The notes beneath the pieces were generated by a model. That model saw nothing but the letters and a program-made list of their open reading frames with translations, did not search any database and had not been told where the DNA came from. From Candidatus Nezhaarchaeota archaeon (GTDB lineage Archaea > Thermoproteota > Methanomethylicia > Nezhaarchaeales > WYZ-LMO8), in contig JANXDO010000001.1 in the NCBI GenBank assembly GCA_025059375.1, positions 44,575 through 108,574 of the forward strand: a DNA stretch of 64,000 nt, read 5' to 3'. Below, in pieces: positions 1 through 64,000 of the stretch. Each line of letters starts with the position of its first letter. The first letter of the stretch is position 1. The position numbers were made by a program, and so were the translations under genes.

Positions 1-1460
1 CCAACAATACTTTTGAAGTGTTCATCCTCCTTTATCCCAGCAATGACCTTTGCGAACGTTTTCTTCATTTCTACGTCTCCTCTACGCCATATCACTATCT
101 TTTGTGCTTGAGGCGACCCTGCACCATGCATGCACTCTGGTAGCTGAGGGCCAAGTGATAAGTTCTCTATAAGCCTAAACATGCGTAATCTGTGTTCAGT
201 AGGCACTTCTGCAACCCCCTTTAAGTACTTCTCTATGAAGGCCTTAGTCTCAGGATTCCTATAGTCCTTCTCTGATGGTGCTGTGGTCACAAGCCCTCCC
301 GCTAAGTCCTGAGCTAATCTGCACCATTCATAGGGGAACCTTGTCACATTAAGCTTCGTAACATTCGCGAGCAGGACATTTGGCATATAAGCTCCCGAGG
401 GAGTACGAAATCCTTCGTAAGAGCAGGCTAGAGAGCAAGCCCAGCATGTTTCGGCCAAGTGAATCATCTCAGTAAGCTTATCAACTATATGAGGTGCATT
501 TGCAACACCATTGTACTCAGCAATGTTAGCTGCGGCTCCTATCAAGACGTCAGCTACTCCGACCTTGCAACCACCATAGTTCTGCCGGTGATACGCTGTA
601 AACACCTCAACAAGCTCACCTGTGAAATCGTACTCACCACACATGAAGACCCTTTCCCAAGGCACAAAGACGTCATTAAAGATTATGAGAGCCTCACCTC
701 CAACTAGACCGTACTTAGCGTTGCCACAGTCTATGTCCCCATCAAGCCTACGCATATCGTTTGTTTGTCTTCCAAATACGTAGATAATTCCTGGTGCGTC
801 AACTGGAACTGCAAACGATACAGCATAGTCTCTCTCCTCTGGTCCCATAGCACGTGTTGGCATCACAATAACTTCATGCGAATTGACAGCTCCAGTTATG
901 TGTGTCTTCGCCCCTCTCACAATTATTCCATCTTCCCTCTTCTCAACTATATGCACATAGAGATCAGGATCTTTCTGTTGTGAGGGTCTTAAACCTCTAT
1001 TGCCCTTAACATCGGTCATTGCTCCTGCACACATTAAATCCTCTCCTTGAACACGCCTCAAGTAATCTAGGAATCGTTGATGGTACTCAGTGCCATACTT
1101 CTTATCTATATCATACGTGACTATGTAGAGGGTGTTTAATGCATCAAAACCAACACACCTCTGAAAACAAGATGCTGTCTTCTGCCCTAGAAGCCGCATC
1201 ATCCTTACTTTCTTAACTAGATCCTCGACACCTTGGTGTATGTGCGTGAACCTATTAATCTTGCTACCAGTTATGTGAGACTTCGCAGTCATGACATCCT
1301 CGTACCTTGGATCATGAGCAAGCTCGTATGTCATAGCAGCGGAATGAATGTGGGGTCTAAACATCGGCTCATCAACAACACAATCAATTCTCTTACCCAT
1401 AAAGTACACAGCCGGTTTGTACCTTCTCAAGCTCTCGATGTACTCCCTCCCCCTCATCAT
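1..1460 (-). CDS. 4-hydroxybutyryl-CoA dehydratase / vinylacetyl-CoA isomerase family protein, paralog 1 (C-terminal end runs off the window start)
   Basis: Manual reverse-strand translation from ATGATG at 1460 gives MMRGREYIESLRRYKPAVYFMGKRID... with no stop down to position 3. It aligns along its whole length with the 6076..7503 protein. It keeps the CFQRC (CX3C) and HRQNYGGC (HX6C) [4Fe-4S] ligand pattern. It is absent from the ORF track because its stop lies outside the window. Confidence 0.8.
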   Translation of the reverse strand, partial: MMRGREYIESLRRYKPAVYFMGKRIDCVVDEPMFRPHIHSAAMTYELAHDPRYEDVMTAKSHITGSKINRFTHIHQGVEDLVKKVRMMRLLGQKTASCFQRCVGFDALNTLYIVTYDIDKKYGTEYHQRFLDYLRRVQGEDLMCAGAMTDVKGNRGLRPSQQKDPDLYVHIVEKREDGIIVRGAKTHITGAVNSHEVIVMPTRAMGPEERDYAVSFAVPVDAPGIIYVFGRQTNDMRRLDGDIDCGNAKYGLVGGEALIIFNDVFVPWERVFMCGEYDFTGELVEVFTAYHRQNYGGCKVGVADVLIGAAANIAEYNGVANAPHIVDKLTEMIHLAETCWACSLACSYEGFRTPSGAYMPNVLLANVTKLNVTRFPYEWCRLAQDLAGGLVTTAPSEKDYRNPETKAFIEKYLKGVAEVPTEHRLRMFRLIENLSLGPQLPECMHGAGSPQAQKIVIWRRGDVEMKKTFAKVIAGIKEDEHFKSIV

Positions 1461-1990
1461 CCTACTTCACCTCAATTCCTCTTTCACTTTAAGTCATGGT
1501 TCGTATAAAAACTTACTTTAGTAATTAAACCTATTGAGGAAGTGAACATCTCAACGTTAACGCTTATGAAGCTTCACGACTTTACTGCTGAAACCTATTT
1601 TAACAATACCACAATGGTCATAGTGGCTACACCTTTATCGAGGTGCCTTTGACGATGACACCCCAACCCTGTACTTCCAAGGTAATCAGTGGGCCGCATG
1701 ATTATGTGGTTAATGGAACCTTAGACCAGCATCCTAAGACTTATGTAAAGTAATGGGTGAGGCTTAATGGATGAGGGCTCACAATCAACCTTAAACAGTA
1801 AAAGCAGGGCTTCTTGTGCATTATCACCTAATCATCTACGATATAAGTCCTCACCCATTAAGGTAAAGTGCACGCTATTGAAGCGTGAACCCTTGGAGGT
1901 GCTTAGGACATTTCACTTAGCCTCAAGCTAGGCTTCACAGGGATCAGGTCGTCAAGGAGGATTTGAACTAAAATTGGTTATTTAGACGAC

Positions 1991-3103
1991 CTATAAGGTC
2001 ACTTCAGTTAAGTCCTCAGGTCTAATGAATTTAGACTCATCAATCTTTAACGCCTCATCTACCAATCTCAACACTTCCTCCTTTTCGTCAGGCATTTTGT
2101 AGCCTTCATGGCTTAAGCTAAAAACATGGACGATCCCCCTCTCAGTCCTATAAGAAGGGTTACAGAAATGGTCAAAGCATAACTTGCTATCAACATTTAA
2201 GTTCTCAACAAATAGCTTTATCTCCTTTAAGTAACCATGAGGGCTAAGAAGCTTGAATTTACCTTCCACATAATCGTCATAGAGCGGAGTACCTACACGT
2301 GGAACTAAGCTTCTAACTCTGATGTAGTGTGGATTTATCTCATTTAATACTTTGGCTGTATTTATTGCATGCTCTCTCCACCTATCAGCTCCACCAAGTC
2401 CAGGCATGACATATTCAGAGACTTCGAAACCAGCATCTTTAGCCTTGAGACCAGCTTCTATGTGCTCTTGAGAGGTAACACCTTTATTCACACTACTAAG
2501 CACCTCATCATCTCCGCTTTCTAAGCCTACATGAAGCCTTACTAACCCCGCTCTACGTATTTCCTTAAGCTCCTCCATAGTTTTACGATAAAGCGTCTTT
2601 GACCTGGCATAGGATGTTACCCTCTCTATTGTGGGGAACTTAGACTTGAGGTATTTGAGGCCCTCGACAAACTGATCGGTCCTCATTATAAGGCTATCAG
2701 CATCTTGAATGAAGACCGTCTTACAACCACTTAGAGCCCAACTTATTATCTGAATGAGCCATGGATTCAATGCTAACGATGGATCTAAATTGAAAAGATG
2801 TGAGATGAACCTCTCATTAACCTCACCTTTATGGCCAACCTCACGCGAAATAGAGCGCAACTCCATTAGTGCAAGTTCTACTGCGTCCACGTCAGCCATA
2901 ATCTCATTTAGAAACCTAATTTGAAAGGGTTGACGACTATAAGGTAAGCCATAGCAGAAAGAGCATTTAGCCCAGGGACAGCTTCTGGTAAAGCGAAGTA
3001 GTAGTGAGCGAGCTCCTCCCTCGCTTGGAGGTCTAATTGGACCTACCTCAAACATAACGCCTCTTAAGACCTTAATGGAAGCTTGAATTGAACCAACCAT
3101 CAA
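1991..3103 (-). CDS. radical SAM domain protein
   Basis: 370-aa ORF. N-terminal GPIRPPSEGG...RSCPWAKCSFC cysteine triad with CX4CX2C spacing, followed by a TIM-barrel-like radical SAM core (GLESGDDEVL). Confidence 0.75.
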   Translation of the reverse strand: MMVGSIQASIKVLRGVMFEVGPIRPPSEGGARSLLLRFTRSCPWAKCSFCYGLPYSRQPFQIRFLNEIMADVDAVELALMELRSISREVGHKGEVNERFISHLFNLDPSLALNPWLIQIISWALSGCKTVFIQDADSLIMRTDQFVEGLKYLKSKFPTIERVTSYARSKTLYRKTMEELKEIRRAGLVRLHVGLESGDDEVLSSVNKGVTSQEHIEAGLKAKDAGFEVSEYVMPGLGGADRWREHAINTAKVLNEINPHYIRVRSLVPRVGTPLYDDYVEGKFKLLSPHGYLKEIKLFVENLNVDSKLCFDHFCNPSYRTERGIVHVFSLSHEGYKMPDEKEEVLRLVDEALKIDESKFIRPEDLTEVTL

Positions 3104-3195
3104 GGATTATGTCTATTATCCCCCTTTTAAGCCTTCTTGGAGTTTCGCAACCCTTACATAAAGATATAAGCACTACAACTTAGACTCCAATAGCG

Positions 3196-3696
3196 GTGGC
3201 GATCATGGCCAGCGTTAAGACCACTGTTAAGTCAGCAGTTACGGCTGGTCTTTATGCTGCCTTAGTGACAGCGCTATCTCCAATAAGCTTTGCTGTGTTT
3301 CAAGTTAGGGTAGCAGATGCACTTCTATTACTGCCATTCCTAGACTTCTTCGGTCTTCCAGCAGTTATAGGACTCACAATTGGCTGCGCCCTAGCTAACC
3401 TTATATCACCGTTTGGAGTATACGATGTGGTCCTTGGAAGTACTGCAAACCTCATCGCTGGACTCATAGCTTGGGTGCTTGGCAGGAGAAGTAAAAGCAT
3501 GGTAGCTCTAATTTCAGCTGCAATACTTCAATCACTTGTAATAGCCACAATCATAGGCTACGTGCTACTTCACCTGCTTTACGGGGTTGAGTTGATACTT
3601 GCCTTTATTGGGGTACTAGTGGGTAGCATCATAAGCATCTGCCTACTCGGAACAGCACTCGTAACTTTCATCATGAGGGGGATGAAAATACATTGA
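3196..3696 (+). CDS. queT: ECF transporter S component, QueT-like (queuosine/archaeosine precursor)
   Basis: 166-aa polytopic membrane protein. PISFAVFQVRVADALLLLPF and DVVLGSTANLIAG resemble QueT-family signatures. Its stop overlaps the start of the ECF ATPase gene. Confidence 0.7.
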   Translation: MAIMASVKTTVKSAVTAGLYAALVTALSPISFAVFQVRVADALLLLPFLDFFGLPAVIGLTIGCALANLISPFGVYDVVLGSTANLIAGLIAWVLGRRSKSMVALISAAILQSLVIATIIGYVLLHLLYGVELILAFIGVLVGSIISICLLGTALVTFIMRGMKIH

Positions 3697-4403
3697 TCGC
3701 AGTAGAGAATCTTACCGTGGCTTATGGAGACGTCATAGTGCTCAAGGATGTAAGTTTCACACTTAACTCGGGAGTACACGTGCTGTTAGGTAGGAATGGG
3801 TCTGGAAAGTCGACCCTATTAAAGACAATCGCAGGACTCGTAAGGCCCTCTAAAGGCAATGTTTTTGCATTAAGTAGAGAGGTACACAAGCTACCTAGAC
3901 GAGAAGCTGTTAAACTAATCGGCTATGTATGGCAAAACCCCTATGCTGGGTTTGTCGAAGCAACAGTTAAAGAAGAGCTTGAGCTTTCGAGCAAGCTTGT
4001 AGGGGCCAAGTTAAACTATGAGATAATCGACATACTGGTGTCGAAGCGACTACTAGACAGGAATCCATTAAATCTTAGTGGTGGAGAAGCAAAGCGTGTA
4101 GCATTAGCAATGGTCCTCGCCCTCGATCAGCCCATATGGCTTCTCGATGAGCCTTTCGAATATCTTGACATCAGCGGTATAGAAGCCGTCGTAAAGGTCA
4201 TCAACTATGGACTTAGTAAAGGCAAGCTAGTGTTAATAGCTTCAGCTCACACATCTTACCTTCACATGTTGAAGTTAGACCAATCACTCATCCTATCTGA
4301 TGGAAGGATCGTGTTTAAAGGTCCTGCGAACATAGTCGATGAAGACATGCTTAAAAGATTTGAAGTGCCATCACGGGCGATGATCTGTGGCCCAAGTAAT
4401 TGA
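3693..4403 (+). CDS. ecfA: ECF/ABC transporter ATP-binding protein
   Basis: Walker A GRNGSGKST, ABC signature LSGGEAKRV, Walker B LLDEPF. Confidence 0.9.
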   Translation: MIAVENLTVAYGDVIVLKDVSFTLNSGVHVLLGRNGSGKSTLLKTIAGLVRPSKGNVFALSREVHKLPRREAVKLIGYVWQNPYAGFVEATVKEELELSSKLVGAKLNYEIIDILVSKRLLDRNPLNLSGGEAKRVALAMVLALDQPIWLLDEPFEYLDISGIEAVVKVINYGLSKGKLVLIASAHTSYLHMLKLDQSLILSDGRIVFKGPANIVDEDMLKRFEVPSRAMICGPSN

Positions 4404-4965
4404 AGAGGTCCTAAATCTACACTACAAGCCCACCTTCCTCCACAGTTACAACGTCATATACTTAAAAGTAACCTTAATAATCTTAGCATTGCTATCGAGG
4501 ATCATAAGCCCATACTTCATGTTTACAGTCCTAATCATAAATAGTTCCTTATTAATCTATGCAGGTGCTAAGAGGGTCCTCTTAACGGTCTCGGCTTTAT
4601 GGTCTCTTTTAACCTCGATCATTGTAGTCATAGATCTTGCCTTCTCGACACTGACGATGATGGTGGTATACAACCTCATCCACGGTTTTACAACATTTAC
4701 GGCATTAACCCTTTTCTACGTCACCACCCCACCAAAACACATAAGAAAGCTACTAGGCTTCAACATGATCTCAACGGCTTACATGCTATTTGGATACTCA
4801 CTTAAATTAATCAGGGACCTAATCGATGTTATGAGAGCTAGGGGATGGGAGTACACCTTGAGCCCTCAAAGGCATCAATACATCCTTAGGGCCTTCACCG
4901 TACTGCTCGTTACAAGAATATCTGAGTCTATAGAAGCACTTAAAGCTAGAGGGTTTGAGGAATGA
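4387..4965 (+). CDS. ecfT: ECF transporter transmembrane (T) component, CbiQ/EcfT family
   Basis: Hydrophobic 192-aa protein with two Ala-Arg-Gly coupling motifs (MRARGWE, LKARGFE). Overlaps the ATPase gene. Confidence 0.8.
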   Translation: MAQVIEEVLNLHYKPTFLHSYNVIYLKVTLIILALLSRIISPYFMFTVLIINSSLLIYAGAKRVLLTVSALWSLLTSIIVVIDLAFSTLTMMVVYNLIHGFTTFTALTLFYVTTPPKHIRKLLGFNMISTAYMLFGYSLKLIRDLIDVMRARGWEYTLSPQRHQYILRAFTVLLVTRISESIEALKARGFEE

Positions 4966-5140
4966 TCATCCGAGACTCCTTTAAGAAGTGACTAATGAGA
5001 ATTAATGAGAGTCTACGTCTAAACGACTGTTTGATGGCACTAGGTATAATGAAGCCAAAGTAGGGATGTAGGTAGAAGATGAGGAGGAGAATTTTAAAAT
5101 TTTTAAACAACGATGAAAGGGTTGAATTGAGGTAATCAAT

Positions 5141-5929
5141 GTGTACAACATAAGACCTTTAAAGCAAGCTGAGATTGATGCCCCAATTGGAGTAGCTATA
5201 ATGATGGGGGATATGCGAACGCTAGTCACGGGGACAATATACATATGGGTCATAGAGGGGGAGGGGGAGAGGATAGTGGTTGATGCTGGTGTTGAGGAGC
5301 CTCGAGGTGGGTTTGTTCACGGCTTCCCTGTAAGAGGAGGCGGAGAGAAGAGGTTAAGAGAAGCCTTGGAAGGTGCAAGCATTAGGCCTGAAGACGTTGA
5401 TAAGCTTATCTTGACCCACTTGCACTACGATCATGTAGCATACGCTACCTTATTTCACAATGCAAGAATTTATGTACAAAAGAGGGAATGGCAGTCAGCT
5501 CTAAATCCTCCACCTCACTATCGGCAAATTTACGATGAAAAGCTGATACTCCCACTCGAGGACATGGATCTCTGTCTTTTGGACCATGATGAAGAGATAG
5601 CAGACGGCATAAGGGTTGTACTCCTACCAGGTCATACTAAGGGTTTACAAGGTGTGCTAGTTAAAACGAGGAAAGGTAATTACCTAATCGCTGGAGACCA
5701 CTTTTACAGTTACATCAACATCTCACCACCAAAAGAGCCTATTGAGCTTATTGATGCTACGGGAAATAAAATCAAGATACCAGCAATAAACTTACCATTT
5801 GCACCACCTGGACTTCACATCGACTTAACTGAGTGGTATGAGAGCTGCTTTAAAGCTCTAAATTTAACGAGGAGACAGAACATAATACCGAGTCACGATC
5901 CGCTTATTGAAGGTAGAGTCTTCCCATGA
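5141..5929 (+). CDS. metallo-beta-lactamase fold hydrolase (lactonase-like)
   Basis: HxHxDH motif (LTHLHYDHVAY) and a downstream GHTKG histidine. Confidence 0.8.
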   Translation: MYNIRPLKQAEIDAPIGVAIMMGDMRTLVTGTIYIWVIEGEGERIVVDAGVEEPRGGFVHGFPVRGGGEKRLREALEGASIRPEDVDKLILTHLHYDHVAYATLFHNARIYVQKREWQSALNPPPHYRQIYDEKLILPLEDMDLCLLDHDEEIADGIRVVLLPGHTKGLQGVLVKTRKGNYLIAGDHFYSYINISPPKEPIELIDATGNKIKIPAINLPFAPPGLHIDLTEWYESCFKALNLTRRQNIIPSHDPLIEGRVFP

Positions 5930-6075
5930 CTTGGTAACCATTAGAACTTCAACCACGGCTACCCATAAACCCCCTTTTCTTTAAGGTTACGACCTTCGGT
6001 TAATAAAGCCTAATCTCAATTTCTTAGCACTTGAAGTCTCCCTAAGGGAAAAAGAGGGTTAGGATTAAAGTGAAC

Positions 6076-7503
6076 TTAATCTTTTATGCCAACAAGGTAC
6101 TTTGCGACCCTCTTTTTCTCTTCAAAATCATAAGTCCGCCATATCGTGATTTCTTCCATCACCGGAGAACCACCACCATGTACCCCTGCAACAGCCATGA
6201 CCCCACCAAGCGAGCTACAGAGGATGTTCGATATACCGTAAAGGCAACGATAGACATTCTCCGGTGGTACGTCACTTCTCCTCTTAATGTACTTGTCTAT
6301 TAAGGGTCTTAATTCAGGATTCATGTAGTCTTCATCGAATGGTAGGCACGCTGCCAAGCCACCAGCTAATTCTGCAAGAATATGCATTTCATGATAGTAA
6401 TTTATTCCGGCATGCCTCCTCCCAATGTTTGCATAAACCTCATTTGGAATATAAGTCCCCGCAGGTGTTTTCATTCCATGAATAGCTGAAGCTATACCAG
6501 CTGCAAAAACTAGCTCTGCTACACACGCCAGCTCCACCAGCCTTTCTCTTATATTGGGCCTATCATAAACGTTGTTATACTCAGCAATAAGTGCACCGAA
6601 ACCCATGACTATATCTGTAAATGCTGGCTTGCAGCCAGTATAGCTATGCCTATGGAATAGAGCAAAAAGGTATGCTGCAAGAGTTGCATACTTGTTCTCT
6701 CCACACACGAAGACACGGTCCCATGGAACGAAGACATCATCAAATATTATCATGTTCTCGTCGTCGCCCACTTCGCCAAAAGGCATATCTAAACCCTTTG
6801 GAGATCTCAAGCGGCTAGTTCTAGCTATTATCTTCACACCCTCCGTATCAGCTGGTATTGCGAAGGCAATACTGTAATCCACGTCCTTTTCTGTCATGGC
6901 TCTCGTCGGTACAACTATGATTTCATCAGCAATGCTTGCCATGGTTATACAGTTCTTAGCTCCACGAACGATAACTCCATCACTCCTCCTCTCTACCACC
7001 CGGACGTACATGTCTGGATCGGGCTGCTCATGAGGTCTCTTGCTTCGATCACCCTTAACATCGGTCTGTGCGCATGCAGCAACAAGATCACGATCTTGAA
7101 ACTCTTTAAGGTACTCGATGAACCTCTTGTGATAGTCTGTTCCATGCTCAGCATCAATAGCGTAAGTCACGACTGAGAGAGCATTAATGGCATCGCAACC
7201 CATACAGCGTTGAATACAACCTCCAGTAATTCTACAAAGCCTCCTAGTCAATAGTTGCTTAGCTAAGAGGTCATCAGCTGACTGGTTAATATGAGTGAAG
7301 CGATTTATTCTCTTACCAGTTAAGTGTGAAGTTGTCACAAGCAGGTCCTTAAACTCTGGATGGTCGATTAAGTCAAAAGTTTTTGAGATAATATTTATTC
7401 CACCACTTAGCATTTGGTCATCTCTCTTGACCTTCTTGCCAGCGACATAGACATTCGCCCTCATCTTAAAAAGATCCTGCTTGTACTCTTCTGAAGTTCT
7501 CAT
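6076..7503 (-). CDS. abfD: 4-hydroxybutyryl-CoA dehydratase / vinylacetyl-CoA delta-isomerase family protein, paralog 2
   Basis: 475 aa, HpaB/4-BUDH fold. CIQRC (CX3C) plus HRHSYTGC (HX6C) match the [4Fe-4S] ligands of 4-hydroxybutyryl-CoA dehydratase. Confidence 0.85.
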   Translation of the reverse strand: MRTSEEYKQDLFKMRANVYVAGKKVKRDDQMLSGGINIISKTFDLIDHPEFKDLLVTTSHLTGKRINRFTHINQSADDLLAKQLLTRRLCRITGGCIQRCMGCDAINALSVVTYAIDAEHGTDYHKRFIEYLKEFQDRDLVAACAQTDVKGDRSKRPHEQPDPDMYVRVVERRSDGVIVRGAKNCITMASIADEIIVVPTRAMTEKDVDYSIAFAIPADTEGVKIIARTSRLRSPKGLDMPFGEVGDDENMIIFDDVFVPWDRVFVCGENKYATLAAYLFALFHRHSYTGCKPAFTDIVMGFGALIAEYNNVYDRPNIRERLVELACVAELVFAAGIASAIHGMKTPAGTYIPNEVYANIGRRHAGINYYHEMHILAELAGGLAACLPFDEDYMNPELRPLIDKYIKRRSDVPPENVYRCLYGISNILCSSLGGVMAVAGVHGGGSPVMEEITIWRTYDFEEKKRVAKYLVGIKD

Positions 7504-7682
7504 CTAGTTCACACCCCCTCCCACCACATTATTTTCTTTAGAAAGAAGTCAACAAGTAAGTCATCATTCCCACCTCCTATAAATCTACCTCCAGGTGATT
7601 AAGAATAGCTAATGGCTATGCATGAGAAAGGGACGCAACGAGTATAGCATATACTCATTTTTGAGTAGCAACTCTTTTTTCT

Positions 7683-8381
7683 TTGAACTCCTTCCAAAGG
7701 TTGGTGCTTGTGGTGGAGAGAGTGGAGGAAGCCATCAAGGACCTCAAAGCTGGAAGATGTGTCTTGATTTACGACTCTCCCTACAGGGAAAGCGAGGTTG
7801 ACATGGTATTTTATGCTGGTTTCGTAGATCATCATAGAATCTACGAGCTTAGAACTGAAGCTGGAGGACTTATTTGCTTTGGAACTAGCGAAGGTATAGC
7901 GAAGGCTCTAGACCTTCCTTTAATAGCTAACCTATTAAGTCAAACGGCACAGTTAAAAATTCTGAATAAAAGACCGAGCTATGGTGATCCATCACCATTC
8001 GCTCTCTGGGTCAATAGTATAGATGTTCGTACTGGGATATCAGACGTAGATAGAGCTAAAACCATCTCGGAGCTACATAGAGTGATCTCCCTCGTAGATG
8101 AGGGGAGGATTGAAGAGGGTAGACGAACCTTCTACGAGAGGTTCTACGCACCGGGGCATGTACCAATTCTAATCGCTAGAAACCCTAAGAGCAGAAAAGG
8201 GCACACTGAGCTTGCGGTCTTACTAGCAGAGCTTGCGGAGCTTAAACCAAGCGTTGTATTTGCGGAGATGTTAAGCTACGGTCCCTCAATGAGTCTCGAT
8301 GAAGCAAAGAGGTATGCTGAGAAAAGAGGTCTAACTTTGCTTTCAGGACAAGAAATATTAAGTGCAGCAGGGGTTTGCTAA
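7683..8381 (+). CDS. ribB: 3,4-dihydroxy-2-butanone 4-phosphate synthase
   Basis: VEEAIKDLKAGRCVLIYDSPYRESEVDMVFYA and GHTELAV are typical RibB blocks. The start codon is uncertain (TTG 7683 or a downstream GTG). Confidence 0.85.
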   Translation: MNSFQRLVLVVERVEEAIKDLKAGRCVLIYDSPYRESEVDMVFYAGFVDHHRIYELRTEAGGLICFGTSEGIAKALDLPLIANLLSQTAQLKILNKRPSYGDPSPFALWVNSIDVRTGISDVDRAKTISELHRVISLVDEGRIEEGRRTFYERFYAPGHVPILIARNPKSRKGHTELAVLLAELAELKPSVVFAEMLSYGPSMSLDEAKRYAEKRGLTLLSGQEILSAAGVC

Positions 8382-8382
8382 G

Positions 8383-8853
8383 ATGCCTCACGTTATAGGA
8401 GTTGTTGATACGACTTTTGCTAGGGTAGATATGGCTAAGCAAGCGATAGACGTTATACTAAGCAACATCCCGAGCGCCGAGATAGTAAGGTACACGGTTC
8501 CTGGCATTAAGGATATACCAGTAGCAGTTAAGAAAGTCCTTGAGAAAGCTGAAATAGCCATAACGTTTGGATGGGTGGGTCCAAAGCCTGTTGACAAGTA
8601 CAGTTACTTAGCAGCATCTATAGGTCTAATACTCACTCAATTAATGACAGGGAAGCACGTAATTGACGTCACAGTGCACGAGGATGAAGCTGAGAGTGAA
8701 GAGGAGCTTTATAGGATAGCTGTCGATAGAGCAAGAAAGCATGCACTCAATCTCGTAACCTTACTCATAAAGGGAGGAGAAGGATTGACACGCCATGCTG
8801 GGCAAGGATTGAGACAAGGAATGCCCGATGTTGGACCAATAATTGAGGGGTGA
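8383..8853 (+). CDS. ribC: riboflavin synthase, archaeal type
   Basis: ATG lies 1 nt after the ribB stop. [18 protein letters not shown]-terminus and a length of about 156 aa are typical of the archaeal lumazine-synthase-like riboflavin synthase. Confidence 0.8.
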
Positions 8854-9311
8854 GGATCGTGGAGAAGATAAGGCTCGCCATAGTTGTCTCCGAGTTTAAC
8901 TTTGACGTAACTTATCTAATGCTTCAAAAGGCACTTGACCATGCAAAAGTAGTGAACGCTGACGTGAAGGTCGTGGTGAGGGTTCCAGGGACATTTGAAC
9001 TCCCAATTGCCGTAGCCGCACTAATAAGCAGAGACGATGTCGATGCGGTGGTAACACTAGGAGCTGTAATTAAAGGGGAGACGGAGCATGATGAGGTCGT
9101 AGCCCATCAAACTGCCCGTAAGCTTCTAGATCTAAGTCTACAATATGAGAAGCCAGTCTCGCTAGGCATTATAGGTCCTGGTGCAACTAGGGCTCAAGCC
9201 CAAGCAAGAATAGAGGAGTACGCTAGGAGAGCTGTTGAAGCTGCAGTCAAGACAGTCCTTGCACTAAGGGAAGTAAAAGGAAGTATGCGAGAAGGGGTTA
9301 ATAAGGCATGA
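8850..9311 (+). CDS. ribH: 6,7-dimethyl-8-ribityllumazine synthase
   Basis: [19 protein letters not shown] and [12 protein letters not shown] blocks. 4-nt overlap with ribC. Confidence 0.9.
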
Positions 9312-10006
9312 TAAGGATCGGCTATATTCGTCTCAAAGACTACGAGAACTGGATAAAGTCAATAGGTTATGATAGAGAGTGGCTTATTCAAGCTACTCAA
9401 GCAGAGACGTATAAGAGCTTAGTAGTTGAAAGTGCTAAAATTGGAGCGTTTAGTTTTCCCCTAACCTACGATGCCTACTTAACAGTGATAAACTCTGTTG
9501 AAATTGAAGGTTTTAGAAATGTGGTGCAAAGGCTGTCTCGTAAAGTGCCAACTGAGGTAGTAGCTTACATAGGATTGGGGGAAACCTACACTGAGGCCTT
9601 GAGGAGGCTAAGAAGCCTAAAAAAGCGTAACCTTGATTTCAGCTGTAATTGCTATTTCGAGGAAACAGTAGTTGCTCACTTAGACCTTGATGGTTACAAC
9701 GAACTCGAAGCGATGAGGGGACCTAATTACATTGATGGGCTTATGGCTAGGATGATCGGCAGAGCAAAGAGGATTTCAGCAAAGTGTGGAGGCTTAGCGT
9801 ACTATGCAGGAGGAGATAACATCATATGCTTCCTGCCGCATAAGCGTGCAGAAGACTTCTTAAACTCCATAAAGATTGATGGCGTTAAAATAGGTATAGG
9901 GATAGCTCCAAGACCGAGAGATGCATTGATGCTCGCAGCCAACGCCCTCGATGACGTCAGGCTTGGAAGATCAAGCGACAAGGTGGCAGTAAAGAGGCAA
10001 TATTGA
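9308..10006 (+). CDS. arfA: GTP cyclohydrolase III (archaeal, formamidopyrimidine-forming)
   Basis: N-terminus [15 protein letters not shown] and a [10 protein letters not shown] block resemble the MJ0145 family. It sits in the riboflavin operon with an ATGA overlap to ribH. Confidence 0.7.
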
Positions 10007-10289
10007 TGCAACATTAATGTTCTCCTCCATGATTAAGGATCCCTGCCTTTAATCCAAACCCTTCTACTTGAGACCTTCAAGAACCTCGATCCAAATCTAA
10101 GAATGCTTAGTGTGCACTAAACTAATCACATAAACCTGATTTGTTGATCTCGTGTGAGCCACCATCAATTACACCTCAAGGTGGCGGCTTCTCTACACTA
10201 ATCCCTCATAACATCTTCCATAGTTGATCCCAACTTCTTTTATATTTCCTCAACATTTAAGTAACATTTGTATCCTGAGGGTGTTAACC

Positions 10290-10793
10290 ATGTCGCAACT
10301 AAGGATAAGTGAGGAGCTTTATCCACGCTTGACGGTATTAATAACAACATGTAGCAGTGATGGAAGGTTTAACGTGGCTACCTTCTCGTTCATCATGCCA
10401 GTCTCCTTTGAACCCAAGTATCTGGCCTTCTCGGTATCGCCTCATAGACAAACATTCAAGAACTTAAATGAAATTAAGGAGTTTGTTGTCAACATTCCAA
10501 CTGAAGATATGCTTGACAAGGTTTGGATATGTGGGACAAAGTCGGGGCGTGATGTTAATAAGTTTGAGCTAGCTAAGCTGGAGATCATTGATAGTAGAAA
10601 GGTTAAACCACCAAGAATAAAGAACTGTCCAATACAATTGGAGTGCAAGGTAGAGTTCATGAAGGAGTTCGGAGATCACTACATCGTAGTTGGAAGGGTC
10701 GTTGAAGAACACATCGATAGGATGGACTTCAAACCATTACTTCATCACTCTGGGAGACAGTTTTACAGGTTGGGCGAGAAAGTAGTAAAGTAG
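10290..10793 (+). CDS. flavin reductase-like FMN-binding domain protein
   Basis: Split-barrel flavin reductase blocks (LITTCSSDGRFNVATFSF, PRIKNCPIQLECKV). ATG 10290 is preferred over the track start at 10224. Confidence 0.75.
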   Translation: MSQLRISEELYPRLTVLITTCSSDGRFNVATFSFIMPVSFEPKYLAFSVSPHRQTFKNLNEIKEFVVNIPTEDMLDKVWICGTKSGRDVNKFELAKLEIIDSRKVKPPRIKNCPIQLECKVEFMKEFGDHYIVVGRVVEEHIDRMDFKPLLHHSGRQFYRLGEKVVK

Positions 10794-10987
10794 AATCTAA
10801 GCGGGTCGAGGACAAGGGCTTAAAGTTCAACGTCATTTGCAATCCTAAGGGATACTTCGAGGCATAACGCCACGTCAACCATAGAGAGCTGAAGACCTTA
10901 TTCTTAAGAATTTATTACCATTGCGAATTCACTTCTCACATGCTGAGAAGACCACAAGGCTATCACTAAACGTCTCGTGAATAAACC

Positions 10988-10995
10988 TTTTAAAA
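10988..10995 (+). promoter_or_regulatory. TATA-box-like element upstream of tRNA-Lys
   Basis: TTTTAAAA centred about 25 nt upstream of the first tRNA nucleotide, matching archaeal promoter spacing. Confidence 0.5.
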
Positions 10996-11016
10996 GAGAG
11001 CGTAAAGCCTAAACAT

Positions 11017-11090
11017 GGGCCCGTAGCTCAGCACGGTAGAGCGCCCGGCTCTTAACCGGGTGGTCGCGGGTTCAAATCCCGCCGGGCCCG
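11017..11090 (+). tRNA. tRNA-Lys (anticodon CUU), no encoded CCA, no intron
   Basis: Cloverleaf read by eye. Acceptor GGGCCCG/CGGGCCC, D arm GCTC..GAGC, anticodon stem CCCGG/CCGGG with loop CTCTTAA, T arm GCGGG-TTCAAAT-CCCGC, discriminator G. Confidence 0.93.
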
Positions 11091-11285
11091 CTCATAAAAG
11101 ATGAGTCTGCACCTTCCTATACTAGTTGAAGAGAGACCTAAGAGCAGCTTATGACCAATAATCCAGGGATTTACTTTATAGAAGCAGGACCTTCATCTTA
11201 AATCGGGCAATCTTTATTTTATTCTCTTCTCCACCTTTAATGGAAAAACGGATAATTGAAGTACCATGGTGTGAAGTGAGGAATC

Positions 11286-12881
11286 ATGGTAAGATTACCG
11301 GTAAATGAAATCTTAACCAAATCGAAAGAGAACTTCATTGAATCATGGATAACCTATGGGAAACTCATACCTGAGAGGAGAATTAAGCCCAAGAACATTT
11401 TGAATTATGGTGTTGGCAAGCCTCATCCGGTTTTTGAGACTTGTCAAAGACTACGACAAATATTTCTAAACTTAGGGTTCGAAGAAATTGTCAACCCACT
11501 AATTGTTGAGGATGAGGAAGTAAGGAAGCAGTATGGACCCGAAGCGCTTGCAATACTCGATAGATGCTATTACCTGGCTGTGCTACCTCGACCAGATGTC
11601 GGATTAGGCAAGGAGAAGATAGAGCAATTGAAGAGCCATGGAGTTGATGTGACTTCAGAGAAAATTCAAAACTTACAACAACTTCTTCACAACTATAAGA
11701 AGGGTCAGGTTTCAGGTGATGACCTGATAGAAGAGTTGAGCAAAGTGCTTGATGTCGATGACGTCACAGCCACAAAGATACTCTCTGAAGTCTTCCCAGA
11801 GTTTAAGGAGCTTAAACCTAAACCAACAAACCTCACATTAAGATCCCACATGACGACAGCTTGGTTTCTCACGATAGCGACTCTACAACATAAGAGACCT
11901 AAGCCAATAAAGCTATTCTCTGTTGATGTTAGAGTTCGAAGAGAACAGCAGGAGGATGCTAAACACCTTAGAACTCATAGAGCTGCTTCATGTGTTGTAA
12001 TAGATGAGGACGTCATTGCAGATGATGGTAGGGACATATCTCAAGTAGTGCTTGAAAGCTTGGGGTTTAAAGAGTTAAAGATAATAAAGAAGCAAGTTAC
12101 AGCAAAGTACTATGCGCCTGGAACGGAACATGAGGTCTATGTGAGGGCAAATGATGAGTGGATTGAAGTAGCCAACTATGGAATCTATAGCCCAGTAGCC
12201 TTAGCTAACTACGAGATTGAGTACCCTGTTTTAAATGTGGGATTTGGCGTCGAAAGGATAGCAATGATACTCTACGGTTATAGGGACGTTAGGGAGCTCG
12301 TTTATCCCCAGTTCTACGGTAAGTGGTCTCTAAACGACTACGAAATAGCAAAGCTCATATTCATTCAACGCATACCCTCGACTCAAGCTGGTTGGGAAAT
12401 TGCTAGGGCAATAACCAGTGGTGTCGAAGTGCATGCCAACGCATCAAGCCCATGCGAGTTTAAAGTTTACGAAGGAACGTTATTAAATAGACACATCAAG
12501 GTTTACCTGTACGAAAAGGATCCTGGCGTCAAGCTTGCGGGTCCAGCAGCCTTTAATGAGATAGTTGTATACAATGGCAACGTATTGGGAATACCTCCAA
12601 CTCGCTCGATAAGTGATCCATTGATCGACGAAGCTAGGTCCAAAGGTTGTAGAACCGGAATAAGGTACGTAGATGCTTTTGCAGCGCTAGCTGCCTCAAG
12701 GGTAGAAGCTGCATGCATAGCGGGTGCGAATGAGGTTGACGTCAAGGTAAAAATGGTGAAGCTTCCGAGCGACATTAACATAGAGATAGATGACGTTGCT
12801 AGGAGGTTTATAGTTGAAAATAAAAAAATTATAGATGTGAGAGGGCCTGTCTTTCTTGCAGTTAAAGCAACGTTGTCTTAA
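11286..12881 (+). CDS. sepS: O-phosphoserine--tRNA(Cys) ligase (SepRS)
   Basis: 531 aa. Class II PheRS-like core with LRSHMTTAWF, YYAPGTEHEVY and NVGFGVERIAM blocks characteristic of SepRS. Confidence 0.85.
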   Translation: MVRLPVNEILTKSKENFIESWITYGKLIPERRIKPKNILNYGVGKPHPVFETCQRLRQIFLNLGFEEIVNPLIVEDEEVRKQYGPEALAILDRCYYLAVLPRPDVGLGKEKIEQLKSHGVDVTSEKIQNLQQLLHNYKKGQVSGDDLIEELSKVLDVDDVTATKILSEVFPEFKELKPKPTNLTLRSHMTTAWFLTIATLQHKRPKPIKLFSVDVRVRREQQEDAKHLRTHRAASCVVIDEDVIADDGRDISQVVLESLGFKELKIIKKQVTAKYYAPGTEHEVYVRANDEWIEVANYGIYSPVALANYEIEYPVLNVGFGVERIAMILYGYRDVRELVYPQFYGKWSLNDYEIAKLIFIQRIPSTQAGWEIARAITSGVEVHANASSPCEFKVYEGTLLNRHIKVYLYEKDPGVKLAGPAAFNEIVVYNGNVLGIPPTRSISDPLIDEARSKGCRTGIRYVDAFAALAASRVEAACIAGANEVDVKVKMVKLPSDINIEIDDVARRFIVENKKIIDVRGPVFLAVKATLS

Positions 12882-12895
12882 GGGTAGTTGAATGC

Positions 12896-13588
12896 ATGAG
12901 GTATAAAGTCCCTGAGGGCTTCTCGATTGATAGGGCTGAACGAGCTCAGAGAATGTTGGCACTTAAGGTCAAGATTTACGATGACTTTGAAAAGCCAATT
13001 AGACTTGTTGGAGGAGCCGACGTAGCTTGGAGAGGTGATTACGCTATCGGGTGCGTGACCGTACACGAATACCCTTCACTAACCATCATTAATAGGTCCA
13101 TAGCTGTAACAAAGTCATCATTTCCCTATATACCCACCTTCCTATCTTTTAGAGAGATAAAGCCATTAGTGGCTGCTCTAGCTGGACTCAAAGTTAAACC
13201 AACAATACTATTCGTTAATGGACAGGGTATAGCTCATCCTCGAAGACTAGGTCTGGCATCTCACCTTGGCTTAGTAACGGCCATCCCAACAATAGGTGTA
13301 GCCCAAAAAGTGCTCTACGGCAGGCCTCGAGAACCATTAAGGGGCATAGGCTATGTAGAGCTCCTAGACGAGACGAGTGGAGAGGTCATAGGCTACCTGT
13401 ATAGGGGCAATGAACGCTTTAAGCCCATATGCATAAGTGTTGGTCACAAGGTTAGCTTAGAAACCTCTTTAAAGTTAACAACTTCTTGTAGTATGAGGGA
13501 GGTTAAGCTACCCATACCACTCCACACCGCTCATTTAGAAGCAACGAAGGAGGCGAAGAAGCTTGATGTCAAACGACTTGGACATTAA
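12896..13588 (+). CDS. nfi: endonuclease V
   Basis: GGADVA, YIPTFLSFRE and GQGIAHPRRLGLASHLG blocks. Confidence 0.9.
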   Translation: MRYKVPEGFSIDRAERAQRMLALKVKIYDDFEKPIRLVGGADVAWRGDYAIGCVTVHEYPSLTIINRSIAVTKSSFPYIPTFLSFREIKPLVAALAGLKVKPTILFVNGQGIAHPRRLGLASHLGLVTAIPTIGVAQKVLYGRPREPLRGIGYVELLDETSGEVIGYLYRGNERFKPICISVGHKVSLETSLKLTTSCSMREVKLPIPLHTAHLEATKEAKKLDVKRLGH

Positions 13589-14285
13589 GAACATAAATTT
13601 AGCTAGTGTAGATGCAGAGTTATGGTTTTCACTTCTTCACTTAGCCAAGCATGGAGCTTTAAGGCAGGGCATCTTCGTAAGTACTCCAAAGCTAGCTAAG
13701 GAACTCCAAGTCTCACAGCAAACAGCCTCACGAAGAATACTCAAGCTTGAATCTCGGGGATACATAAAAAGAAGTGTCACAAGAAAAGGGCAGATAGTAG
13801 TCATAACCGAAAAGGGTGCAGATTTACTTAAAGCGGTCTACGCGATGCTTCACGACGTAATAAGTGAGGGTCTCAAGGGCGTAGTAATAACAGGTGAGGT
13901 TTTTACAGGATTAGGTGAGGGAGCCTACTACATGAGCCTCGAAGGGTATCGCACGCAGATAATAGAAAAGCTGGGTTTCAATCCCTACCCTGGAACTTTA
14001 AACCTTAAGCTAACAGAACCATCAGATCTTTACTTCAGAGAGCTACTGTCCCACAAGAGCGGTATACTAATAAAAGGCTTTAGTGATGGCAAGAGGACAT
14101 ACGGATCAGTAAAAGCATTCAGGGCAAAAGTTAGAGGCATAGATGCAGCTGTACTGCTAATAGAGAGGACACACTATGGAAGAGACACACTAGAGGTCAT
14201 AGCGCCAGTAAATCTACGAGAAGCACTAAAGTTAAAGGATGGAGATAGAATCCCTGTCGAAGTTCAGTTTACTCAACCCTACTGA
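13566..14285 (+). CDS. ribK: CTP-dependent riboflavin kinase with N-terminal winged-helix DNA-binding domain
   Basis: N-terminal HTH (LAKELQVSQQTASRRILKLESRGYI). C-terminal archaeal RibK blocks (GEGAYYM, YPGTLNLKL). Confidence 0.8.
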   Translation: MSNDLDIKNINLASVDAELWFSLLHLAKHGALRQGIFVSTPKLAKELQVSQQTASRRILKLESRGYIKRSVTRKGQIVVITEKGADLLKAVYAMLHDVISEGLKGVVITGEVFTGLGEGAYYMSLEGYRTQIIEKLGFNPYPGTLNLKLTEPSDLYFRELLSHKSGILIKGFSDGKRTYGSVKAFRAKVRGIDAAVLLIERTHYGRDTLEVIAPVNLREALKLKDGDRIPVEVQFTQPY

Positions 14286-14299
14286 TCCATAGATTAAAC

Positions 14300-14307
14300 T
14301 TAATAAA
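14300..14307 (+). promoter_or_regulatory. TATA-box-like element upstream of SRP RNA
   Basis: TTAATAAA centred about 24 nt upstream of the first nucleotide of the GC-rich RNA. Confidence 0.5.
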
Positions 14308-14327
14308 TCGCTTACCCATTTGTTAAT

Positions 14328-14648
14328 GGGCACGGCGGGCAGGCCCGGGGGGCTCGGCCTCCCCTGTAACCGCAAACGGCCGACATGGCGGGGGCAGTAA
14401 CCCGACAAGCGGCTCGGCCTGCTTAGAGGGAACTTCAGCTCTAAGCCATGACGCTCTGCCCCATGGAGGCGCCGTAGGGGGTAGCTCCCCCGTAGGGGGG
14501 ATGCAAATCCCCTCACTGGCCGAACCAGGTTAGGCCCGGGAGGGAGCGGCCTTAAGGCCAGGCGGCGTCGTTCATGGGTTAACGGGGCTGAGTGAAGGCT
14601 GAAGGGAACCTAAGTGGGCTGAGCCCATTGTCGGGGGCCGCCGTGCCC
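14328..14648 (+). ncRNA. signal recognition particle RNA (archaeal 7S RNA)
   Basis: A GC-rich segment of about 320 nt in AT-rich context. The termini pair (GGGCACGGCGG ... CCGCCGTGCCC). The helix-8 motif ACCAGGTTAGGCCCGGGAGGGAGCGGCC matches the universally conserved SRP domain IV in the plus orientation. Confidence 0.88.
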
Positions 14649-14697
14649 ATTAAGCTTAAAAGGTTAACTTTACAAGGTTCTACAAAATCTTCCAGGT

Positions 14698-15849
14698 TTG
14701 GAGTGTGAGCTATTGAGTCAGCTGATCATGGGGCTCATCTTGTTCTTGGTAGTTTGGGGCATAATAGCGATAATGTATAAGAGTCTTAATCTAAGCAAGC
14801 GAGGTATCTCTCTAAAGCCATTCATATTTATCGCTAGGTCAAAGAGCATTGCTTCTAAGCTTGAAAAAGTAGGCTTATCAATCTCAAAGCCCTGGAGCAT
14901 ATGCATGAACATTGGGGTGGTTATAGTAGGCGCCCTCATGGTATACGCATTCTACATACTTGCATCAAACCTAATGGTCATAGCAACTGATGCAGCTCAA
15001 GCCGGCTTATACGTTATCATACCGGGCTTAACCATTGGGTGGCATGCAGCTCCATACTTCCTGCTCGCTGCTGCTATAACGATAGTCGTCCATGAAGTCT
15101 TTCACGCTATAACTTTTGGAAGCGAGAGAGTGCCGATTAAGAGCTTTGGCATCTTTCTCGCGGTAGTGCTACCAGGTGGATTTGTTGAAGCGAGCGAAGA
15201 AGCTTTCAAAGCGAGAAAGGCGCTGCCAAAGATGAGGATCTATGCCTCAGGATCATTCTCAAACTTCATGGTCTTCTTATTGGCTACTGCAATCATGGTC
15301 TTAACAATCTCCCCAACACCTAGTGGAGTGCTAATCCTCAACACCATAGAGGGTTACCCTGCACATGAAGTACTAAAGAGTTGGGATGTTATAGTCTCTA
15401 TAAACAGCCTCAACATACACAACAGAACTGACCTAGATAGAGTCCTAAGCTCCATCCCCCCAGGATCAAACATAAGCGTTAGTGTCTTGCGTGGCGATAA
15501 GATCATAACCACCTTCCTAGTAACAGCATCAAACCCAATAGATGAGACGAAGTCCTTCATGGGTGTTGAAATCCTAGACTACCATCCATCAAGCATACCT
15601 TGGCTCAAAGGCGAAGTATATTGGCACTGGATTTTAAGCCTTGATTGGCTTAGGTTAATATCAATCAGTGTCGCCATGATAAACATGCTTCCAATACCTC
15701 TACTCGACGGCTCAGGCTTCATGAGGGCAATCATTGAGGGGTTGCTTAAGGATAAAAAACGCTTAAATGACATACTGATGAGCATACTCAGCTCAATATC
15801 ACTGTTCTTGTTGCTAGCTAACATAATGATCCCAATGATAAGACCTTGA
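14698..15849 (+). CDS. site-2 protease family (M50) membrane metalloprotease with PDZ domain
   Basis: HEVFHAITFG (HExxH), multiple TM segments, and the NMLPIPLLDG motif. Confidence 0.85.
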   Translation: MECELLSQLIMGLILFLVVWGIIAIMYKSLNLSKRGISLKPFIFIARSKSIASKLEKVGLSISKPWSICMNIGVVIVGALMVYAFYILASNLMVIATDAAQAGLYVIIPGLTIGWHAAPYFLLAAAITIVVHEVFHAITFGSERVPIKSFGIFLAVVLPGGFVEASEEAFKARKALPKMRIYASGSFSNFMVFLLATAIMVLTISPTPSGVLILNTIEGYPAHEVLKSWDVIVSINSLNIHNRTDLDRVLSSIPPGSNISVSVLRGDKIITTFLVTASNPIDETKSFMGVEILDYHPSSIPWLKGEVYWHWILSLDWLRLISISVAMINMLPIPLLDGSGFMRAIIEGLLKDKKRLNDILMSILSSISLFLLLANIMIPMIRP

Positions 15850-16787
15850 GGTTGATGACCTTGCAGTGTGTGAAGTGCAATTCAAGAGCCGTGTACTACT
15901 CAATTCACTCAGGACACTATTTCTGCGCTAAATGCTTCATGAGAAGTATTGAGAATAGAGTAAGAGCAACCATAAATCGATATAAGCTCCTTGACCCGAA
16001 CGATAGGGTTTTGATAGCCATCTCTGGAGGTAAGGATAGCCAGGTACTGACAACGATATTGACAAAGATAGAAAGAAAGTTTCCCGAAGTTGAGCTTATG
16101 GCTTTAACAATTGATGAGGGAATACCAGAGTATAGGGACTTCGGGCTAAAGAGGAGTAGAGAACTCTGTGCTGAGTTTGGCATACCATTAACTACCACGT
16201 CGTTCAAAGAGCTATTCGGCTACTCCCTACCAGAAATAGTGTCGTTATCTCAAGAGAAGGGGTTGGAGTTTAAGGCATGTACATTCTGCGGCATACTTAG
16301 GAGGAGAGCAATGAATATCAAGGCTAAGGAGCTAGGCGCCACTAAAGTGGCCACCGGGCACAACTTAGATGACGAGGCGCAGACAGCGTTAATGAATCTT
16401 CTTAGAGGTGATGCGGTAAGGCTATTACGCTTAGGACCAATGCCGATTGAACACTTCTCAGGCTTCATTCCTAGAGTAAAGCCTCTACGTTACATACCAG
16501 AGAAGGAGACAACACTCTACGCCTACTTTAAGGGGTACCCACTGTACGAGATTGAATGCCCCTACGTTAGGGAGTCCATGAGAGACGAAATAAGGTCAAT
16601 GCTAAATGAGCTAGAGGCAAGGCATCCCGGAACAAAATATGCGATAGTTAGAGCAACAGACAAGCTAGCCTCAATAGGCCTTAACTTAAAGATTCAAGTG
16701 AAGTCTTGTAAGTACTGCGGTGAACCAACATCAAGGGATGTTTGTAGAGTTTGCGAGCTATTAGAGGCAATAGGTGTCACGGCTTGA
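15846..16787 (+). CDS. PP-loop ATPase, tRNA 2-thiolation protein (TtuA/NcsA/Ctu1 family)
   Basis: SGGKDS PP-loop. N-terminal CxxC...CxxC and C-terminal CKYC...CRVC zinc/Fe-S cysteine pairs, plus GHNLDDEAQT. Confidence 0.8.
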   Translation: MRLMTLQCVKCNSRAVYYSIHSGHYFCAKCFMRSIENRVRATINRYKLLDPNDRVLIAISGGKDSQVLTTILTKIERKFPEVELMALTIDEGIPEYRDFGLKRSRELCAEFGIPLTTTSFKELFGYSLPEIVSLSQEKGLEFKACTFCGILRRRAMNIKAKELGATKVATGHNLDDEAQTALMNLLRGDAVRLLRLGPMPIEHFSGFIPRVKPLRYIPEKETTLYAYFKGYPLYEIECPYVRESMRDEIRSMLNELEARHPGTKYAIVRATDKLASIGLNLKIQVKSCKYCGEPTSRDVCRVCELLEAIGVTA

Positions 16788-17854
16788 AGGCGACAAAATA
16801 CCTATCGTACTACGTTGGCGAGTTACCTAAAGGCTGTAGCTTATGCATGAATGGAATGAAGGTCACATACTTTGCAACAGGTCTCTGTACAAGATCCTGC
16901 TTCTATTGCCCTCTATCTAGGGAGAGAAGGGGCAAGGACGTTACGTACGCTGATGAAGTTCCAGTGAGAGATATCGAGGATGTAATTAATGAGGCGAGGT
17001 TAGTAAACGCAAAGGGCATTGGCGTGACGGGTGGAGACCCGCTATTAAGAGTTAAAAGAGTTGTAGAGACCATTAAGGTTCTAAGAGATGAGTTCTCCAA
17101 TAAACTTCACGTACACCTATACACAACAACTCAGCCTCACGTCAACTACACGACGCTAAAAAAATTAGTTGAAGCTAGGGTGGATGAGCTCCGCTTTCAT
17201 CCGAACTTAGAGCAGGATGATCCTTTAAACCCGGTAAAGCTTGCAGTTGAGATGGGCTTTAATACCGGCATTGAAATCCCATCGCTACCAGGCTATGAAG
17301 ATAGAATAGTTAAAATTTTAGATAGAGCTAGAAGGCTTGATGTAGCCTTCGTTGTAATAAATGAACTCGAAATGACGGAGTACAACGCAGTAATGCTTCA
17401 GATAAAGGGTTACAGACTAAAGGCCGGCTCACCATCAGCTGTTGAAGGTAGCTGGGAGGTCGCCATGTCCCTACTAAGAGTAGTCGAGGACATGGGGCTT
17501 AGCGGTCACTTCTGCCCGGCCTACATTAAGGACTCGGCTCAATTCAGAAATAGACTTAAAAGAAAAGCCAAGAACTTAGTAATGCCTCATGAAACCATAA
17601 CCCCTGACCCCCTTTTAGTCAAAGGGATGATAAAGCCGCCCGAAGGTATGGGTATTGAGGAAGCCTTCAAGATTGTCAAGCAGTTAATGCCAACTGAGTA
17701 CATACACTTAAATATCGAGAAGAAAAGGATCGAATGTAACTATAGGAAGTTGAAGGCTAAAGCAAAGATACTCAAAGAGATAGGCTTTAGCCTCAGTATC
17801 GTAGGTGAGATGCCAACAAGCTTTAGGGAGCAAGTATTCTTAAAGCCAATTTAA
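16784..17854 (+). CDS. radical SAM protein (activase-like)
   Basis: Canonical CTRSCFYC (CX3CX2C). The TTG at 16784 overlaps the upstream TGA as TTGA, and is preferred over the longer track ORF starting at 16751. Confidence 0.75.
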   Translation: MKATKYLSYYVGELPKGCSLCMNGMKVTYFATGLCTRSCFYCPLSRERRGKDVTYADEVPVRDIEDVINEARLVNAKGIGVTGGDPLLRVKRVVETIKVLRDEFSNKLHVHLYTTTQPHVNYTTLKKLVEARVDELRFHPNLEQDDPLNPVKLAVEMGFNTGIEIPSLPGYEDRIVKILDRARRLDVAFVVINELEMTEYNAVMLQIKGYRLKAGSPSAVEGSWEVAMSLLRVVEDMGLSGHFCPAYIKDSAQFRNRLKRKAKNLVMPHETITPDPLLVKGMIKPPEGMGIEEAFKIVKQLMPTEYIHLNIEKKRIECNYRKLKAKAKILKEIGFSLSIVGEMPTSFREQVFLKPI

Positions 17855-17855
17855 G

Positions 17856-18692
17856 TTAAAGTCCAACTTCTTCTTCAGACTTCTCCTTAACTCTCAAGAT
17901 TCTCTCAGTCACCTTGCGTGGCAGTACTACATCCTCTTTACGCATTTGAGTAGGTCCTATAACAACGAGCCCCTTACCATCAACTATGTCTATCTCGTAC
18001 ATCCTCTTATCGTGGGGGGTCCACCTCATTTTCTCAATCATTATGAAGCGCTTTAAAACCCCTCCTGAAATGCTCTTCCTAAACCTGATGATACCATCGG
18101 CCACATGCTCAACACCAAAGCCAAATGCCTCTGATGTCGTAATGGCGTATTGGCTAGTCATTAGTATTGTTAAATCCCACTGAGTTAAAACCCTCTTAAT
18201 GAAGTAACTATGCTTCCTCGCCATTGCTGGGGCGTCGAGCCAAAATGCTGATAGGGAGTCTATAACAAGCCTCGTTGGTCCATAGCCTAAGTACTTCTTG
18301 GCTTCTATGACCTTCTCAACAAGCTCTTCAGGGTTCAGTGAAGTTAAAGTCCAAGGTGCTTTATCACTCTTCATGAGCGCATCAATGATTATAAGCCTCT
18401 TGCTATCCTCCCCCTCCTTAAAGTTAAAGCCGAATTGAGAGGCTTGGACCATTATTGAACTCCTGCTCTCCTCAGTCGTTACGAATATCCCTTTCTCCCC
18501 CCTCTTTAAGCCCTCAGCTATGAAGTGAATGCAGAAGACAGTTTTCCCGGTACCTGGCTCACCAGTTAAAGCAACGGCGAACCCTCTAGGTATCCCTCCA
18601 GCTAGCATTTCATCAATCTTAGGTATCCCGGTTGAGACCCTCTCGATCTTCACGGGCGTAGCCATCTCAATACAACTGCTTCGAAGCAGCAT
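17856..18692 (-). CDS. KaiC-like RecA-superfamily ATPase (single domain)
   Basis: Walker A GEPGTGKT, Walker B LVIDSL, KaiC/RadA-like layout. The true start may be the internal Met at 18665. Confidence 0.85.
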   Translation of the reverse strand: MLLRSSCIEMATPVKIERVSTGIPKIDEMLAGGIPRGFAVALTGEPGTGKTVFCIHFIAEGLKRGEKGIFVTTEESRSSIMVQASQFGFNFKEGEDSKRLIIIDALMKSDKAPWTLTSLNPEELVEKVIEAKKYLGYGPTRLVIDSLSAFWLDAPAMARKHSYFIKRVLTQWDLTILMTSQYAITTSEAFGFGVEHVADGIIRFRKSISGGVLKRFIMIEKMRWTPHDKRMYEIDIVDGKGLVVIGPTQMRKEDVVLPRKVTERILRVKEKSEEEVGL

Positions 18693-18775
18693 AATTAATG
18701 TTTAGCAGTTAAGGGGTCATCTAGCTTTGAGAGAAGGTTTATCTAATACCCCTCAACGTAGAGGGTGGTGGGATC

Positions 18776-19648
18776 GTGATACTTCGCATAGCTGCCTTAA
18801 TGACGGTTCTAACCTTACTATTTGCTGCTGTAGGATACGCCATAGGCTCTGTCGTAGGCGACCCCCTATTTTACACAATAATAGCTGCCATCATAGCAGC
18901 AATATTCAATGTAACAGCCTTCCTCTTCTCCGACAGGTTCGTCTTAGCGGCCACGGGGGCCAGGCTCGTAACTCCAAATGAAGCACCTAAGCTACACGCC
19001 ATAGTCGAGAGGGTTGCTAAGAGTGCTGGGATACCTAAGCCGAAGGTAGCGATCATAAATAAGGATGTACCAAACGCTTTTGCAACGGGCAGAAGCCCTA
19101 ATCGCGGTGTCGTAGCAGTTACAGAAGGCTTGCTTCGATCCCTCTCTGACGACGAAATAGAAGCAGTGATAGGTCACGAGATAGCGCACATAAAGCACAG
19201 AGACACTTTGATAATGACGCTTGCTGCAACAATAGCTGGAGCAATAGCTTATCTTGCCTTCATTGGTAGATGGGCTTTAATGTTTGGCGGTGGGAGTAGA
19301 GATCGTGGTGCTGGAGCTTCTCTGCTAGCGCTCATAGCATTGATAGTGGCGCCAATAGCGGCATCCCTCGTCCAACTTGCCATATCGAGAGCTGGTGAGT
19401 ACAGAGCTGATGAAGGTGCAGCACATGTAACTAGGAAGCCCCTCTCATTAGCTCGCGCCCTCTCAAAAATAGAAATGATTGTGAGGAGGAGGCCCATGTC
19501 TGACGCTATGCCTTCAACAGCACCATTATGGATAGTAAACCCCATAAGAGGAGACGCTATAGCAGAACTCTTCTCCACACACCCACCAACTGAGAAGAGG
19601 ATAGCGAGACTCAAGAAGATAGCTGAGCAAACGGGCTCCCTCTCCTAG
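18776..19648 (+). CDS. htpX: zinc metalloprotease HtpX (M48)
   Basis: HEIAHIKHRD, four TM segments, and a C-terminal STHPPTEKRI block. Confidence 0.9.
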   Translation: MILRIAALMTVLTLLFAAVGYAIGSVVGDPLFYTIIAAIIAAIFNVTAFLFSDRFVLAATGARLVTPNEAPKLHAIVERVAKSAGIPKPKVAIINKDVPNAFATGRSPNRGVVAVTEGLLRSLSDDEIEAVIGHEIAHIKHRDTLIMTLAATIAGAIAYLAFIGRWALMFGGGSRDRGAGASLLALIALIVAPIAASLVQLAISRAGEYRADEGAAHVTRKPLSLARALSKIEMIVRRRPMSDAMPSTAPLWIVNPIRGDAIAELFSTHPPTEKRIARLKKIAEQTGSLS

Positions 19649-19670
19649 ATGTAGAGAGCGCGATGAACGG

Positions 19671-20552
19671 ATGGATGGTCTAGAGCAACAACATTATTCT
19701 AAGCTCGAAGTTAAGCAAGAGATAACAAAATTTGCTAAGGATAGATGGGTTGGCATACACTGCATCAAAAAATATGTTAAGGGAGATAGGGTGATGGCTC
19801 GCTATCTCAACAAGAAACCAATAACGATAAGCACCCCAGATGACATAGACATACTGTGGCAAGAGCTTAAAGGTATAAGATCTATATACGCTACTGCCAT
19901 AAAATACCATAAAATCTCATCGATTAATGATGTGAAGAGCATAACTAACATGTCTTCATGTACACCAACCTGGGACGTGGATAATGACTTCAAACACTGG
20001 AAATCAACAATCGACTCTTGCTTAGAGATCGTGGGGGCCTTGAAGGACGAGGGGGTTGAAAAGTCAGTTTACATTAAGTGGAGTGGTGATGGGGCTCACG
20101 TGCACCTTCATGAGAACTCGCTAACTTATAAGTCATTGAAAGGCAGAACGCCACTAGACGTGGCCTATGCGATAGTCGAGTACATAAGACTAAAGGTTGA
20201 ACCAAGAGTACAAGAAATTGCAGTACGTGATAATTGTACCTTGAAGGTTGAGAATAAGATGGACGTGCAGCGCATGTTTACATGCCCACTAAGCCTCCAT
20301 AGAGATCATGATAGAGTCTGCATATGTATGAAGCCAAGTGCGCTATACTACTTCAATCCATCGTGGGTCAATCCAAACGCTTACAACCACGACGGTAGAT
20401 GGCAATCTTATGAGGAGGGGGAGGCTGACGAGCTTGCTGAAAAAGCCTTAAACGTCATAGGCGGCTTTCCAGCTAAGAAAGCTAGGGCTAGGAGGTTCCC
20501 AAGGGTTGACGAAATGATAGTTAAGTGGCTAAAAACCATTAATGGCATTTAA
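19671..20552 (+). CDS. archaeo-eukaryotic primase (AEP) fold protein, compact PriS-like
   Basis: The three AEP motifs occur in order: WDVDND (DxD), KWSGDGAHVHL (SGxGxH), MDVQRMFTCPLSLH (D..R....P.SLH). Confidence 0.55.
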   Translation: MDGLEQQHYSKLEVKQEITKFAKDRWVGIHCIKKYVKGDRVMARYLNKKPITISTPDDIDILWQELKGIRSIYATAIKYHKISSINDVKSITNMSSCTPTWDVDNDFKHWKSTIDSCLEIVGALKDEGVEKSVYIKWSGDGAHVHLHENSLTYKSLKGRTPLDVAYAIVEYIRLKVEPRVQEIAVRDNCTLKVENKMDVQRMFTCPLSLHRDHDRVCICMKPSALYYFNPSWVNPNAYNHDGRWQSYEEGEADELAEKALNVIGGFPAKKARARRFPRVDEMIVKWLKTINGI

Positions 20553-21024
20553 AGCTCTCTAAAGCTCCCTTAAATGCTCTCTCGCCATCCTCCTCACATC
20601 CTGAGCTACTAACACTGTAAATTATCATAATTCTGTTCGTGCGGTCACAGAAGAGGTGCATAGTTCGAACATCTTGCTCCACGTATGACTTCGTGAAGAC
20701 ACCCCCATGGCTTACTGATATCTTCATGTGAGCTGTGAGAGCCCTATGCCCATTAACTTCGATCACCCCCCTCGTTAGGATTTCAAATCTCTTAATCTGC
20801 TTGCTTTTAGAGAGACTCTGCACCATGTACTCCACGTAACTATCTAAATCGTCATGCCTCTTCAATGCATCACTAAGAGGGCCCCATAGCAAGGTCATGT
20901 AAGAACCCCTATTAGACCTAAAAATTACCTCACCATCCTCTCTCCTGAGCTTTCTAAACTCAACGATCCACTCCTTGGGGTAATTAACCCCAACCCCATA
21001 AACCTCGAACCTCTCAACCTCCAT
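20539..21024 (-). CDS. hypothetical protein
   Basis: 161-aa ORF with ordinary composition and no motif recognised. Its 3' end overlaps the primase-like gene by 14 nt. Confidence 0.45.
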   Translation of the reverse strand: MEVERFEVYGVGVNYPKEWIVEFRKLRREDGEVIFRSNRGSYMTLLWGPLSDALKRHDDLDSYVEYMVQSLSKSKQIKRFEILTRGVIEVNGHRALTAHMKISVSHGGVFTKSYVEQDVRTMHLFCDRTNRIMIIYSVSSSGCEEDGERAFKGALESFKCH

Positions 21025-21620
21025 CCCTTAGACCTCCAAGTGCGATAGCACCATCTTCTAACTTATACATTTGCCTAAACTTAACATATACTAAACGACT
21101 CACAATCAATTCCACTTCCTCCGACCCTGCTATATCCCTTGGTAGTTTAATGACAATCACGTCATTTCATTCAACAGTAACCTGTAAAATCTTCTAACTA
21201 ACCCCCCCACTATAGAGATCAAAGACAAAACATAAACGTGGTGAGAATACAATGAAAATAGACGCCGCTCTTAAGTGACTAGCACTAAAATCATAACATT
21301 GATGGTGGAGGTTGCCGTAGACCTCTATGAATATCATAGTGACTAGCACATTCGATTAGAGTGGGGCTTAAACAGCATTCTGGCATGACGACAAGTATTC
21401 CACACCGGCTCCATCACATTCTACACGATCCAATTTTATCTTTGAGAGCCCTTTTAGGTACGTCGCGGCCACACGATGGCAAGACGTCAAACTTACCGCC
21501 TAACACGACATTACATCAATCTCAGAGCAAATTTTAATAGCGTAGCGAGGAGACAGTAATATACTGACGTGAAGTTCTATGTTCCAATTACTAATGGGAG
21601 TAGGAGAGAGGATCTTCGGC

Positions 21621-21719
21621 ATGCTACCAGAGACCTTTGCTAGTTTAGTGGTGCCGGTCGCGGTCATAGTGATAACACTGCTAGTATGGGCCTTAACGTG
21701 GAGGCCTCCTCCAGAATAG
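21621..21719 (+). CDS. possible 32-aa single-TM micro-protein upstream of the symporter
   Basis: ATG..TAG reads MLPETFASLVVPVAVIVITLLVWALTWRPPPE. The stop lies 1 nt before the symporter start. It is below the ORF-track size cutoff. Confidence 0.3.
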   Translation: MLPETFASLVVPVAVIVITLLVWALTWRPPPE

Positions 21720-21720
21720 C

Positions 21721-23364
21721 GTGGTGATGAACATGCCTCAATACGCATTGAACGTTGATGCTCTAATAGTATTCATACTCTACCTAATAGCTATAGCCAT
21801 TATAGGCTACTTTGGTGCCAAGAGGACGAAAACGGTAGCCGACTTCGTTGCTGCTTCAGGTCAGCTCGGCTTCTGGACCTACGTGCTCCTAATGGTAGGC
21901 TCAGTGCTAAGCGGCATGAGCCTCATAGGCGTAGCAGGGCTAGGCTTTACTTCTGGTTGGTCAAACGTATGGGAGAGAGTAATAGGTCCAGCCTTTGCGA
22001 TATCATTCTGCACAGTCCTTGTCGGCTACAAACTATGGCCTCTTAGAAAGAAGTACAACTTGCTAACGATACAAGATTACTTCGCCATACGCTACGAGGA
22101 TCCAAAAGCTATGAGAGCCATAGCTGGCATAATTTCAGCGATAACCTGCTTTGCTTACCTTCTAGGGCAGTTCGCAGCAATAGGTGTTGTAAGCGAAGTA
22201 ATATTAGGGGTGCCGTACTTCATAGGCTCCTTAATAGCACTACTGGTTGTCGTTGGCTACGTGATGACCGGCGGAATGTTCTCAACCGCTTGGACGACAT
22301 TCCTCCAAGCTATACTAATGATAGCTGGCGTATACATTACTGTACCAATAATAATACAGTGGGTTGGTGGCTGGACTGCTCTTAACGAACTTGCATCACA
22401 AGTTCCAACACTCCAACAGACGTATAGAGGTCAACCCCCAACATACCTATTCGGCCCCTTCCTCGATAAGCCTGGATCACTCGATCCGAGATTAACATTA
22501 GTTGGCTGGACATTCAACTTCACGTTGTTCGGTATAACTGTACCTCTTGGACTATTGGTTGCCCCCCACATAGTCAACAACGTACTATGCTATAAGGACG
22601 TTAAATACACAAAGTGGGCTCCCATAGTAACCTACGTATTAGCTGTAATATTACTACTATTCACCTCCATCGCTGGACTAGCTGCTAGGGTTGCGTGGGC
22701 TCAGGGTCGCCTTGATCTTAAGGCGCTGACGCTCGCGGGCGGAGTGACAGTGGCGTGGTCCGACATGGCCTATCCAACCATAGCGACGCTCGCTCTACCG
22801 TACGCCCTCTTCATATTCCTGCTTCCATGTGTGCTAGCAGCCGTCATGTCCACAACTGATAGGCTCCTAGTCACCGCAGCCAGCAACATCTCCTACGATG
22901 TGGTTAAGAATGTCTTTAAGCCAGATATCTCAGAGAAAGCCCTTACATGGATATCTAGGGGGCTAGTAGCTGCGTTCGGCATCATTGCTTGGGCACTAAC
23001 CATAACTCCTCAACCCATGCTAGCATGGTTCATATGGGCGGCTTTATCAGTTATAATAAGTACGTTCCTCTGGCCAGTGCTGGGCGGCCTCTACTGGCGT
23101 AGAATGAATAAGCATGCAGCTAGGTGGGGAATGATAGTAGGGCTAGTGACCTCTTTAGTATTCGTGTACTTGGCCTACGAGTATTGGGGCAGGGCTGTTC
23201 GAGTCGTCGTTGACACCACCACGCTGTTCGTGATGTTCCCATCAATCCCTGGCCTCATTGCTAGCACGATAGTCACCCTAATACTAGCATACGTTACTAA
23301 ACCTCAATCTGAGCAAGTGCTAAAAGAGACTTTAACTGGTCCATTCCTAAGAGCGAGATCTTAA
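21721..23364 (+). CDS. sodium:solute symporter family (SSS) transporter
   Basis: 547 aa with about 13-14 TM segments and SSS-like N-terminal blocks (FVAASGQLGFW). The substrate is unknown. Confidence 0.8.
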   Translation: MVMNMPQYALNVDALIVFILYLIAIAIIGYFGAKRTKTVADFVAASGQLGFWTYVLLMVGSVLSGMSLIGVAGLGFTSGWSNVWERVIGPAFAISFCTVLVGYKLWPLRKKYNLLTIQDYFAIRYEDPKAMRAIAGIISAITCFAYLLGQFAAIGVVSEVILGVPYFIGSLIALLVVVGYVMTGGMFSTAWTTFLQAILMIAGVYITVPIIIQWVGGWTALNELASQVPTLQQTYRGQPPTYLFGPFLDKPGSLDPRLTLVGWTFNFTLFGITVPLGLLVAPHIVNNVLCYKDVKYTKWAPIVTYVLAVILLLFTSIAGLAARVAWAQGRLDLKALTLAGGVTVAWSDMAYPTIATLALPYALFIFLLPCVLAAVMSTTDRLLVTAASNISYDVVKNVFKPDISEKALTWISRGLVAAFGIIAWALTITPQPMLAWFIWAALSVIISTFLWPVLGGLYWRRMNKHAARWGMIVGLVTSLVFVYLAYEYWGRAVRVVVDTTTLFVMFPSIPGLIASTIVTLILAYVTKPQSEQVLKETLTGPFLRARS

Positions 23365-23596
23365 AGCCTAAACCCTTTTTTACATTATTAATTGCTAAAT
23401 AGCTTTACGGCTTTGTTTTGAGCGCTTATATGGCCATGGCAGTCGATAGTAGCTCCCAATAAGCTAAGCTGAATTTAAAGAGCATTTACGTCAAGGTGAG
23501 AACAGTATCTTCTCGAGATTTCTAGATGCTAAAACACACATTAAAGGTTATCAGTAACCTCTAATAGGCTGATTAGGAGGATGGTGAGAAGGGAGA

Positions 23597-23830
23597 ATGT
23601 CTAAATGTGACCTCGTAGTGGATGCCCGTGGTCTTTCATGCCCAATGCCCTTGGTAAAGGCGTCACAGAGCATTAAGCAAGTCCCTATAGGCGGGGTAAT
23701 TGAAGTGCTAGCAACAGATCCAGCATCGAAAGAGGATATACCTAGATGGGCGAGGAGGATGGGTCATGAGGTCATTGAGGTTAGAGAAGAAAGTGGCGTC
23801 TTCCATGTATTTATAAAGAGGATGAAGTAG
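23597..23830 (+). CDS. tusA: TusA/SirA-family sulfur carrier protein
   Basis: 77 aa with DARGLSCPMPLVKA (the conserved CPxP active-site Cys). Confidence 0.9.
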   Translation: MSKCDLVVDARGLSCPMPLVKASQSIKQVPIGGVIEVLATDPASKEDIPRWARRMGHEVIEVREESGVFHVFIKRMK

Positions 23831-23831
23831 G

Positions 23832-24191
23832 ATGTCTAAGGAGGATATAGTCTTCGTCTTAAATAACGGTAAACCTGATGGTGCATCCTTTCCATTCATG
23901 TTCTCATCAGCAGCACTAAACTTAGGCGTTAAGGTTAAGATAATAGTGCTTGGTGGTGCAGTAGAAGCCTTTATGAAGCGAAACTTTGAAAGAATAGTCT
24001 TTAGCAAAGCACCGGAACCAGTTGATCTACTCCCTCAACTACTAGAAATGGACCTCGAAATAATGGCGTGTAAAGCATGTATTGACGCTTTAAGAGTATC
24101 ATCAGAGGAACTTATAGATGGAATTAAGATAATGGGACCCGTAACCTTCATAGAGGAAACTACAAGCGCTAATGCCACAATATCATTGTAA
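23832..24191 (+). CDS. DsrE/DsrF-like family protein (COG2044-type)
   Basis: 119 aa with a DsrE-fold layout and an ACKAC cysteine pair. It starts 1 nt after the tusA stop. Confidence 0.65.
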   Translation: MSKEDIVFVLNNGKPDGASFPFMFSSAALNLGVKVKIIVLGGAVEAFMKRNFERIVFSKAPEPVDLLPQLLEMDLEIMACKACIDALRVSSEELIDGIKIMGPVTFIEETTSANATISL

Positions 24192-24274
24192 AGCAAGGCT
24201 ATGATGCCAAGATCATACCCAGCTGTCCTGTTATTCTTCCCAGTTTATAGTTTAAATGGAGGTGTAGCAACGCG

Positions 24275-26617
24275 TTGAGAAATGAGGATCATAGAATAGG
24301 GGTCTTCATATGTGCTTGTGGAGGCAATGTAAGCAACATCATTGATATCAACAAAGTGGCGGAGGAAGTTTCTAAGCTTAATGGCGTTACTGTAGTTAAG
24401 ACGTATGATTACTTTTGTTCAGAACCAGGTCAAAAGATTATTGAGGAGGAGAGCAGGAGGAACAACATCAACAGGTTGATTGTAGCTGCTTGCACTGAGA
24501 ACATGCACTTAAAGACATTTAGAGACGTTGCATCAAGAGCTGGTGTAAACCCATACCAGCTGGCGAGGGTCAATTTGAGAGAGCATAACTCTTGGACTCA
24601 AAGCGACAAAGAAGGAGCAACAGCTAAGGCGATATCGACGATAGCTAGCGTGGTGGAAGCGAGTAAGTACATGGAGCCTCTACAGCCACTAAAAAGTGAG
24701 GTTAAGAGGAAGGCGCTTGTAATCGGAGGGGGCATAGCAGGGATAACAGCAGCACTTGAACTAGCTGATGCTGGCATAGAGGTAGCGCTCATAGAGTCGA
24801 AGCCGAGCATAGGAGGGCACATGGCACAATTGAACAAGACTTTCCCAACATTAGATTGTTCGCAGTGCATCTTAACTCCAAAGATGGTTGAAGTCGTAAA
24901 CCACCCAAACATAAAGCTCTATGCCTACTCTGAAGTCAAGAACGTTGAGGGATCTCCAGGAAACTATAAGGTCACAATATTCATGAAGCCGCGTGGAGTA
25001 GACCCAACCAAGTGTGTAAGCTGCGGATTATGTTCAGAGAAGTGTCCAGCATCAACGATCAACGAGTTTGATGAAGGTCTCTCTAAGAGGAAAGCCATAT
25101 ACAAGCCCTTCCCCCAAGCTGTCCCTTCAGCGTACACTATAGACTTCAATGCTTGTAAGAGATGTGGCTTGTGTGCAAAAATATGTCCAAGAGGAGCTAT
25201 AAACCTGGATGATAAGGGTCAAGTGGTTGAACTTGACGTTGGCGCAATAATTCTCGCAACAGGCTTCGACTTAATAGACTTGAGATCATACGATGAGTGG
25301 GGTTACGCCAAGCACCCCGACGTCATAACATCCCTTCAATTAGAGAGACTTATATCTCCGATAGGTCCGACAAGGGGGGCCCTACTTAGACCAAGTAATG
25401 GTCAATCTGTCAGCAGCATAGTGTTCATCCTATGTGCTGGCTCACGAGATACTAGTGGTAGAGGTGTACCATACTGTAGCAAGATATGCTGCATGTACTC
25501 CATGAAAAACGCCATACTCATAAAGGAACTCATGCCATCAACCGTCATCTGGATATTCTACATAGACATCAGAGCAGCCGGCAAAGGCTATGAAGAGTTT
25601 TATGAGAAGTGTAGGAGGGAGGGTGTAATCTTCGTTAGGGGAAAGGTAAGTGAAGTTGAATATAATCATCAAAGTGGGAAGCTAATCGTTAAAGCTGAAG
25701 ATACCCTCCTCTGTAGCCCAATTGAGGTTGAGACTGATCTAGTTGTGTTGTGTCCAGCTATTGTGCCCAGCCGATCTATTCTTGAGCTCGTAGAGAAACT
25801 TAAGATGTCACTATCTGAGGATGGCTTTATCCAAGAGAAGCACCCCAAGATAGATCCAGTAGCGACCTTAAAGGAGGGAGTTTACGTTTGTGGCTGTGCC
25901 TCGAGCCCTAAGGACATAAGGGAGAGCGTTGTTGAAGCACAAGCAACAGCTAAAAGAGTCCTTGAACTGCTAGCAAGTGACTTCATAACCATTGAGCCAG
26001 AGAAGGCAATAATAGATGAAAACAAGTGTACAAACTGCGGCATCTGCATAAGTGCTTGTCCATATAGAGCGATATCAAGCTTAAACGGCAAGACGAAGAT
26101 AGACGTAATCTCATGCACTGGCTGTGGTGCATGTATACCAGAGTGTCCAGTAAATGCCATAGAGCTTAAGCACTTCTCAAAGAAGATGCTCAAAGCTATG
26201 ATTGATGGTGCGGTTAGCAGCGCAACATTTAGGCCATTAATATTAGCCTTCGTGGAGAAGAAGATAGCATACTCAGCAATGGATCAAGTAGGCTTAAATA
26301 GGCTCAAGTACCCTCACAACATCGTACCGATATACGTACCGTCAACTGCTTACATTAGCCTCGACGACTTAATATACGCCTTCTCGAGAGGTGTAGATGC
26401 GATAGCCCTCCTTGAAGGGAAGCCAGAGCTAATAGAGCTAATGAAGAAGAGAATTAAGAAGTTTCACGACAAGCTTGATGAAATGGGAATTGAGTCTATG
26501 AGGCTATGGTTCACTGACGCCCCATTACCAGCCTTCAGGAAGCTAAGGGACTTCCTCGAGCAGATCAAATCCATGGCTGAAGAGTTGGGACCACCACCCA
26601 AGCTTGAAGTCACCTAA
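24275..26617 (+). CDS. hdrA: heterodisulfide reductase subunit A (long, methanogen-type) with C-terminal MvhD-like extension
   Basis: N-terminal Cys domain (GVFICACGGN). FAD motif GGGIAGITAALELA. TLDCSQCILTPKM, CAGSRD and YCSKICCMY blocks. Four CxxCxxCxxxCP ferredoxin motifs. A 146-aa tail with MvhD-like blocks. Confidence 0.9.
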   Translation: MRNEDHRIGVFICACGGNVSNIIDINKVAEEVSKLNGVTVVKTYDYFCSEPGQKIIEEESRRNNINRLIVAACTENMHLKTFRDVASRAGVNPYQLARVNLREHNSWTQSDKEGATAKAISTIASVVEASKYMEPLQPLKSEVKRKALVIGGGIAGITAALELADAGIEVALIESKPSIGGHMAQLNKTFPTLDCSQCILTPKMVEVVNHPNIKLYAYSEVKNVEGSPGNYKVTIFMKPRGVDPTKCVSCGLCSEKCPASTINEFDEGLSKRKAIYKPFPQAVPSAYTIDFNACKRCGLCAKICPRGAINLDDKGQVVELDVGAIILATGFDLIDLRSYDEWGYAKHPDVITSLQLERLISPIGPTRGALLRPSNGQSVSSIVFILCAGSRDTSGRGVPYCSKICCMYSMKNAILIKELMPSTVIWIFYIDIRAAGKGYEEFYEKCRREGVIFVRGKVSEVEYNHQSGKLIVKAEDTLLCSPIEVETDLVVLCPAIVPSRSILELVEKLKMSLSEDGFIQEKHPKIDPVATLKEGVYVCGCASSPKDIRESVVEAQATAKRVLELLASDFITIEPEKAIIDENKCTNCGICISACPYRAISSLNGKTKIDVISCTGCGACIPECPVNAIELKHFSKKMLKAMIDGAVSSATFRPLILAFVEKKIAYSAMDQVGLNRLKYPHNIVPIYVPSTAYISLDDLIYAFSRGVDAIALLEGKPELIELMKKRIKKFHDKLDEMGIESMRLWFTDAPLPAFRKLRDFLEQIKSMAEELGPPPKLEVT

Positions 26618-26715
26618 TCGAGGTGAAGGTAGCAATCAAGATCTAATGGAGATCTCAACTTTACGAGCACAATAAGCCTTTAGAAATAAATTGAGAGAAA
26701 CGTCAAGATGTAGAG

Positions 26716-27159
26716 GTGGCGTCCATGGTCAAGGTTGGAGAGTTTGAGCTCCCTGATGAACTTTACTATTGGCGAAAGGGGTTAACGTGGGCTAAGCTTG
26801 AGCCAGACGGTAGGATAAGAGTGGGCTTAACGGATCTTGGTCAAAGGATAGCTGGAAAGATCCTTACCGTCAGAATTAGAGCTAAAGGAGCAAAGGTCAT
26901 GCAGGGTAGACCTATAGCAACAATAGAGACAGCGAAATGGGTTGGACCACTAGAGTCTCCAATATCTGGAATTATAGACGAAGTCAATGAGGAGCTCAAA
27001 TCAAATCCGGCTCTATTGAACGAAGACCCCTACGGTAAGGGGTGGATAGCAATACTAAAACCTTTAAATGTTGACGAGGAACTTAAAAGTCTAGTGAAAG
27101 GTGGAACACCTGAAGCCATAGAGTGGTATAAGGCTGAGATCAAAAGTAGGGTGAAGTAG
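26716..27159 (+). CDS. glycine cleavage H-protein-like putative lipoyl carrier protein (LbpA-like candidate)
   Basis: The lipoyl-attachment context is conserved (IETAKWVGPLESPISGII), followed by NEDPYGKGWI. No gcvT/gcvP is present in the window. Confidence 0.8.
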   Translation: MASMVKVGEFELPDELYYWRKGLTWAKLEPDGRIRVGLTDLGQRIAGKILTVRIRAKGAKVMQGRPIATIETAKWVGPLESPISGIIDEVNEELKSNPALLNEDPYGKGWIAILKPLNVDEELKSLVKGGTPEAIEWYKAEIKSRVK

Positions 27160-27232
27160 TGAGCCCTTCAGTTGAATTACAATTTCAGCTAACTTTTTCT
27201 CCTTCTCACCTCCTTCTTTACTGGGAGCTTAG

Positions 27233-27592
27233 ATGATCTTAGGCATACTATTAAACACAGGCCCCTATTCATTTGAATACACGGACTTAGTGGTCAAGAT
27301 AGCCAGGGAGGCTGTTAAAAAAGGTCATAAGGTAAAGTTATACTTGTATGTGGATGGCGTTTACAATGCACTTAAATCCATAAACCCTCCTTTACCTGAA
27401 GAGAGAAACATAGCCGCCCTCCTCAAGGAGCTATTAAACTTGGGAGTTGATATCAAGGTGTGCCCAGTATGCGCTGAATATAGGGGAGTTAAAGATGATA
27501 AAAACTTGGTGAATGGAGTGAGCTACGAGGGTCTAGGGTATTTCGGGGAACTTGCAGCTGATTGCGACAAGCTACTCGTCTTCACGCATTAG
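27233..27592 (+). CDS. sulfurtransferase DsrE/TusD homolog
   Basis: GVYNA and KVCPVCAEYRGV (active-site Cys context) align with TusD/DsrE. Confidence 0.8.
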   Translation: MILGILLNTGPYSFEYTDLVVKIAREAVKKGHKVKLYLYVDGVYNALKSINPPLPEERNIAALLKELLNLGVDIKVCPVCAEYRGVKDDKNLVNGVSYEGLGYFGELAADCDKLLVFTH

Positions 27593-27594
27593 GG

Positions 27595-27960
27595 GTGTAT
27601 GAATTGGTCAGTTCTATTACCATAGTTTTAACGAAATCACCTTATGGCGATGTAGACACGATTGAAGGTTTAAGAGTTGCGTCTTCACTAGTGGCTTTCG
27701 GCATAGAGACTACGGTTGTGTTCATGGATGATGCTGTTTTATCATTAACCAAGACCCACAGGCCGGAGGGGGTGGGCATGCTATCCATTCATGGTGCGAT
27801 AAGGGCATTAACAGGTGCAAGGATTCTCGTGCACACACCATCTCTTGACGAGAGGTCTCTTTCAAGAGAAGATCTAATCGAAGGAGTGCCTTTCGAGCTC
27901 ATTAATGATGACGATCTTGTTGAGATGATAGCTAAAGCTGACATTACTTTCACAATGTGA
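27595..27960 (+). CDS. sulfurtransferase DsrF/TusC homolog
   Basis: TKSPYGD..EGLRV and SLDERSL blocks resemble TusC. The GTG 3 nt after the dsrE-like stop is preferred over the overlapping TTG at 27562. Confidence 0.7.
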   Translation: MYELVSSITIVLTKSPYGDVDTIEGLRVASSLVAFGIETTVVFMDDAVLSLTKTHRPEGVGMLSIHGAIRALTGARILVHTPSLDERSLSREDLIEGVPFELINDDDLVEMIAKADITFTM

Positions 27961-27971
27961 GGCTGGTATTG

Positions 27972-28286
27972 ATGAGCATACTGTATGTGTTGTATAAATC
28001 CCCCCTAACTCATCGAGTTCCACTGAAGGCACTCGACATCATTGAAAAACAAGTTGATAGGGGCTATAAGGTCAATGTGCTCCTCCTCTCTGATGCAGTT
28101 ATAGCCTTAGTGAGTAAAAGTCTAAAGCCACGCTTGAAGGTTTTAAGAAGTAGGGGCAGTATTATATATGCCTTAAAGGAGGATCTTGAAGCGCGCGGAA
28201 TAACTAGTGACATCGCGACTCCTGTCAGTTACAGTGAAGTAGTGGATTTGATAGAAGCTCATGAAAAAGTGAGCAGCTGGTCTTAA
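27972..28286 (+). CDS. sulfurtransferase DsrH/TusB homolog
   Basis: MSILYVLYKSP N-terminus, YALKEDLEARG, and a C-terminal SSWS resemble TusB. The alternative start at GTG 27957 overlaps the dsrF-like stop. Confidence 0.7.
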   Translation: MSILYVLYKSPLTHRVPLKALDIIEKQVDRGYKVNVLLLSDAVIALVSKSLKPRLKVLRSRGSIIYALKEDLEARGITSDIATPVSYSEVVDLIEAHEKVSSWS

Positions 28287-28515
28287 CTTTTTATTACTAG
28301 CAGTGCATCACTCCATTAACTTCAATGTAGCACATGCGCTAGCTAAACAATTTAACAGGAGCTCTAAGTGTGATGTAAACTAATCCATTCTCAAGTTTTT
28401 AAGCTTATCAACCTCACACCTTTAAATCAAACAAATCAATTTTAAAAGCAGTATTACACCTATTAGGCTCTCTACTCATGGTAATGCTTAATAGTTTCGT
28501 ATTTAATGGTTTTCA

Positions 28516-28998
28516 TTGACTATGGGGGCTTTAAGGCTTCTAAGGCACATTAAGAGAATGATACCCTTAAGAGGTAACCATTGGGTTAGACATTGGTACA
28601 CAGTATCCTCAATCAAGGGGGACTTCGACCAATACTTAGGCTGTACGTACGCCCCCTTTGAGTTCGATGATATTTGGGGCTTAGGAGAGGTAGTCTTTGG
28701 GGTCAGGGATCAAGTGGGCTTCATTAGTGAATGCAGAATTCATGTTAGTAAGGATACTGAAGTTGAAGTTGAGTATGGATGCGATGATGGGGCAAGACTA
28801 TTCGTCTATGACATGTACGGTGATCTCGTCTACTTGAGGGATGATAGTTGGAAGGTACAGCCATTCACGAAGTATAGTGCATCCTTTAAGCTAAGGAAGG
28901 GTATCTACAGGTTTAGACTAGACTTCTATGAGTGGACTGCCTATGCAAGGGTATCATTTAGAGTCTTGAAGGGTGACATCAAGCCGATTAGAATTTAA
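28516..28998 (+). CDS. hypothetical protein with PA14-like beta-sandwich signature
   Basis: GCDDGARLFVYD ... KGIYRFRLDFYEWTAYARVSF resembles the PA14 core. No obvious signal peptide. Confidence 0.4.
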   Translation: MTMGALRLLRHIKRMIPLRGNHWVRHWYTVSSIKGDFDQYLGCTYAPFEFDDIWGLGEVVFGVRDQVGFISECRIHVSKDTEVEVEYGCDDGARLFVYDMYGDLVYLRDDSWKVQPFTKYSASFKLRKGIYRFRLDFYEWTAYARVSFRVLKGDIKPIRI

Positions 28999-29328
28999 GC
29001 CTCAATAGCTTCTTAACTCGATCTACATCTAAACTCAAGGACTAGGACATTAAGGGCGTGACTTAAGGTAAGTCTATGCTTTCAGCGTCTTAGCGGGTTG
29101 CAGCCCTACGTTTTCCACTTACAGTTCTTTAGGGATAGCTTAAACGCTTAAGAATCTTTAGCGAGTAAGAAGTTCCCTAATAGGCTTTCAATCGTTATGC
29201 CACCTGGTCAAGTCAAGAATTTTCACAGTACTCTTAAGAGACATACAGGGGGGAGAGGTTCGTAAAGTGTTAGCACCTCAGACCCACATAGACTAGCATC
29301 CAACTGGTTACACGTGACTGTTATTTCA

Positions 29329-30915
29329 TTAATCTCTTCTTCTCTCTAAAACCTTAGACGTTCCCGCAATCCATGGTTCAAAGCGCCTCATCACTTCAGG
29401 TATCTTATCCAAGAGGTCAGTAGCTAGAATATGGTATCCCCTCTCTTCAGCTGCAAGAGAACCAGCAGCTCCACATATGAATGCAGCTGCTGCAGCAGCT
29501 CTAAGGCATGGATACTTCCTACTTAGTATTGAGGCAGTTAGTCCCGTCAAAATGTCTCCCGTACCACCAACAGTCATGGCTGGATTGCCGGTCATGTTTA
29601 CCTTAACCCTTACCCCATCTGATATGACATCCTCTGGATGAGCTTTGACGAGGAGTGTGACCTTATGCTCCCTAGCCACGCTCATGACTACATGAGCCTT
29701 ATCGATCCAAGATCCCCTTAAGTCAAGCTTAAACAACATCTTAAATTCACCTACATGTGGAGTAAGAACTGCTTTCGCCCCCTCAACTACGCTTAAGTGT
29801 CCTACAAGTGCTTTAAGGCCATCAGCATCAATGACCATAGGCTTATCCACACCCTTAAGCCTCTCCACAATGAGCCTCACAGCCTCAAAAACCTCATCGT
29901 CAACTCCCATGCCGGGGCCTATGGCGATACAATCAAAACCTTCAGCCACCTTCACTATCTCATCGACATGCCTAGACGTAATCTTGTAACCGTCGACATC
30001 GCGGACTATGAGATTCGGAGAGAAACTTCTTATTACGCTTGAGACTGAGTTCGGAGCAATCACGACGGCTAAATCGCAGCCACCTCTCAAGGCTGCTAAC
30101 GCTGTAAGAGCAGGGGCTCCAGAATACTGAAACCCTCCGCCTACCACGAGTACTTTACCCCAATCACCCTTCTTGGACTCGGGAGGTCTTCGTCTCACAG
30201 TAAATCTAACGTCGCCGGGTCCTACAATTATCTCAGCTTCGGGAGGAGCCCCAATATTGGCAATTACAACTTCACCTGTATATCGCTCATTACCTCTCAA
30301 CCCCTTCTTGGGCTTATGCATGGTCACCGTAACATCAGCTCTTACAGCCTCACCGTGGACCTCACCAGTTGATGGGTTAATGCCCGTCGGTATATCGATC
30401 GAGACTTTAAAGGCTTTACATGAATTTATGTGCTTAACTATTGATAGTAGTGGCTCCCTCAAGGTCCCCCTTAGACCCGTCCCTATTAAGGCGTCAACCA
30501 CGACATCAGCTCCATCAAGCTCAGCTTTGAACTTATTTAAGTCGATATAGTCTCCAAGCTCAATTAGTCTTATCGTTGAGTCCATCCTCCTTATTGCCTC
30601 CCAATTGTACTTTGCCTCAAGTCCCTCTATGTCCTCACCTTTGCCGACTAAGATTACTACCGGCCTTCCACCTCTACATGCTATGTGTCTAGCTGCTGTA
30701 AATCCATCTCCACCCTTATTTCCTCTGCCGGCAACTATGACTATCTTCTTACCTCTAATGCCAAGTTTCCTCTCTATTACCTCAGCAACACTCCTTCCAG
30801 CATTCTCCATGAGTAACAGTCTTGAAACACCTAGGTATTCTGCGTTCTCGTCTATTATGGCCATCTCCTCAGCCGTAACTTCGTCAAGCTCCCCCCTAAC
30901 GTCACACTCAATCAT
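29329..30915 (-). CDS. nnr: bifunctional NAD(P)H-hydrate repair enzyme (epimerase + ADP-dependent dehydratase)
   Basis: GRGNKGGDGF (YjeF N-terminal domain) and GGTGDILTG (carbohydrate kinase domain). 528 aa. Confidence 0.9.
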   Translation of the reverse strand: MIECDVRGELDEVTAEEMAIIDENAEYLGVSRLLLMENAGRSVAEVIERKLGIRGKKIVIVAGRGNKGGDGFTAARHIACRGGRPVVILVGKGEDIEGLEAKYNWEAIRRMDSTIRLIELGDYIDLNKFKAELDGADVVVDALIGTGLRGTLREPLLSIVKHINSCKAFKVSIDIPTGINPSTGEVHGEAVRADVTVTMHKPKKGLRGNERYTGEVVIANIGAPPEAEIIVGPGDVRFTVRRRPPESKKGDWGKVLVVGGGFQYSGAPALTALAALRGGCDLAVVIAPNSVSSVIRSFSPNLIVRDVDGYKITSRHVDEIVKVAEGFDCIAIGPGMGVDDEVFEAVRLIVERLKGVDKPMVIDADGLKALVGHLSVVEGAKAVLTPHVGEFKMLFKLDLRGSWIDKAHVVMSVAREHKVTLLVKAHPEDVISDGVRVKVNMTGNPAMTVGGTGDILTGLTASILSRKYPCLRAAAAAAFICGAAGSLAAEERGYHILATDLLDKIPEVMRRFEPWIAGTSKVLERRRD

Positions 30916-30920
30916 GACAT

Positions 30921-31274
30921 CTACCTCAGAGTAGAAATTAACTCAGCTAGTGCTCTATAGACTCCATGAGCCTTAACAACCGGTATGGTTAATGAGCAGC
31001 TTCCACCCTCAAAGTGCAGCTCCCTTACATAGCTCTGCATATAGGCATGACAAACCTGCTCTATAATCATTCTCCTCTCATCGACAAACTTTCTAGAGAG
31101 GATCCTTGGGTCCAGAAAGCTATTGCATGTACATACAAGCGTTTCGGCATACCATAGGGGCTTTCTCCTCATCACATAAGCGCAAAAAGCTAAATCCTCT
31201 ATATCTTTGTTTTCTACATTGACTACCTCAACTTCATACTCAAACCACTTGAACCTCAATTTCCCATGGCTCAC
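30921..31274 (-). CDS. hypothetical protein
   Basis: 117-aa ORF packed between thrS and nnr on the same strand. No motif recognised. Confidence 0.45.
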   Translation of the reverse strand: MSHGKLRFKWFEYEVEVVNVENKDIEDLAFCAYVMRRKPLWYAETLVCTCNSFLDPRILSRKFVDERRMIIEQVCHAYMQSYVRELHFEGGSCSLTIPVVKAHGVYRALAELISTLR

Positions 31275-31316
31275 GGCACTAGCCTCCTCATGCTCAGTTC
31301 ATCCTACTACTTCTCT

Positions 31317-33188
31317 TTAAATAAACTTAGGTCTTCGTGATAGCATCCTTGGTAGCCACAACTTAGCTTTAGGCTTGTCTTTGCACTCACTACTCACTAA
31401 GTTCACTAACTCGTTTAGGGTCATGGTTACGGTCTCTCTCTTAGCTCTAACTCTAACGGATAAAACGCCTTCCTTAACCTCTTTCTCACCGATCACGACT
31501 ATGTAGGGTATCCACTCGATCTCTGCCTCTCTTATTTTCTTAGGCACGCTTTCATCTCTGTCATCAACATCTACTCTAATGTCAGCTCCCTCCAAGACAT
31601 TGGCTATCTCTACAGCCTTACTAATGTACTCTGATGAGACCGGTATTATCCTAACTTGGATAGGTGATAGCCAGACTGGTAGCATCGGTGGTTTGCCAGC
31701 CATCCTATTCTTCTCAGCTTGCTCCAATATTGCATACATCCATCTCTCTATGGATCCCATGGAGCTGTGCACTATGATGCACCCCCTCTTCTTATTATCC
31801 TTATCGACGTACTTTATATCATAGCGCTCTGAGTCCTCCACATCAAGCTGGACGGTGCACAATTGTGCATTACCGCCAAGAGAATCTATGAATTGATGTT
31901 CCTCCTTCACAACCCAATAGTGCTTCATTGTTGGCAGAACCTCTACTAACACTGGCTCCTCTATCTCCTTTGCTATTGAAGCAAACCACTCTCTATTCGA
32001 TTTGAAGAACTCCTCGACGGCCCTGAACACTATCACGTAGTCAATCATCATTGACTTAACGAGCTTCATGTACTTCTTTAATAAATTAGCGAACTCCTCT
32101 TTACCCTGCTCTAAATCTGCGCAGAAGCAGTGAACGTCAGGCATGGTGAAGCTTCTTAGCCTTCTTAAACCGACACACTCACCTCGCTTCTCAAGCCTAA
32201 ACGAGTGTGAGAGCTCATAAACCCTTAAAGGAAGTTGCTTGTAGCTTAAAGCAACCTTCTTCATCATGCTAAATAGGCCAAAATCCCCGGCAAACCTTAA
32301 AGTGAACTCCTCATTATCTATCTTGAACCTATAATCTCTCTCAAGGAACCTTGATGCCTGCTCGGCTATCTCAGGTACGCTAAGCCTATATATCATCGGC
32401 GTCTCAACTACGACAGCCCCTAAATCGTTAATTGCTATATCCATTGCGAGCTCTTCGAGCAAATATTTTACTAGAGCGCCCTTGGGCAAAAACTTGAAGT
32501 GTCCTACGTCTGAAGCAAGCTCATAGTCTACGAGCTCAAGCTTCTGCATAAACCTAATATGTGGAGGTGCACCTTTCTCAGTCTTTAATCCCCTCTCATT
32601 CATAATGAGCCTCTCTATCAAAGGAAATAACTTGACAGCCTCATCGTTATACGGTCTTTCCCTATTTAACTCTATAAGTCCACCGTCCGGCTTAATCAGT
32701 ACATAGTATCCCTCCTCTACCCCCTCTCTGGTCTTTAACTTGGAGGGCTGCAAGACCTCTACATCAGGACTTATGGTTTTAGAGAGTTCAGATAGAGGGT
32801 GACCTTTACATGATAAAACGAATGCCTTGTACCACCCAAATGGAGCTCTAGCAGCTTTAATACCTTTAATTCTAAGTTTCTCTTCAAGTCTTCTAAGCAC
32901 CTCTAGTGCGTCTTTTGGACTTGCTAACTTCGATGAGAGGTGAGCATAGGGGTATAGAAGAACCATATCGGCCCCCACATTCCCCAGGACATTCGCTATC
33001 TCTCTAGCAGCTCCCTCAACTACTGACTCTATGGCGTTCGCATCTTCATCTTCGACTGTGGTGAATACGACCAAGACATTCTTGTAAGATGCTCTCCTCT
33101 GACCTTCACTAACATCTTCTGCTTCTCTTAAGGCAAGCTCCTTAACTTCATAGCTCATAGAGTCCGCATGAATCAGTAGCATCCTCAT
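31317..33188 (-). CDS. thrS: threonine--tRNA ligase with archaeal-type N-terminal editing domain
   Basis: MRMLLIHADSMSYEV editing-domain N-terminus, class II core, and a C-terminal anticodon-binding domain. 623 aa. Confidence 0.9.
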   Translation of the reverse strand: MRMLLIHADSMSYEVKELALREAEDVSEGQRRASYKNVLVVFTTVEDEDANAIESVVEGAAREIANVLGNVGADMVLLYPYAHLSSKLASPKDALEVLRRLEEKLRIKGIKAARAPFGWYKAFVLSCKGHPLSELSKTISPDVEVLQPSKLKTREGVEEGYYVLIKPDGGLIELNRERPYNDEAVKLFPLIERLIMNERGLKTEKGAPPHIRFMQKLELVDYELASDVGHFKFLPKGALVKYLLEELAMDIAINDLGAVVVETPMIYRLSVPEIAEQASRFLERDYRFKIDNEEFTLRFAGDFGLFSMMKKVALSYKQLPLRVYELSHSFRLEKRGECVGLRRLRSFTMPDVHCFCADLEQGKEEFANLLKKYMKLVKSMMIDYVIVFRAVEEFFKSNREWFASIAKEIEEPVLVEVLPTMKHYWVVKEEHQFIDSLGGNAQLCTVQLDVEDSERYDIKYVDKDNKKRGCIIVHSSMGSIERWMYAILEQAEKNRMAGKPPMLPVWLSPIQVRIIPVSSEYISKAVEIANVLEGADIRVDVDDRDESVPKKIREAEIEWIPYIVVIGEKEVKEGVLSVRVRAKRETVTMTLNELVNLVSSECKDKPKAKLWLPRMLSRRPKFI

Positions 33189-33277
33189 GTAGAGCCCTCA
33201 AAGGATCAAGATTTCGGTTTTCATAAGACTGACAAGGAAAGGAGATATAAGGTCTTCTCGCTTACTAAAGTCATTCA

Positions 33278-33985
33278 TCACACCTTGCCTAACTCCTCAG
33301 TGAACTTCTTAACGGCCTCCTCATAACTGATCATGTCACCTATATCGTAAATCTCTCCATCAAATCCATAACTGTAAACCCTCTCCCCCCTCTTAATCAT
33401 CTCCTTAAATACCCTATCCATGCTGTCAATACCATCAAGTATGTAGTCAAATACCTTGGGCTCAAAGACGTAGATTCCAGCGTTAACTCTAAACTCTATT
33501 TTAGGCTTTTCATGCCAATCAAAGACCCTCCCTTGATCATCAAAAGCTATAACCCCAAACCTGATGATGTGTTCGACCTTCCTCAAGACCATGGTTGCAG
33601 TAGCGTTAACAGCCTTGTGGTACCTCAATAAATCCATATAGTTCATCTTAGCATAGACATCGCCATATATTGTAATAAAGGTTCCATTTACGTGTTCTCT
33701 AACTGGTTTGAGCTGTCCAGCAGTTCCTAGAGGTCTCTCTGTCTTAACGTAACTTATGTTGACCCCAAGCCACGAACCATCACCAAAGTACGACTCTATT
33801 ACTCTTGCAAGGTAACTACACGATATCACTATGTCCTTAATACCCTGATCTCTCAAGTCAACTATAATTCTCTCCAAAATAGGTTTATCACCAAGTGGTA
33901 GCATCGGCTTTGGGATGATGTAGGTCAAAGGCCTTAGCCTAGTACCTAGACCGCCGGCTAAGATCACAGCCTTAACCTTGCCCAA
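33278..33985 (-). CDS. sugar-phosphate nucleotidyltransferase
   Basis: AVILAGGLGTRLRPLT..PKPMLP signature. Confidence 0.85.
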   Translation of the reverse strand: MGKVKAVILAGGLGTRLRPLTYIIPKPMLPLGDKPILERIIVDLRDQGIKDIVISCSYLARVIESYFGDGSWLGVNISYVKTERPLGTAGQLKPVREHVNGTFITIYGDVYAKMNYMDLLRYHKAVNATATMVLRKVEHIIRFGVIAFDDQGRVFDWHEKPKIEFRVNAGIYVFEPKVFDYILDGIDSMDRVFKEMIKRGERVYSYGFDGEIYDIGDMISYEEAVKKFTEELGKV

Positions 33986-34001
33986 CTCAACCGCCCTGAA
34001 C

Positions 34002-34328
34002 TTAGAGCATGTCTTCAGCTATCTTCTTACTTCTAAACCTCTTCAACATGCTTCCATACTTCTCTTCAAACTTTCTTACTTCCTGTTCTATGCTCCTCAC
34101 TTGCCTCTTCTCCATTCTGTACTCGAGTCCGCAGAGTCCATTAGGCAGCAGTGCGTTCTTAATGCAAATGGCGTACTGGCACTTCTGTCCAAGACACTCT
34201 CCACTTGTCTCTCTACATATGAGCATTGATTGATGTGTTTGTCCTCTGTAAGGATTCATGGCGGGTCTAATGATCGCCTTTTTAGCGCACTTAAAAAACT
34301 CGCACCAAACATTACACTGCTTAGACAA
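34002..34328 (-). CDS. cysteine-rich hypothetical protein
   Basis: 108 aa with eight Cys in the first 67 residues and a basic, helical-looking C-terminus. Confidence 0.45.
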   Translation of the reverse strand: MSKQCNVWCEFFKCAKKAIIRPAMNPYRGQTHQSMLICRETSGECLGQKCQYAICIKNALLPNGLCGLEYRMEKRQVRSIEQEVRKFEEKYGSMLKRFRSKKIAEDML

Positions 34329-34406
34329 GGCATAACTCCCCTAATGCCGTACGCAAACCTCAATGTAAAAGAAAGGTAATAGGTAAGCTATAACCTTTTT
34401 TGCTAG

Positions 34407-34964
34407 GTGAAATCCTTGACAACTGCCCTCTTGGTAATAGACATGCTAAACGACTTTATTAGAGGCTCACTTAAGATACCTAAGGCCGAGGACATAATAG
34501 CTAACATAAAGAGACTAGTTGATGCCTTTCACGATCATAAGATGCCCGTAGTGTATGTTAATGATAGCCACATTGAAGGTGTAGACCAAGAACTAAGGTT
34601 GTGGGGGAACCACGCGATAAGCGGTTCTTGGGGTGCCCAAGTTGTTGATGAATTACAACCACGGAAGGGAGACATTATAGTTAGAAAGAGGCGCTACAGT
34701 GGATTCTTTTCAACAGACCTAGACCTAACACTTCGAGAGCTTAATGTTAAAACCTTGGTACTAACGGGTCTTGCGACGGACATATGCGTTCAGCATACAG
34801 CTGCTGATGCGTTCTTTAGGGGCTACAAGGTAATAGTGGTTAGTGATGCAACAGCATCCCTAACGCCTGAGAGGCATGAGAGGGCATTGAACTACATGAA
34901 GGAAGTTTATGGAGCCTCTGTACTCAAGACAGCTGATGTCGTGTCACTAATTCTGAAACCGTAA
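34407..34964 (+). CDS. isochorismatase-family cysteine hydrolase (nicotinamidase-like)
   Basis: ALLVIDMLNDF, and GLATDICVQHTA containing the catalytic Cys. Confidence 0.85.
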   Translation: MKSLTTALLVIDMLNDFIRGSLKIPKAEDIIANIKRLVDAFHDHKMPVVYVNDSHIEGVDQELRLWGNHAISGSWGAQVVDELQPRKGDIIVRKRRYSGFFSTDLDLTLRELNVKTLVLTGLATDICVQHTAADAFFRGYKVIVVSDATASLTPERHERALNYMKEVYGASVLKTADVVSLILKP

Positions 34965-35009
34965 CATTAAAGAGCTTCACGATTGAGCCCTCTGCGAGGG
35001 ATCTAGAGA

Positions 35010-35183
35010 ATGTCTAAGAAGAGGAGCTACATGAGATCTCGTATATATGAAGTGGACTACATTAAGGGTAAGATAAGATTGAGGAATAAATTATGTCCTC
35101 GATGCGGCAGGGTCATGGCTAACCACAAGGATAGATGGAGTTGTGGATATTGCCAGTACACCATATTTACCCAACAAAAGTAA
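35010..35183 (+). CDS. rps27ae: 30S ribosomal protein eS31 (S27ae)
   Basis: A 57-aa ORF found by hand: [53 protein letters not shown]. It has the CPRCG...CGYC zinc ribbon typical of eS31 and is below the ORF-track cutoff. Confidence 0.85.
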
Positions 35184-35218
35184 TCACAGAAATTGCGTGA
35201 TAGAGGCGGTGCGCAAGC

Positions 35219-36385
35219 GTGGCGAGCGAGCTAAAAGTATGTGAGGGTGAAATAGTTAACTTGCTCGTAAAGCTGATAAGAGCAAGAAGTGAAAATCCCC
35301 CTGGACTTGAAGAGGAAGCAGCCATTATAGTCATGGATTACCTCAAGGACAAGGGGCTAGACTACAAGGTCTATGAGAAGAGTAAGGGTAGAACTAACGT
35401 TGTATGCAGTATGGGTTATGGAAGGCCAAACCTAGCCTTCATATGTCACTTAGATGTAGTGCCAGCGGGGACTGGATGGTCAAAACCTCCATACGAAGGG
35501 GTCGTAGAGGAGGGTAAGGTTTATGGTAGAGGGTCTACCGACAATAAAGGTGCATTAGCATCACTCCTCGTGGCAGCGTCAACAGTTAAGGATATCGTAG
35601 AAAAATCAGCTCAAGGCACCGTAACGATAGCAGCTGTAGCTGATGAAGAGCAAGGAAGCACGTACGGTATAAGTTACCTCACAAGCCATGTTGGGTTTAA
35701 GCCAGATTACGCAATTGTATGTGAATCGACTGGCTGCAACACTATAGTTGTAGCTGAAAAGGGAATTCTAAGATTAAGGCTAAAGTCTAGAGGGAGGCTT
35801 GCGCATGGTAGTAGACCGCATGAGGGCATCAATGCTATACTAAAGATGGCTAAGGTTCTAGTGAGAATGGAGTCCTTAACCATGAAGTACGAGCCTCATC
35901 CACTATTCACTCCTCCAACAATTAATGTAGGCACGATAGTTGGTGGGGAGGCAGTTAATGTGGTGCCATCAGAGTGTAAGTGTACGCTCGATATTAGATA
36001 TCTGCCATCTCAGACCCCAAGCACCATCTTAAACGAAATAAACTCTATTATTGAGGAGCTAAAGCTGCACGACCCGCAAATCGATGTTGAAGCTGAGATG
36101 ATAAGCTTTGAGGATCCAATCGTGACCTCACAAGACCACCCTCTCGTTAAGCTGGTGGCCAACAGTGCTTCAAAGGTCTTAGGCTTTAAGCCTAAGCCCG
36201 TCGGCATTGGGGGAGGAACTGTCGCCAAGCTATTAGTTAAGAGCGGTGTGCCATCGATTGTTTATGGCCCGGGCGATGAATCCATGTGTCATAGGGCCGA
36301 TGAGCACATAGATGTAATGCAGCTTAAACTCGCAGCCCAAATATATATGGATATAATGCTTAGTTTTAGAGAGTACTTAAAGTGA
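35219..36385 (+). CDS. M20 family metallopeptidase (ArgE/DapE/carboxypeptidase-like)
   Basis: CHLDVVP, GRGSTDNKG and ADEEQGS metal-binding blocks. Confidence 0.85.
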   Translation: MASELKVCEGEIVNLLVKLIRARSENPPGLEEEAAIIVMDYLKDKGLDYKVYEKSKGRTNVVCSMGYGRPNLAFICHLDVVPAGTGWSKPPYEGVVEEGKVYGRGSTDNKGALASLLVAASTVKDIVEKSAQGTVTIAAVADEEQGSTYGISYLTSHVGFKPDYAIVCESTGCNTIVVAEKGILRLRLKSRGRLAHGSRPHEGINAILKMAKVLVRMESLTMKYEPHPLFTPPTINVGTIVGGEAVNVVPSECKCTLDIRYLPSQTPSTILNEINSIIEELKLHDPQIDVEAEMISFEDPIVTSQDHPLVKLVANSASKVLGFKPKPVGIGGGTVAKLLVKSGVPSIVYGPGDESMCHRADEHIDVMQLKLAAQIYMDIMLSFREYLK

Positions 36386-36903
36386 TATTCATGACTGAAG
36401 TTAAGAGGTTAGCAATATTATGGGCTCCGTGGAGGATGAAGTACTTAGAATCGCTTAGAAGGGAAACATGCATCTTTTGTATAGGTAAGGACTCTGGGAA
36501 GGATCAAGAAAACTTGGTGGTTTATAGAGGCTTAAAATCATTCATCATGGTGAACAAGTATCCATATAATACCGGTCACGTTATGGTAGCCCCTTATAGA
36601 CACGTCAGTGACTTAACGAATCTAACAGATGAAGAGCTCTTGGATACAATGAAAAACGTAAGCCTCTCGATTAGAATTTTGAGAGAAGCCCTAAGGCCAG
36701 AAGGCTTCAACATTGGGGTGAATTTAGGCAAGGTATCGGGCGCTGGAATTGAAGATCACGTACACATACACGTAGTGCCTCGGTGGCTTGGAGATACCAA
36801 CTTTATGCCGGTAGTATCTCAAGCCAAGGTAATACCCGAACTACCAGAAACTACATGTAGGAAGCTAAGAGAAGCTTTATCAAGACTCATGGACAGGGGG
36901 TAG
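36382..36903 (+). CDS. HIT family nucleotide hydrolase/transferase
   Basis: Histidine triad HVHIHVVPR. The start overlaps the M20 stop. Confidence 0.85.
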   Translation: MIFMTEVKRLAILWAPWRMKYLESLRRETCIFCIGKDSGKDQENLVVYRGLKSFIMVNKYPYNTGHVMVAPYRHVSDLTNLTDEELLDTMKNVSLSIRILREALRPEGFNIGVNLGKVSGAGIEDHVHIHVVPRWLGDTNFMPVVSQAKVIPELPETTCRKLREALSRLMDRG

Positions 36904-36913
36904 TAATCTTATC

Positions 36914-37795
36914 GTGAAGATAGGCATCTTTACAAGGAATGAGCGTTCATGGTGTTCACGAAAGCTTAGAGACGAAATAATAAAGGCTGGTCATGAACCA
37001 TATCCTTTAAGATTTAGTAGGGTAAGAGTCAACATAGGGCTCACTCCAAGCGTAGTTCACGACGACCTTGATCTAATTAAGGAGCTCTCAATTGCAATAG
37101 TCAGACCTATAGGAAGAGGCTCAGTTGATGAGTGCTTCTTTAGAATAGACCTCCTCCACAAGCTCGAAAGAAGTGGATTACCGGTAGTGAATAGGCCATC
37201 AGCTATAGAAAAGTGCATGAGCAAATTTACATGTTTAGCCATCCTCGAGGAGCATGGTTTACCGGTACCTAAAACCATTGTCACTGAAAACCCTGTTGAA
37301 GCGTTAAGGGCGTATCACGAGATGGGTGGAGATGTAGTTATTAAACCACTCTACGGTTCTAGAGGTTTTGGAATCTCAAGGTTAAGGGATGAGGATGTAG
37401 CTCGAAGAGTATTCGCAGACTTACACTTCATGAGGCACATCCTCTACGTGCAGGAATTCATTCCCCACGGTGGGAGAGACATAAGGATGTTCGTGGTGGG
37501 TGGAGAAATAGTCGCATCAATGCAGAGGCTGGCACTATCTGGGTGGAAGACAAACATAGCCTTAGGTGCTAAACCTGTACCACTAACTCCAAGTGAAGAA
37601 TTAATCGAGATGGCACTCAAATCTTGTGAAGTTTTAGGCTGTGAGATAGCGGGTGTCGACATTATAGAGTCTCCTTCAGGTTTCCTATTGACAGAGGTTA
37701 ACAGCCAACCGGGCTGGATGGGTTTACAAGCTGTCACCAAAGTAAATGTTGCTGCTAAGATCGTTAAGTACTTAATATTAAAGGCGAAGAAGTGA
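36914..37795 (+). CDS. RimK-family ATP-grasp alpha-L-glutamate ligase (MptN/CofF-like)
   Basis: RimK-like N-terminus MKIGIFTR and ATP-grasp blocks (VVIKPLYGSRGFGI, EVNSQPGW). Confidence 0.8.
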   Translation: MKIGIFTRNERSWCSRKLRDEIIKAGHEPYPLRFSRVRVNIGLTPSVVHDDLDLIKELSIAIVRPIGRGSVDECFFRIDLLHKLERSGLPVVNRPSAIEKCMSKFTCLAILEEHGLPVPKTIVTENPVEALRAYHEMGGDVVIKPLYGSRGFGISRLRDEDVARRVFADLHFMRHILYVQEFIPHGGRDIRMFVVGGEIVASMQRLALSGWKTNIALGAKPVPLTPSEELIEMALKSCEVLGCEIAGVDIIESPSGFLLTEVNSQPGWMGLQAVTKVNVAAKIVKYLILKAKK

Positions 37796-38703
37796 TGGAA
37801 AGGATATTGAGATGGAGAAACTACGTAGCGATACCATTAAGATCAACACTGTGGAGGCCAAAGACCGACTTCAAGCAAGAAATTGTTACGCTAATAGGGA
37901 ACATAGCGTCAAATGGAGATTACCTGGTCGTCTCGGAGAAGGCCTTGTCAACGGCTTTAGGCTTACTATACGATGAATCAGTGATACCTTCAGATCCATA
38001 CAGCAAGTTAATGACCTTTCTGATAAGCAGGATACTATGGGGTAAATTGTTAGGTGTAATGTGTAGGTTATCTCACGATACCATGGAGCTTCTTAGTAAG
38101 TACCCAATTCCTGAGGGTACAAGACATAAGAAGCTTGCATTAAGAATTGGAGGGCCCCTACAGGCCCTCAAGCCTACATCAGAGGCTGGAATTGACACCA
38201 CCAATGTCCCAGCACACTTAGTTTCATTACCATTGACAAAGCCGTTTAATGTGGCTCATGAGATCAGGGAGCACATATTTGAGAAGCTGGGAATATACTT
38301 GAAGGTAGTTATAGTTGATAGCGATAAATGCTATAAGTTGAAGCCTGTTTCAAACCTAATTCTAACATCTAGAAAGACAGAGCTACCATCATCAATAAAC
38401 TTAGGCTTCTTATCGTTTCTTATCGCAAGGACGCTTAGGAAGCTATTTAGCCCTTATGCAACGCCAATAGGCTTCTCGCCACCAAACTTAAGCATTGATG
38501 AACTCCTTATAGTCTCTGAACTAGCTGATAGAGCGCGCGGCGTAGGTGCTGGAAGAACCCTACACGAAATGGAGAGGACTTTTGGGATTAAAGCGATTAA
38601 CATTACATGGAGTCTGCTAGGCTCTATCCCCCATTATCCAATAGTCATAGTTAAAAAGATTGGAAAGATTAAGAGGTCTCAACAGCCTTCAAGGCATCCT
38701 TAA
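37792..38703 (+). CDS. divergent CofE-superfamily (F420-0:gamma-glutamyl ligase-like) protein
   Basis: GDYLVVSEKALS and EAGIDTTNVPAHLVSLPL...KVVIVDSD parallel the CofE blocks. It is 303 aa, longer than a typical CofE. GTGA overlap with the RimK-like gene. Confidence 0.55.
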   Translation: MMERILRWRNYVAIPLRSTLWRPKTDFKQEIVTLIGNIASNGDYLVVSEKALSTALGLLYDESVIPSDPYSKLMTFLISRILWGKLLGVMCRLSHDTMELLSKYPIPEGTRHKKLALRIGGPLQALKPTSEAGIDTTNVPAHLVSLPLTKPFNVAHEIREHIFEKLGIYLKVVIVDSDKCYKLKPVSNLILTSRKTELPSSINLGFLSFLIARTLRKLFSPYATPIGFSPPNLSIDELLIVSELADRARGVGAGRTLHEMERTFGIKAINITWSLLGSIPHYPIVIVKKIGKIKRSQQPSRHP

Positions 38704-39598
38704 GGTATATCTTATAAGGTCCAAGCTTACCGCCATAGTTACCAGCTGTAACCTTCACAACTCCCTTAACGCTACAGGCGGCTTTAATCCCTACACCCGT
38801 AGCCTTTGTAACCGACTCTAAGTCCAACCCATTAATCACTATCTCCATGACACTTTTCACGTTCTCAGGTATCTTTGTGTCTGGAACCCTATCCCTTATT
38901 GAAGGGCAGTATAAGTGGTTTGTCGTAGCAGCTAGCTTCGGGTACTTTAGGGATCCAACCTTAGAACCTGACCTTACTATGCCTCCAGGAAATGGAAGTA
39001 TAACGTTCTTGCACTTACTTGAAATCTCTTCTACAGCTTTCTCAGCAGCCTCTAATGCAGCCTCGCGACTTGAAGCTAGTATGAATAGGTTTCCACCGGC
39101 TACAGCTTTAATGACGCCTACAGCGTCTTCAACTATGAACTCACCCTCCATGACTGGTATCCTCCACACCACCTTACCGTACATGGCGTCCTTAACTTCA
39201 TAGCCATCGCCAAACTTTGCTAGGGCCTCGCCTATGTGCATCTTCCTCTTAGCTTTAGGTACACCATCAAAAAGTGCCGTTGTAGGGCAAGTTAAAATGC
39301 ACTGACCCACTCTGACGATAGTTTGGAGCTTCAATTCAGGCACAGACCTATGGTATATCTGTATTAAAGCTCCTACCCTTCCATCAGGTGTTCTATCTGG
39401 TGGCACAAGCCTCTCTAGTCCAGCCTCAGCTGGAGACATTATTATTGAGGTGGCAAAACCCGTTGAGACCCTTGCTGCAGTCAAAGCCCACTTCTCATTC
39501 AAGGCTGTTATAAGCAGCCTCGTAGCGTACATGGGGAACGCTTCAGCAAACGTGTCTTCAACCTCAACCTCTCCAACCTTAAACGACAAGCACCTCAC
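38669..39598 (-). CDS. ftr: formylmethanofuran--tetrahydromethanopterin N-formyltransferase
   Basis: VEVEDTFAEAFPMYATRLLITA N-terminal block. 309 aa. Confidence 0.9.
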   Translation of the reverse strand: MRCLSFKVGEVEVEDTFAEAFPMYATRLLITALNEKWALTAARVSTGFATSIIMSPAEAGLERLVPPDRTPDGRVGALIQIYHRSVPELKLQTIVRVGQCILTCPTTALFDGVPKAKRKMHIGEALAKFGDGYEVKDAMYGKVVWRIPVMEGEFIVEDAVGVIKAVAGGNLFILASSREAALEAAEKAVEEISSKCKNVILPFPGGIVRSGSKVGSLKYPKLAATTNHLYCPSIRDRVPDTKIPENVKSVMEIVINGLDLESVTKATGVGIKAACSVKGVVKVTAGNYGGKLGPYKIYLKDALKAVETS

Positions 39599-39689
39599 CA
39601 GGCTTTATTTCTCTAAGAATTAGCGCTTAAGCTTTAAACTCTAGCCAGAAACGGAAAATTTTTTCAAATTTTAAATATGGAAACTTGTT

Positions 39690-40556
39690 TTGGTGCCGGA
39701 TTTGAGCCAACAAACTCCTATTAGAGTAGGTATTGTAAAGTTAGGTTGCATTGGCTGCTCACCGCTTTTCGAGTATTTACTTGATGAGAGGGCGGACAGA
39801 GATGACATAACCGTCAGGGTTGTAACATGTGGAGCTAAGATGACACCAGAGGAGGCTGAATCTGTCGTAAGAATGCTAGAGCCATTTAAGCCTCAATTAA
39901 TAATTATCATAAGCCCTAATGCTGCTCTTCCAGGACCTACAAAGGCTAGGGAGGTAGCTAAGACGCTTAATGCACCAGTGGTCATAATAACTGATGCGCC
40001 AGCAAAAAAGGCTGCTAGCAAGTTTGAGGAGGGAGGTTTTGGCTACATAATAGTTGAGGCAGACTCCATGATTGGTGCTCGAAGAGAGTTTCTAGATCCA
40101 GCGGAGATGGCACTATTCAATGCTGACATAATAAGAGTACTAGCTATAACTGGAGTCTTTAACCTAATGGTTAAGACCATGGACGAAATGATCTCCGCCA
40201 TTAAGAGGGGTGAGGAAGTAAAGTTACCAAAAATCATAGTTACCAAGGAGCTCGCAATTGAAAATGCAGGTTTCTCTAATCCATACGCTCTAGCCAAGGC
40301 TATGGCTGCATACGAAGCCTCAAGAAAAGTTGCAGATCTAACAACCGAAGGCTGCTTTAAGGTTCAGGAGTGGGAGAAGTACATACCACTCGTAGCCGCA
40401 GGTCATGAGCTTATGAGGTACGCAGCTAAGTTAGCTGATGAAGCTAGAGAAATCGAGAAGGGCATCGATCAAGTGATGAGGATGCCTCATAGGGCAAGTG
40501 GCGAGCTAGCTGTCAAGAGGAAGCTAGTAGAGAAGCTTCCCCCGAAGCGTGGGTAG
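39690..40556 (+). CDS. mtd: F420-dependent methylenetetrahydromethanopterin dehydrogenase
   Basis: VGIVKLGCIGCSPLFEYLLDERADRDDI matches the Mtd N-terminus. The start is uncertain (GTG 39690 or TTG 39699). Confidence 0.88.
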   Translation: MVPDLSQQTPIRVGIVKLGCIGCSPLFEYLLDERADRDDITVRVVTCGAKMTPEEAESVVRMLEPFKPQLIIIISPNAALPGPTKAREVAKTLNAPVVIITDAPAKKAASKFEEGGFGYIIVEADSMIGARREFLDPAEMALFNADIIRVLAITGVFNLMVKTMDEMISAIKRGEEVKLPKIIVTKELAIENAGFSNPYALAKAMAAYEASRKVADLTTEGCFKVQEWEKYIPLVAAGHELMRYAAKLADEAREIEKGIDQVMRMPHRASGELAVKRKLVEKLPPKRG

Positions 40557-40562
40557 TGACCG

Positions 40563-42305
40563 ATGCCACAATTAGAAGTTACACTAGTAACAGGAAGGAC
40601 ATTAAAACAAGGCTCTCAAATAGAAACCGATCGCTTTAGTAAAGACTACGTTGATGCAGCTGCCATATGCTTCATGAACCCAGATGACATGGCAGTGCTC
40701 GGGGTTAAAGAGGGCCTCAACGTGAGAGTGACAACCGAGGTTGGGTCGACAGTAGTTAAGGCAACTGCTTACAAAGGCAATCCAAGAGGACTAGTATTTA
40801 TACCGCTAGGGCCATGGGCGAACGCACTAATACCTGCCAAGACAAGGGGTACTGGCATGCCATTCTTCAAAAGTATTAAAGCGACAGTAGAACCGACAAA
40901 AGATCCGATACCAATGGTCGAAGAGATCGTTTTAAGTAACTCCGGCAAGAAGCCCTTAAAGGTCCCTGTAGAGTACATGATGAGCCCCGCCGACTTCAAG
41001 GGTGAGGGGGTTATTGAGAACCATGTTTGTACGATATGTGCTTGCGACTGCGACGACTTAGTACTTGAAATTAAGGGAGGAATAATAACGAACGTAAAGA
41101 ATGCTTGTGCAAGATCGCTAGCAAAGTTTAAGTCTTATGCTGTTGATAGGGTCAAAACGCCCCTCATAAGGGTCGGTGATGAGCTAAGGCCCGTTAGCTA
41201 TGATGAGGCGATATCGAGGGCAGCTAAGATCCTCGTAGATGCTAAGTACCCCTTGCTTTTCGGTTGGAGTGAGACCTCGAATGAGGCTACGAGACTTGGA
41301 GTTAGGCTAGCAGAGCTTGTGGGTGGTGTAATTGACAACCTATCAACATTCTGTCACGGCCCCTCAATTATGGGTGTACAGCAATTCGGCATAGTTACTT
41401 CCACGTTGGGGAACATAAGGGACAACGCTGATTTAATGGTCTTCTGGGGCTGTAACCCTCCAGCTTCACATCCAAGACACTTCGTCAGGTACTCAGCTCT
41501 AGCTAGGGGATTTAAGGTGAAGAGTAGGGCAGAGAGGAAGATAATAGTCGTTGATGTAAGAGAGACCGAAGCTTCAAGAATTGCAGACATGTTCGTTAGG
41601 GTTGAGCCAAACATGGACTACGAGCTTCTAACAGCACTATTAATGATTGTGAAGGGGCTAGAAATAGAGGACGAAGAGGTTGCCGGCGTTCCAAGAGAGA
41701 CGATAGTGAAGATGGCCGACATGATGATGTCAGCCAAGTTCGGCGTAATATTCTACGGTCTAGGCTTAACAACCACATCCGTTAGGAATAGAAATATTGA
41801 AGCAGCTATAAAGCTCGTCCAAGCTCTAAACGATTGGACTCTCTTCAGCTTAAACATTATGAGAGGTCATTGGAACGTAGCCGGAAGTAACCAGGTTTTA
41901 GCCTGGCTAACTGGATACCCATACGCTGTAGATTTGAGTAGAGGTTATCCAAGATATAGTCCGGGCGTAACATCAACGATAGACCTGCTTTTTAGAGGGG
42001 AGGTCGATGCAGCCATGATAGTAGCTAGTGATCCTGCAGCTCACTTCCCAGCTCAAGCCCTAAGACACTTAGCCAAGATACCACTGATAGTGGTAGACCC
42101 TAAGTGGTCGCTCACAGCTAGCATAGCTGACGTGTACATACCGACGAGAATGGTTGGTGTGGATGCTGAGGGGTCATGCTATAGAATGGATAATGTGGCA
42201 TTGAGGATCAGAAAGGCGCTTGAGACCGATGGGTTGATGGACGATGTTGAGCTCCTTGAGAAGCTGATAGATAAGGTTAAGGAGGTTAAGGCCCATGCGG
42301 CATGA
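40563..42305 (+). CDS. fwdB: formylmethanofuran dehydrogenase subunit D-subunit B fusion
   Basis: The N-terminal region of about 130 aa is FwdD-like (molybdopterin-dinucleotide-binding barrel; LVFIPLGPWAN). The remainder is FwdB-like, with the VCTICACDCDD Fe-S motif and the DNLSTFCHGPS active-site Cys context. Confidence 0.85.
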   Translation: MPQLEVTLVTGRTLKQGSQIETDRFSKDYVDAAAICFMNPDDMAVLGVKEGLNVRVTTEVGSTVVKATAYKGNPRGLVFIPLGPWANALIPAKTRGTGMPFFKSIKATVEPTKDPIPMVEEIVLSNSGKKPLKVPVEYMMSPADFKGEGVIENHVCTICACDCDDLVLEIKGGIITNVKNACARSLAKFKSYAVDRVKTPLIRVGDELRPVSYDEAISRAAKILVDAKYPLLFGWSETSNEATRLGVRLAELVGGVIDNLSTFCHGPSIMGVQQFGIVTSTLGNIRDNADLMVFWGCNPPASHPRHFVRYSALARGFKVKSRAERKIIVVDVRETEASRIADMFVRVEPNMDYELLTALLMIVKGLEIEDEEVAGVPRETIVKMADMMMSAKFGVIFYGLGLTTTSVRNRNIEAAIKLVQALNDWTLFSLNIMRGHWNVAGSNQVLAWLTGYPYAVDLSRGYPRYSPGVTSTIDLLFRGEVDAAMIVASDPAAHFPAQALRHLAKIPLIVVDPKWSLTASIADVYIPTRMVGVDAEGSCYRMDNVALRIRKALETDGLMDDVELLEKLIDKVKEVKAHAA

Positions 42306-44010
42306 ACCCATAATAATTAAGGGAGGATACGTCATAGATCCATTGAACAAGATAGACTGTGAAGTCATGGACATAGGGGTAGCGAACGGGAAGATCGTGG
42401 ACCCCTCAACAATAGAGCATAAGGCCAAGGTGATAGATGCCAAGGGCAAGACCGTAATGCCTGGAGGAATAGACATACACTCGCATGTTGCCGGCCCCAA
42501 GTTCAACGCTGGTAGAATAATGATGCCGCCAGATCATAGAAGGGCTTGGATTAGAGCAACGTTAGATAGAAAATCTGCAGTCGGGTTAACAGTACCATCG
42601 ACGACATTCATAGGCTTCAGGTACGCGCAAATGGGATGGACTACGGTGATAGAGCCTGCAACGCCACCCTTCAAGACAAGACATACTCATGAAGAGCTCG
42701 ATGACATACCCATACTCGATAAAGCTTGCTTCCCACTATTTGCAAATAGCAGGATAGTTTTGGACCTCATTAGTAGAGGGGATTTCAACAAGCTTAAGGG
42801 CTACATAGCTTGGCTTCTCAACGCGGTTAAAGGCTACGCCATCAAGATAGTCAACCCTGGTGTCGCTGAACCAACGTGGTGGAACAAGTACATAGGTTTA
42901 GACCTCGACGATCAAATACCTGAATTCGGAATAACACCGAGAGAAATCGTTAGAACACTATGCCGAGCCTCTCTCGAGCTTAAGCTACCCCATCAAATAC
43001 ACGTTCACTGCAATAGGCTAGGCTTCCCAGGGAACTATGTGTCGACCCTAAAGACCATGGACTGCGTCTCAGACCTCTACAAGGGCGATAGGCCAATAAT
43101 CCACATAACTCACGTACAGTTTACTGGGTACGCGGGGACATCATGGGCTAACTTAGCATCTGGAGGAGAAGAAATAGCTAACTACTTAAATGCTCATAAC
43201 CACGTAACCCTTGACTTAGGTCAAGTAATATTCGGTGATGCGGTCACTATGACAGCTGACGCACCGTTTGAGTATGTTCTGTATCACATACTAATGGGCA
43301 AGTGGCACACAACTATGACTGAAGCAGAGGCAACAGCTGGCGTAGTACCATATACATATAGGAGAAACAACTACGTAAACACGGTACAGTGGTGCGTGGG
43401 GCTTGACGTAGCCCTCCTAACGAAAGATCCATGGAAGATAGTATTTGCAACAGACAACCCAAATGCTGGTAGATTCACAAAGTATCCAACAGGCCTTTCG
43501 TGGCTGGTGAGCAGGAAGGCTAGAGAAGAAGAGATGAAGAGGGTGAATAAGAGGGGTCTAAAATACGCCGCACTACCATCAATAGATAGGGAGTACACAC
43601 TTTACGACCTTGCCATAGTGACTAGAGCTGCGCCAGCAAGAATAGTTGGACTCGAGAAGCAGAAGGGTCACCTTGGAATTGGGGCTGATGCAGACATAGC
43701 AGTATACGATTTAGACCCAACTAGGGTTGACGTATCAAGAGATTATAAGGCCCTCATCAAGGCCCTTAGAAGAGCTTATTGCACGATAAAGTCGGGTGTC
43801 GTGGTAGTCAGGGATGGCGTGGTCGTGGAGCCGGAGTTCTATGGAGTGACGTATTATGTTGATGCAACAAAGGCTCTTGACCCCGATCTCTACAGTGAGA
43901 CCGTGAAGCACTTAAAGAGCGTGTTTCCGCAACTGTACACAGTAGCTTACGATAACTACATAATAAGTGATAGGGAGATTAGAAGACCGCTTAAGGTGGA
44001 GGTGAGGTGA
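42295..44010 (+). CDS. fwdA: formylmethanofuran dehydrogenase subunit A (amidohydrolase)
   Basis: PGGIDIHSHVAGPK metal-binding motif. 571 aa. Confidence 0.9.
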   Translation: MRHEPIIIKGGYVIDPLNKIDCEVMDIGVANGKIVDPSTIEHKAKVIDAKGKTVMPGGIDIHSHVAGPKFNAGRIMMPPDHRRAWIRATLDRKSAVGLTVPSTTFIGFRYAQMGWTTVIEPATPPFKTRHTHEELDDIPILDKACFPLFANSRIVLDLISRGDFNKLKGYIAWLLNAVKGYAIKIVNPGVAEPTWWNKYIGLDLDDQIPEFGITPREIVRTLCRASLELKLPHQIHVHCNRLGFPGNYVSTLKTMDCVSDLYKGDRPIIHITHVQFTGYAGTSWANLASGGEEIANYLNAHNHVTLDLGQVIFGDAVTMTADAPFEYVLYHILMGKWHTTMTEAEATAGVVPYTYRRNNYVNTVQWCVGLDVALLTKDPWKIVFATDNPNAGRFTKYPTGLSWLVSRKAREEEMKRVNKRGLKYAALPSIDREYTLYDLAIVTRAAPARIVGLEKQKGHLGIGADADIAVYDLDPTRVDVSRDYKALIKALRRAYCTIKSGVVVVRDGVVVEPEFYGVTYYVDATKALDPDLYSETVKHLKSVFPQLYTVAYDNYIISDREIRRPLKVEVR

Positions 44011-44873
44011 AGATGCCCTCATTATTACTGAACTTGGTTAAGGACCCTGGTGTCCCAGTTGAAGTTGAGGAGGTGACGCCAGACAAAATAGCTGGCTTAA
44101 CATTAAGTGAGCTATCAAAGATGGTTGTATGGGTTGGAAATAAGCAGCTTAAACTGAGCGACGTCTTCGTTATTGAGGGTGAAGCTGCCTCAAAGCCTGT
44201 GGAGGTTAAGATAGTATTCAAGGGACATACCAATAGGCTTAGACGAGTTGGTGAAAAGATGAGCGCTGGAGAAGTGGAAGTTCAAGGAGACGTAGGAGCT
44301 TACGCTGGAAGGAAGATGAAAGGAGGTAAGCTGGTAATTAGAGGTTCAACAGGGCCTTTACTAGGATCTAAAATGTATGACGGCACAATAGAGGTTTATG
44401 GCTCAGCTGGAGATAGAGTTGGTGGCTCATATCGAGGTGAGCTCCCGGCAAGGGGAATGAAGGGGGGAACGATAGTAATTCATGGAGATGCCGGCGCTGA
44501 AGTGGGCCTCGGCATGAGAGGAGGGACCATAATAGTCAACGGCTCATGCGATGTCATGCCCGGCCTTGACATGAGAGGGGGGACGATACTGATCAAAGGC
44601 AGCTGTGAGGGTAAAGCCGGTGCTAGAATGACTGGAGGCAGAGTCGTTATAATTGGAAGGCTACCAAACATCCTCCCCGGCTTCTACGCAGACGAGGTAA
44701 GACCATCAATGAAGATAGCCGGAGAAAAGATAGATGGCCCCCTGCTAGTGTTTGTCGGTGATGCAGTAGCAAGTGAGAGGTGTGGAGGTAGACTCATAGT
44801 TAACCTGAAAAACAATCCACACCTAAAGAGGTATGAAGAGCTTGCCGAACAAAAGTTTTCATTCGAAATATAA
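44007..44873 (+). CDS. fwdC: formylmethanofuran dehydrogenase subunit C
   Basis: Repeated G-x-G beta-helix units (MKGGKLVIRG, MKGGTIVIHGDAG, MRGGTIIVNG, MRGGTILIKG, MTGGRVVIIG). Confidence 0.9.
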   Translation: MKMPSLLLNLVKDPGVPVEVEEVTPDKIAGLTLSELSKMVVWVGNKQLKLSDVFVIEGEAASKPVEVKIVFKGHTNRLRRVGEKMSAGEVEVQGDVGAYAGRKMKGGKLVIRGSTGPLLGSKMYDGTIEVYGSAGDRVGGSYRGELPARGMKGGTIVIHGDAGAEVGLGMRGGTIIVNGSCDVMPGLDMRGGTILIKGSCEGKAGARMTGGRVVIIGRLPNILPGFYADEVRPSMKIAGEKIDGPLLVFVGDAVASERCGGRLIVNLKNNPHLKRYEELAEQKFSFEI

Positions 44874-44923
44874 CCTCCCTCTTTATTAAAATTAAAAGAG
44901 AGATGAGGACGTTGATGTAGGGT

Positions 44924-45919
44924 TCATCTAAATGCTGGTATGATCTTCTTCCCTATTATATCGATTGCAGCTTTCTTCTTAGGACCTAGAGGTGAGCCCG
45001 CGACGAATTGTGTTACTCCCATCTTCATTAGTTGCTCGATCCTCGATATGCACTCCTCTGGTGTTCCCGAAACTGAAAAAGCTTCTAAAGCCTTATCAGA
45101 CACAGCTTTTCCAGCCTTAGGTATGTCACCTTTAGCTAAGCTGCTCCTAATAATCTCAGTTTCTTCCTTAGTGATTCCGTGCCTTTCAAGGATACTATCC
45201 GGCGACCCGGCAATTATGAATGCAACAACAACTTTAGCCGCATCCCTGGCTTTAACTGGGTCTTCATCGACTGATAAGGCTGCATAGGCCACAACATCTA
45301 CACTCTCCATCCTCTTACCAGCCTTCTGGACGCCATCCCTTATGTACTTGATAGCGTATTCGAAATCCTTGGGGTGCGAAGCGTTAATTAAAACGCCGTC
45401 GCCTACGGCACCTGCAAGCTCGAGCATTTTAGGTCCTTGAGCCCCTATGTAGATTGGTATTGGTGTAGAAGGCTTAAAGCTGAGCTTAGCGTTGGCAATA
45501 TTAAACACGTCTCCACCAAAAATCACGACCTCACCAGCCCATAACTTCCTAATTATCTCGACAGCTTCTCTAACCGCCGTTAACGGCTTGTCTAGACTTA
45601 TTCCAAGCTGACCTAATGTTGATCTATCGCCTGGCCCCAACCCTAAAACAGCTCTACCATTACTTACCTCGTTAAGCGTTGCCATAGCTGAAGCGGTCCA
45701 AGCAGGGTGTATGTGGAATGGGTTAGTTACGCCTGGACCAAGCCTAATCCTCTTGGTATTTAGTGCTGCAATCGCTAATGCTATGTAGACGCACCTATTG
45801 TTGTAATGATCTGTCACCCACACATAATCAAAGCCCGCATTCTCCGCTTGAACTATTGAGCTTACCAGCCCATCAACCGAAGTCGTGGGGACAAACTCTA
45901 TACCGAACTTCAAGGGCAC
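44924..45919 (-). CDS. mer: F420-dependent 5,10-methylenetetrahydromethanopterin reductase
   Basis: LKFGIEFVP N-terminus and a luciferase-like TIM barrel with GLGPGD. 331 aa. Confidence 0.9.
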   Translation of the reverse strand: MPLKFGIEFVPTTSVDGLVSSIVQAENAGFDYVWVTDHYNNRCVYIALAIAALNTKRIRLGPGVTNPFHIHPAWTASAMATLNEVSNGRAVLGLGPGDRSTLGQLGISLDKPLTAVREAVEIIRKLWAGEVVIFGGDVFNIANAKLSFKPSTPIPIYIGAQGPKMLELAGAVGDGVLINASHPKDFEYAIKYIRDGVQKAGKRMESVDVVAYAALSVDEDPVKARDAAKVVVAFIIAGSPDSILERHGITKEETEIIRSSLAKGDIPKAGKAVSDKALEAFSVSGTPEECISRIEQLMKMGVTQFVAGSPLGPKKKAAIDIIGKKIIPAFR

Positions 45920-46127
45920 ATGAAGCCACCTCCTAATGTTGACCAGAAGACCACATCATAACTGTGCATAGCTCGCGACTTAAAACTTCTTTTTCTCATG
46001 GTTAAATTACCTACCCTCTCCTTAGCACTCATACTCAACAATAAGCCTAGTTAATACGCCACTACCTCAGCGGCAAGTAAGTTGCACAGCCATTGGTAAA
46101 GTTGAGCTTGAAATGAGAAAAAGTTAT

Positions 46128-47087
46128 TTAAAGTTCCATGGATTTCTTAAGCATCTCTGGGTTTACCTTTCCTCCAACGTAAGTCTTGCCGGTTTTCTTA
46201 CTTGTGAGCGTTAGCTTGCCTATTGTGAAGAATGATGGATCGAGCTTTGACCAATCAAAGTTTACCGCCTTAAGCGCCTCATAGGAGGTCTTTCCATAAT
46301 CAGACCATGCGGTAGCGGGTGCCCTCATTAAAAACTCTCGTAGCTTGGATTCCTCCTCATCTATCACGTAGCTTCCAGTACCGCCATAGAGTAAGGCATC
46401 CTCCTCTCTAGCGGTTGATACGCCTACGTCTGGATGTGGAGGCATTATGGGCGCTGAGCCGCTTGCATAAATAACCTTGTTTGGATCTAAGCCTAAGAAC
46501 TCAAGCCTATAAAGACCGGTCTCAACAACTCTGCCTGATACTTGAACTGAGCCGGCCATGGATGCCGTGGTTGTCAAAACCATGTAAAGGTTCTTAGGTT
46601 CAACCTTGCACTCAGCTGCAACTTTTTGAGCCACATCGTCTGTTGGTTTTCTAGTAGTCTCCATGACTATTACAGCTTCATTATGCTCGTCCTTATAGCC
46701 TAGCTTTTCAAATACCTTCTTTGGCTTGAGCGCAAGAGCCCTTGCTGGTCCAGATGATGGTGCAAAGAAATCTCCAACTTTAACCATCCATCCAGCTAAC
46801 TGGGAGCCTAGAAGCGATATGGCTGGGTGATCTGTGGCCACGACGATGGCCGGTAGCTCCATGTCCCCATAGACTTGATAGGTAAGCCAACATCTGGCTA
46901 GCCCCCCTAGGCATATCTCGGTAAGTTTAAGTCCAGCTAAGTATCCCCCAACAGCCTCTAAACCCGTGTCTATTACTGTAGCTCCGCACGGCAACTTTTC
47001 AACTTTAACTCTATATTCCTCTCGACCATCCATTAGCTCACTAACTATCTTCATAGCTAGACGGTTAATGCTAATCAAGTCCACCAC
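46128..47087 (-). CDS. mch: methenyltetrahydromethanopterin cyclohydrolase
   Basis: SINRLAMKIV...GATVIDTG N-terminus and 319-aa length are typical of Mch. Confidence 0.9.
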   Translation of the reverse strand: MVDLISINRLAMKIVSELMDGREEYRVKVEKLPCGATVIDTGLEAVGGYLAGLKLTEICLGGLARCWLTYQVYGDMELPAIVVATDHPAISLLGSQLAGWMVKVGDFFAPSSGPARALALKPKKVFEKLGYKDEHNEAVIVMETTRKPTDDVAQKVAAECKVEPKNLYMVLTTTASMAGSVQVSGRVVETGLYRLEFLGLDPNKVIYASGSAPIMPPHPDVGVSTAREEDALLYGGTGSYVIDEEESKLREFLMRAPATAWSDYGKTSYEALKAVNFDWSKLDPSFFTIGKLTLTSKKTGKTYVGGKVNPEMLKKSMEL

Positions 47088-47155
47088 CTAGTAGATAGTT
47101 CTCACCATGACTTGCTAGATATCTTTTGCTAGGACCTTCGCATTATTGAGTGAGT

Positions 47156-47875
47156 CTATATGAGGCCAAGGCGACTAAGATCGCGAGCCTTAACTTTACC
47201 TGAATGCAGTGCTGAGCTTATGAGCACGCCGGATGCACCTAAATCTCTGATTGTAAGAACATCCACCATATCCCTGACACCACCACCAACGTAAACTTCA
47301 AAGCCGCCATCCACTAGGAGCTTCGTACACTCAATATTAGGTCCAGTGTAAGCTCCAACCCTGTCAAAGTCTATTAATATCACCTTACTTACACCAATAG
47401 CGTTGAGGACCTTAATGAAATCACGTACACTAAGACCATCAATCTCAGCCGCCATGCTAATGACCCTCCCTCCCCTCACGTCTAAGCTTAGAAATGCCCT
47501 GTCATTGCACCTCTCCAATGCATGAAGAAGAAACTTTAAGTTTGGAGCAGTCTCCGTAGCGATAACTGGATAATCGACCAGCTCAATGGCCTTTTCCAAC
47601 TTCACCTCGTCGCTGACGCCAATATCAGCCATAACCTTAATGCCCGTGCCCTTTAGGCTGTAAAACATTTGCTCGTTAATGCCGTGACCCGTTATAGCGT
47701 CCAAATCAGCTACATACAACAACTTAAAACCATCAGACAGGAGCTTAGAAGCCAACTTTAACGGGTCACAAGTCCCATAGACACTATCAGTTATGGGCTT
47801 ATAGAGCTCCCTCATACCCATTATAGCCTGAACTACAACTCCACCCATAACATCTATTACTGGGATGACTATCAT
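47156..47875 (-). CDS. HisA/HisF-family (beta/alpha)8 barrel protein, H4MPT-linked type
   Basis: MIVIPVIDVMGGVVVQ N-terminus and a GGGVR phosphate-binding block. No other his genes are nearby; it sits beside mch. Confidence 0.7.
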   Translation of the reverse strand: MIVIPVIDVMGGVVVQAIMGMRELYKPITDSVYGTCDPLKLASKLLSDGFKLLYVADLDAITGHGINEQMFYSLKGTGIKVMADIGVSDEVKLEKAIELVDYPVIATETAPNLKFLLHALERCNDRAFLSLDVRGGRVISMAAEIDGLSVRDFIKVLNAIGVSKVILIDFDRVGAYTGPNIECTKLLVDGGFEVYVGGGVRDMVDVLTIRDLGASGVLISSALHSGKVKARDLSRLGLI

Positions 47876-48453
47876 GTCCCTCTAGCATAAAGAAACTGCT
47901 CACCCCTTTTATTGGTTAAGTGAGACGACAAGTAGGAGCATTGAGAGACAAACATTTATAAGCTTAGTGTTACTATTATCTATTGCTGTTCACACCAAGA
48001 CCACTTCGGCTGGGAAGCCCTTGAGTGGTGGATGAAACCTAGACACCACTCACTATAGTTAACGATTATTTGGCAGTGGCCCTAAGGGGTCTTACCATAC
48101 GTCACTCGATGATTAGTGCAGCGAACAGTGATTGATGGCTTCGTTAATTACATAGCTAACTTGACTATTGATCTTGGGAACTTGAGGAACACCTAGGCAG
48201 TTAAGCTCTTGTTGAGTCTACGATTAACATGCTCAAATTAAGCCATTAACTTGCTTTATAAAAAGAAGTTCCTCAAATCTCTCTATTAACTAGCTACCTT
48301 AACAGACAACGACAAGCCTCAACTGCCACCTCAAAAGGCTGTACATGTTGCATGACCTGAATTGCAACGCCATCGATAACTTCAATCGGTCACGAGAAGA
48401 ACCGCGGATGAAAACTCTTTTACCATAGGAATCACAATTAGCTCCTGATACAC

Positions 48454-49515
48454 ATGTCGTACCTTGGATTTGACATTGGAGGGGCCAACATAAAGGTTTC
48501 GGCGCTTCAAGCTGACGACTTATTTAGGTTAAGGTCTATCAAACTTCACTATCCCTTGTGGGTTAGGGGTATTGAGAATCTCCCCAATGCTATAAGACAT
48601 GCAATAAACCTGCTAGGCGACGATAAGCATGATGGCGTGGCTGTGACCATGACGGCCGAGCTATCCGATGTATTTAAGGATAAGAGGGAGGGGGTTAATG
48701 AAGTTATTAAAGCCATTAGGAGTGTGGTAAGAGACTTCAAGGTCATCACCGTTAAAGGTCAGCTCATAGACCCCAAAGACGCTGTTGAACGCTACCTTGA
48801 TGTGGCTGCGGCGAATTGGTGGGCTGTAGGTTGGTTTGCATCAATTCTAGAAGAGAACTGCATTGTAGTGGACGTTGGAAGTACGACAACAACAATAACG
48901 CCAGTTGTAAATGGAAAGCCCTCACCTCAAGGACTTAATGATGTCGAGAAAATGATAGTAGGGGAAATAGTTTATGTTGGATCGCTTAGGACGCCTTTAT
49001 CATCAGTGGGAGCTCTTATCCCACTTAATGGGGCGTGGTGTAGAGTATCGTCTGAGTACTTCGCAAATATCGGTGATGTAAACAGGTTACTTAACCACAT
49101 AAGTGAAGATGAGTATGACGTAGAAACTCCAGATAGAAGGGGTAAGAGTATTGAAGACTGCCATAACAGGCTTTCAAGAACAGTCTGCGGAGATGGCAAG
49201 ATGTTAACGCTCCTCCAAACAAAGCTTATAGCAAGATTCTTATATGAGAGAGCTGTTGAAATGATCTTCAACGGTCTAATTCAAGTCTTAAGTCGCCTTG
49301 CTTCAGAGGGAAACCTGCCAAGTGTAGCATTCGCTGCAGGCTTAGGTGACTTCATGGCACTCGATGCGATAAAGAGGGCAGGCATTGAAGGTATCGTATT
49401 GAGGGATATTATAGGTCGAGATAACTCCATAGCCCTAACGTCAGCCTCTCTTGCTACTTACTTAGCCCATAGCTTGGGGGTTGATGTAAAGAGATGGATT
49501 TCGTCATTAAAATAG
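48454..49515 (+). CDS. hydantoinase/oxoprolinase-like ASKHA ATPase, probable H4MPT-linked C1 pathway protein
   Basis: LGFDIGGANIK phosphate-1 motif and VDVGSTTTTITP phosphate-2 motif. Confidence 0.65.
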   Translation: MSYLGFDIGGANIKVSALQADDLFRLRSIKLHYPLWVRGIENLPNAIRHAINLLGDDKHDGVAVTMTAELSDVFKDKREGVNEVIKAIRSVVRDFKVITVKGQLIDPKDAVERYLDVAAANWWAVGWFASILEENCIVVDVGSTTTTITPVVNGKPSPQGLNDVEKMIVGEIVYVGSLRTPLSSVGALIPLNGAWCRVSSEYFANIGDVNRLLNHISEDEYDVETPDRRGKSIEDCHNRLSRTVCGDGKMLTLLQTKLIARFLYERAVEMIFNGLIQVLSRLASEGNLPSVAFAAGLGDFMALDAIKRAGIEGIVLRDIIGRDNSIALTSASLATYLAHSLGVDVKRWISSLK

Positions 49516-50141
49516 GAGGCTCACTGTATAAGTATCCTGGGAAGCTAAGAGAGTTATGCCAACATGCATCTACATGGCTAAAGGGAAGGAGGTGCATAAT
49601 AACACCTGGTGGGGGGCCCTTCACAGACTTAGTTAGATTAGCTCAGAGGGACCACAACATCTCTGATGAGATAGCTCATGAAATGGCCTTAATAGCTGTG
49701 GACCAGTATGGACTAATGCTTAGTGACATGATTAGCAACTCTAAGCCTGTAAAAAGTATAGTTGAAGCTAGAAAACTAATACCGAGCGCGATCCCAATAC
49801 TACTTCCAAGCAACTTAATCTTAAGTTCAGACGTACTTGAACACTCTTGGAGAGCAGGCTCTGACTGTATAGCTGCTATTGTAGCAAGGATTTGTAACGC
49901 CCACAAACTCATATTGGTTAAGGACGTTGATGGAGTATATGAGATCATAGACTCTAAGCTATTAACTGAAGTCTCATTAAGCAAGGTAAGGCAAATGAAA
50001 ACGTGTCTGGATCCTCTTCTCCCAGAGACTCTAGAAGGTTCAGGTATTGAGTGCATAGTGGTCAATGGGCTTAAGCCAGATAGGGTCAAGGCAGTAATAG
50101 ACGGATTAAAAACAGTGTGCACTAGAATAGTACCTGGCTGA
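49494..50141 (+). CDS. amino-acid-kinase-fold protein (possible methanofuran-pathway kinase, MfnE-like)
   Basis: VIKIGGSLYKYP N-terminal kinase motif and LVKDVDGVY. Overlaps the preceding gene and lies tail-to-tail with mfnB. Confidence 0.6.
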   Translation: MDFVIKIGGSLYKYPGKLRELCQHASTWLKGRRCIITPGGGPFTDLVRLAQRDHNISDEIAHEMALIAVDQYGLMLSDMISNSKPVKSIVEARKLIPSAIPILLPSNLILSSDVLEHSWRAGSDCIAAIVARICNAHKLILVKDVDGVYEIIDSKLLTEVSLSKVRQMKTCLDPLLPETLEGSGIECIVVNGLKPDRVKAVIDGLKTVCTRIVPG

Positions 50142-50142
50142 C

Positions 50143-50850
50143 TCACGACAAACTGTTATCCGGCTTGTACGTCTTCACGATAAGCTTAACACTCGCCCTA
50201 GATACCCTACCCTTAACCCTATCGCCACTACATGCAGCACCTCTAAACCCCACGACATCCGGCTTAAGCGCAATAACACGATCGGCGTGACTCAAGTTCA
50301 ATGAACCAGCTAGTGCGAAGACGAGCCCCATATCGTGTGCCTCCGCTATGATCTTTGAGAGGAAGCTATCACTGAGGTAATCAAAAGTTGATCGACCATT
50401 CTTTATGAGCGTGTCAATCATTAAAGCCTCGCAGTCAGACTTGTATGCCGCTCTTAACAGTTCAAATGGGTTAAGACAACAGTTCAAACCGTAGTCTGCG
50501 TAGGCTACAACTACAAGCTTAGCGCGATTAAGCCTCGACCTTATTTCCTTATACGCATCGACTGCCTCATCCAAACTCTTTAAACCTAAACTTCCGACCT
50601 TAACGTAATCGACATCACGATCTTCAACAGCACAAGCCAGCTCCTTCACCACTTGACCATGAGGCTCATCGCCGAGGGCCACGCTGACAGTGATGCCTCT
50701 CGGTAAACATCTCTTAACGGATTCTACGATCGCAATACTAGGAGCTCCAAGAGAACCCTTAGTTGGATCCTTAACATCAATTATATCTGCCCCTCCAGCC
50801 AACGCCTCAATGGCCTCATCGGCATCCAAAACACTTATTAGAACCTTCAT
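50143..50850 (-). CDS. mfnB: (5-formylfuran-3-yl)methyl phosphate synthase (DUF556 family)
   Basis: MKVLISVLDADEAIEALAGGADIIDVKDPTKGSLGA matches the MfnB N-terminal signature. 235 aa. Confidence 0.78.
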   Translation of the reverse strand: MKVLISVLDADEAIEALAGGADIIDVKDPTKGSLGAPSIAIVESVKRCLPRGITVSVALGDEPHGQVVKELACAVEDRDVDYVKVGSLGLKSLDEAVDAYKEIRSRLNRAKLVVVAYADYGLNCCLNPFELLRAAYKSDCEALMIDTLIKNGRSTFDYLSDSFLSKIIAEAHDMGLVFALAGSLNLSHADRVIALKPDVVGFRGAACSGDRVKGRVSRASVKLIVKTYKPDNSLS

Positions 50851-50916
50851 CGTAGAAAAGTCTTTCTTAGTCTGAATTAAAAGCTTTAGTAAAAAAGGTC
50901 ACTTGGAGGAGTAAGC

Positions 50917-51330
50917 TTGTCAAGCTGGAGGGATGAAATCGCAAGCCTGCTAGATCGAGGTAAGGGGTTTGAAGTTGTCTATGAGGATGGAAGAATTAGG
51001 ATATTAGAAGTTAAAGGGGTTTCAAAGGGTACTGTTAGTCCAAAGGAAATTAAGGGAGTGAGGAAAGCTAGAGTGAAGCCTCCACCACCCAAGTTGAAGA
51101 ATTTAATAATTGAATTGTCTGAGGAACTTATAAAGGTCGGTAAAAAATTCAAGGTTACACTAGGACAAGGAGACTTTATACTGCGTTTTGACTTAGATCA
51201 CTACGTAAGAGTTGACTTAGTATCATCGAGTGTTGTCGGCTTTGAAAATCTTAATGAAGAACCAATAAGAATAGTTGCTGACCTGCTAAAGAGCCACGGT
51301 GAAGTTAGGATATTGAAACCGTTAAGGTAG
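50917..51330 (+). CDS. hypothetical protein
   Basis: 137-aa ORF with protein-like composition. No motif recognised. Confidence 0.45.
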   Translation: MSSWRDEIASLLDRGKGFEVVYEDGRIRILEVKGVSKGTVSPKEIKGVRKARVKPPPPKLKNLIIELSEELIKVGKKFKVTLGQGDFILRFDLDHYVRVDLVSSSVVGFENLNEEPIRIVADLLKSHGEVRILKPLR

Positions 51331-51640
51331 CAAGGTCAGTCGAAACCTCCCTCATCACGATGAGGCTCAGGACGTACTTCGTCATCATCCACTCTATCTC
51401 ATTAACTTTCCTTTAAATAAGGGTTACTTTAAAGAAACTAATTATAAGGAGAATTAAACACTCGAGTCACTGTGTGAGAATCTTTAATTTGTCGTTGAGA
51501 CTACTATTTTTAGGGCGTGATGACGTGCCCTCCAAGACCGCTACGAATGACGACAGAGACTGCCGTAACCTATTGACTCGCTCTCACAATGATCGCGGTT
51601 TAACCATCAAGAGCTTGAAGTAAACTTGGGGGGTTAAAGA

Positions 51641-52807
51641 TTGCCGACAAACTTGCCAGCCGAGGCGAAGGCTAGGTGGTTAAAGGTTCTTGAAGCTAAA
51701 AGCCCGGAGGAAAAGCTTCAAGCTCTACAAGAGTTTCTATCAGCAATTCCTCAGCATAAAGGTACTGAGAAGCTTCGAGCCCAAGTTAGAGCTAAGATAG
51801 CTTCCCTACGAAGAGAAATTGAGGAGAGAAGAATCAAGAAATCTGGTGGAAGAGGGCCTAAGATATTCATTGAGAAGGAGGGGGACGCTCAGATAGTACT
51901 ACTGAGTACTACTGGGGCTGGTAGAAGTAGCTTACTTCGCGCCCTCACAAATGCTAAACCAGAGATAGCTCAAAGACCATTCACGACGACTAGGCCTGTA
52001 CCGGGCATGTACATAAGTGATGACATCATGTATCAGCTCATTGAGGCCCCACCAGTAGTTAAGGGCTCGGCTGATGGGGAGGCATGGGGATCCATAATCA
52101 TGACCTTAGTCCGCAACGCCGATGGAGTTATAATACTGCTGGACGCCTCATCCGACCCAATAGGGCAGTTAAATTTAATACTCGATGAACTTGAAAAAGC
52201 TGGCATTACAGTAATGAAGCCTAAGGCAAGGGTAGAGGTATCGAGAGGCACCTCAAGAGAACCTCAAGTCATAGTTAAAGGTAGACTTGTAGGATGTACA
52301 GTAGACGATGTGAAGAGGCTTCTCATAAGCTACAAGCTCTTTAACAGCAAAGTGGTAATCGACGGTGAAGCTGAACTAGATGACGTAGAGGAAGCAATTT
52401 TGGGCGGCAAAATATACAAGCCAGCCATAGTCGTTGCGAATAAAATAGACCTAGTGCGCGATAGAAGCGTGATAGAGCTATTAAAGGAGAAATGTCACCC
52501 ACTACCAGTGATAGAAGTCTCCTGCACTACGAGCATTGGGCTTGAATCTATAGGGAAATACATTTTCAATCAATTGGAGCTCATGAGGATATACACTAAA
52601 GAGCCTTGGGAGGATAAGCCAGCTTCAAGGCCACTTGTACTAAAGAGAGGAGCCACAGTTCAAGAAGTTGCTGAACATATTCATAGCAAATTAGCTAAAA
52701 ACTTGAAGTACGCAAGGGTATGGGGACCATCAGTCAAGTACCCCGGCGAGAAGGTAGGACGTGACCACGTGTTAGCTGATGGTGACATAGTGGAGCTTAA
52801 AGCTTAG
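51641..52807 (+). CDS. DRG/Obg-type GTPase-like protein with C-terminal TGS domain (atypical G1/G3 motifs)
   Basis: Archaeal DRG N-terminal helix (PAEAKARWLKVLEAK), FTTT (G2), NKID (G4), and a TGS tail ending DGDIVELK. However, G1 reads STTGAGRS and G3 reads IEAPP. Confidence 0.75.
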   Translation: MPTNLPAEAKARWLKVLEAKSPEEKLQALQEFLSAIPQHKGTEKLRAQVRAKIASLRREIEERRIKKSGGRGPKIFIEKEGDAQIVLLSTTGAGRSSLLRALTNAKPEIAQRPFTTTRPVPGMYISDDIMYQLIEAPPVVKGSADGEAWGSIIMTLVRNADGVIILLDASSDPIGQLNLILDELEKAGITVMKPKARVEVSRGTSREPQVIVKGRLVGCTVDDVKRLLISYKLFNSKVVIDGEAELDDVEEAILGGKIYKPAIVVANKIDLVRDRSVIELLKEKCHPLPVIEVSCTTSIGLESIGKYIFNQLELMRIYTKEPWEDKPASRPLVLKRGATVQEVAEHIHSKLAKNLKYARVWGPSVKYPGEKVGRDHVLADGDIVELKA

Positions 52808-52810
52808 GCA

Positions 52811-53029
52811 TCATCTCAGAGCCTCTCCTATAGCGTGCCTAGGTCTAACACTAACTATCTTAATCCTTAATCTCTCTCCAGCCATCGCCCCGGGCACAAG
52901 AACCACAAAGCCTTTAATCCTTGCTACCCCCTCCCCTCTTTGGTTAACACTTTCAATAGTTACATGATAAACTTCATTTTCTTTCACGGGGGCTTTCTTA
53001 GAGGAGCCCCTTTTACCCCTCTTAGTCAC
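52811..53029 (-). CDS. TRAM domain protein
   Basis: YHVTIESVNQRGEGVARIKGFVVLVPGAMAGERLRIKI matches a stand-alone TRAM fold. Confidence 0.8.
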   Translation of the reverse strand: MTKRGKRGSSKKAPVKENEVYHVTIESVNQRGEGVARIKGFVVLVPGAMAGERLRIKIVSVRPRHAIGEALR

Positions 53030-53174
53030 TAGTTAAACCTCCAGTGCATCCTAAACCTCCTTCGTGAAGGCTTTCTGTTCTCTTAATATTTAAACTGTTC
53101 TGAGAGTCATTAACATACTAAGCTTTATCTTTTAGAAAGTGGGGTTTAAGGTCTAAGAGTATGGGGAGTTAATC

Positions 53175-54491
53175 TTGATGAAATTACATAACTTACAGTG
53201 GAAGACTCATAGGGTTAAGGACGTATTCAAGTCACCTGAAGGTTCAAAGGTTAAGATTGCAGGGTGGGCGCATGCTATTAGAGATCTGGGTAGCATAATC
53301 TTCGTAATGTTTAGAGATGTTGATGGCATGGTTCAGGTTGTAGCCTCTAAATCAGAATTAGATGAGGAGACCTTCAGCAAGCTTAAGGAGATTAAACCTG
53401 AAAGCGTCCTATCCATTGAAGGCATCGTAAGGAGGTCTCCCAAGGCTCCTGGTGGGCTTGAAATTAAAGCTACATCAGTGACTGTACTAAACAAAGCATC
53501 AGTTCCCAGCCACCTGGAGCCAGCCAGTAGAAGTAAATTGACTTTAGATGAGAGACTTGACAACAGGGTCCTAGACCTAAGGAAGCCACGTAACATAGCG
53601 ATCTTTAAGTTTCAATCAACATTAGTAAACAGCATGAAGGAGTACCTTAATTCTCAAGGCTTCATAGAGATCTTTACCCCAAGGCTTATAGCTACAGCAA
53701 CTGAAGGTGGGGCAGCACTCTTCCCCATAGCTTACTTTGACATGGAGGCTTTCTTGGCTCAAAGCCCTCAGCTATACAAAGAGCAACTTTCATCAGTCTT
53801 TGAAAGAGTATACGAAATAGGTCCTCTATTTAGGGCTGAGGAGTCCCAAACGGATAGGCATGTTTCAGAGTACATTGGAGTTGATGTGGAGGTAGCATTC
53901 GCTACGCACAGAGAGGTTATGGAACTATTAGAGGATCTCCTGGTATACAGCGTCCATAAAACAGTTGATGAGCTTAGAGATGAACTCGAGAAAAACGGTT
54001 TAAGTTGTCTAGAGATCGAGAAACCATTTACAAGAGTAACTTACGATGAAGTCGTTAAGCTATTAGTTGAACAAGGAGTCAAGATAGAGTGGGGCGAAGA
54101 CCTCTCAACGGAGGCTGAGAGGAAACTTGGCGAGATGTTTAAGGGTCCATACTTCATAACTGATTGGCCTACGAGAATTAAGCCATTCTACATAATGCCC
54201 AGCCCCGACAATCCGGAGATAAGCCATTCATTCGACTTAATGATAGGCAGAATAGAGGTAGCATCGGGTGGGCAGAGAATACACAACAAGAACCTATTAA
54301 TAACCCGTTTAAGGGAGTCAGGACTTGAACCTGAATCATTTAAACACCACTTAAAATGTTTTGAATGGGGTTTCCCCCCTCACGCTGGCTGGGGGCTTGG
54401 TTTAGCTAGGCTTGTAATGGCCCTGCTTGGGCTAAGCGATGTAAGGGAAGCAATACTATACCCAAGAGATAGATGGAGACTAATTCCATAA
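53175..54491 (+). CDS. aspS: aspartate--tRNA ligase (archaeal type)
   Basis: OB-fold N-terminus, FRAEESQTDRH (motif 2), GWGLGLARL (motif 3). 438 aa. Confidence 0.9.
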   Translation: MMKLHNLQWKTHRVKDVFKSPEGSKVKIAGWAHAIRDLGSIIFVMFRDVDGMVQVVASKSELDEETFSKLKEIKPESVLSIEGIVRRSPKAPGGLEIKATSVTVLNKASVPSHLEPASRSKLTLDERLDNRVLDLRKPRNIAIFKFQSTLVNSMKEYLNSQGFIEIFTPRLIATATEGGAALFPIAYFDMEAFLAQSPQLYKEQLSSVFERVYEIGPLFRAEESQTDRHVSEYIGVDVEVAFATHREVMELLEDLLVYSVHKTVDELRDELEKNGLSCLEIEKPFTRVTYDEVVKLLVEQGVKIEWGEDLSTEAERKLGEMFKGPYFITDWPTRIKPFYIMPSPDNPEISHSFDLMIGRIEVASGGQRIHNKNLLITRLRESGLEPESFKHHLKCFEWGFPPHAGWGLGLARLVMALLGLSDVREAILYPRDRWRLIP

Positions 54492-54577
54492 CACCTGACA
54501 CTATAAAGATTATAAGATTTCTCAACAATCTAGTAGCACCTTAGCCTTAACTAGGGCCATGAAGGAGGCACATCGAT

Positions 54578-56128
54578 TTGAAGGGCTTCACCCACCTTTC
54601 AGTGTCAGATTGGTTCTACAGGAATAGGTACATAGCGGGCTTCACTAATCCAGCTAGATCATTATATCAAGCTGTGAGAGAGCTGGTCGAGAATAGTCTT
54701 GATGCTTGTGAGGCTGCTGGGAATCTACCACACATAACCGTCGATCTAAAGCTCATAAGTGGGAGGGGGGCACCTAAGATCTACAAGCTGACTGTTTCAG
54801 ATAATGGAACCGGAATACCACCTCAATACGTTCCCCAGGCATTCTGCACAGTGCTATTTGGAAGCAAGTTTGAACTTAAACAGCAGAGGGGTCTCTTCGG
54901 TCTTGGAGTGAAAATGGCGGTTCTATACAGTCAGATAACAACGGGCAGACCGGTGGAGGTCACAACTTGCTATGACGGCTGTACAGAGTACCACTTCACT
55001 CTACAAATGGACCTAAAGAACAATAAGCCCATAGTCCTATCAAATAGAGCACAAAAACTTAAAGAACCGCGAAGAGGGACCACTGTAAAGATATGCCTAG
55101 TAGGGGATTATGATCGTAGATTAGGCTCGAAATCCACGGGAGACTACATTAGAGAGTACCTAAAACTTACAACTGTTGCCAACCCACATGCGACAATACT
55201 TTTCTCCGACCCCTATGACGCTGTGTATACGTTTGAGAGATCAGTAGAGAAGCTACCTCCATTGCCAAGAGAGGCTGTACCTCATCCTCACGGTGTCGAT
55301 GTCGAGATGCTTAAGAGGATGATAGAGAGCAGTAGGAGTACATCACTTCAAACATTTCTGTCAAAGAATTTTGATCGTGTGGGACCAAAAAAGGCGCTAG
55401 AATTTTTGAAGTGGGCTGGCTTTAACCCTAACAAGGACGTTAAGAAATTAACGGCTGATGAGATAGTTAAACTCGTTAATGCCCTCAAGGCCTATGAGAA
55501 GTTTTTACCACCATCACCAGACGTATTGAGTCCAATAGGTGCTGAAGAGCTTAAAGCAGCAATAAGCAGGCTCTTCAATCCCGAATTTGTTAAGACTGTC
55601 ACCAGACAACCCAAGTCTTACTCCGGATATCCATTCCAGGTAGAGGCTGGTATTGCATATGGAGGTCCTATCATAGAGGGTTTATGTAGGGGGGAGGGGG
55701 ACTTTAGGCTCCTCTTCAGATTTGCGAATAAAATACCTCTACTCTTTGATGAGAGGGGGGACGTCTGTAGAAAGGTTGTAGAAAGCATGGACTGGAAACA
55801 ATATAAAGTTGACGACACGACACCGATAGCCATTTTCATACATGTATGCTCAACTAGGATACCATACAAGACTGCTGGTAAGGAGATGATAGCTGACGTC
55901 GAAGAGATAGAGGAGGAGATAAGGTTTGCACTTATGGAGTGTGCTCGAGAGCTTCGAAGGTACATATACAGAAAGATGAAAGGGATAAAGGAAGAGGAGA
56001 GGCTTAACCTCCTTAAAGCATACATAGCTGAAATAGCTGATAACCTTGTTCGAGTCGTAAAAGAGGATAGACAAAAACTTGTAGAGCTAATGTGGATGGT
56101 GGTGACCAAACGTGTCAAGTCAAAGTGA
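54578..56128 (+). CDS. top6B: DNA topoisomerase VI subunit B
   Basis: GHKL N-box RELVENSLDA, DNGTGIP, and a transducer domain. 516 aa. Confidence 0.9.
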   Translation: MKGFTHLSVSDWFYRNRYIAGFTNPARSLYQAVRELVENSLDACEAAGNLPHITVDLKLISGRGAPKIYKLTVSDNGTGIPPQYVPQAFCTVLFGSKFELKQQRGLFGLGVKMAVLYSQITTGRPVEVTTCYDGCTEYHFTLQMDLKNNKPIVLSNRAQKLKEPRRGTTVKICLVGDYDRRLGSKSTGDYIREYLKLTTVANPHATILFSDPYDAVYTFERSVEKLPPLPREAVPHPHGVDVEMLKRMIESSRSTSLQTFLSKNFDRVGPKKALEFLKWAGFNPNKDVKKLTADEIVKLVNALKAYEKFLPPSPDVLSPIGAEELKAAISRLFNPEFVKTVTRQPKSYSGYPFQVEAGIAYGGPIIEGLCRGEGDFRLLFRFANKIPLLFDERGDVCRKVVESMDWKQYKVDDTTPIAIFIHVCSTRIPYKTAGKEMIADVEEIEEEIRFALMECARELRRYIYRKMKGIKEEERLNLLKAYIAEIADNLVRVVKEDRQKLVELMWMVVTKRVKSK

Positions 56129-57221
56129 CTACGGAGGAAGAGAGTGGATATCGGAGAAGATAGCTCAATTGCTCGAGAAATCAGTTTTAAAGCCCCTAAA
56201 AGCCGAGAAAGTGCCCTACTTTGAGCTGTTATCTAGAACCAAAGATAACGTCTTCATAGATGAGGAGATCCAAGTCATAAGGCTCGGTAACAAGAAGATT
56301 AAGAGGAGGCTTAGTAACATCGACGAAGCTAAGACTTTCATGAGGACGGTCCTGATAGCAGCAATAATATATGAAGCTATAAAGAACAATAAGTACCCAA
56401 CGATAAGGGATATATTTTATGACGCGAAACACACCATACCTGGCACCGACATAGACACAGTTGATGTCCAAGCAGAATCCGACAACATAATAGAGGACTT
56501 GGAAGTAATGTTGGGGGCAAGTAGGGAGGAGATGGGCCTTCAAACTGACGTCAAGTGCAAGGTCGTTGGCTTCATGCGAGTTAAGAGTGGGCGCGACATA
56601 ATAGATTGTTCACGTCAAGGTGAGGGTGGAGCCTACAGCCCACCAACTAACGTCGATAGGCTTGAGATACTCGACGTCAGCGCAGAGTATGTCTTGGTTG
56701 TCGAGAAGGATGCCGTCTTCAATACCTTGAACATGGAGAGGTATTGGGAGAAAAATAGGTGCATACTCATCACAGCTGGTGGGCAACCAGACAGACCAGC
56801 TAGAAGGCTCATTAAGAGGCTTAATGAGGAGCTTGGACTGCCAGTTTACGTGTTAACTGATGCCGACCCTTATGGATTCTACATATATAGCGTCTACAGG
56901 ATAGGCTCAATAACGCTGTCTCATGAGAGCGTAAGGTTAGCCTGCCCAAGAGCAAGGTTCATAGGTGTTTCAGTCAGTGACATATATGAATACAACCTAC
57001 CTAAGAACGTGATAATTAAGGCCAAGGAGGCGGACATAAAGAGAGCCATAGAGTTAAAGAGCTATCCATGGTTTCAGTCCCAAGCATGGCAGAGAGAACT
57101 TGATCTGTTCTTAGAGAGAAAGGAGAAAGCTGAGATAGAGGCATTCAGCTCAAAGAGCCTAGGTTTCCTAGAGGAAAAATATCTCCCTGAAAAAATCAAG
57201 AGTGGACACTACATTATGTAG
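56112..57221 (+). CDS. top6A: DNA topoisomerase VI subunit A (Spo11-like)
   Basis: Toprim LTDADPYGFYIYSVY and a winged-helix 5Y-CAP region. Overlaps top6B. Confidence 0.9.
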   Translation: MSSQSDYGGREWISEKIAQLLEKSVLKPLKAEKVPYFELLSRTKDNVFIDEEIQVIRLGNKKIKRRLSNIDEAKTFMRTVLIAAIIYEAIKNNKYPTIRDIFYDAKHTIPGTDIDTVDVQAESDNIIEDLEVMLGASREEMGLQTDVKCKVVGFMRVKSGRDIIDCSRQGEGGAYSPPTNVDRLEILDVSAEYVLVVEKDAVFNTLNMERYWEKNRCILITAGGQPDRPARRLIKRLNEELGLPVYVLTDADPYGFYIYSVYRIGSITLSHESVRLACPRARFIGVSVSDIYEYNLPKNVIIKAKEADIKRAIELKSYPWFQSQAWQRELDLFLERKEKAEIEAFSSKSLGFLEEKYLPEKIKSGHYIM

Positions 57222-57342
57222 CTATAGTCAAGTGGAGGACGTCATCATAAACTTTAAATTACTTCCTCACGTAAAAAGAGGGTCTAGAGACGGATTATAA
57301 GCTAATAAAGACGTAAGATATTGAGAGAAGGGGGTTAAAGCC

Positions 57343-57615
57343 TTGACTAGGCTTACTTTTGAAGATGGTTATGAAGTTGCGAAACTCGTAGCTAAGGGCA
57401 CCGATCTCGCTAGATTACGAAGAATACACGAGATTTTAAAGAGGACTTTAACATGTTTCACTGACGAGAGTGACGAGAGGGACTTCATGTTGGGCCTCGT
57501 AGAGGGTTTAGGTGAAATAGCTAAGCTTAGGGAGGAAGTGGCGAGACTTATTAATGTGGCCAAGTCTCTAGGCATCACGATTGAAGTGAACGTGAAGTAT
57601 GACGAGGAAACATGA
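57343..57615 (+). CDS. hypothetical protein
   Basis: 90-aa helical-looking ORF with no motif recognised. Confidence 0.4.
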   Translation: MTRLTFEDGYEVAKLVAKGTDLARLRRIHEILKRTLTCFTDESDERDFMLGLVEGLGEIAKLREEVARLINVAKSLGITIEVNVKYDEET

Positions 57616-57737
57616 TCCGTAGGCCCCTTAAATGAGGCTGCGATTGATTAAACGTGCCTTCATTACTACAAGGATACTAAGCCTGACTTAAGGTTTTAAA
57701 GGAGGCAATTCTCTAGAGTACTGAGTCTATCATAAAA

Positions 57738-59345
57738 TTGAGGGTAGCTCAATTGAAGGAGCATTGGCTCGACGAGTTTGTGGTTGAGGTCCTAGGTAAA
57801 TCCAAGGAGCATGTAGTGGCTAGCGGGACATCGATCTCAGGCTCAGCACACATTGGGAACATAGCTGACCCCCTCTACGCGCATGCACTTGTAGAGGAGA
57901 TAAGGCGAAGGGGTGGGAAAGCTGAAGCTCTATGGATTGCCGATGACATGGACCCTCTCGATAGCGTGCCCCCACCAATACCAAGTGACTTTAATAAGTA
58001 CCTAGGCATGCCTTACGTTGACACTCCCGACCCCTATCAATGCTGCCAAAGCTGGGCAGAGCACTTCACGAAGGAGTTCTTAAGTGCTATTGAGGAATTG
58101 GGTCTTGAGGTTAAGTATCTATCGGGTGCGGTAATGTATCGTGATGGAACCTACCTACCGTGGATAAGGATCTCCTTAGAGAAGGCTGCCACCATAAGGG
58201 ACATACTGTTGAAGGTTAGTGGCATCTCAAAACAAGGCGACTGGCTTCCATATATGCCTGTATGCGAGGGATGCGGCAAAATAGGAACTACATACGCCTA
58301 TAACTTTCAGGGCGATAAGGTCCTCTACAAGTGCAATATTGATGCTGGCTACGCTAAGGGATGTGGATACCAAGGAGAGTGCAACATTAAGGATGGTAGG
58401 GGGAAGTTACAGTGGAGGGTTGAGTGGGCCGCTCGATGGGCCGCTCTAGGAGTTACGATAGAACCATTTGGTAAGGAGCATGCGGCAGCTGGAGGGTCAT
58501 ACGATACGAGCAAGTTGATAGTTAAGGAAGTCTTTGGTAAAGAACCTCCAATACCACTAACCTATGAGCACGTTATGATTAGTGGTAAGAAGATGTCTAA
58601 GTCAAAGGGCAATGTTTTCACACCGTCACAATGGTTTGAAGTGGCTCCACCTCAAGTCTTAAAATTCTTTCTTTTCAGAGTGCATCCGATGAGACACAAG
58701 GACTTTAGGGTTGAGGATCTACCAAATCTTGTAGATGAGTATGAGAGAGCTGAGAGGATATATTATGGCTTTGAGACACTTAAAGACCCAAAGCTGACGG
58801 CTTTAGCTAAAAGGAACTATGAACTATCTCAAATAGGTAAACCAGACCCCGTAATGCCAATACAATTACCATACGACTTCACGGTCGTCTTAGTGCAACT
58901 ATACCCCGACATAAAGGTTGAAAGGCTGCTTGAAATACTGAAGTTGACGGGTCATTTATGGAGAGAGCCGACGCAAAGAGACGTTGAGAGATTATTAACG
59001 AGATTGAAGCATGCATCTAACTGGACTAAAAAGTATGCACCGGAGAGTGTTAAGATAAGGCTTCTAGATGATTCATCAACTATAAGCACCATGCTCTCAG
59101 AGAAGCAAAAGGAAGCTTTGATTAAAGCTGCTGAACTGCTACTTGAAAGAGAATGGAATTTAAACGAACTAAACAACAAGTTCTTTGAATTATCAAGATC
59201 TATGGGCCTACCCCCCTCTGACTTCTTTGAAGCTGCGTATTTAGCACTACTAGGAAAGAAATCTGGTCCTAGACTTGTGAACTTTGTTGCTGCGATAGGA
59301 AGAGATAAGGTAGCCAAGTTCTTCCTTAGTGCTGCGAGAAAGTAA
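57738..59345 (+). CDS. lysK: lysine--tRNA ligase, class I
   Basis: SGSAHIGN (HIGH variant) and KMSKSKG. 535 aa. Confidence 0.9.
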   Translation: MRVAQLKEHWLDEFVVEVLGKSKEHVVASGTSISGSAHIGNIADPLYAHALVEEIRRRGGKAEALWIADDMDPLDSVPPPIPSDFNKYLGMPYVDTPDPYQCCQSWAEHFTKEFLSAIEELGLEVKYLSGAVMYRDGTYLPWIRISLEKAATIRDILLKVSGISKQGDWLPYMPVCEGCGKIGTTYAYNFQGDKVLYKCNIDAGYAKGCGYQGECNIKDGRGKLQWRVEWAARWAALGVTIEPFGKEHAAAGGSYDTSKLIVKEVFGKEPPIPLTYEHVMISGKKMSKSKGNVFTPSQWFEVAPPQVLKFFLFRVHPMRHKDFRVEDLPNLVDEYERAERIYYGFETLKDPKLTALAKRNYELSQIGKPDPVMPIQLPYDFTVVLVQLYPDIKVERLLEILKLTGHLWREPTQRDVERLLTRLKHASNWTKKYAPESVKIRLLDDSSTISTMLSEKQKEALIKAAELLLEREWNLNELNNKFFELSRSMGLPPSDFFEAAYLALLGKKSGPRLVNFVAAIGRDKVAKFFLSAARK

Positions 59346-59653
59346 ACACTGTGGGCGGCCATCATTAAAAAGGATGAGCTTGTTTACGTTTAGAGGAGGA
59401 TCCATAATCTTTGACCTGAGCTGCGATGAGGGGGTTTGCATGAAGATAAGCAATCACTCATTAATAGTGCATTAGTCAAACCCTAATGCCCCTACAACCC
59501 TCATGGACGTACCATTATGCTCATCGTTGATCACGAGTGTTAGCAGGACACTATGACCTACTGAGCCTTCCTTAAATCTAGCTCCTTCTGGTAAGCCTTA
59601 TTAGCTAGGATAGCTAAGCTTCGCAAAAGTAGCTAAGCACGAGGTGGGGTTAA

Positions 59654-61735
59654 GTGTACTGGCTTGCCATTATAGCTTCCTTTGCAGCTTTGCTTATCGC
59701 AGCTGTCTTAGTAGCTTCAATAATATTTAAGCCCAAGGGCGCTGGGCGCATGATTGAAATCTACGAAGCCATCAAACAAGGAGCTAAAGCCTACTTAAAT
59801 CGACAGTACAAGACACTCTTAGTCTTCATAGCTCTGCTTTCCTTAGTGTTCGCTATAGCTGTGGACTATAGCTTCTTTGCCTCGGGACGATACTCATCTT
59901 ACTTTCCATACACCGGCCTATCCTTCCTAGTTGGTTCCCTACTTTCAGCTCTGGCTGGCTACGTAGGAATGAGAGTTGCTGTGGAGTGCAACGTTAGAAC
60001 TGCCTATGCAGCCAGCAGTGGCTTGAGGGCAGCCTTAAGCATGTCGTTCAAAGGTGGACTGGTCATGGGCTTATGCATGGTTGGCTTTGCATTACTGGGA
60101 GTTACATTGTTTTATCAACTCTATGGCACGAACCCCTTCCTATTTGCTGGCTTCGGCTTTGGTGGCAGTCTCGTAGCACTTTTTGCTAGAATTGGCGGAG
60201 GCATATACACTAAGTCAGCTGACGTAGGAGCAGATCTAGTAGGCAAGATCGAGGCTGGGATACCTGAAGATGACCCTCGAAACCCTGCGGTAATAGCTGA
60301 TGCTGTTGGAGACAACGTTGGCGATGTAGCTGGAATGGCAGCCGACATCTTTGAAACTTACGCCGTCACTTTGATAGGTGCAATGTTGCTAGGCTGGCCC
60401 CTCTTTAAGCAGTACGGTAATATCGCTTTTCTAGAATATCCACTAATCCTAGGTGCTATAGCCATCTTCGCCACATTACTTGGCTCCCTAGTAGTAAGGG
60501 TTAGGGATGGAGGTGACCCTACATCAGCCATATTTAGAGGAATAGCTGTTACCGCACTGCTAGCAATCATAGGTTTCCTCTATGCTACATGGCAGCTGTT
60601 CCGCTCCTTCGAGTTATTCTATGCAGCTATGATAGGTGTAGTTATAGTCGTGCTACTTGCAGTATTCACAATTTACTACACTTCATACAACTACTCGCCC
60701 ACTAAGTCGATAGCTGAGGCAGCTCAAGCTGGACCAGCCATTAACATCATAAGAGGTCTAGCCAACGGCCTTGAGAGCACCTTTCTCCCAATACTGGTCA
60801 TAGCGCTGGGCGTAATTGGGGCTTACTGGCTTGCTGGAGGGGGTGCCGGCAACATTGCCATGGGGATGTATGGGGTGGCCATAGCAGTCATGGCTATGCT
60901 CTCCATAGCCGGGATCATAGTCTCAGTAGATGCTTACGGTCCCATAGTCGACAATGCTGGTGGCATCATCGAAATGGCCGGTCTAGAACCCAAGGCTAGG
61001 GAAGTAACTGATGTGCTTGATGCTGTTGGAAACACGACCAAGGCATTAACAAAGACATTCGCTATAGGTAGTGCAGGTTTAGCAGCATTATCACTCTTAC
61101 TGGCCTATATTGAGGAAATAGCACACTTCATGAAGATAGAGCTAAGCGATCTGGTAATTAGACTATCACTTGTCCAACCGGGTGTAGTTTTAGGTCTTTT
61201 GCTTGGAAGTGGCTTAGTATTCCTATTTGCAGCTCTCTGCATGAAGGCAGTGGGTAAGGGGGCCTTCAGTATGGTGTCCGAGGTCAGAAGACAATTTAAG
61301 GAGATACCTGGCATCATGGAGGGTAAGGCTAAACCCGATTACGCTAAGTGCGTAGACATAGCCACTCGCACCGCGTTAAAAGGCATGGCTTTACCGGGGG
61401 CTTTAGTGGTCCTAAGTCCGATAATCATAGGCTTCATATTCGGTCCCTACGCCCTCGCGGGTCTTTTGATAGGAAGCATCGTCGCAGGCTTGGCGCTTGC
61501 CCTAATGATGGCTAACGGAGGAGCTGCATGGGACAATGCAAAGAAGTACATTGAAACTGGTGCCTTTGGAGGAAAGCGCTCACCTGCTCATGCTGCTGCG
61601 GTCGTAGGGGACACTGTTGGAGATCCCTGCAAGGACACAGCTGGTCCAGCTATAAATCCAATGATAAAGGCCATAAACATGATCTCAATAATCTTCGCAG
61701 GCCTCATACTCATGGCAGCCATGCTATCCATATAA
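59654..61735 (+). CDS. hppA: membrane-bound ion-translocating pyrophosphatase
   Basis: GGGIYTKSADVGADLVGK, DNVGDVAGM and GDTVGDPCKDT blocks. About 16 TM segments. Confidence 0.93.
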   Translation: MYWLAIIASFAALLIAAVLVASIIFKPKGAGRMIEIYEAIKQGAKAYLNRQYKTLLVFIALLSLVFAIAVDYSFFASGRYSSYFPYTGLSFLVGSLLSALAGYVGMRVAVECNVRTAYAASSGLRAALSMSFKGGLVMGLCMVGFALLGVTLFYQLYGTNPFLFAGFGFGGSLVALFARIGGGIYTKSADVGADLVGKIEAGIPEDDPRNPAVIADAVGDNVGDVAGMAADIFETYAVTLIGAMLLGWPLFKQYGNIAFLEYPLILGAIAIFATLLGSLVVRVRDGGDPTSAIFRGIAVTALLAIIGFLYATWQLFRSFELFYAAMIGVVIVVLLAVFTIYYTSYNYSPTKSIAEAAQAGPAINIIRGLANGLESTFLPILVIALGVIGAYWLAGGGAGNIAMGMYGVAIAVMAMLSIAGIIVSVDAYGPIVDNAGGIIEMAGLEPKAREVTDVLDAVGNTTKALTKTFAIGSAGLAALSLLLAYIEEIAHFMKIELSDLVIRLSLVQPGVVLGLLLGSGLVFLFAALCMKAVGKGAFSMVSEVRRQFKEIPGIMEGKAKPDYAKCVDIATRTALKGMALPGALVVLSPIIIGFIFGPYALAGLLIGSIVAGLALALMMANGGAAWDNAKKYIETGAFGGKRSPAHAAAVVGDTVGDPCKDTAGPAINPMIKAINMISIIFAGLILMAAMLSI

Positions 61736-62237
61736 TTATCTCATTTTTTAGTCTAGCATCTTGACATAGACGTTAAACAACTTCATATAGACGCGCCACT
61801 GAAAGATGTTGAGCTCGAGGACTTATTAAAGCACGCAAATAATTAGCTAAGCCATTTAAAGATTTTAGCTCCCTTGAATAAACCGTCAGTGACAAACATT
61901 TTAATGTAAAAACTGATTTCACCCCCAAAGATCCGTCATATCCCATTTGTGGGGAAGTTCTAATAAACGGGCAGTGAGCTTGAAGAGCTCACAAAAGCTT
62001 AAAACTTTCACCACTAGCTTCTGAAGCACCTAACCTTAAAGGGAGGGTGACCTAAGTCCATAACTCCATCTATGCGATGGGCAAGGACGGATGTTGCTCA
62101 TGACCCTTGAGAACGTCGAGGACGATAGTAGGCATGTTTAAATAGATGCTTCTCGCTGTTAGCTCATCCTCCAGAGTGTGAACCTCTTTTCTTGAGGTTT
62201 GCATTCTGGGGAAAAACCCGAGGTGAGGTGAAAAGGT

Positions 62238-62453
62238 ATGAGGACTAGAGGTGGTAGAGGTAGACTACCTAAGCCAGTGGTTTTAGGGCAAGAGTACGAG
62301 GTGGACATAACCGAAGTAAGTAGGCGAGGCGATGGATTAGCTAGGATTCAAGGTTTCATCATATTCGTTCCTGGCACGCAAAAAGGAGACAAAGTAAGGA
62401 TTAGAATAACGAAAATAGGCAGAAGCTATGCGATAGGAGAGGTAGTTGAGTAG
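62238..62453 (+). CDS. TRAM domain protein (second paralog)
   Basis: YEVDITEVSRRGDGLARIQGFIIFVPGTQKGDKVRIRI parallels the 52811..53029 protein. Confidence 0.8.
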   Translation: MRTRGGRGRLPKPVVLGQEYEVDITEVSRRGDGLARIQGFIIFVPGTQKGDKVRIRITKIGRSYAIGEVVE

Positions 62454-62782
62454 TCCTTTCGTGAAAGGGCGTATCTTAAAGCTGAACTTAACACGTAACC
62501 GACGATAAAAAGACGATAAACTCAAGCTGGATGCCTGAAGGAAGTTATGCACTCAACTTCCAGAATTTTTAATATCTCTTTATTCCTTAGAAGTAATTAG
62601 AGAACACTCACAATATCATGCCTAATGTTATCAACTGTAAACCCTAACTTTTTGTACTGCTAAACGCTATTTAACACCTAGACTTTAACTTCAGTGTGTA
62701 GGTGAGTATAGTATTGAAACCTTAAGGGGTTAATTACTAAGATTTTTATCTTAGTTCATGAGCTGAGCACACAGGATGCTGT

Positions 62783-63661
62783 ATGTTTAAGTTTAAGGTT
62801 CAACAGAAAGTACTTGATGTTGCTGGGATTAAGGTTGGCGGTTCAAGAGATGAAAACCCCCCGGTTCTCATAGGTTCAATATTTTACCATAAACACAAGA
62901 TAGTTAAGGATGAGAATAAGGGGGAATTCGATAAAGAGGAAGCTGAGAGACTAATAAAGTCTCAAGAGGAGGTCTCGGACAAAACGAAGATCCCATGCAT
63001 GGTCGATGTTGTTGCTCAATCCCCTGAAGCCATGGTAAAGTACATCGATTTCGTCTCTAAAGTTTCCAATAAGCCACTCTTGATTGATACATCCATCGCA
63101 CAAGTGATGAGGACCGCATTTAGTTACGCTAAAGAAGTCGGTTTGTTGGACAGGGTCATCTTTAACTCGCTGACGTACAGATCTAAGGATGAGGAGCTCA
63201 ACATCCTCAAAGAATATGAAGTCAAGTCAGCAATACTCCTCCTCTATACCAGCAGGGTAATGGACGTAAATGCTCGCTTGGAAGCTTTAAAAGAGTTACT
63301 TATCAAATCCGAAAAGGTGGGTATAAGGTCCCCACTGATAGACACCTTTGTGATAGACATACCAAGCCTCTCAGCCGCTTTAAGAACCATAATTCACATA
63401 AAGTCTACACTTGGCCTTCCCTGTGGTTGCGGCGCGCATAATGCCATTTCAGTGATGAGGAGGAAGTTCAAGGAGGCTTATGGAGAGGAGGGGCTAATCT
63501 CTGCTGAAACGGCATCGAACATAGCCCCAATAGTTCTATCAGCAGACTTCGTGCTCTATGGACCTATAGAGGCATGCAAAATCGCCTTTCCAGCCGCATA
63601 TGTGATAACCACGTCATATAGATATCTTGCCAAAAAGAAAGAGCTAATGATAGAACTTTAG
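62783..63661 (+). CDS. mtrH: MtrH-family methyltransferase (tetrahydromethanopterin S-methyltransferase subunit H-like), stand-alone
   Basis: IKVGGSRDENPPVLIGSIFY and GCGAHNA blocks are typical of MtrH. No mtrA-G genes are adjacent. Confidence 0.78.
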   Translation: MFKFKVQQKVLDVAGIKVGGSRDENPPVLIGSIFYHKHKIVKDENKGEFDKEEAERLIKSQEEVSDKTKIPCMVDVVAQSPEAMVKYIDFVSKVSNKPLLIDTSIAQVMRTAFSYAKEVGLLDRVIFNSLTYRSKDEELNILKEYEVKSAILLLYTSRVMDVNARLEALKELLIKSEKVGIRSPLIDTFVIDIPSLSAALRTIIHIKSTLGLPCGCGAHNAISVMRRKFKEAYGEEGLISAETASNIAPIVLSADFVLYGPIEACKIAFPAAYVITTSYRYLAKKKELMIEL

Positions 63662-63762
63662 CGCCTCCAATTAGCCTAAGTTACTGAGGTTTCGTTAATG
63701 CTCTTAACCTCCAACTCTAATGATTATATTCTAAAAAGTGGGGGAGAGGAGGGCACACGTCG

Positions 63763-64000
63763 CTAGCACACACCGTACTTTAATGCGGCATTAATGTACG
63801 CTCTAACATTAGCTATTGGCGTACCCCTTGGTAACCCAAAAGCTACTCCCGGTGACAGTATAAAGCCTCCTTCAAGCTTAACTTGGTTAAGAAGGTTCTT
63901 TATGTACTCCTCTATCTTCTCAGGCGTCCCACCTACAAGTAGAGGTACAGGGACTCCGCCCATCACAGTTGTATGTCCTTTAAGCTTCTCCCACACCTTA
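63763..64000 (-). CDS. uroporphyrinogen decarboxylase-family methyltransferase (MtaA/MtbA-like), C-terminal fragment; N-terminus lies beyond the window end
   Basis: C-terminal GGFILSPGVAFGLPRGTPIANVRAYINAALKYG resembles URO-D/MtaA-family tails. The ORF stays open to the window edge. Confidence 0.6.
   Translation of the reverse strand, partial: KVWEKLKGHTTVMGGVPVPLLVGGTPEKIEEYIKNLLNQVKLEGGFILSPGVAFGLPRGTPIANVRAYINAALKYGVC

Follow-up and report, generated by a model that had tools for sequence, protein, structure and literature searches.

TusA, a DsrE-family protein and a GcvH-like lipoyl protein are all common to sHdr clusters, which serve dissimilatory sulfur oxidation in Hyphomicrobium, Sulfobacillus and Sulfolobales, and the lipoyl protein of such clusters, LbpA, typically has two cysteines (PMC6067878). 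In Culexarchaeia, a GcvH encoded in an HdrA2B2C2/Ehe cluster has been proposed, as a hypothesis, to carry the disulfide (PMC9723716). In cultured Methanonezhaarchaeia, HdrABC and HdrB are also encoded at other loci: HdrABC lies in a separate cluster with Fwd, and the Ehg hydrogenase contains an HdrB (PMC12700198). The window analysed here, a 64-kb stretch of DNA from an archaeal relative of Nezha-type methanogens that were recently brought into culture, carries a locus that mixes features of methanogenic Hdr and of the sHdr clusters of sulfur oxidisers, as a sequence-only reading had recognised. Its features are the following.

21721–23364, forward strand: SSF (sodium:solute symporter family) transporter, 5' of tusA (PF00474, 9e-54)
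23597–23830, forward strand: tusA, encoding a persulfide carrier whose active Cys15 lies in a CPMP motif (PF01206, 4e-27)
23832–24191, forward strand: dsrE', 119 aa, divergent DsrE/YchN-family protein (PF02635, 1e-10; PF13686, 2e-8)
24275–26617, forward strand: hdrA, 780 aa, with FAD, ligands for six [4Fe-4S] clusters and a fused MvhD-like domain
26240–26590, forward strand: C-terminal MvhD/FlpD-like domain of HdrA, residues 656–772 (PF02662, 1e-16)
26618–26715, no strand: 98-bp spacer at the hdrB position of sister lineages (L001, L002, L040)
26716–27159, forward strand: gcvH-like gene, LbpA-like by score (PF01597, 3.5e-32); likely true start 26725, judged by homologues
27233–27592, forward strand: dsrE/tusD-like gene, active-site subunit of a DsrEFH/TusBCD-type relay (2HY5_A, E = 1e-11)
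27604–27960, forward strand: dsrF/tusC-like gene, Cys-free (PF02635, 4e-14; TIGR03010, 9e-12); mechanical ORF call from 27562, likely start 27604 from the L001 alignment
27957–28286, forward strand: dsrH/tusB-like gene, Cys-free (PF04077, 8e-13); likely true start near 27972
28287–28515, no strand: 229-bp spacer at the hdrC position of sister lineages (L001, L040)
28516–28998, forward strand: conserved 160-aa protein (h160), after dsrEFH in all related genomes, function unassigned

All seven co-directional ORFs from tusA to dsrH are intact, and their order and family identities as first read agree with the ORF coordinates and with Pfam profile matches; an independent assembly (L003) has an identical layout. 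An SSF gene also lies upstream of tusA in L001 and L002, the L001 protein being only 25% identical to that of the window and thus not orthologous, and the transporter is an uncertain member of the unit. Orthologues of the 160-aa protein come after dsrH in L001, L040, L074 and L078, and searches of Pfam and NCBIfam profiles gave zero matches for it. A DUF3467 gene shortly 3' of the cluster is a pseudogene. Within the 64-kb window no dsrC/tusE, gcvT, gcvP or CCG-domain protein was found, in agreement with the earlier reading, and neither were lipoate ligase or LipS1/S2 genes. The window does carry a fused FwdDB-FwdA-FwdC and an H4MPT pathway cluster, as described for cultured Methanonezhaarchaeia.

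TusA is 69% identical to L001 TusA and 43–45% identical to TusA of bacterial sHdr clusters. The CPMP cysteine (C15) reported earlier is present, as is the DsrE-family gene starting 1 nt past the tusA stop, in which Cys80 and Cys83 lie within the 'ACKAC' motif and Cys80 occupies the DsrE-family active-site position. No close relative of DsrE' was found among solved structures, the best being YchN (E = 0.013). Assignment of DsrE' as DsrE3A or DsrE2B was rejected by comparison with solved relatives. At the other end of the cluster, DsrE Cys77 ('KVCPVCAEYRGV') aligns with the active-site Cys78 of Allochromatium DsrE, and DsrH scores 61.5 bits with TIGR03011, over the 49.2-bit cut-off. In two related Nezhaarchaeales-type species (L074 and L078) the dsrEFH genes occupy this chromosomal site by themselves, and L075 and L076, from Asgard and other archaea, have tusA with dsrEFH and no hdr genes; in one of these four archaea, genes for ThiI, a PP-loop ATPase and MoeA lie nearby. 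The dsrEFH genes form an older unit that is separable from the rest and native to the site. DsrE is 79% identical to its L001 counterpart and 53–55% identical to those of the hdr-less L074 and L078; the baseline given by the flanks is ~71%.

HdrA aligns full-length with methanogen HdrA 5ODC_A (E = 5e-198, HdrA residues 4–646) and only partially with sHdrA 6TJR (E = 5e-38). It thus belongs with the bifurcating HdrAs of methanogens and not with the short ones of sulfur oxidisers, as the earlier reading had concluded from its cofactor motifs. Its four CxxCxxCxxxCP motifs lie at residues 247, 294, 585 and 614, and it scores 833 bits with the NCBIfam HdrA2 model, whose cut-off is 1100. The protein also has GxGxxG at residue 151 and N-terminal Cys 13, 15, 48 and 73. 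Every one of its 31 cysteines is assigned to cluster motifs, with no CxxC redox-active disulfide near the flavin, and the 2.3-kb gene is free of stops and frameshifts. That reading was correct on the cofactor motifs but overlooked the C-terminal MvhD-like domain, in which the [2Fe-2S] Cys ligands of MvhD chains 9SFI_K, 8RVU_F and 5ODC_D are all replaced (V/E/I/S/K), as they likewise are in 14 related Thermoproteota HdrA fusions. HdrA departs from conserved columns at 81 of 348, compared with 79 and 82 in relatives keeping hdrBC; Tajima relative-rate tests were non-significant with five of six outgroups, and private substitutions show a slight, non-significant excess in the window (46 vs 32). 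Neither HdrA nor the lipoyl carrier is disrupted in sequence or shows signs that constraint has relaxed; hdrBC may have been deleted only recently, however, and the intactness of hdrA would then be uninformative on function.

The conserved lipoyl-Lys context described earlier for the GcvH-like protein holds, K74 ('IETAKWV') aligning with the lipoyl-Lys of solved GcvH structures. The gcvH equivalog model has a cut-off of 115.85 bits; the protein reaches 82 bits, in the same range as bona fide sHdr LbpAs, and is therefore not a canonical GcvH. It has zero cysteines, and thus neither of the LbpA pair. Its nearest bacterial relatives are LbpAs within sHdr clusters, its relatives in many archaea (54–65% identity) adjoin CCG-domain (HdrB-like) proteins, and Hdr/CCG-domain genes adjoin this subfamily repeatedly, in unrelated genomic contexts and different phyla.

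The reported absence of hdrB and hdrC stands for the 64-kb window, but it is lineage-specific, since both genes are present in two sister lineages whose flanks are collinear with the window. All cluster genes, including hdrB and hdrC, are intact in L001, L010 and L041, and the gene order of L002, L038, L039 and L040 matches theirs. Sister-lineage hdrB (296 aa, two CCG domains) starts at the hdrA stop, and hdrC (170 aa) lies convergently on the minus strand after dsrH. HdrB gave zero tblastn matches across the whole window, local alignment of the 98-bp spacer to the hdrB region was no better than that of shuffled sequence, and no HdrC-like coding remnant was found in the 229-bp spacer, the last ~85 bp of which are homologous to the L040 hdrC/h160 intergenic region (score 74 vs a shuffled maximum of 29). 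Also, no hdrB orthologue at 54–75% identity was found in a 5.8-billion-protein database that does include HdrA and DsrE of the window; the hdrB that belonged to the cluster has been lost and not moved. Because the sister lineages have the same gene order with hdrB and hdrC, the state of the window is most likely a lineage-specific loss, although simple parsimony fits both this and a later gain in the other two, given that only three lineages bear hdr genes and that the window's is the first to branch. hdrBC appear to have travelled together with hdrA and gcvH, on the basis of the sister HdrA clade P0032 (L071 and L072), where hdrC-hdrB-hdrA are followed by a GCV_H gene, and of a Bathyarchaeia hdrACB operon (L004), whose HdrB and HdrC are 51–57% identical to those of L001 and whose HdrA is ~50% identical to the HdrAs of the window's clade.

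One sister lineage (lineage 3) shows the reciprocal pattern, with shared frameshifts and stops in tusA, dsrE', dsrE and dsrH and an intact hdrABC-gcvH, so that the sulfur relay and Hdr are not obligate partners. Across the three lineages that bear hdr genes, hdrA and the gcvH-like gene are the only ones never lost or disrupted, so that the invariant core is hdrA with the non-canonical GcvH-like lipoyl protein. Conservation of gene neighbourhood, proposed earlier as a check, is borne out within the cluster in both sister lineages, but the flanks are equally collinear, which makes the conserved order weak evidence for a functional link between relay and Hdr, and relay and hdrBC were lost separately. 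Such reciprocal losses indicate that a link of this kind, if it exists, can be dispensed with.

We favour, at about an even level of confidence, an Hdr module that depends on a lipoyl protein and, having lost the HdrBC of its own cluster, probably uses paralogues encoded elsewhere, beside a facultatively linked persulfide relay. The ancestral cluster would have been larger, tusA-dsrE'-hdrA-hdrB-gcvH-like-dsrE-dsrF-dsrH with convergent hdrC, as is complete in one sister lineage, and would comprise two separable units. One would pass sulfane sulfur between TusA Cys15, DsrE' Cys80 and DsrE Cys77, its dsrEFH part being a TusBCD-type relay of the kind found on its own in other archaea. The other would be an HdrA2B2C2-type flavin/iron-sulfur disulfide reductase, whose dedicated thiol/disulfide substrate would most likely be the lipoyl arm that the GcvH-like protein carries. 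HdrB, the CCG-domain subunit, would be the site at which this arm is reduced, by electrons passing via HdrC and the FAD of HdrA, which can couple to ferredoxin. The midpoint potential of lipoamide (~-290 to -325 mV; PMC8760232) is much below that of CoM-S-S-CoB, so that lipoamide would serve poorly as the high-potential acceptor in bifurcation, which counts against a lipoyl substrate. In the host, hdrB and hdrC would have been cleanly deleted, and HdrA and the lipoyl carrier may still work through CCG/HdrBC paralogues encoded elsewhere; HdrBC paralogues are usual in the host's class, so they are likely in this genome, of which 64 kb was read. The relay, where present, might load sulfane sulfur onto the dihydrolipoyl carrier or unload it, which would yield H2S and a lipoyl disulfide that Hdr would then re-reduce.

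It is unlikely that the Hdr-lipoyl unit is instead a decaying remnant, dead after recent hdrBC loss, with only the dsrEFH (and tusA) relay functional. Erosion is indeed clade-wide, with two related species down to dsrEFH alone, four pseudogenes in lineage 3 and a decayed DUF3467 gene beside the cluster, and the slight excess of private HdrA substitutions points the same way; however, hdrA, the gcvH-like gene, tusA and dsrE' have no stops or frameshifts, HdrA departs from conserved sites no more often than in relatives keeping hdrBC, and its identity between lineages (75–78%) is on par with that of ThrRS or YjeF (73–75%). Distinctly unlikely is a set of unrelated neighbours, namely an extra HdrA for CoM-S-S-CoB reduction, a GcvH-like protein for lipoate or one-carbon metabolism and a biosynthetic sulfur relay (thionucleosides, cofactors, Cys/Fe-S). 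The hdr-free relays of other archaea, the independent losses, the collinearity of the whole region, from which conserved order is expected anyway, and the full H4MPT pathway of a host from a methanogen class would all fit, but Hdr/CCG and GcvH-like genes recur together across contexts and phyla, the GcvH-like protein falls below the equivalog threshold with gcvT/gcvP not nearby, hdrA-hdrB-gcvH are co-directional with short spacers between tusA-dsrE' and dsrEFH, and DsrE is unusually conserved only between the two lineages with an intact relay beside hdrA and gcvH.

The HdrBC-free, self-contained module of the sequence-only reading, in which HdrA would swap electrons directly with the lipoyl arm or with TusA, DsrE' or DsrEFH persulfides, HdrBC being dispensable and discarded, is very unlikely. 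It draws on the invariant core, on two clean deletions that left seven ORFs intact, on an HdrA without relaxed constraint and on the lack of an hdrB orthologue elsewhere in the database; the HdrA fold is thioredoxin-reductase-like, and flavoproteins with that fold can act on disulfides. To our knowledge, however, in all solved or characterised Hdr (5ODC family) it is the non-cubane clusters of the CCG subunit, and never HdrA, that carry out the disulfide chemistry, and the HdrA here has no redox-active CxxC by its flavin. In all the sister lineages and in the next HdrA clade, hdrB and hdrC still accompany hdrA and gcvH, HdrBC paralogues are common in the class, and dsrEFH is separable, the relay decaying where hdrABC-gcvH is kept. 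sHdr-type sulfur oxidation, running in the oxidative direction, is largely refuted and has hardly any probability: the gene families shared with sHdr clusters and the LbpA relatives of the lipoyl protein speak for it, set against a long methanogen-type HdrA with only a partial sHdrA match, the absence of an hdrB1/C1/B2/C2 set, a DsrE' that is not of DsrE3 type, the missing LbpA cysteine pair and an anaerobic H4MPT Wood-Ljungdahl host.

The lipoyl-dependent Hdr module that we prefer is not an undescribed idea, as had been suggested, because a GcvH-HdrA2B2C2 link was already proposed for Culexarchaeia (PMC9723716). Since close relatives still keep the HdrB and HdrC that are missing here, the locus is a trimmed version of systems already known and does not represent new machinery.

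Seven co-directional open reading frames lie at 23597-28286 on the forward strand, as the sequence-only reading had described them. Spacers between the first five genes measure 1, 83, 98 and 73 nt; the remaining genes abut or overlap. Both hdrA and tusA are preceded by TATA-like boxes and Shine-Dalgarno-like sequences. That reading had also noted that hdrB, hdrC, dsrC/tusE, gcvT and gcvP are absent from the 64-kb window, which is borne out by our searches, and no gene for a CCG-domain protein was found there either.

Table. Genes of the row, in order, and the conserved gene that follows.
23597-28286, forward strand: seven-gene row, consisting of
tusA: PF01206, 4e-27 (profile search)
dsrE' (119 aa): DsrE family (profile search)
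hdrA (780 aa): methanogen type, matching 5ODC
gcvH-like: GCV_H, 3.5e-32 (profile search)
dsrE: DsrE/TusD-like (profile search)
dsrF: DsrF/TusC-like (profile search)
dsrH: DsrH/TusB-like (profile search)
28516-28998, forward strand: h160, a conserved 160-aa gene

The only close relatives of the window's HdrA fall into two lineages. HdrA of lineage 2 is 75% identical to the window's (L001, on a 199-kb ENA contig; HdrB and HdrC of the Guaymas MAG B19_G17, L010 and L041, are identical to those of L001), and HdrA of lineage 3 is 77-78% identical (L002, equal to L039, together with L040 and L038). Conservation of the gene neighbourhood, which had been proposed as a check, was found in both, flanks included. 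Both lineages carry hdrB (296 aa, CCG-domain), starting at the hdrA stop codon, and hdrC (170 aa), on the opposite strand just after dsrH. The lack of HdrBC claimed by the sequence-only reading thus holds for the window but not for these syntenic clusters, and is a state specific to the window's lineage.

In the window, the hdrB site is a 98-bp spacer and the hdrC site a 229-bp spacer. No hdrB or hdrC pseudogene remnants were detected in either spacer, and tblastn found neither gene in the rest of the 64-kb window. Homology to the hdrC/h160 intergenic region of L040 is confined to the last ~85 bp of the longer spacer, its promoter-proximal part. An assembly artefact is ruled out by an independent Logan assembly (L003) with identical layout. 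Relocation of the hdrB orthologue within the genome is also unlikely, as a search with L001 HdrB of a 5.8-billion-protein collection, which contains the window's own HdrA and DsrE, returned two close relatives (99% and 75% identity) and otherwise sequences at ≤54%. Judged by these sequence searches, the cluster's hdrB was probably lost rather than moved, a statement that concerns the orthologue, paralogues at ~50% identity being possible.

Parsimony on the three hdr-bearing lineages is ambiguous, as lineages 2 and 3 branch after the window in the HdrA tree and the hdr-less relatives are equidistant. The outgroup clusters favour loss of hdrBC in the window's lineage over later gain, which we judge roughly a third as probable. 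The nearest other HdrA clade (P0032; loci L071/L072) has hdrC-hdrB-hdrA followed by a GCV_H gene, a Bathyarchaeia relative has the order hdrA-hdrC-hdrB, and L001 HdrB and HdrC are 51-57% identical to the outgroup subunits, with HdrA comparably distant (~50%). The deletion may be recent. HdrBC paralogues elsewhere in the host genome are likely by analogy with the Methanonezhaarchaeia strain YNP3N, in which Fwd-HdrABC forms a cluster of its own and an Ehg hydrogenase contains HdrB (PMC12700198).

The HdrA itself is of the methanogen type with a full cofactor set, as the sequence-only reading had recognised: residues 4-646 align with residues 2-649 of methanogen HdrA (5ODC_A, E = 5e-198), and four CxxCxxCxxxCP motifs, GxGxxG and Cys13/15/48/73 are present. 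The full-length architecture comprises an N-terminal Cys4 domain, an FAD-binding thioredoxin-reductase-like domain, and inserted and C-terminal 2x[4Fe-4S] ferredoxin domains, with six predicted cluster-binding sites; the sHdrA structure 6TJR matches residues 319-565 only (E = 5e-38). The best NCBIfam model is that of HdrA2 (NF040770, 833 bits, under its cut-off of 1100), and scores are also under the cut-offs for the HdrA model NF041891 (734 against 1300 bits) and for NF041778 (654 against 1400 bits). Additionally, residues 656-772 (nt 26240-26590) form an MvhD/FlpD-like domain (PF02662, 1e-16) that had been overlooked. Alignment shows all MvhD [2Fe-2S] cysteine ligands substituted in this domain, as in 14/14 aligned related Thermoproteota HdrA fusions, indicating that the usual electron entry from Mvh hydrogenase cannot exist in these fusions. 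The fusions examined (P0002-P0120) come from Bathyarchaeia, 'Geothermarchaeota' and the window's clade.

At ~80 of 348 highly conserved positions, the window's HdrA clade departs from 116 other HdrA sequences, with 81 departures in the window's protein versus 79 and 82 in relatives with hdrBC. Relaxed selection was not detected, Tajima relative-rate acceleration being non-significant with five of six outgroups, and between-lineage conservation of HdrA equals that of ThrRS, which suggests that HdrA is still in use. Its partners would most likely be HdrBC or CCG paralogues encoded elsewhere. Homologues at ~49% identity from Bathyarchaeia and Geothermarchaeota lie in hdrACB-ThiF, HdrD-like/ETF/acyl-CoA dehydrogenase and Tfr-like clusters, around which no sulfur-relay genes were found. 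A ThiF-family E1-like gene follows hdrACB in one Bathyarchaeia HdrA-MvhD-like cluster (L004:11843-12628) and a ThiS-like gene lies near another (L070:2167-2499); such neighbours may represent another link of Hdr to sulfur-carrier chemistry.

In the GcvH-like protein, K74 in 'ETAKW' aligns with the lipoyl-lysine of solved GcvH structures. A canonical GcvH is rejected on the curated threshold of the gcvH equivalog TIGR00527 (82.0 bits against a cut-off of 115.85), which archaeal relatives of the protein likewise fail to reach. Sulfobacillus LbpAs also fail (95 and 54 bits) and a Bathyarchaeia GcvH passes (134.7 bits), placing the window's protein in the LbpA range; neither gcvT nor gcvP is encoded in the 64-kb window. 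Lipoylation solely via a dedicated sLpl(AB)/LipS1/LipS2 pathway, not by canonical ligases, would be expected of an LbpA; no lipoate ligase or LipS gene was found in the 64-kb window. The protein is cysteine-free and thus lacks the two conserved cysteines of LbpA, one near each terminus; Cao et al. (2018, PMC6067878) note their absence from some archaeal LbpAs too.

Scans of genomic and metagenomic context were seeded on N-terminal motifs of the GcvH-like protein, a choice of motif that biases them. In MAGs of Desulfurococcales, Sulfolobales, Nezhaarchaeales and Nitrososphaerota, archaeal relatives at 54-65% identity adjoin, where both sides are readable, CCG-domain proteins coupled to FAD-linked oxidases (GlcD/GlcF-like) or LutB/LutA-like proteins. 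The bacterial relatives, at 35-46% identity, are without exception LbpA pairs inside classic sHdr clusters. The recurring neighbour, motif bias notwithstanding, is by its predicted domains a CCG-domain (HdrB-like) disulfide-reductase module, a pattern suggesting a general role of lipoyl proteins as redox partners of archaeal CCG-domain enzymes. The gcvH-like gene lies between FAD-linked oxidase/CCG (GlcD/GlcF-like) and LutB/LutA-like genes at L011:5463-11655 and L013:4467-9787, as well as in L012, L014-L016 and L042-L049; L011 also carries a thioredoxin-like gene, a thioredoxin-reductase-like gene, a radical-SAM/BATS gene and a second gcvH. In Ca. Hecatella orcuttiae (L017:7243-10438; L050), it directly follows a 722-aa molybdopterin oxidoreductase and a 4Fe-4S subunit, in an arrangement like that of polysulfide/thiosulfate reductases.

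TusA (PF01206, 94 bits against a cut-off of 28.6) carries the CPxP active site as 'SCPMP', with Cys15, and reaches 55 bits with the E. coli TusA equivalog model, under its cut-off of 78. In DsrE', Cys80 occupies the DsrE-family active-site position. Assignment of DsrE' to the DsrE3A/B/C or DsrE2 types was rejected: solved DsrE3A (3MC3) and DsrE2B (2QS7) gave no match at E ≤ 1, the DsrE2 model gave a weak 45-residue match (29 bits against a cut-off of 210), and tblastn of 20 bacterial sHdr loci gave none; a search of solved structures to classify the protein likewise returned no informative match. The products of dsrE, dsrF and dsrH are three paralogous subunits in series (PF02635, PF02635 and PF04077, in E/D-F/C-H/B order). 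Cys77 of DsrE aligns with Cys78 of Allochromatium DsrE (2HY5_A). DsrE and DsrF score under the TusD and TusC cut-offs (54.7 against 89.25 bits and 45 against 94.15 bits, respectively), and DsrH, which has no cysteine, exceeds that of the TusB model TIGR03011 (61.5 against 49.2 bits). For a TusE/DsrC acceptor, neither a PF04358-type ORF nor a tblastn match to TusE was found in the 64-kb window. The TusD-like DsrE family is rare, a word-indexed search for homologues yielding 14 proteins at E ≤ 1e-8. A divergent tusA, with nothing else of the cluster, adjoins dsrE-dsrF-dsrH in two archaea that are further removed (one Promethearchaeota MAG; Asgard/other archaea), and one of these loci has ThiI, PP-loop ATPase and MoeA genes nearby.

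Close relatives provide a natural loss series for the locus.

Table. State of the locus in the window and its relatives.
Lineage 2 (L001): tusA and dsrE' intact; hdrA and gcvH-like intact; hdrB and hdrC present; dsrEFH intact
Window (and L003): tusA and dsrE' intact; hdrA and gcvH-like intact; hdrB and hdrC absent; dsrEFH intact
Lineage 3 (L002, L040, L038): tusA and dsrE' pseudogenes; hdrA and gcvH-like intact; hdrB and hdrC present; dsrE and dsrH pseudogenes
L074 and L078: tusA and dsrE' absent; hdrA and gcvH-like absent; hdrB and hdrC absent; dsrEFH intact

In the two Nezhaarchaeales-type species L074 and L078, which come from different samples, the window's flanks enclose only dsrE-dsrF-dsrH-h160, and the transporter, tusA, dsrE', hdrA, hdrB, gcvH and hdrC are missing from the site. 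Standing alone here and with tusA in the distant archaea, dsrEFH forms a TusBCD-type unit that is independent, whether tusA accompanies it or not, and native to the locus. Lineage 3 strains L002 and L040 (93.8% DNA identity) have a tusA frameshift in common, and further private stops or frameshifts affect tusA and dsrE' in L002 and L040 and dsrE and dsrH in L040 and L038, the L002 contig ending before the latter two genes; hdrA, hdrB, gcvH and hdrC of this lineage are intact. The lesions map to L002:554-1136, to L040:30-561, 4454-4714 and 5202-5428, and to L038. That the four relay genes decay together indicates that they act as one functional unit, and the overall loss pattern leaves hdrA and the GcvH-like gene as the only pair kept in every hdr-bearing lineage. 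For DsrE, identity is 79% between the window and L001 versus 53-55% between the window and its hdr-less relatives, ten flanking proteins being equidistant (70.6, 71.8 and 70.9%); this excess conservation remains as one hint of coupling. The reciprocal losses show that any link between relay and Hdr is dispensable.

Around the cluster, the segment between a conserved 293-aa gene and tusA (20539-23364) varies among relatives. It includes a 161-aa ORF on the minus strand without a homologue at the same site in L001 or L074, and the SSF transporter upstream of tusA shares only 25% identity with its positional counterpart in L001, also an SSF gene. The DUF3467 gene that follows h160 in L001, L074 and L078 is a pseudogene in the window (29095-29244; region 28999-29328), where the residues 'PYVFHLQFFRDS' are recognisable, broken by stops and frameshifts, adding to the signs that genes around the cluster are eroding.

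The host is a Nezha-type H4MPT-pathway archaeon. The window contains an archaeal SRP RNA, encodes an F420-ligase-like protein and is collinear over >30 kb with a 'Candidatus Nezhaarchaeales archaeon' MAG, with flanking proteins at ~72% amino acid identity. Its setting is probably hydrothermal, the closest relatives being Guaymas Basin MAGs. Other features of the window are as follows.

6076-7503 and 10224-10793: HpaB-family protein (4-hydroxyphenylacetate 3-hydroxylase / 4-hydroxybutyryl-CoA dehydratase family) and flavin reductase
7683-10006: riboflavin-biosynthesis operon flanked by these genes, with two tandem lumazine-synthase-like genes
11017-12881: SepRS (O-phosphoseryl-tRNA synthetase) adjoining a tRNA-Lys(CTT) gene
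38669-47087: compact H4MPT methyl-branch cluster (Ftr, Mtd, fused FwdDB, FwdA, FwdC, Mer, Mch)
50143-50850: MfnB
62783-63661: stand-alone MtrH

A fused FwdBD beside Wood-Ljungdahl genes is also a trait of the cultured strain YNP3N (PMC12700198). The presence of SepRS points to tRNA-dependent cysteine synthesis, which needs a sulfur donor; SepCysS was not seen in the window.

Read from their sequences, the parts intact in the window are a bifurcating-type HdrA with all cofactor ligands, apart from its cluster-less MvhD-like domain, a lipoyl carrier, and persulfide carriers with active cysteines. In the complete cluster, HdrB would reduce the lipoyl disulfide of the carrier, with electrons passing via HdrC and the HdrA flavin and coupled to ferredoxin, and the relay would hand sulfane sulfur to the dihydrolipoyl arm, releasing sulfide and regenerating the disulfide. 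A weak point of an Hdr-lipoyl scheme is that lipoamide, as a bifurcation acceptor, has a low potential. A rival to this scheme is the model of the sequence-only reading, a true HdrBC-independent module; against it, the sister lineages keep hdrB and hdrC beside hdrA. The window locus might instead be a decaying remnant, as a possibly recent hdrBC deletion would allow, but its HdrA, with 81 departures against 79 and 82, is no more eroded than those of relatives with hdrBC. The reciprocal losses of relay and hdrBC would suit a third explanation, that the two are unrelated neighbours, and the excess conservation of DsrE hints at coupling. An sHdr-type oxidative system is essentially excluded by the partial sHdrA match, the absence of HdrBC pairs and LbpA cysteines, and the negative DsrE3/DsrE2 comparisons.

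Taken together, the Hdr-lipoyl scheme can be extended to a joint reading that we put forward as a speculation, more probably wrong than right by a wide margin. For hydrothermal archaea of the Nezha type, it would have the lipoyl disulfide of the carrier protein replace or supplement CoM-S-S-CoB as oxidant of a flavin-based bifurcating Hdr, with sulfane sulfur from TusA, DsrE' and DsrEFH regenerating the disulfide, so that reduction of S0 or polysulfide would drive ferredoxin reduction for CO2 fixation by Fwd/H4MPT, a pathway that the window encodes. In the window's lineage, HdrA would act either by itself or through recruited CCG subunits, its own HdrB and HdrC being absent, and the complete sister-lineage cluster would be a plausible evolutionary intermediate between methanogenic Hdr and the bacterial sHdr-LbpA system of sulfur oxidation.

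The cluster bears on what non-canonical Hdr reduces in archaea that are without CoM-S-S-CoB or independent of it. A lipoyl protein as Hdr partner was earlier proposed from gene adjacency alone in one class (PMC9723716); here, a second, independent class has a bifurcating-type HdrA tied to a non-canonical GcvH-like protein. It is also the first case found of such a pair embedded in a TusA/DsrE/DsrEFH persulfide relay, the combination of TusA/DsrE relay and Hdr/lipoyl proteins having so far been associated with sHdr sulfur-oxidation systems. Close relatives supply natural "knock-outs" (full cluster; hdrBC missing; relay missing; dsrEFH only) that mark hdrA and the lipoyl protein as the conserved core and lend themselves to experimental comparison, and with a member of the class now in culture the hypothesis is testable. 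The complete sister-lineage cluster and the loss series are a more interesting object than the hdrBC-less state alone. If the link between relay and Hdr is true, it bears on the origin of the sHdr-LbpA pathway and on the sulfur chemistry feeding electron bifurcation.

Among known systems, HdrABC-MvhAGD (5ODC) and Methanosarcina acetivorans HdrA2B2C2, the latter F420H2-dependent, share with the window's HdrA the complete cluster motifs and FAD site, but the window lacks adjacent hdrBC, mvhAG and frhB. As an HdrA-MvhD fusion it also differs from HdrA2, its MvhD-like domain lacking [2Fe-2S] ligands and its score lying under the HdrA2 cut-off. The trio, in the same order, with the E/D active cysteine and with tusA close by, resembles the E. 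coli 2-thiouridine relay TusA-TusBCD-TusE and DsrEFH-DsrC of Allochromatium; unlike in these, TusE/DsrC is absent from the window, the TusD and TusC cut-offs are not reached and DsrH is cysteine-free.

sHdr-LbpA systems (PMC6067878; PMC11094781) likewise gather an Hdr flavoprotein, a non-canonical GcvH-like protein, TusA and a DsrE-family protein in one cluster, and their LbpA pairs are the nearest bacterial relatives of the window's GcvH-like protein, with gcvH-model scores in the same range. However, sHdrA is short with one cluster, whereas the window's HdrA is full-length with six predicted cluster sites; two HdrB/HdrC pairs (hdrC1B1, hdrC2B2) there compare with none in the window; the two conserved LbpA cysteines are missing; DsrE3/DsrE2 are replaced by a YchN-like DsrE' and the DsrEFH trio; and the window's host is an anaerobe. 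Membership of sHdr was rejected on the partial sHdrA match (residues 319-565) and the lack of hdrB/hdrC in the window.

In Culexarchaeia, gcvH lies inside an HdrA2B2C2/Ehe hydrogenase cluster, and the GcvH lipoyl group was proposed to carry a disulfide used by HdrB/HdrA2B2C2, with no mention of TusA or DsrE (Kohtz et al. 2022, PMC9723716). The window likewise pairs an HdrA2-type HdrA-MvhD fusion with a neighbouring gene of the GcvH family, in an H4MPT-pathway archaeon of the TACK group, but hdrB2/hdrC2 are lacking, genes for Ehe hydrogenase, SdhA and CdhA are not found close by, and tusA, dsrE' and dsrEFH are added. The window's GcvH-like protein is only 53% identical to that of the outgroup locus L071. 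Our literature search found no paper describing tusA-dsrE'-hdrA-hdrB-gcvH-dsrEFH in archaea. The window locus is a member of neither the Culexarchaeia-type nor the sHdr system; by analogy, it would work most like the arrangement proposed for Culexarchaeia HdrA2B2C2-GcvH, with an accessory set as in sHdr-LbpA-TusA-DsrE.
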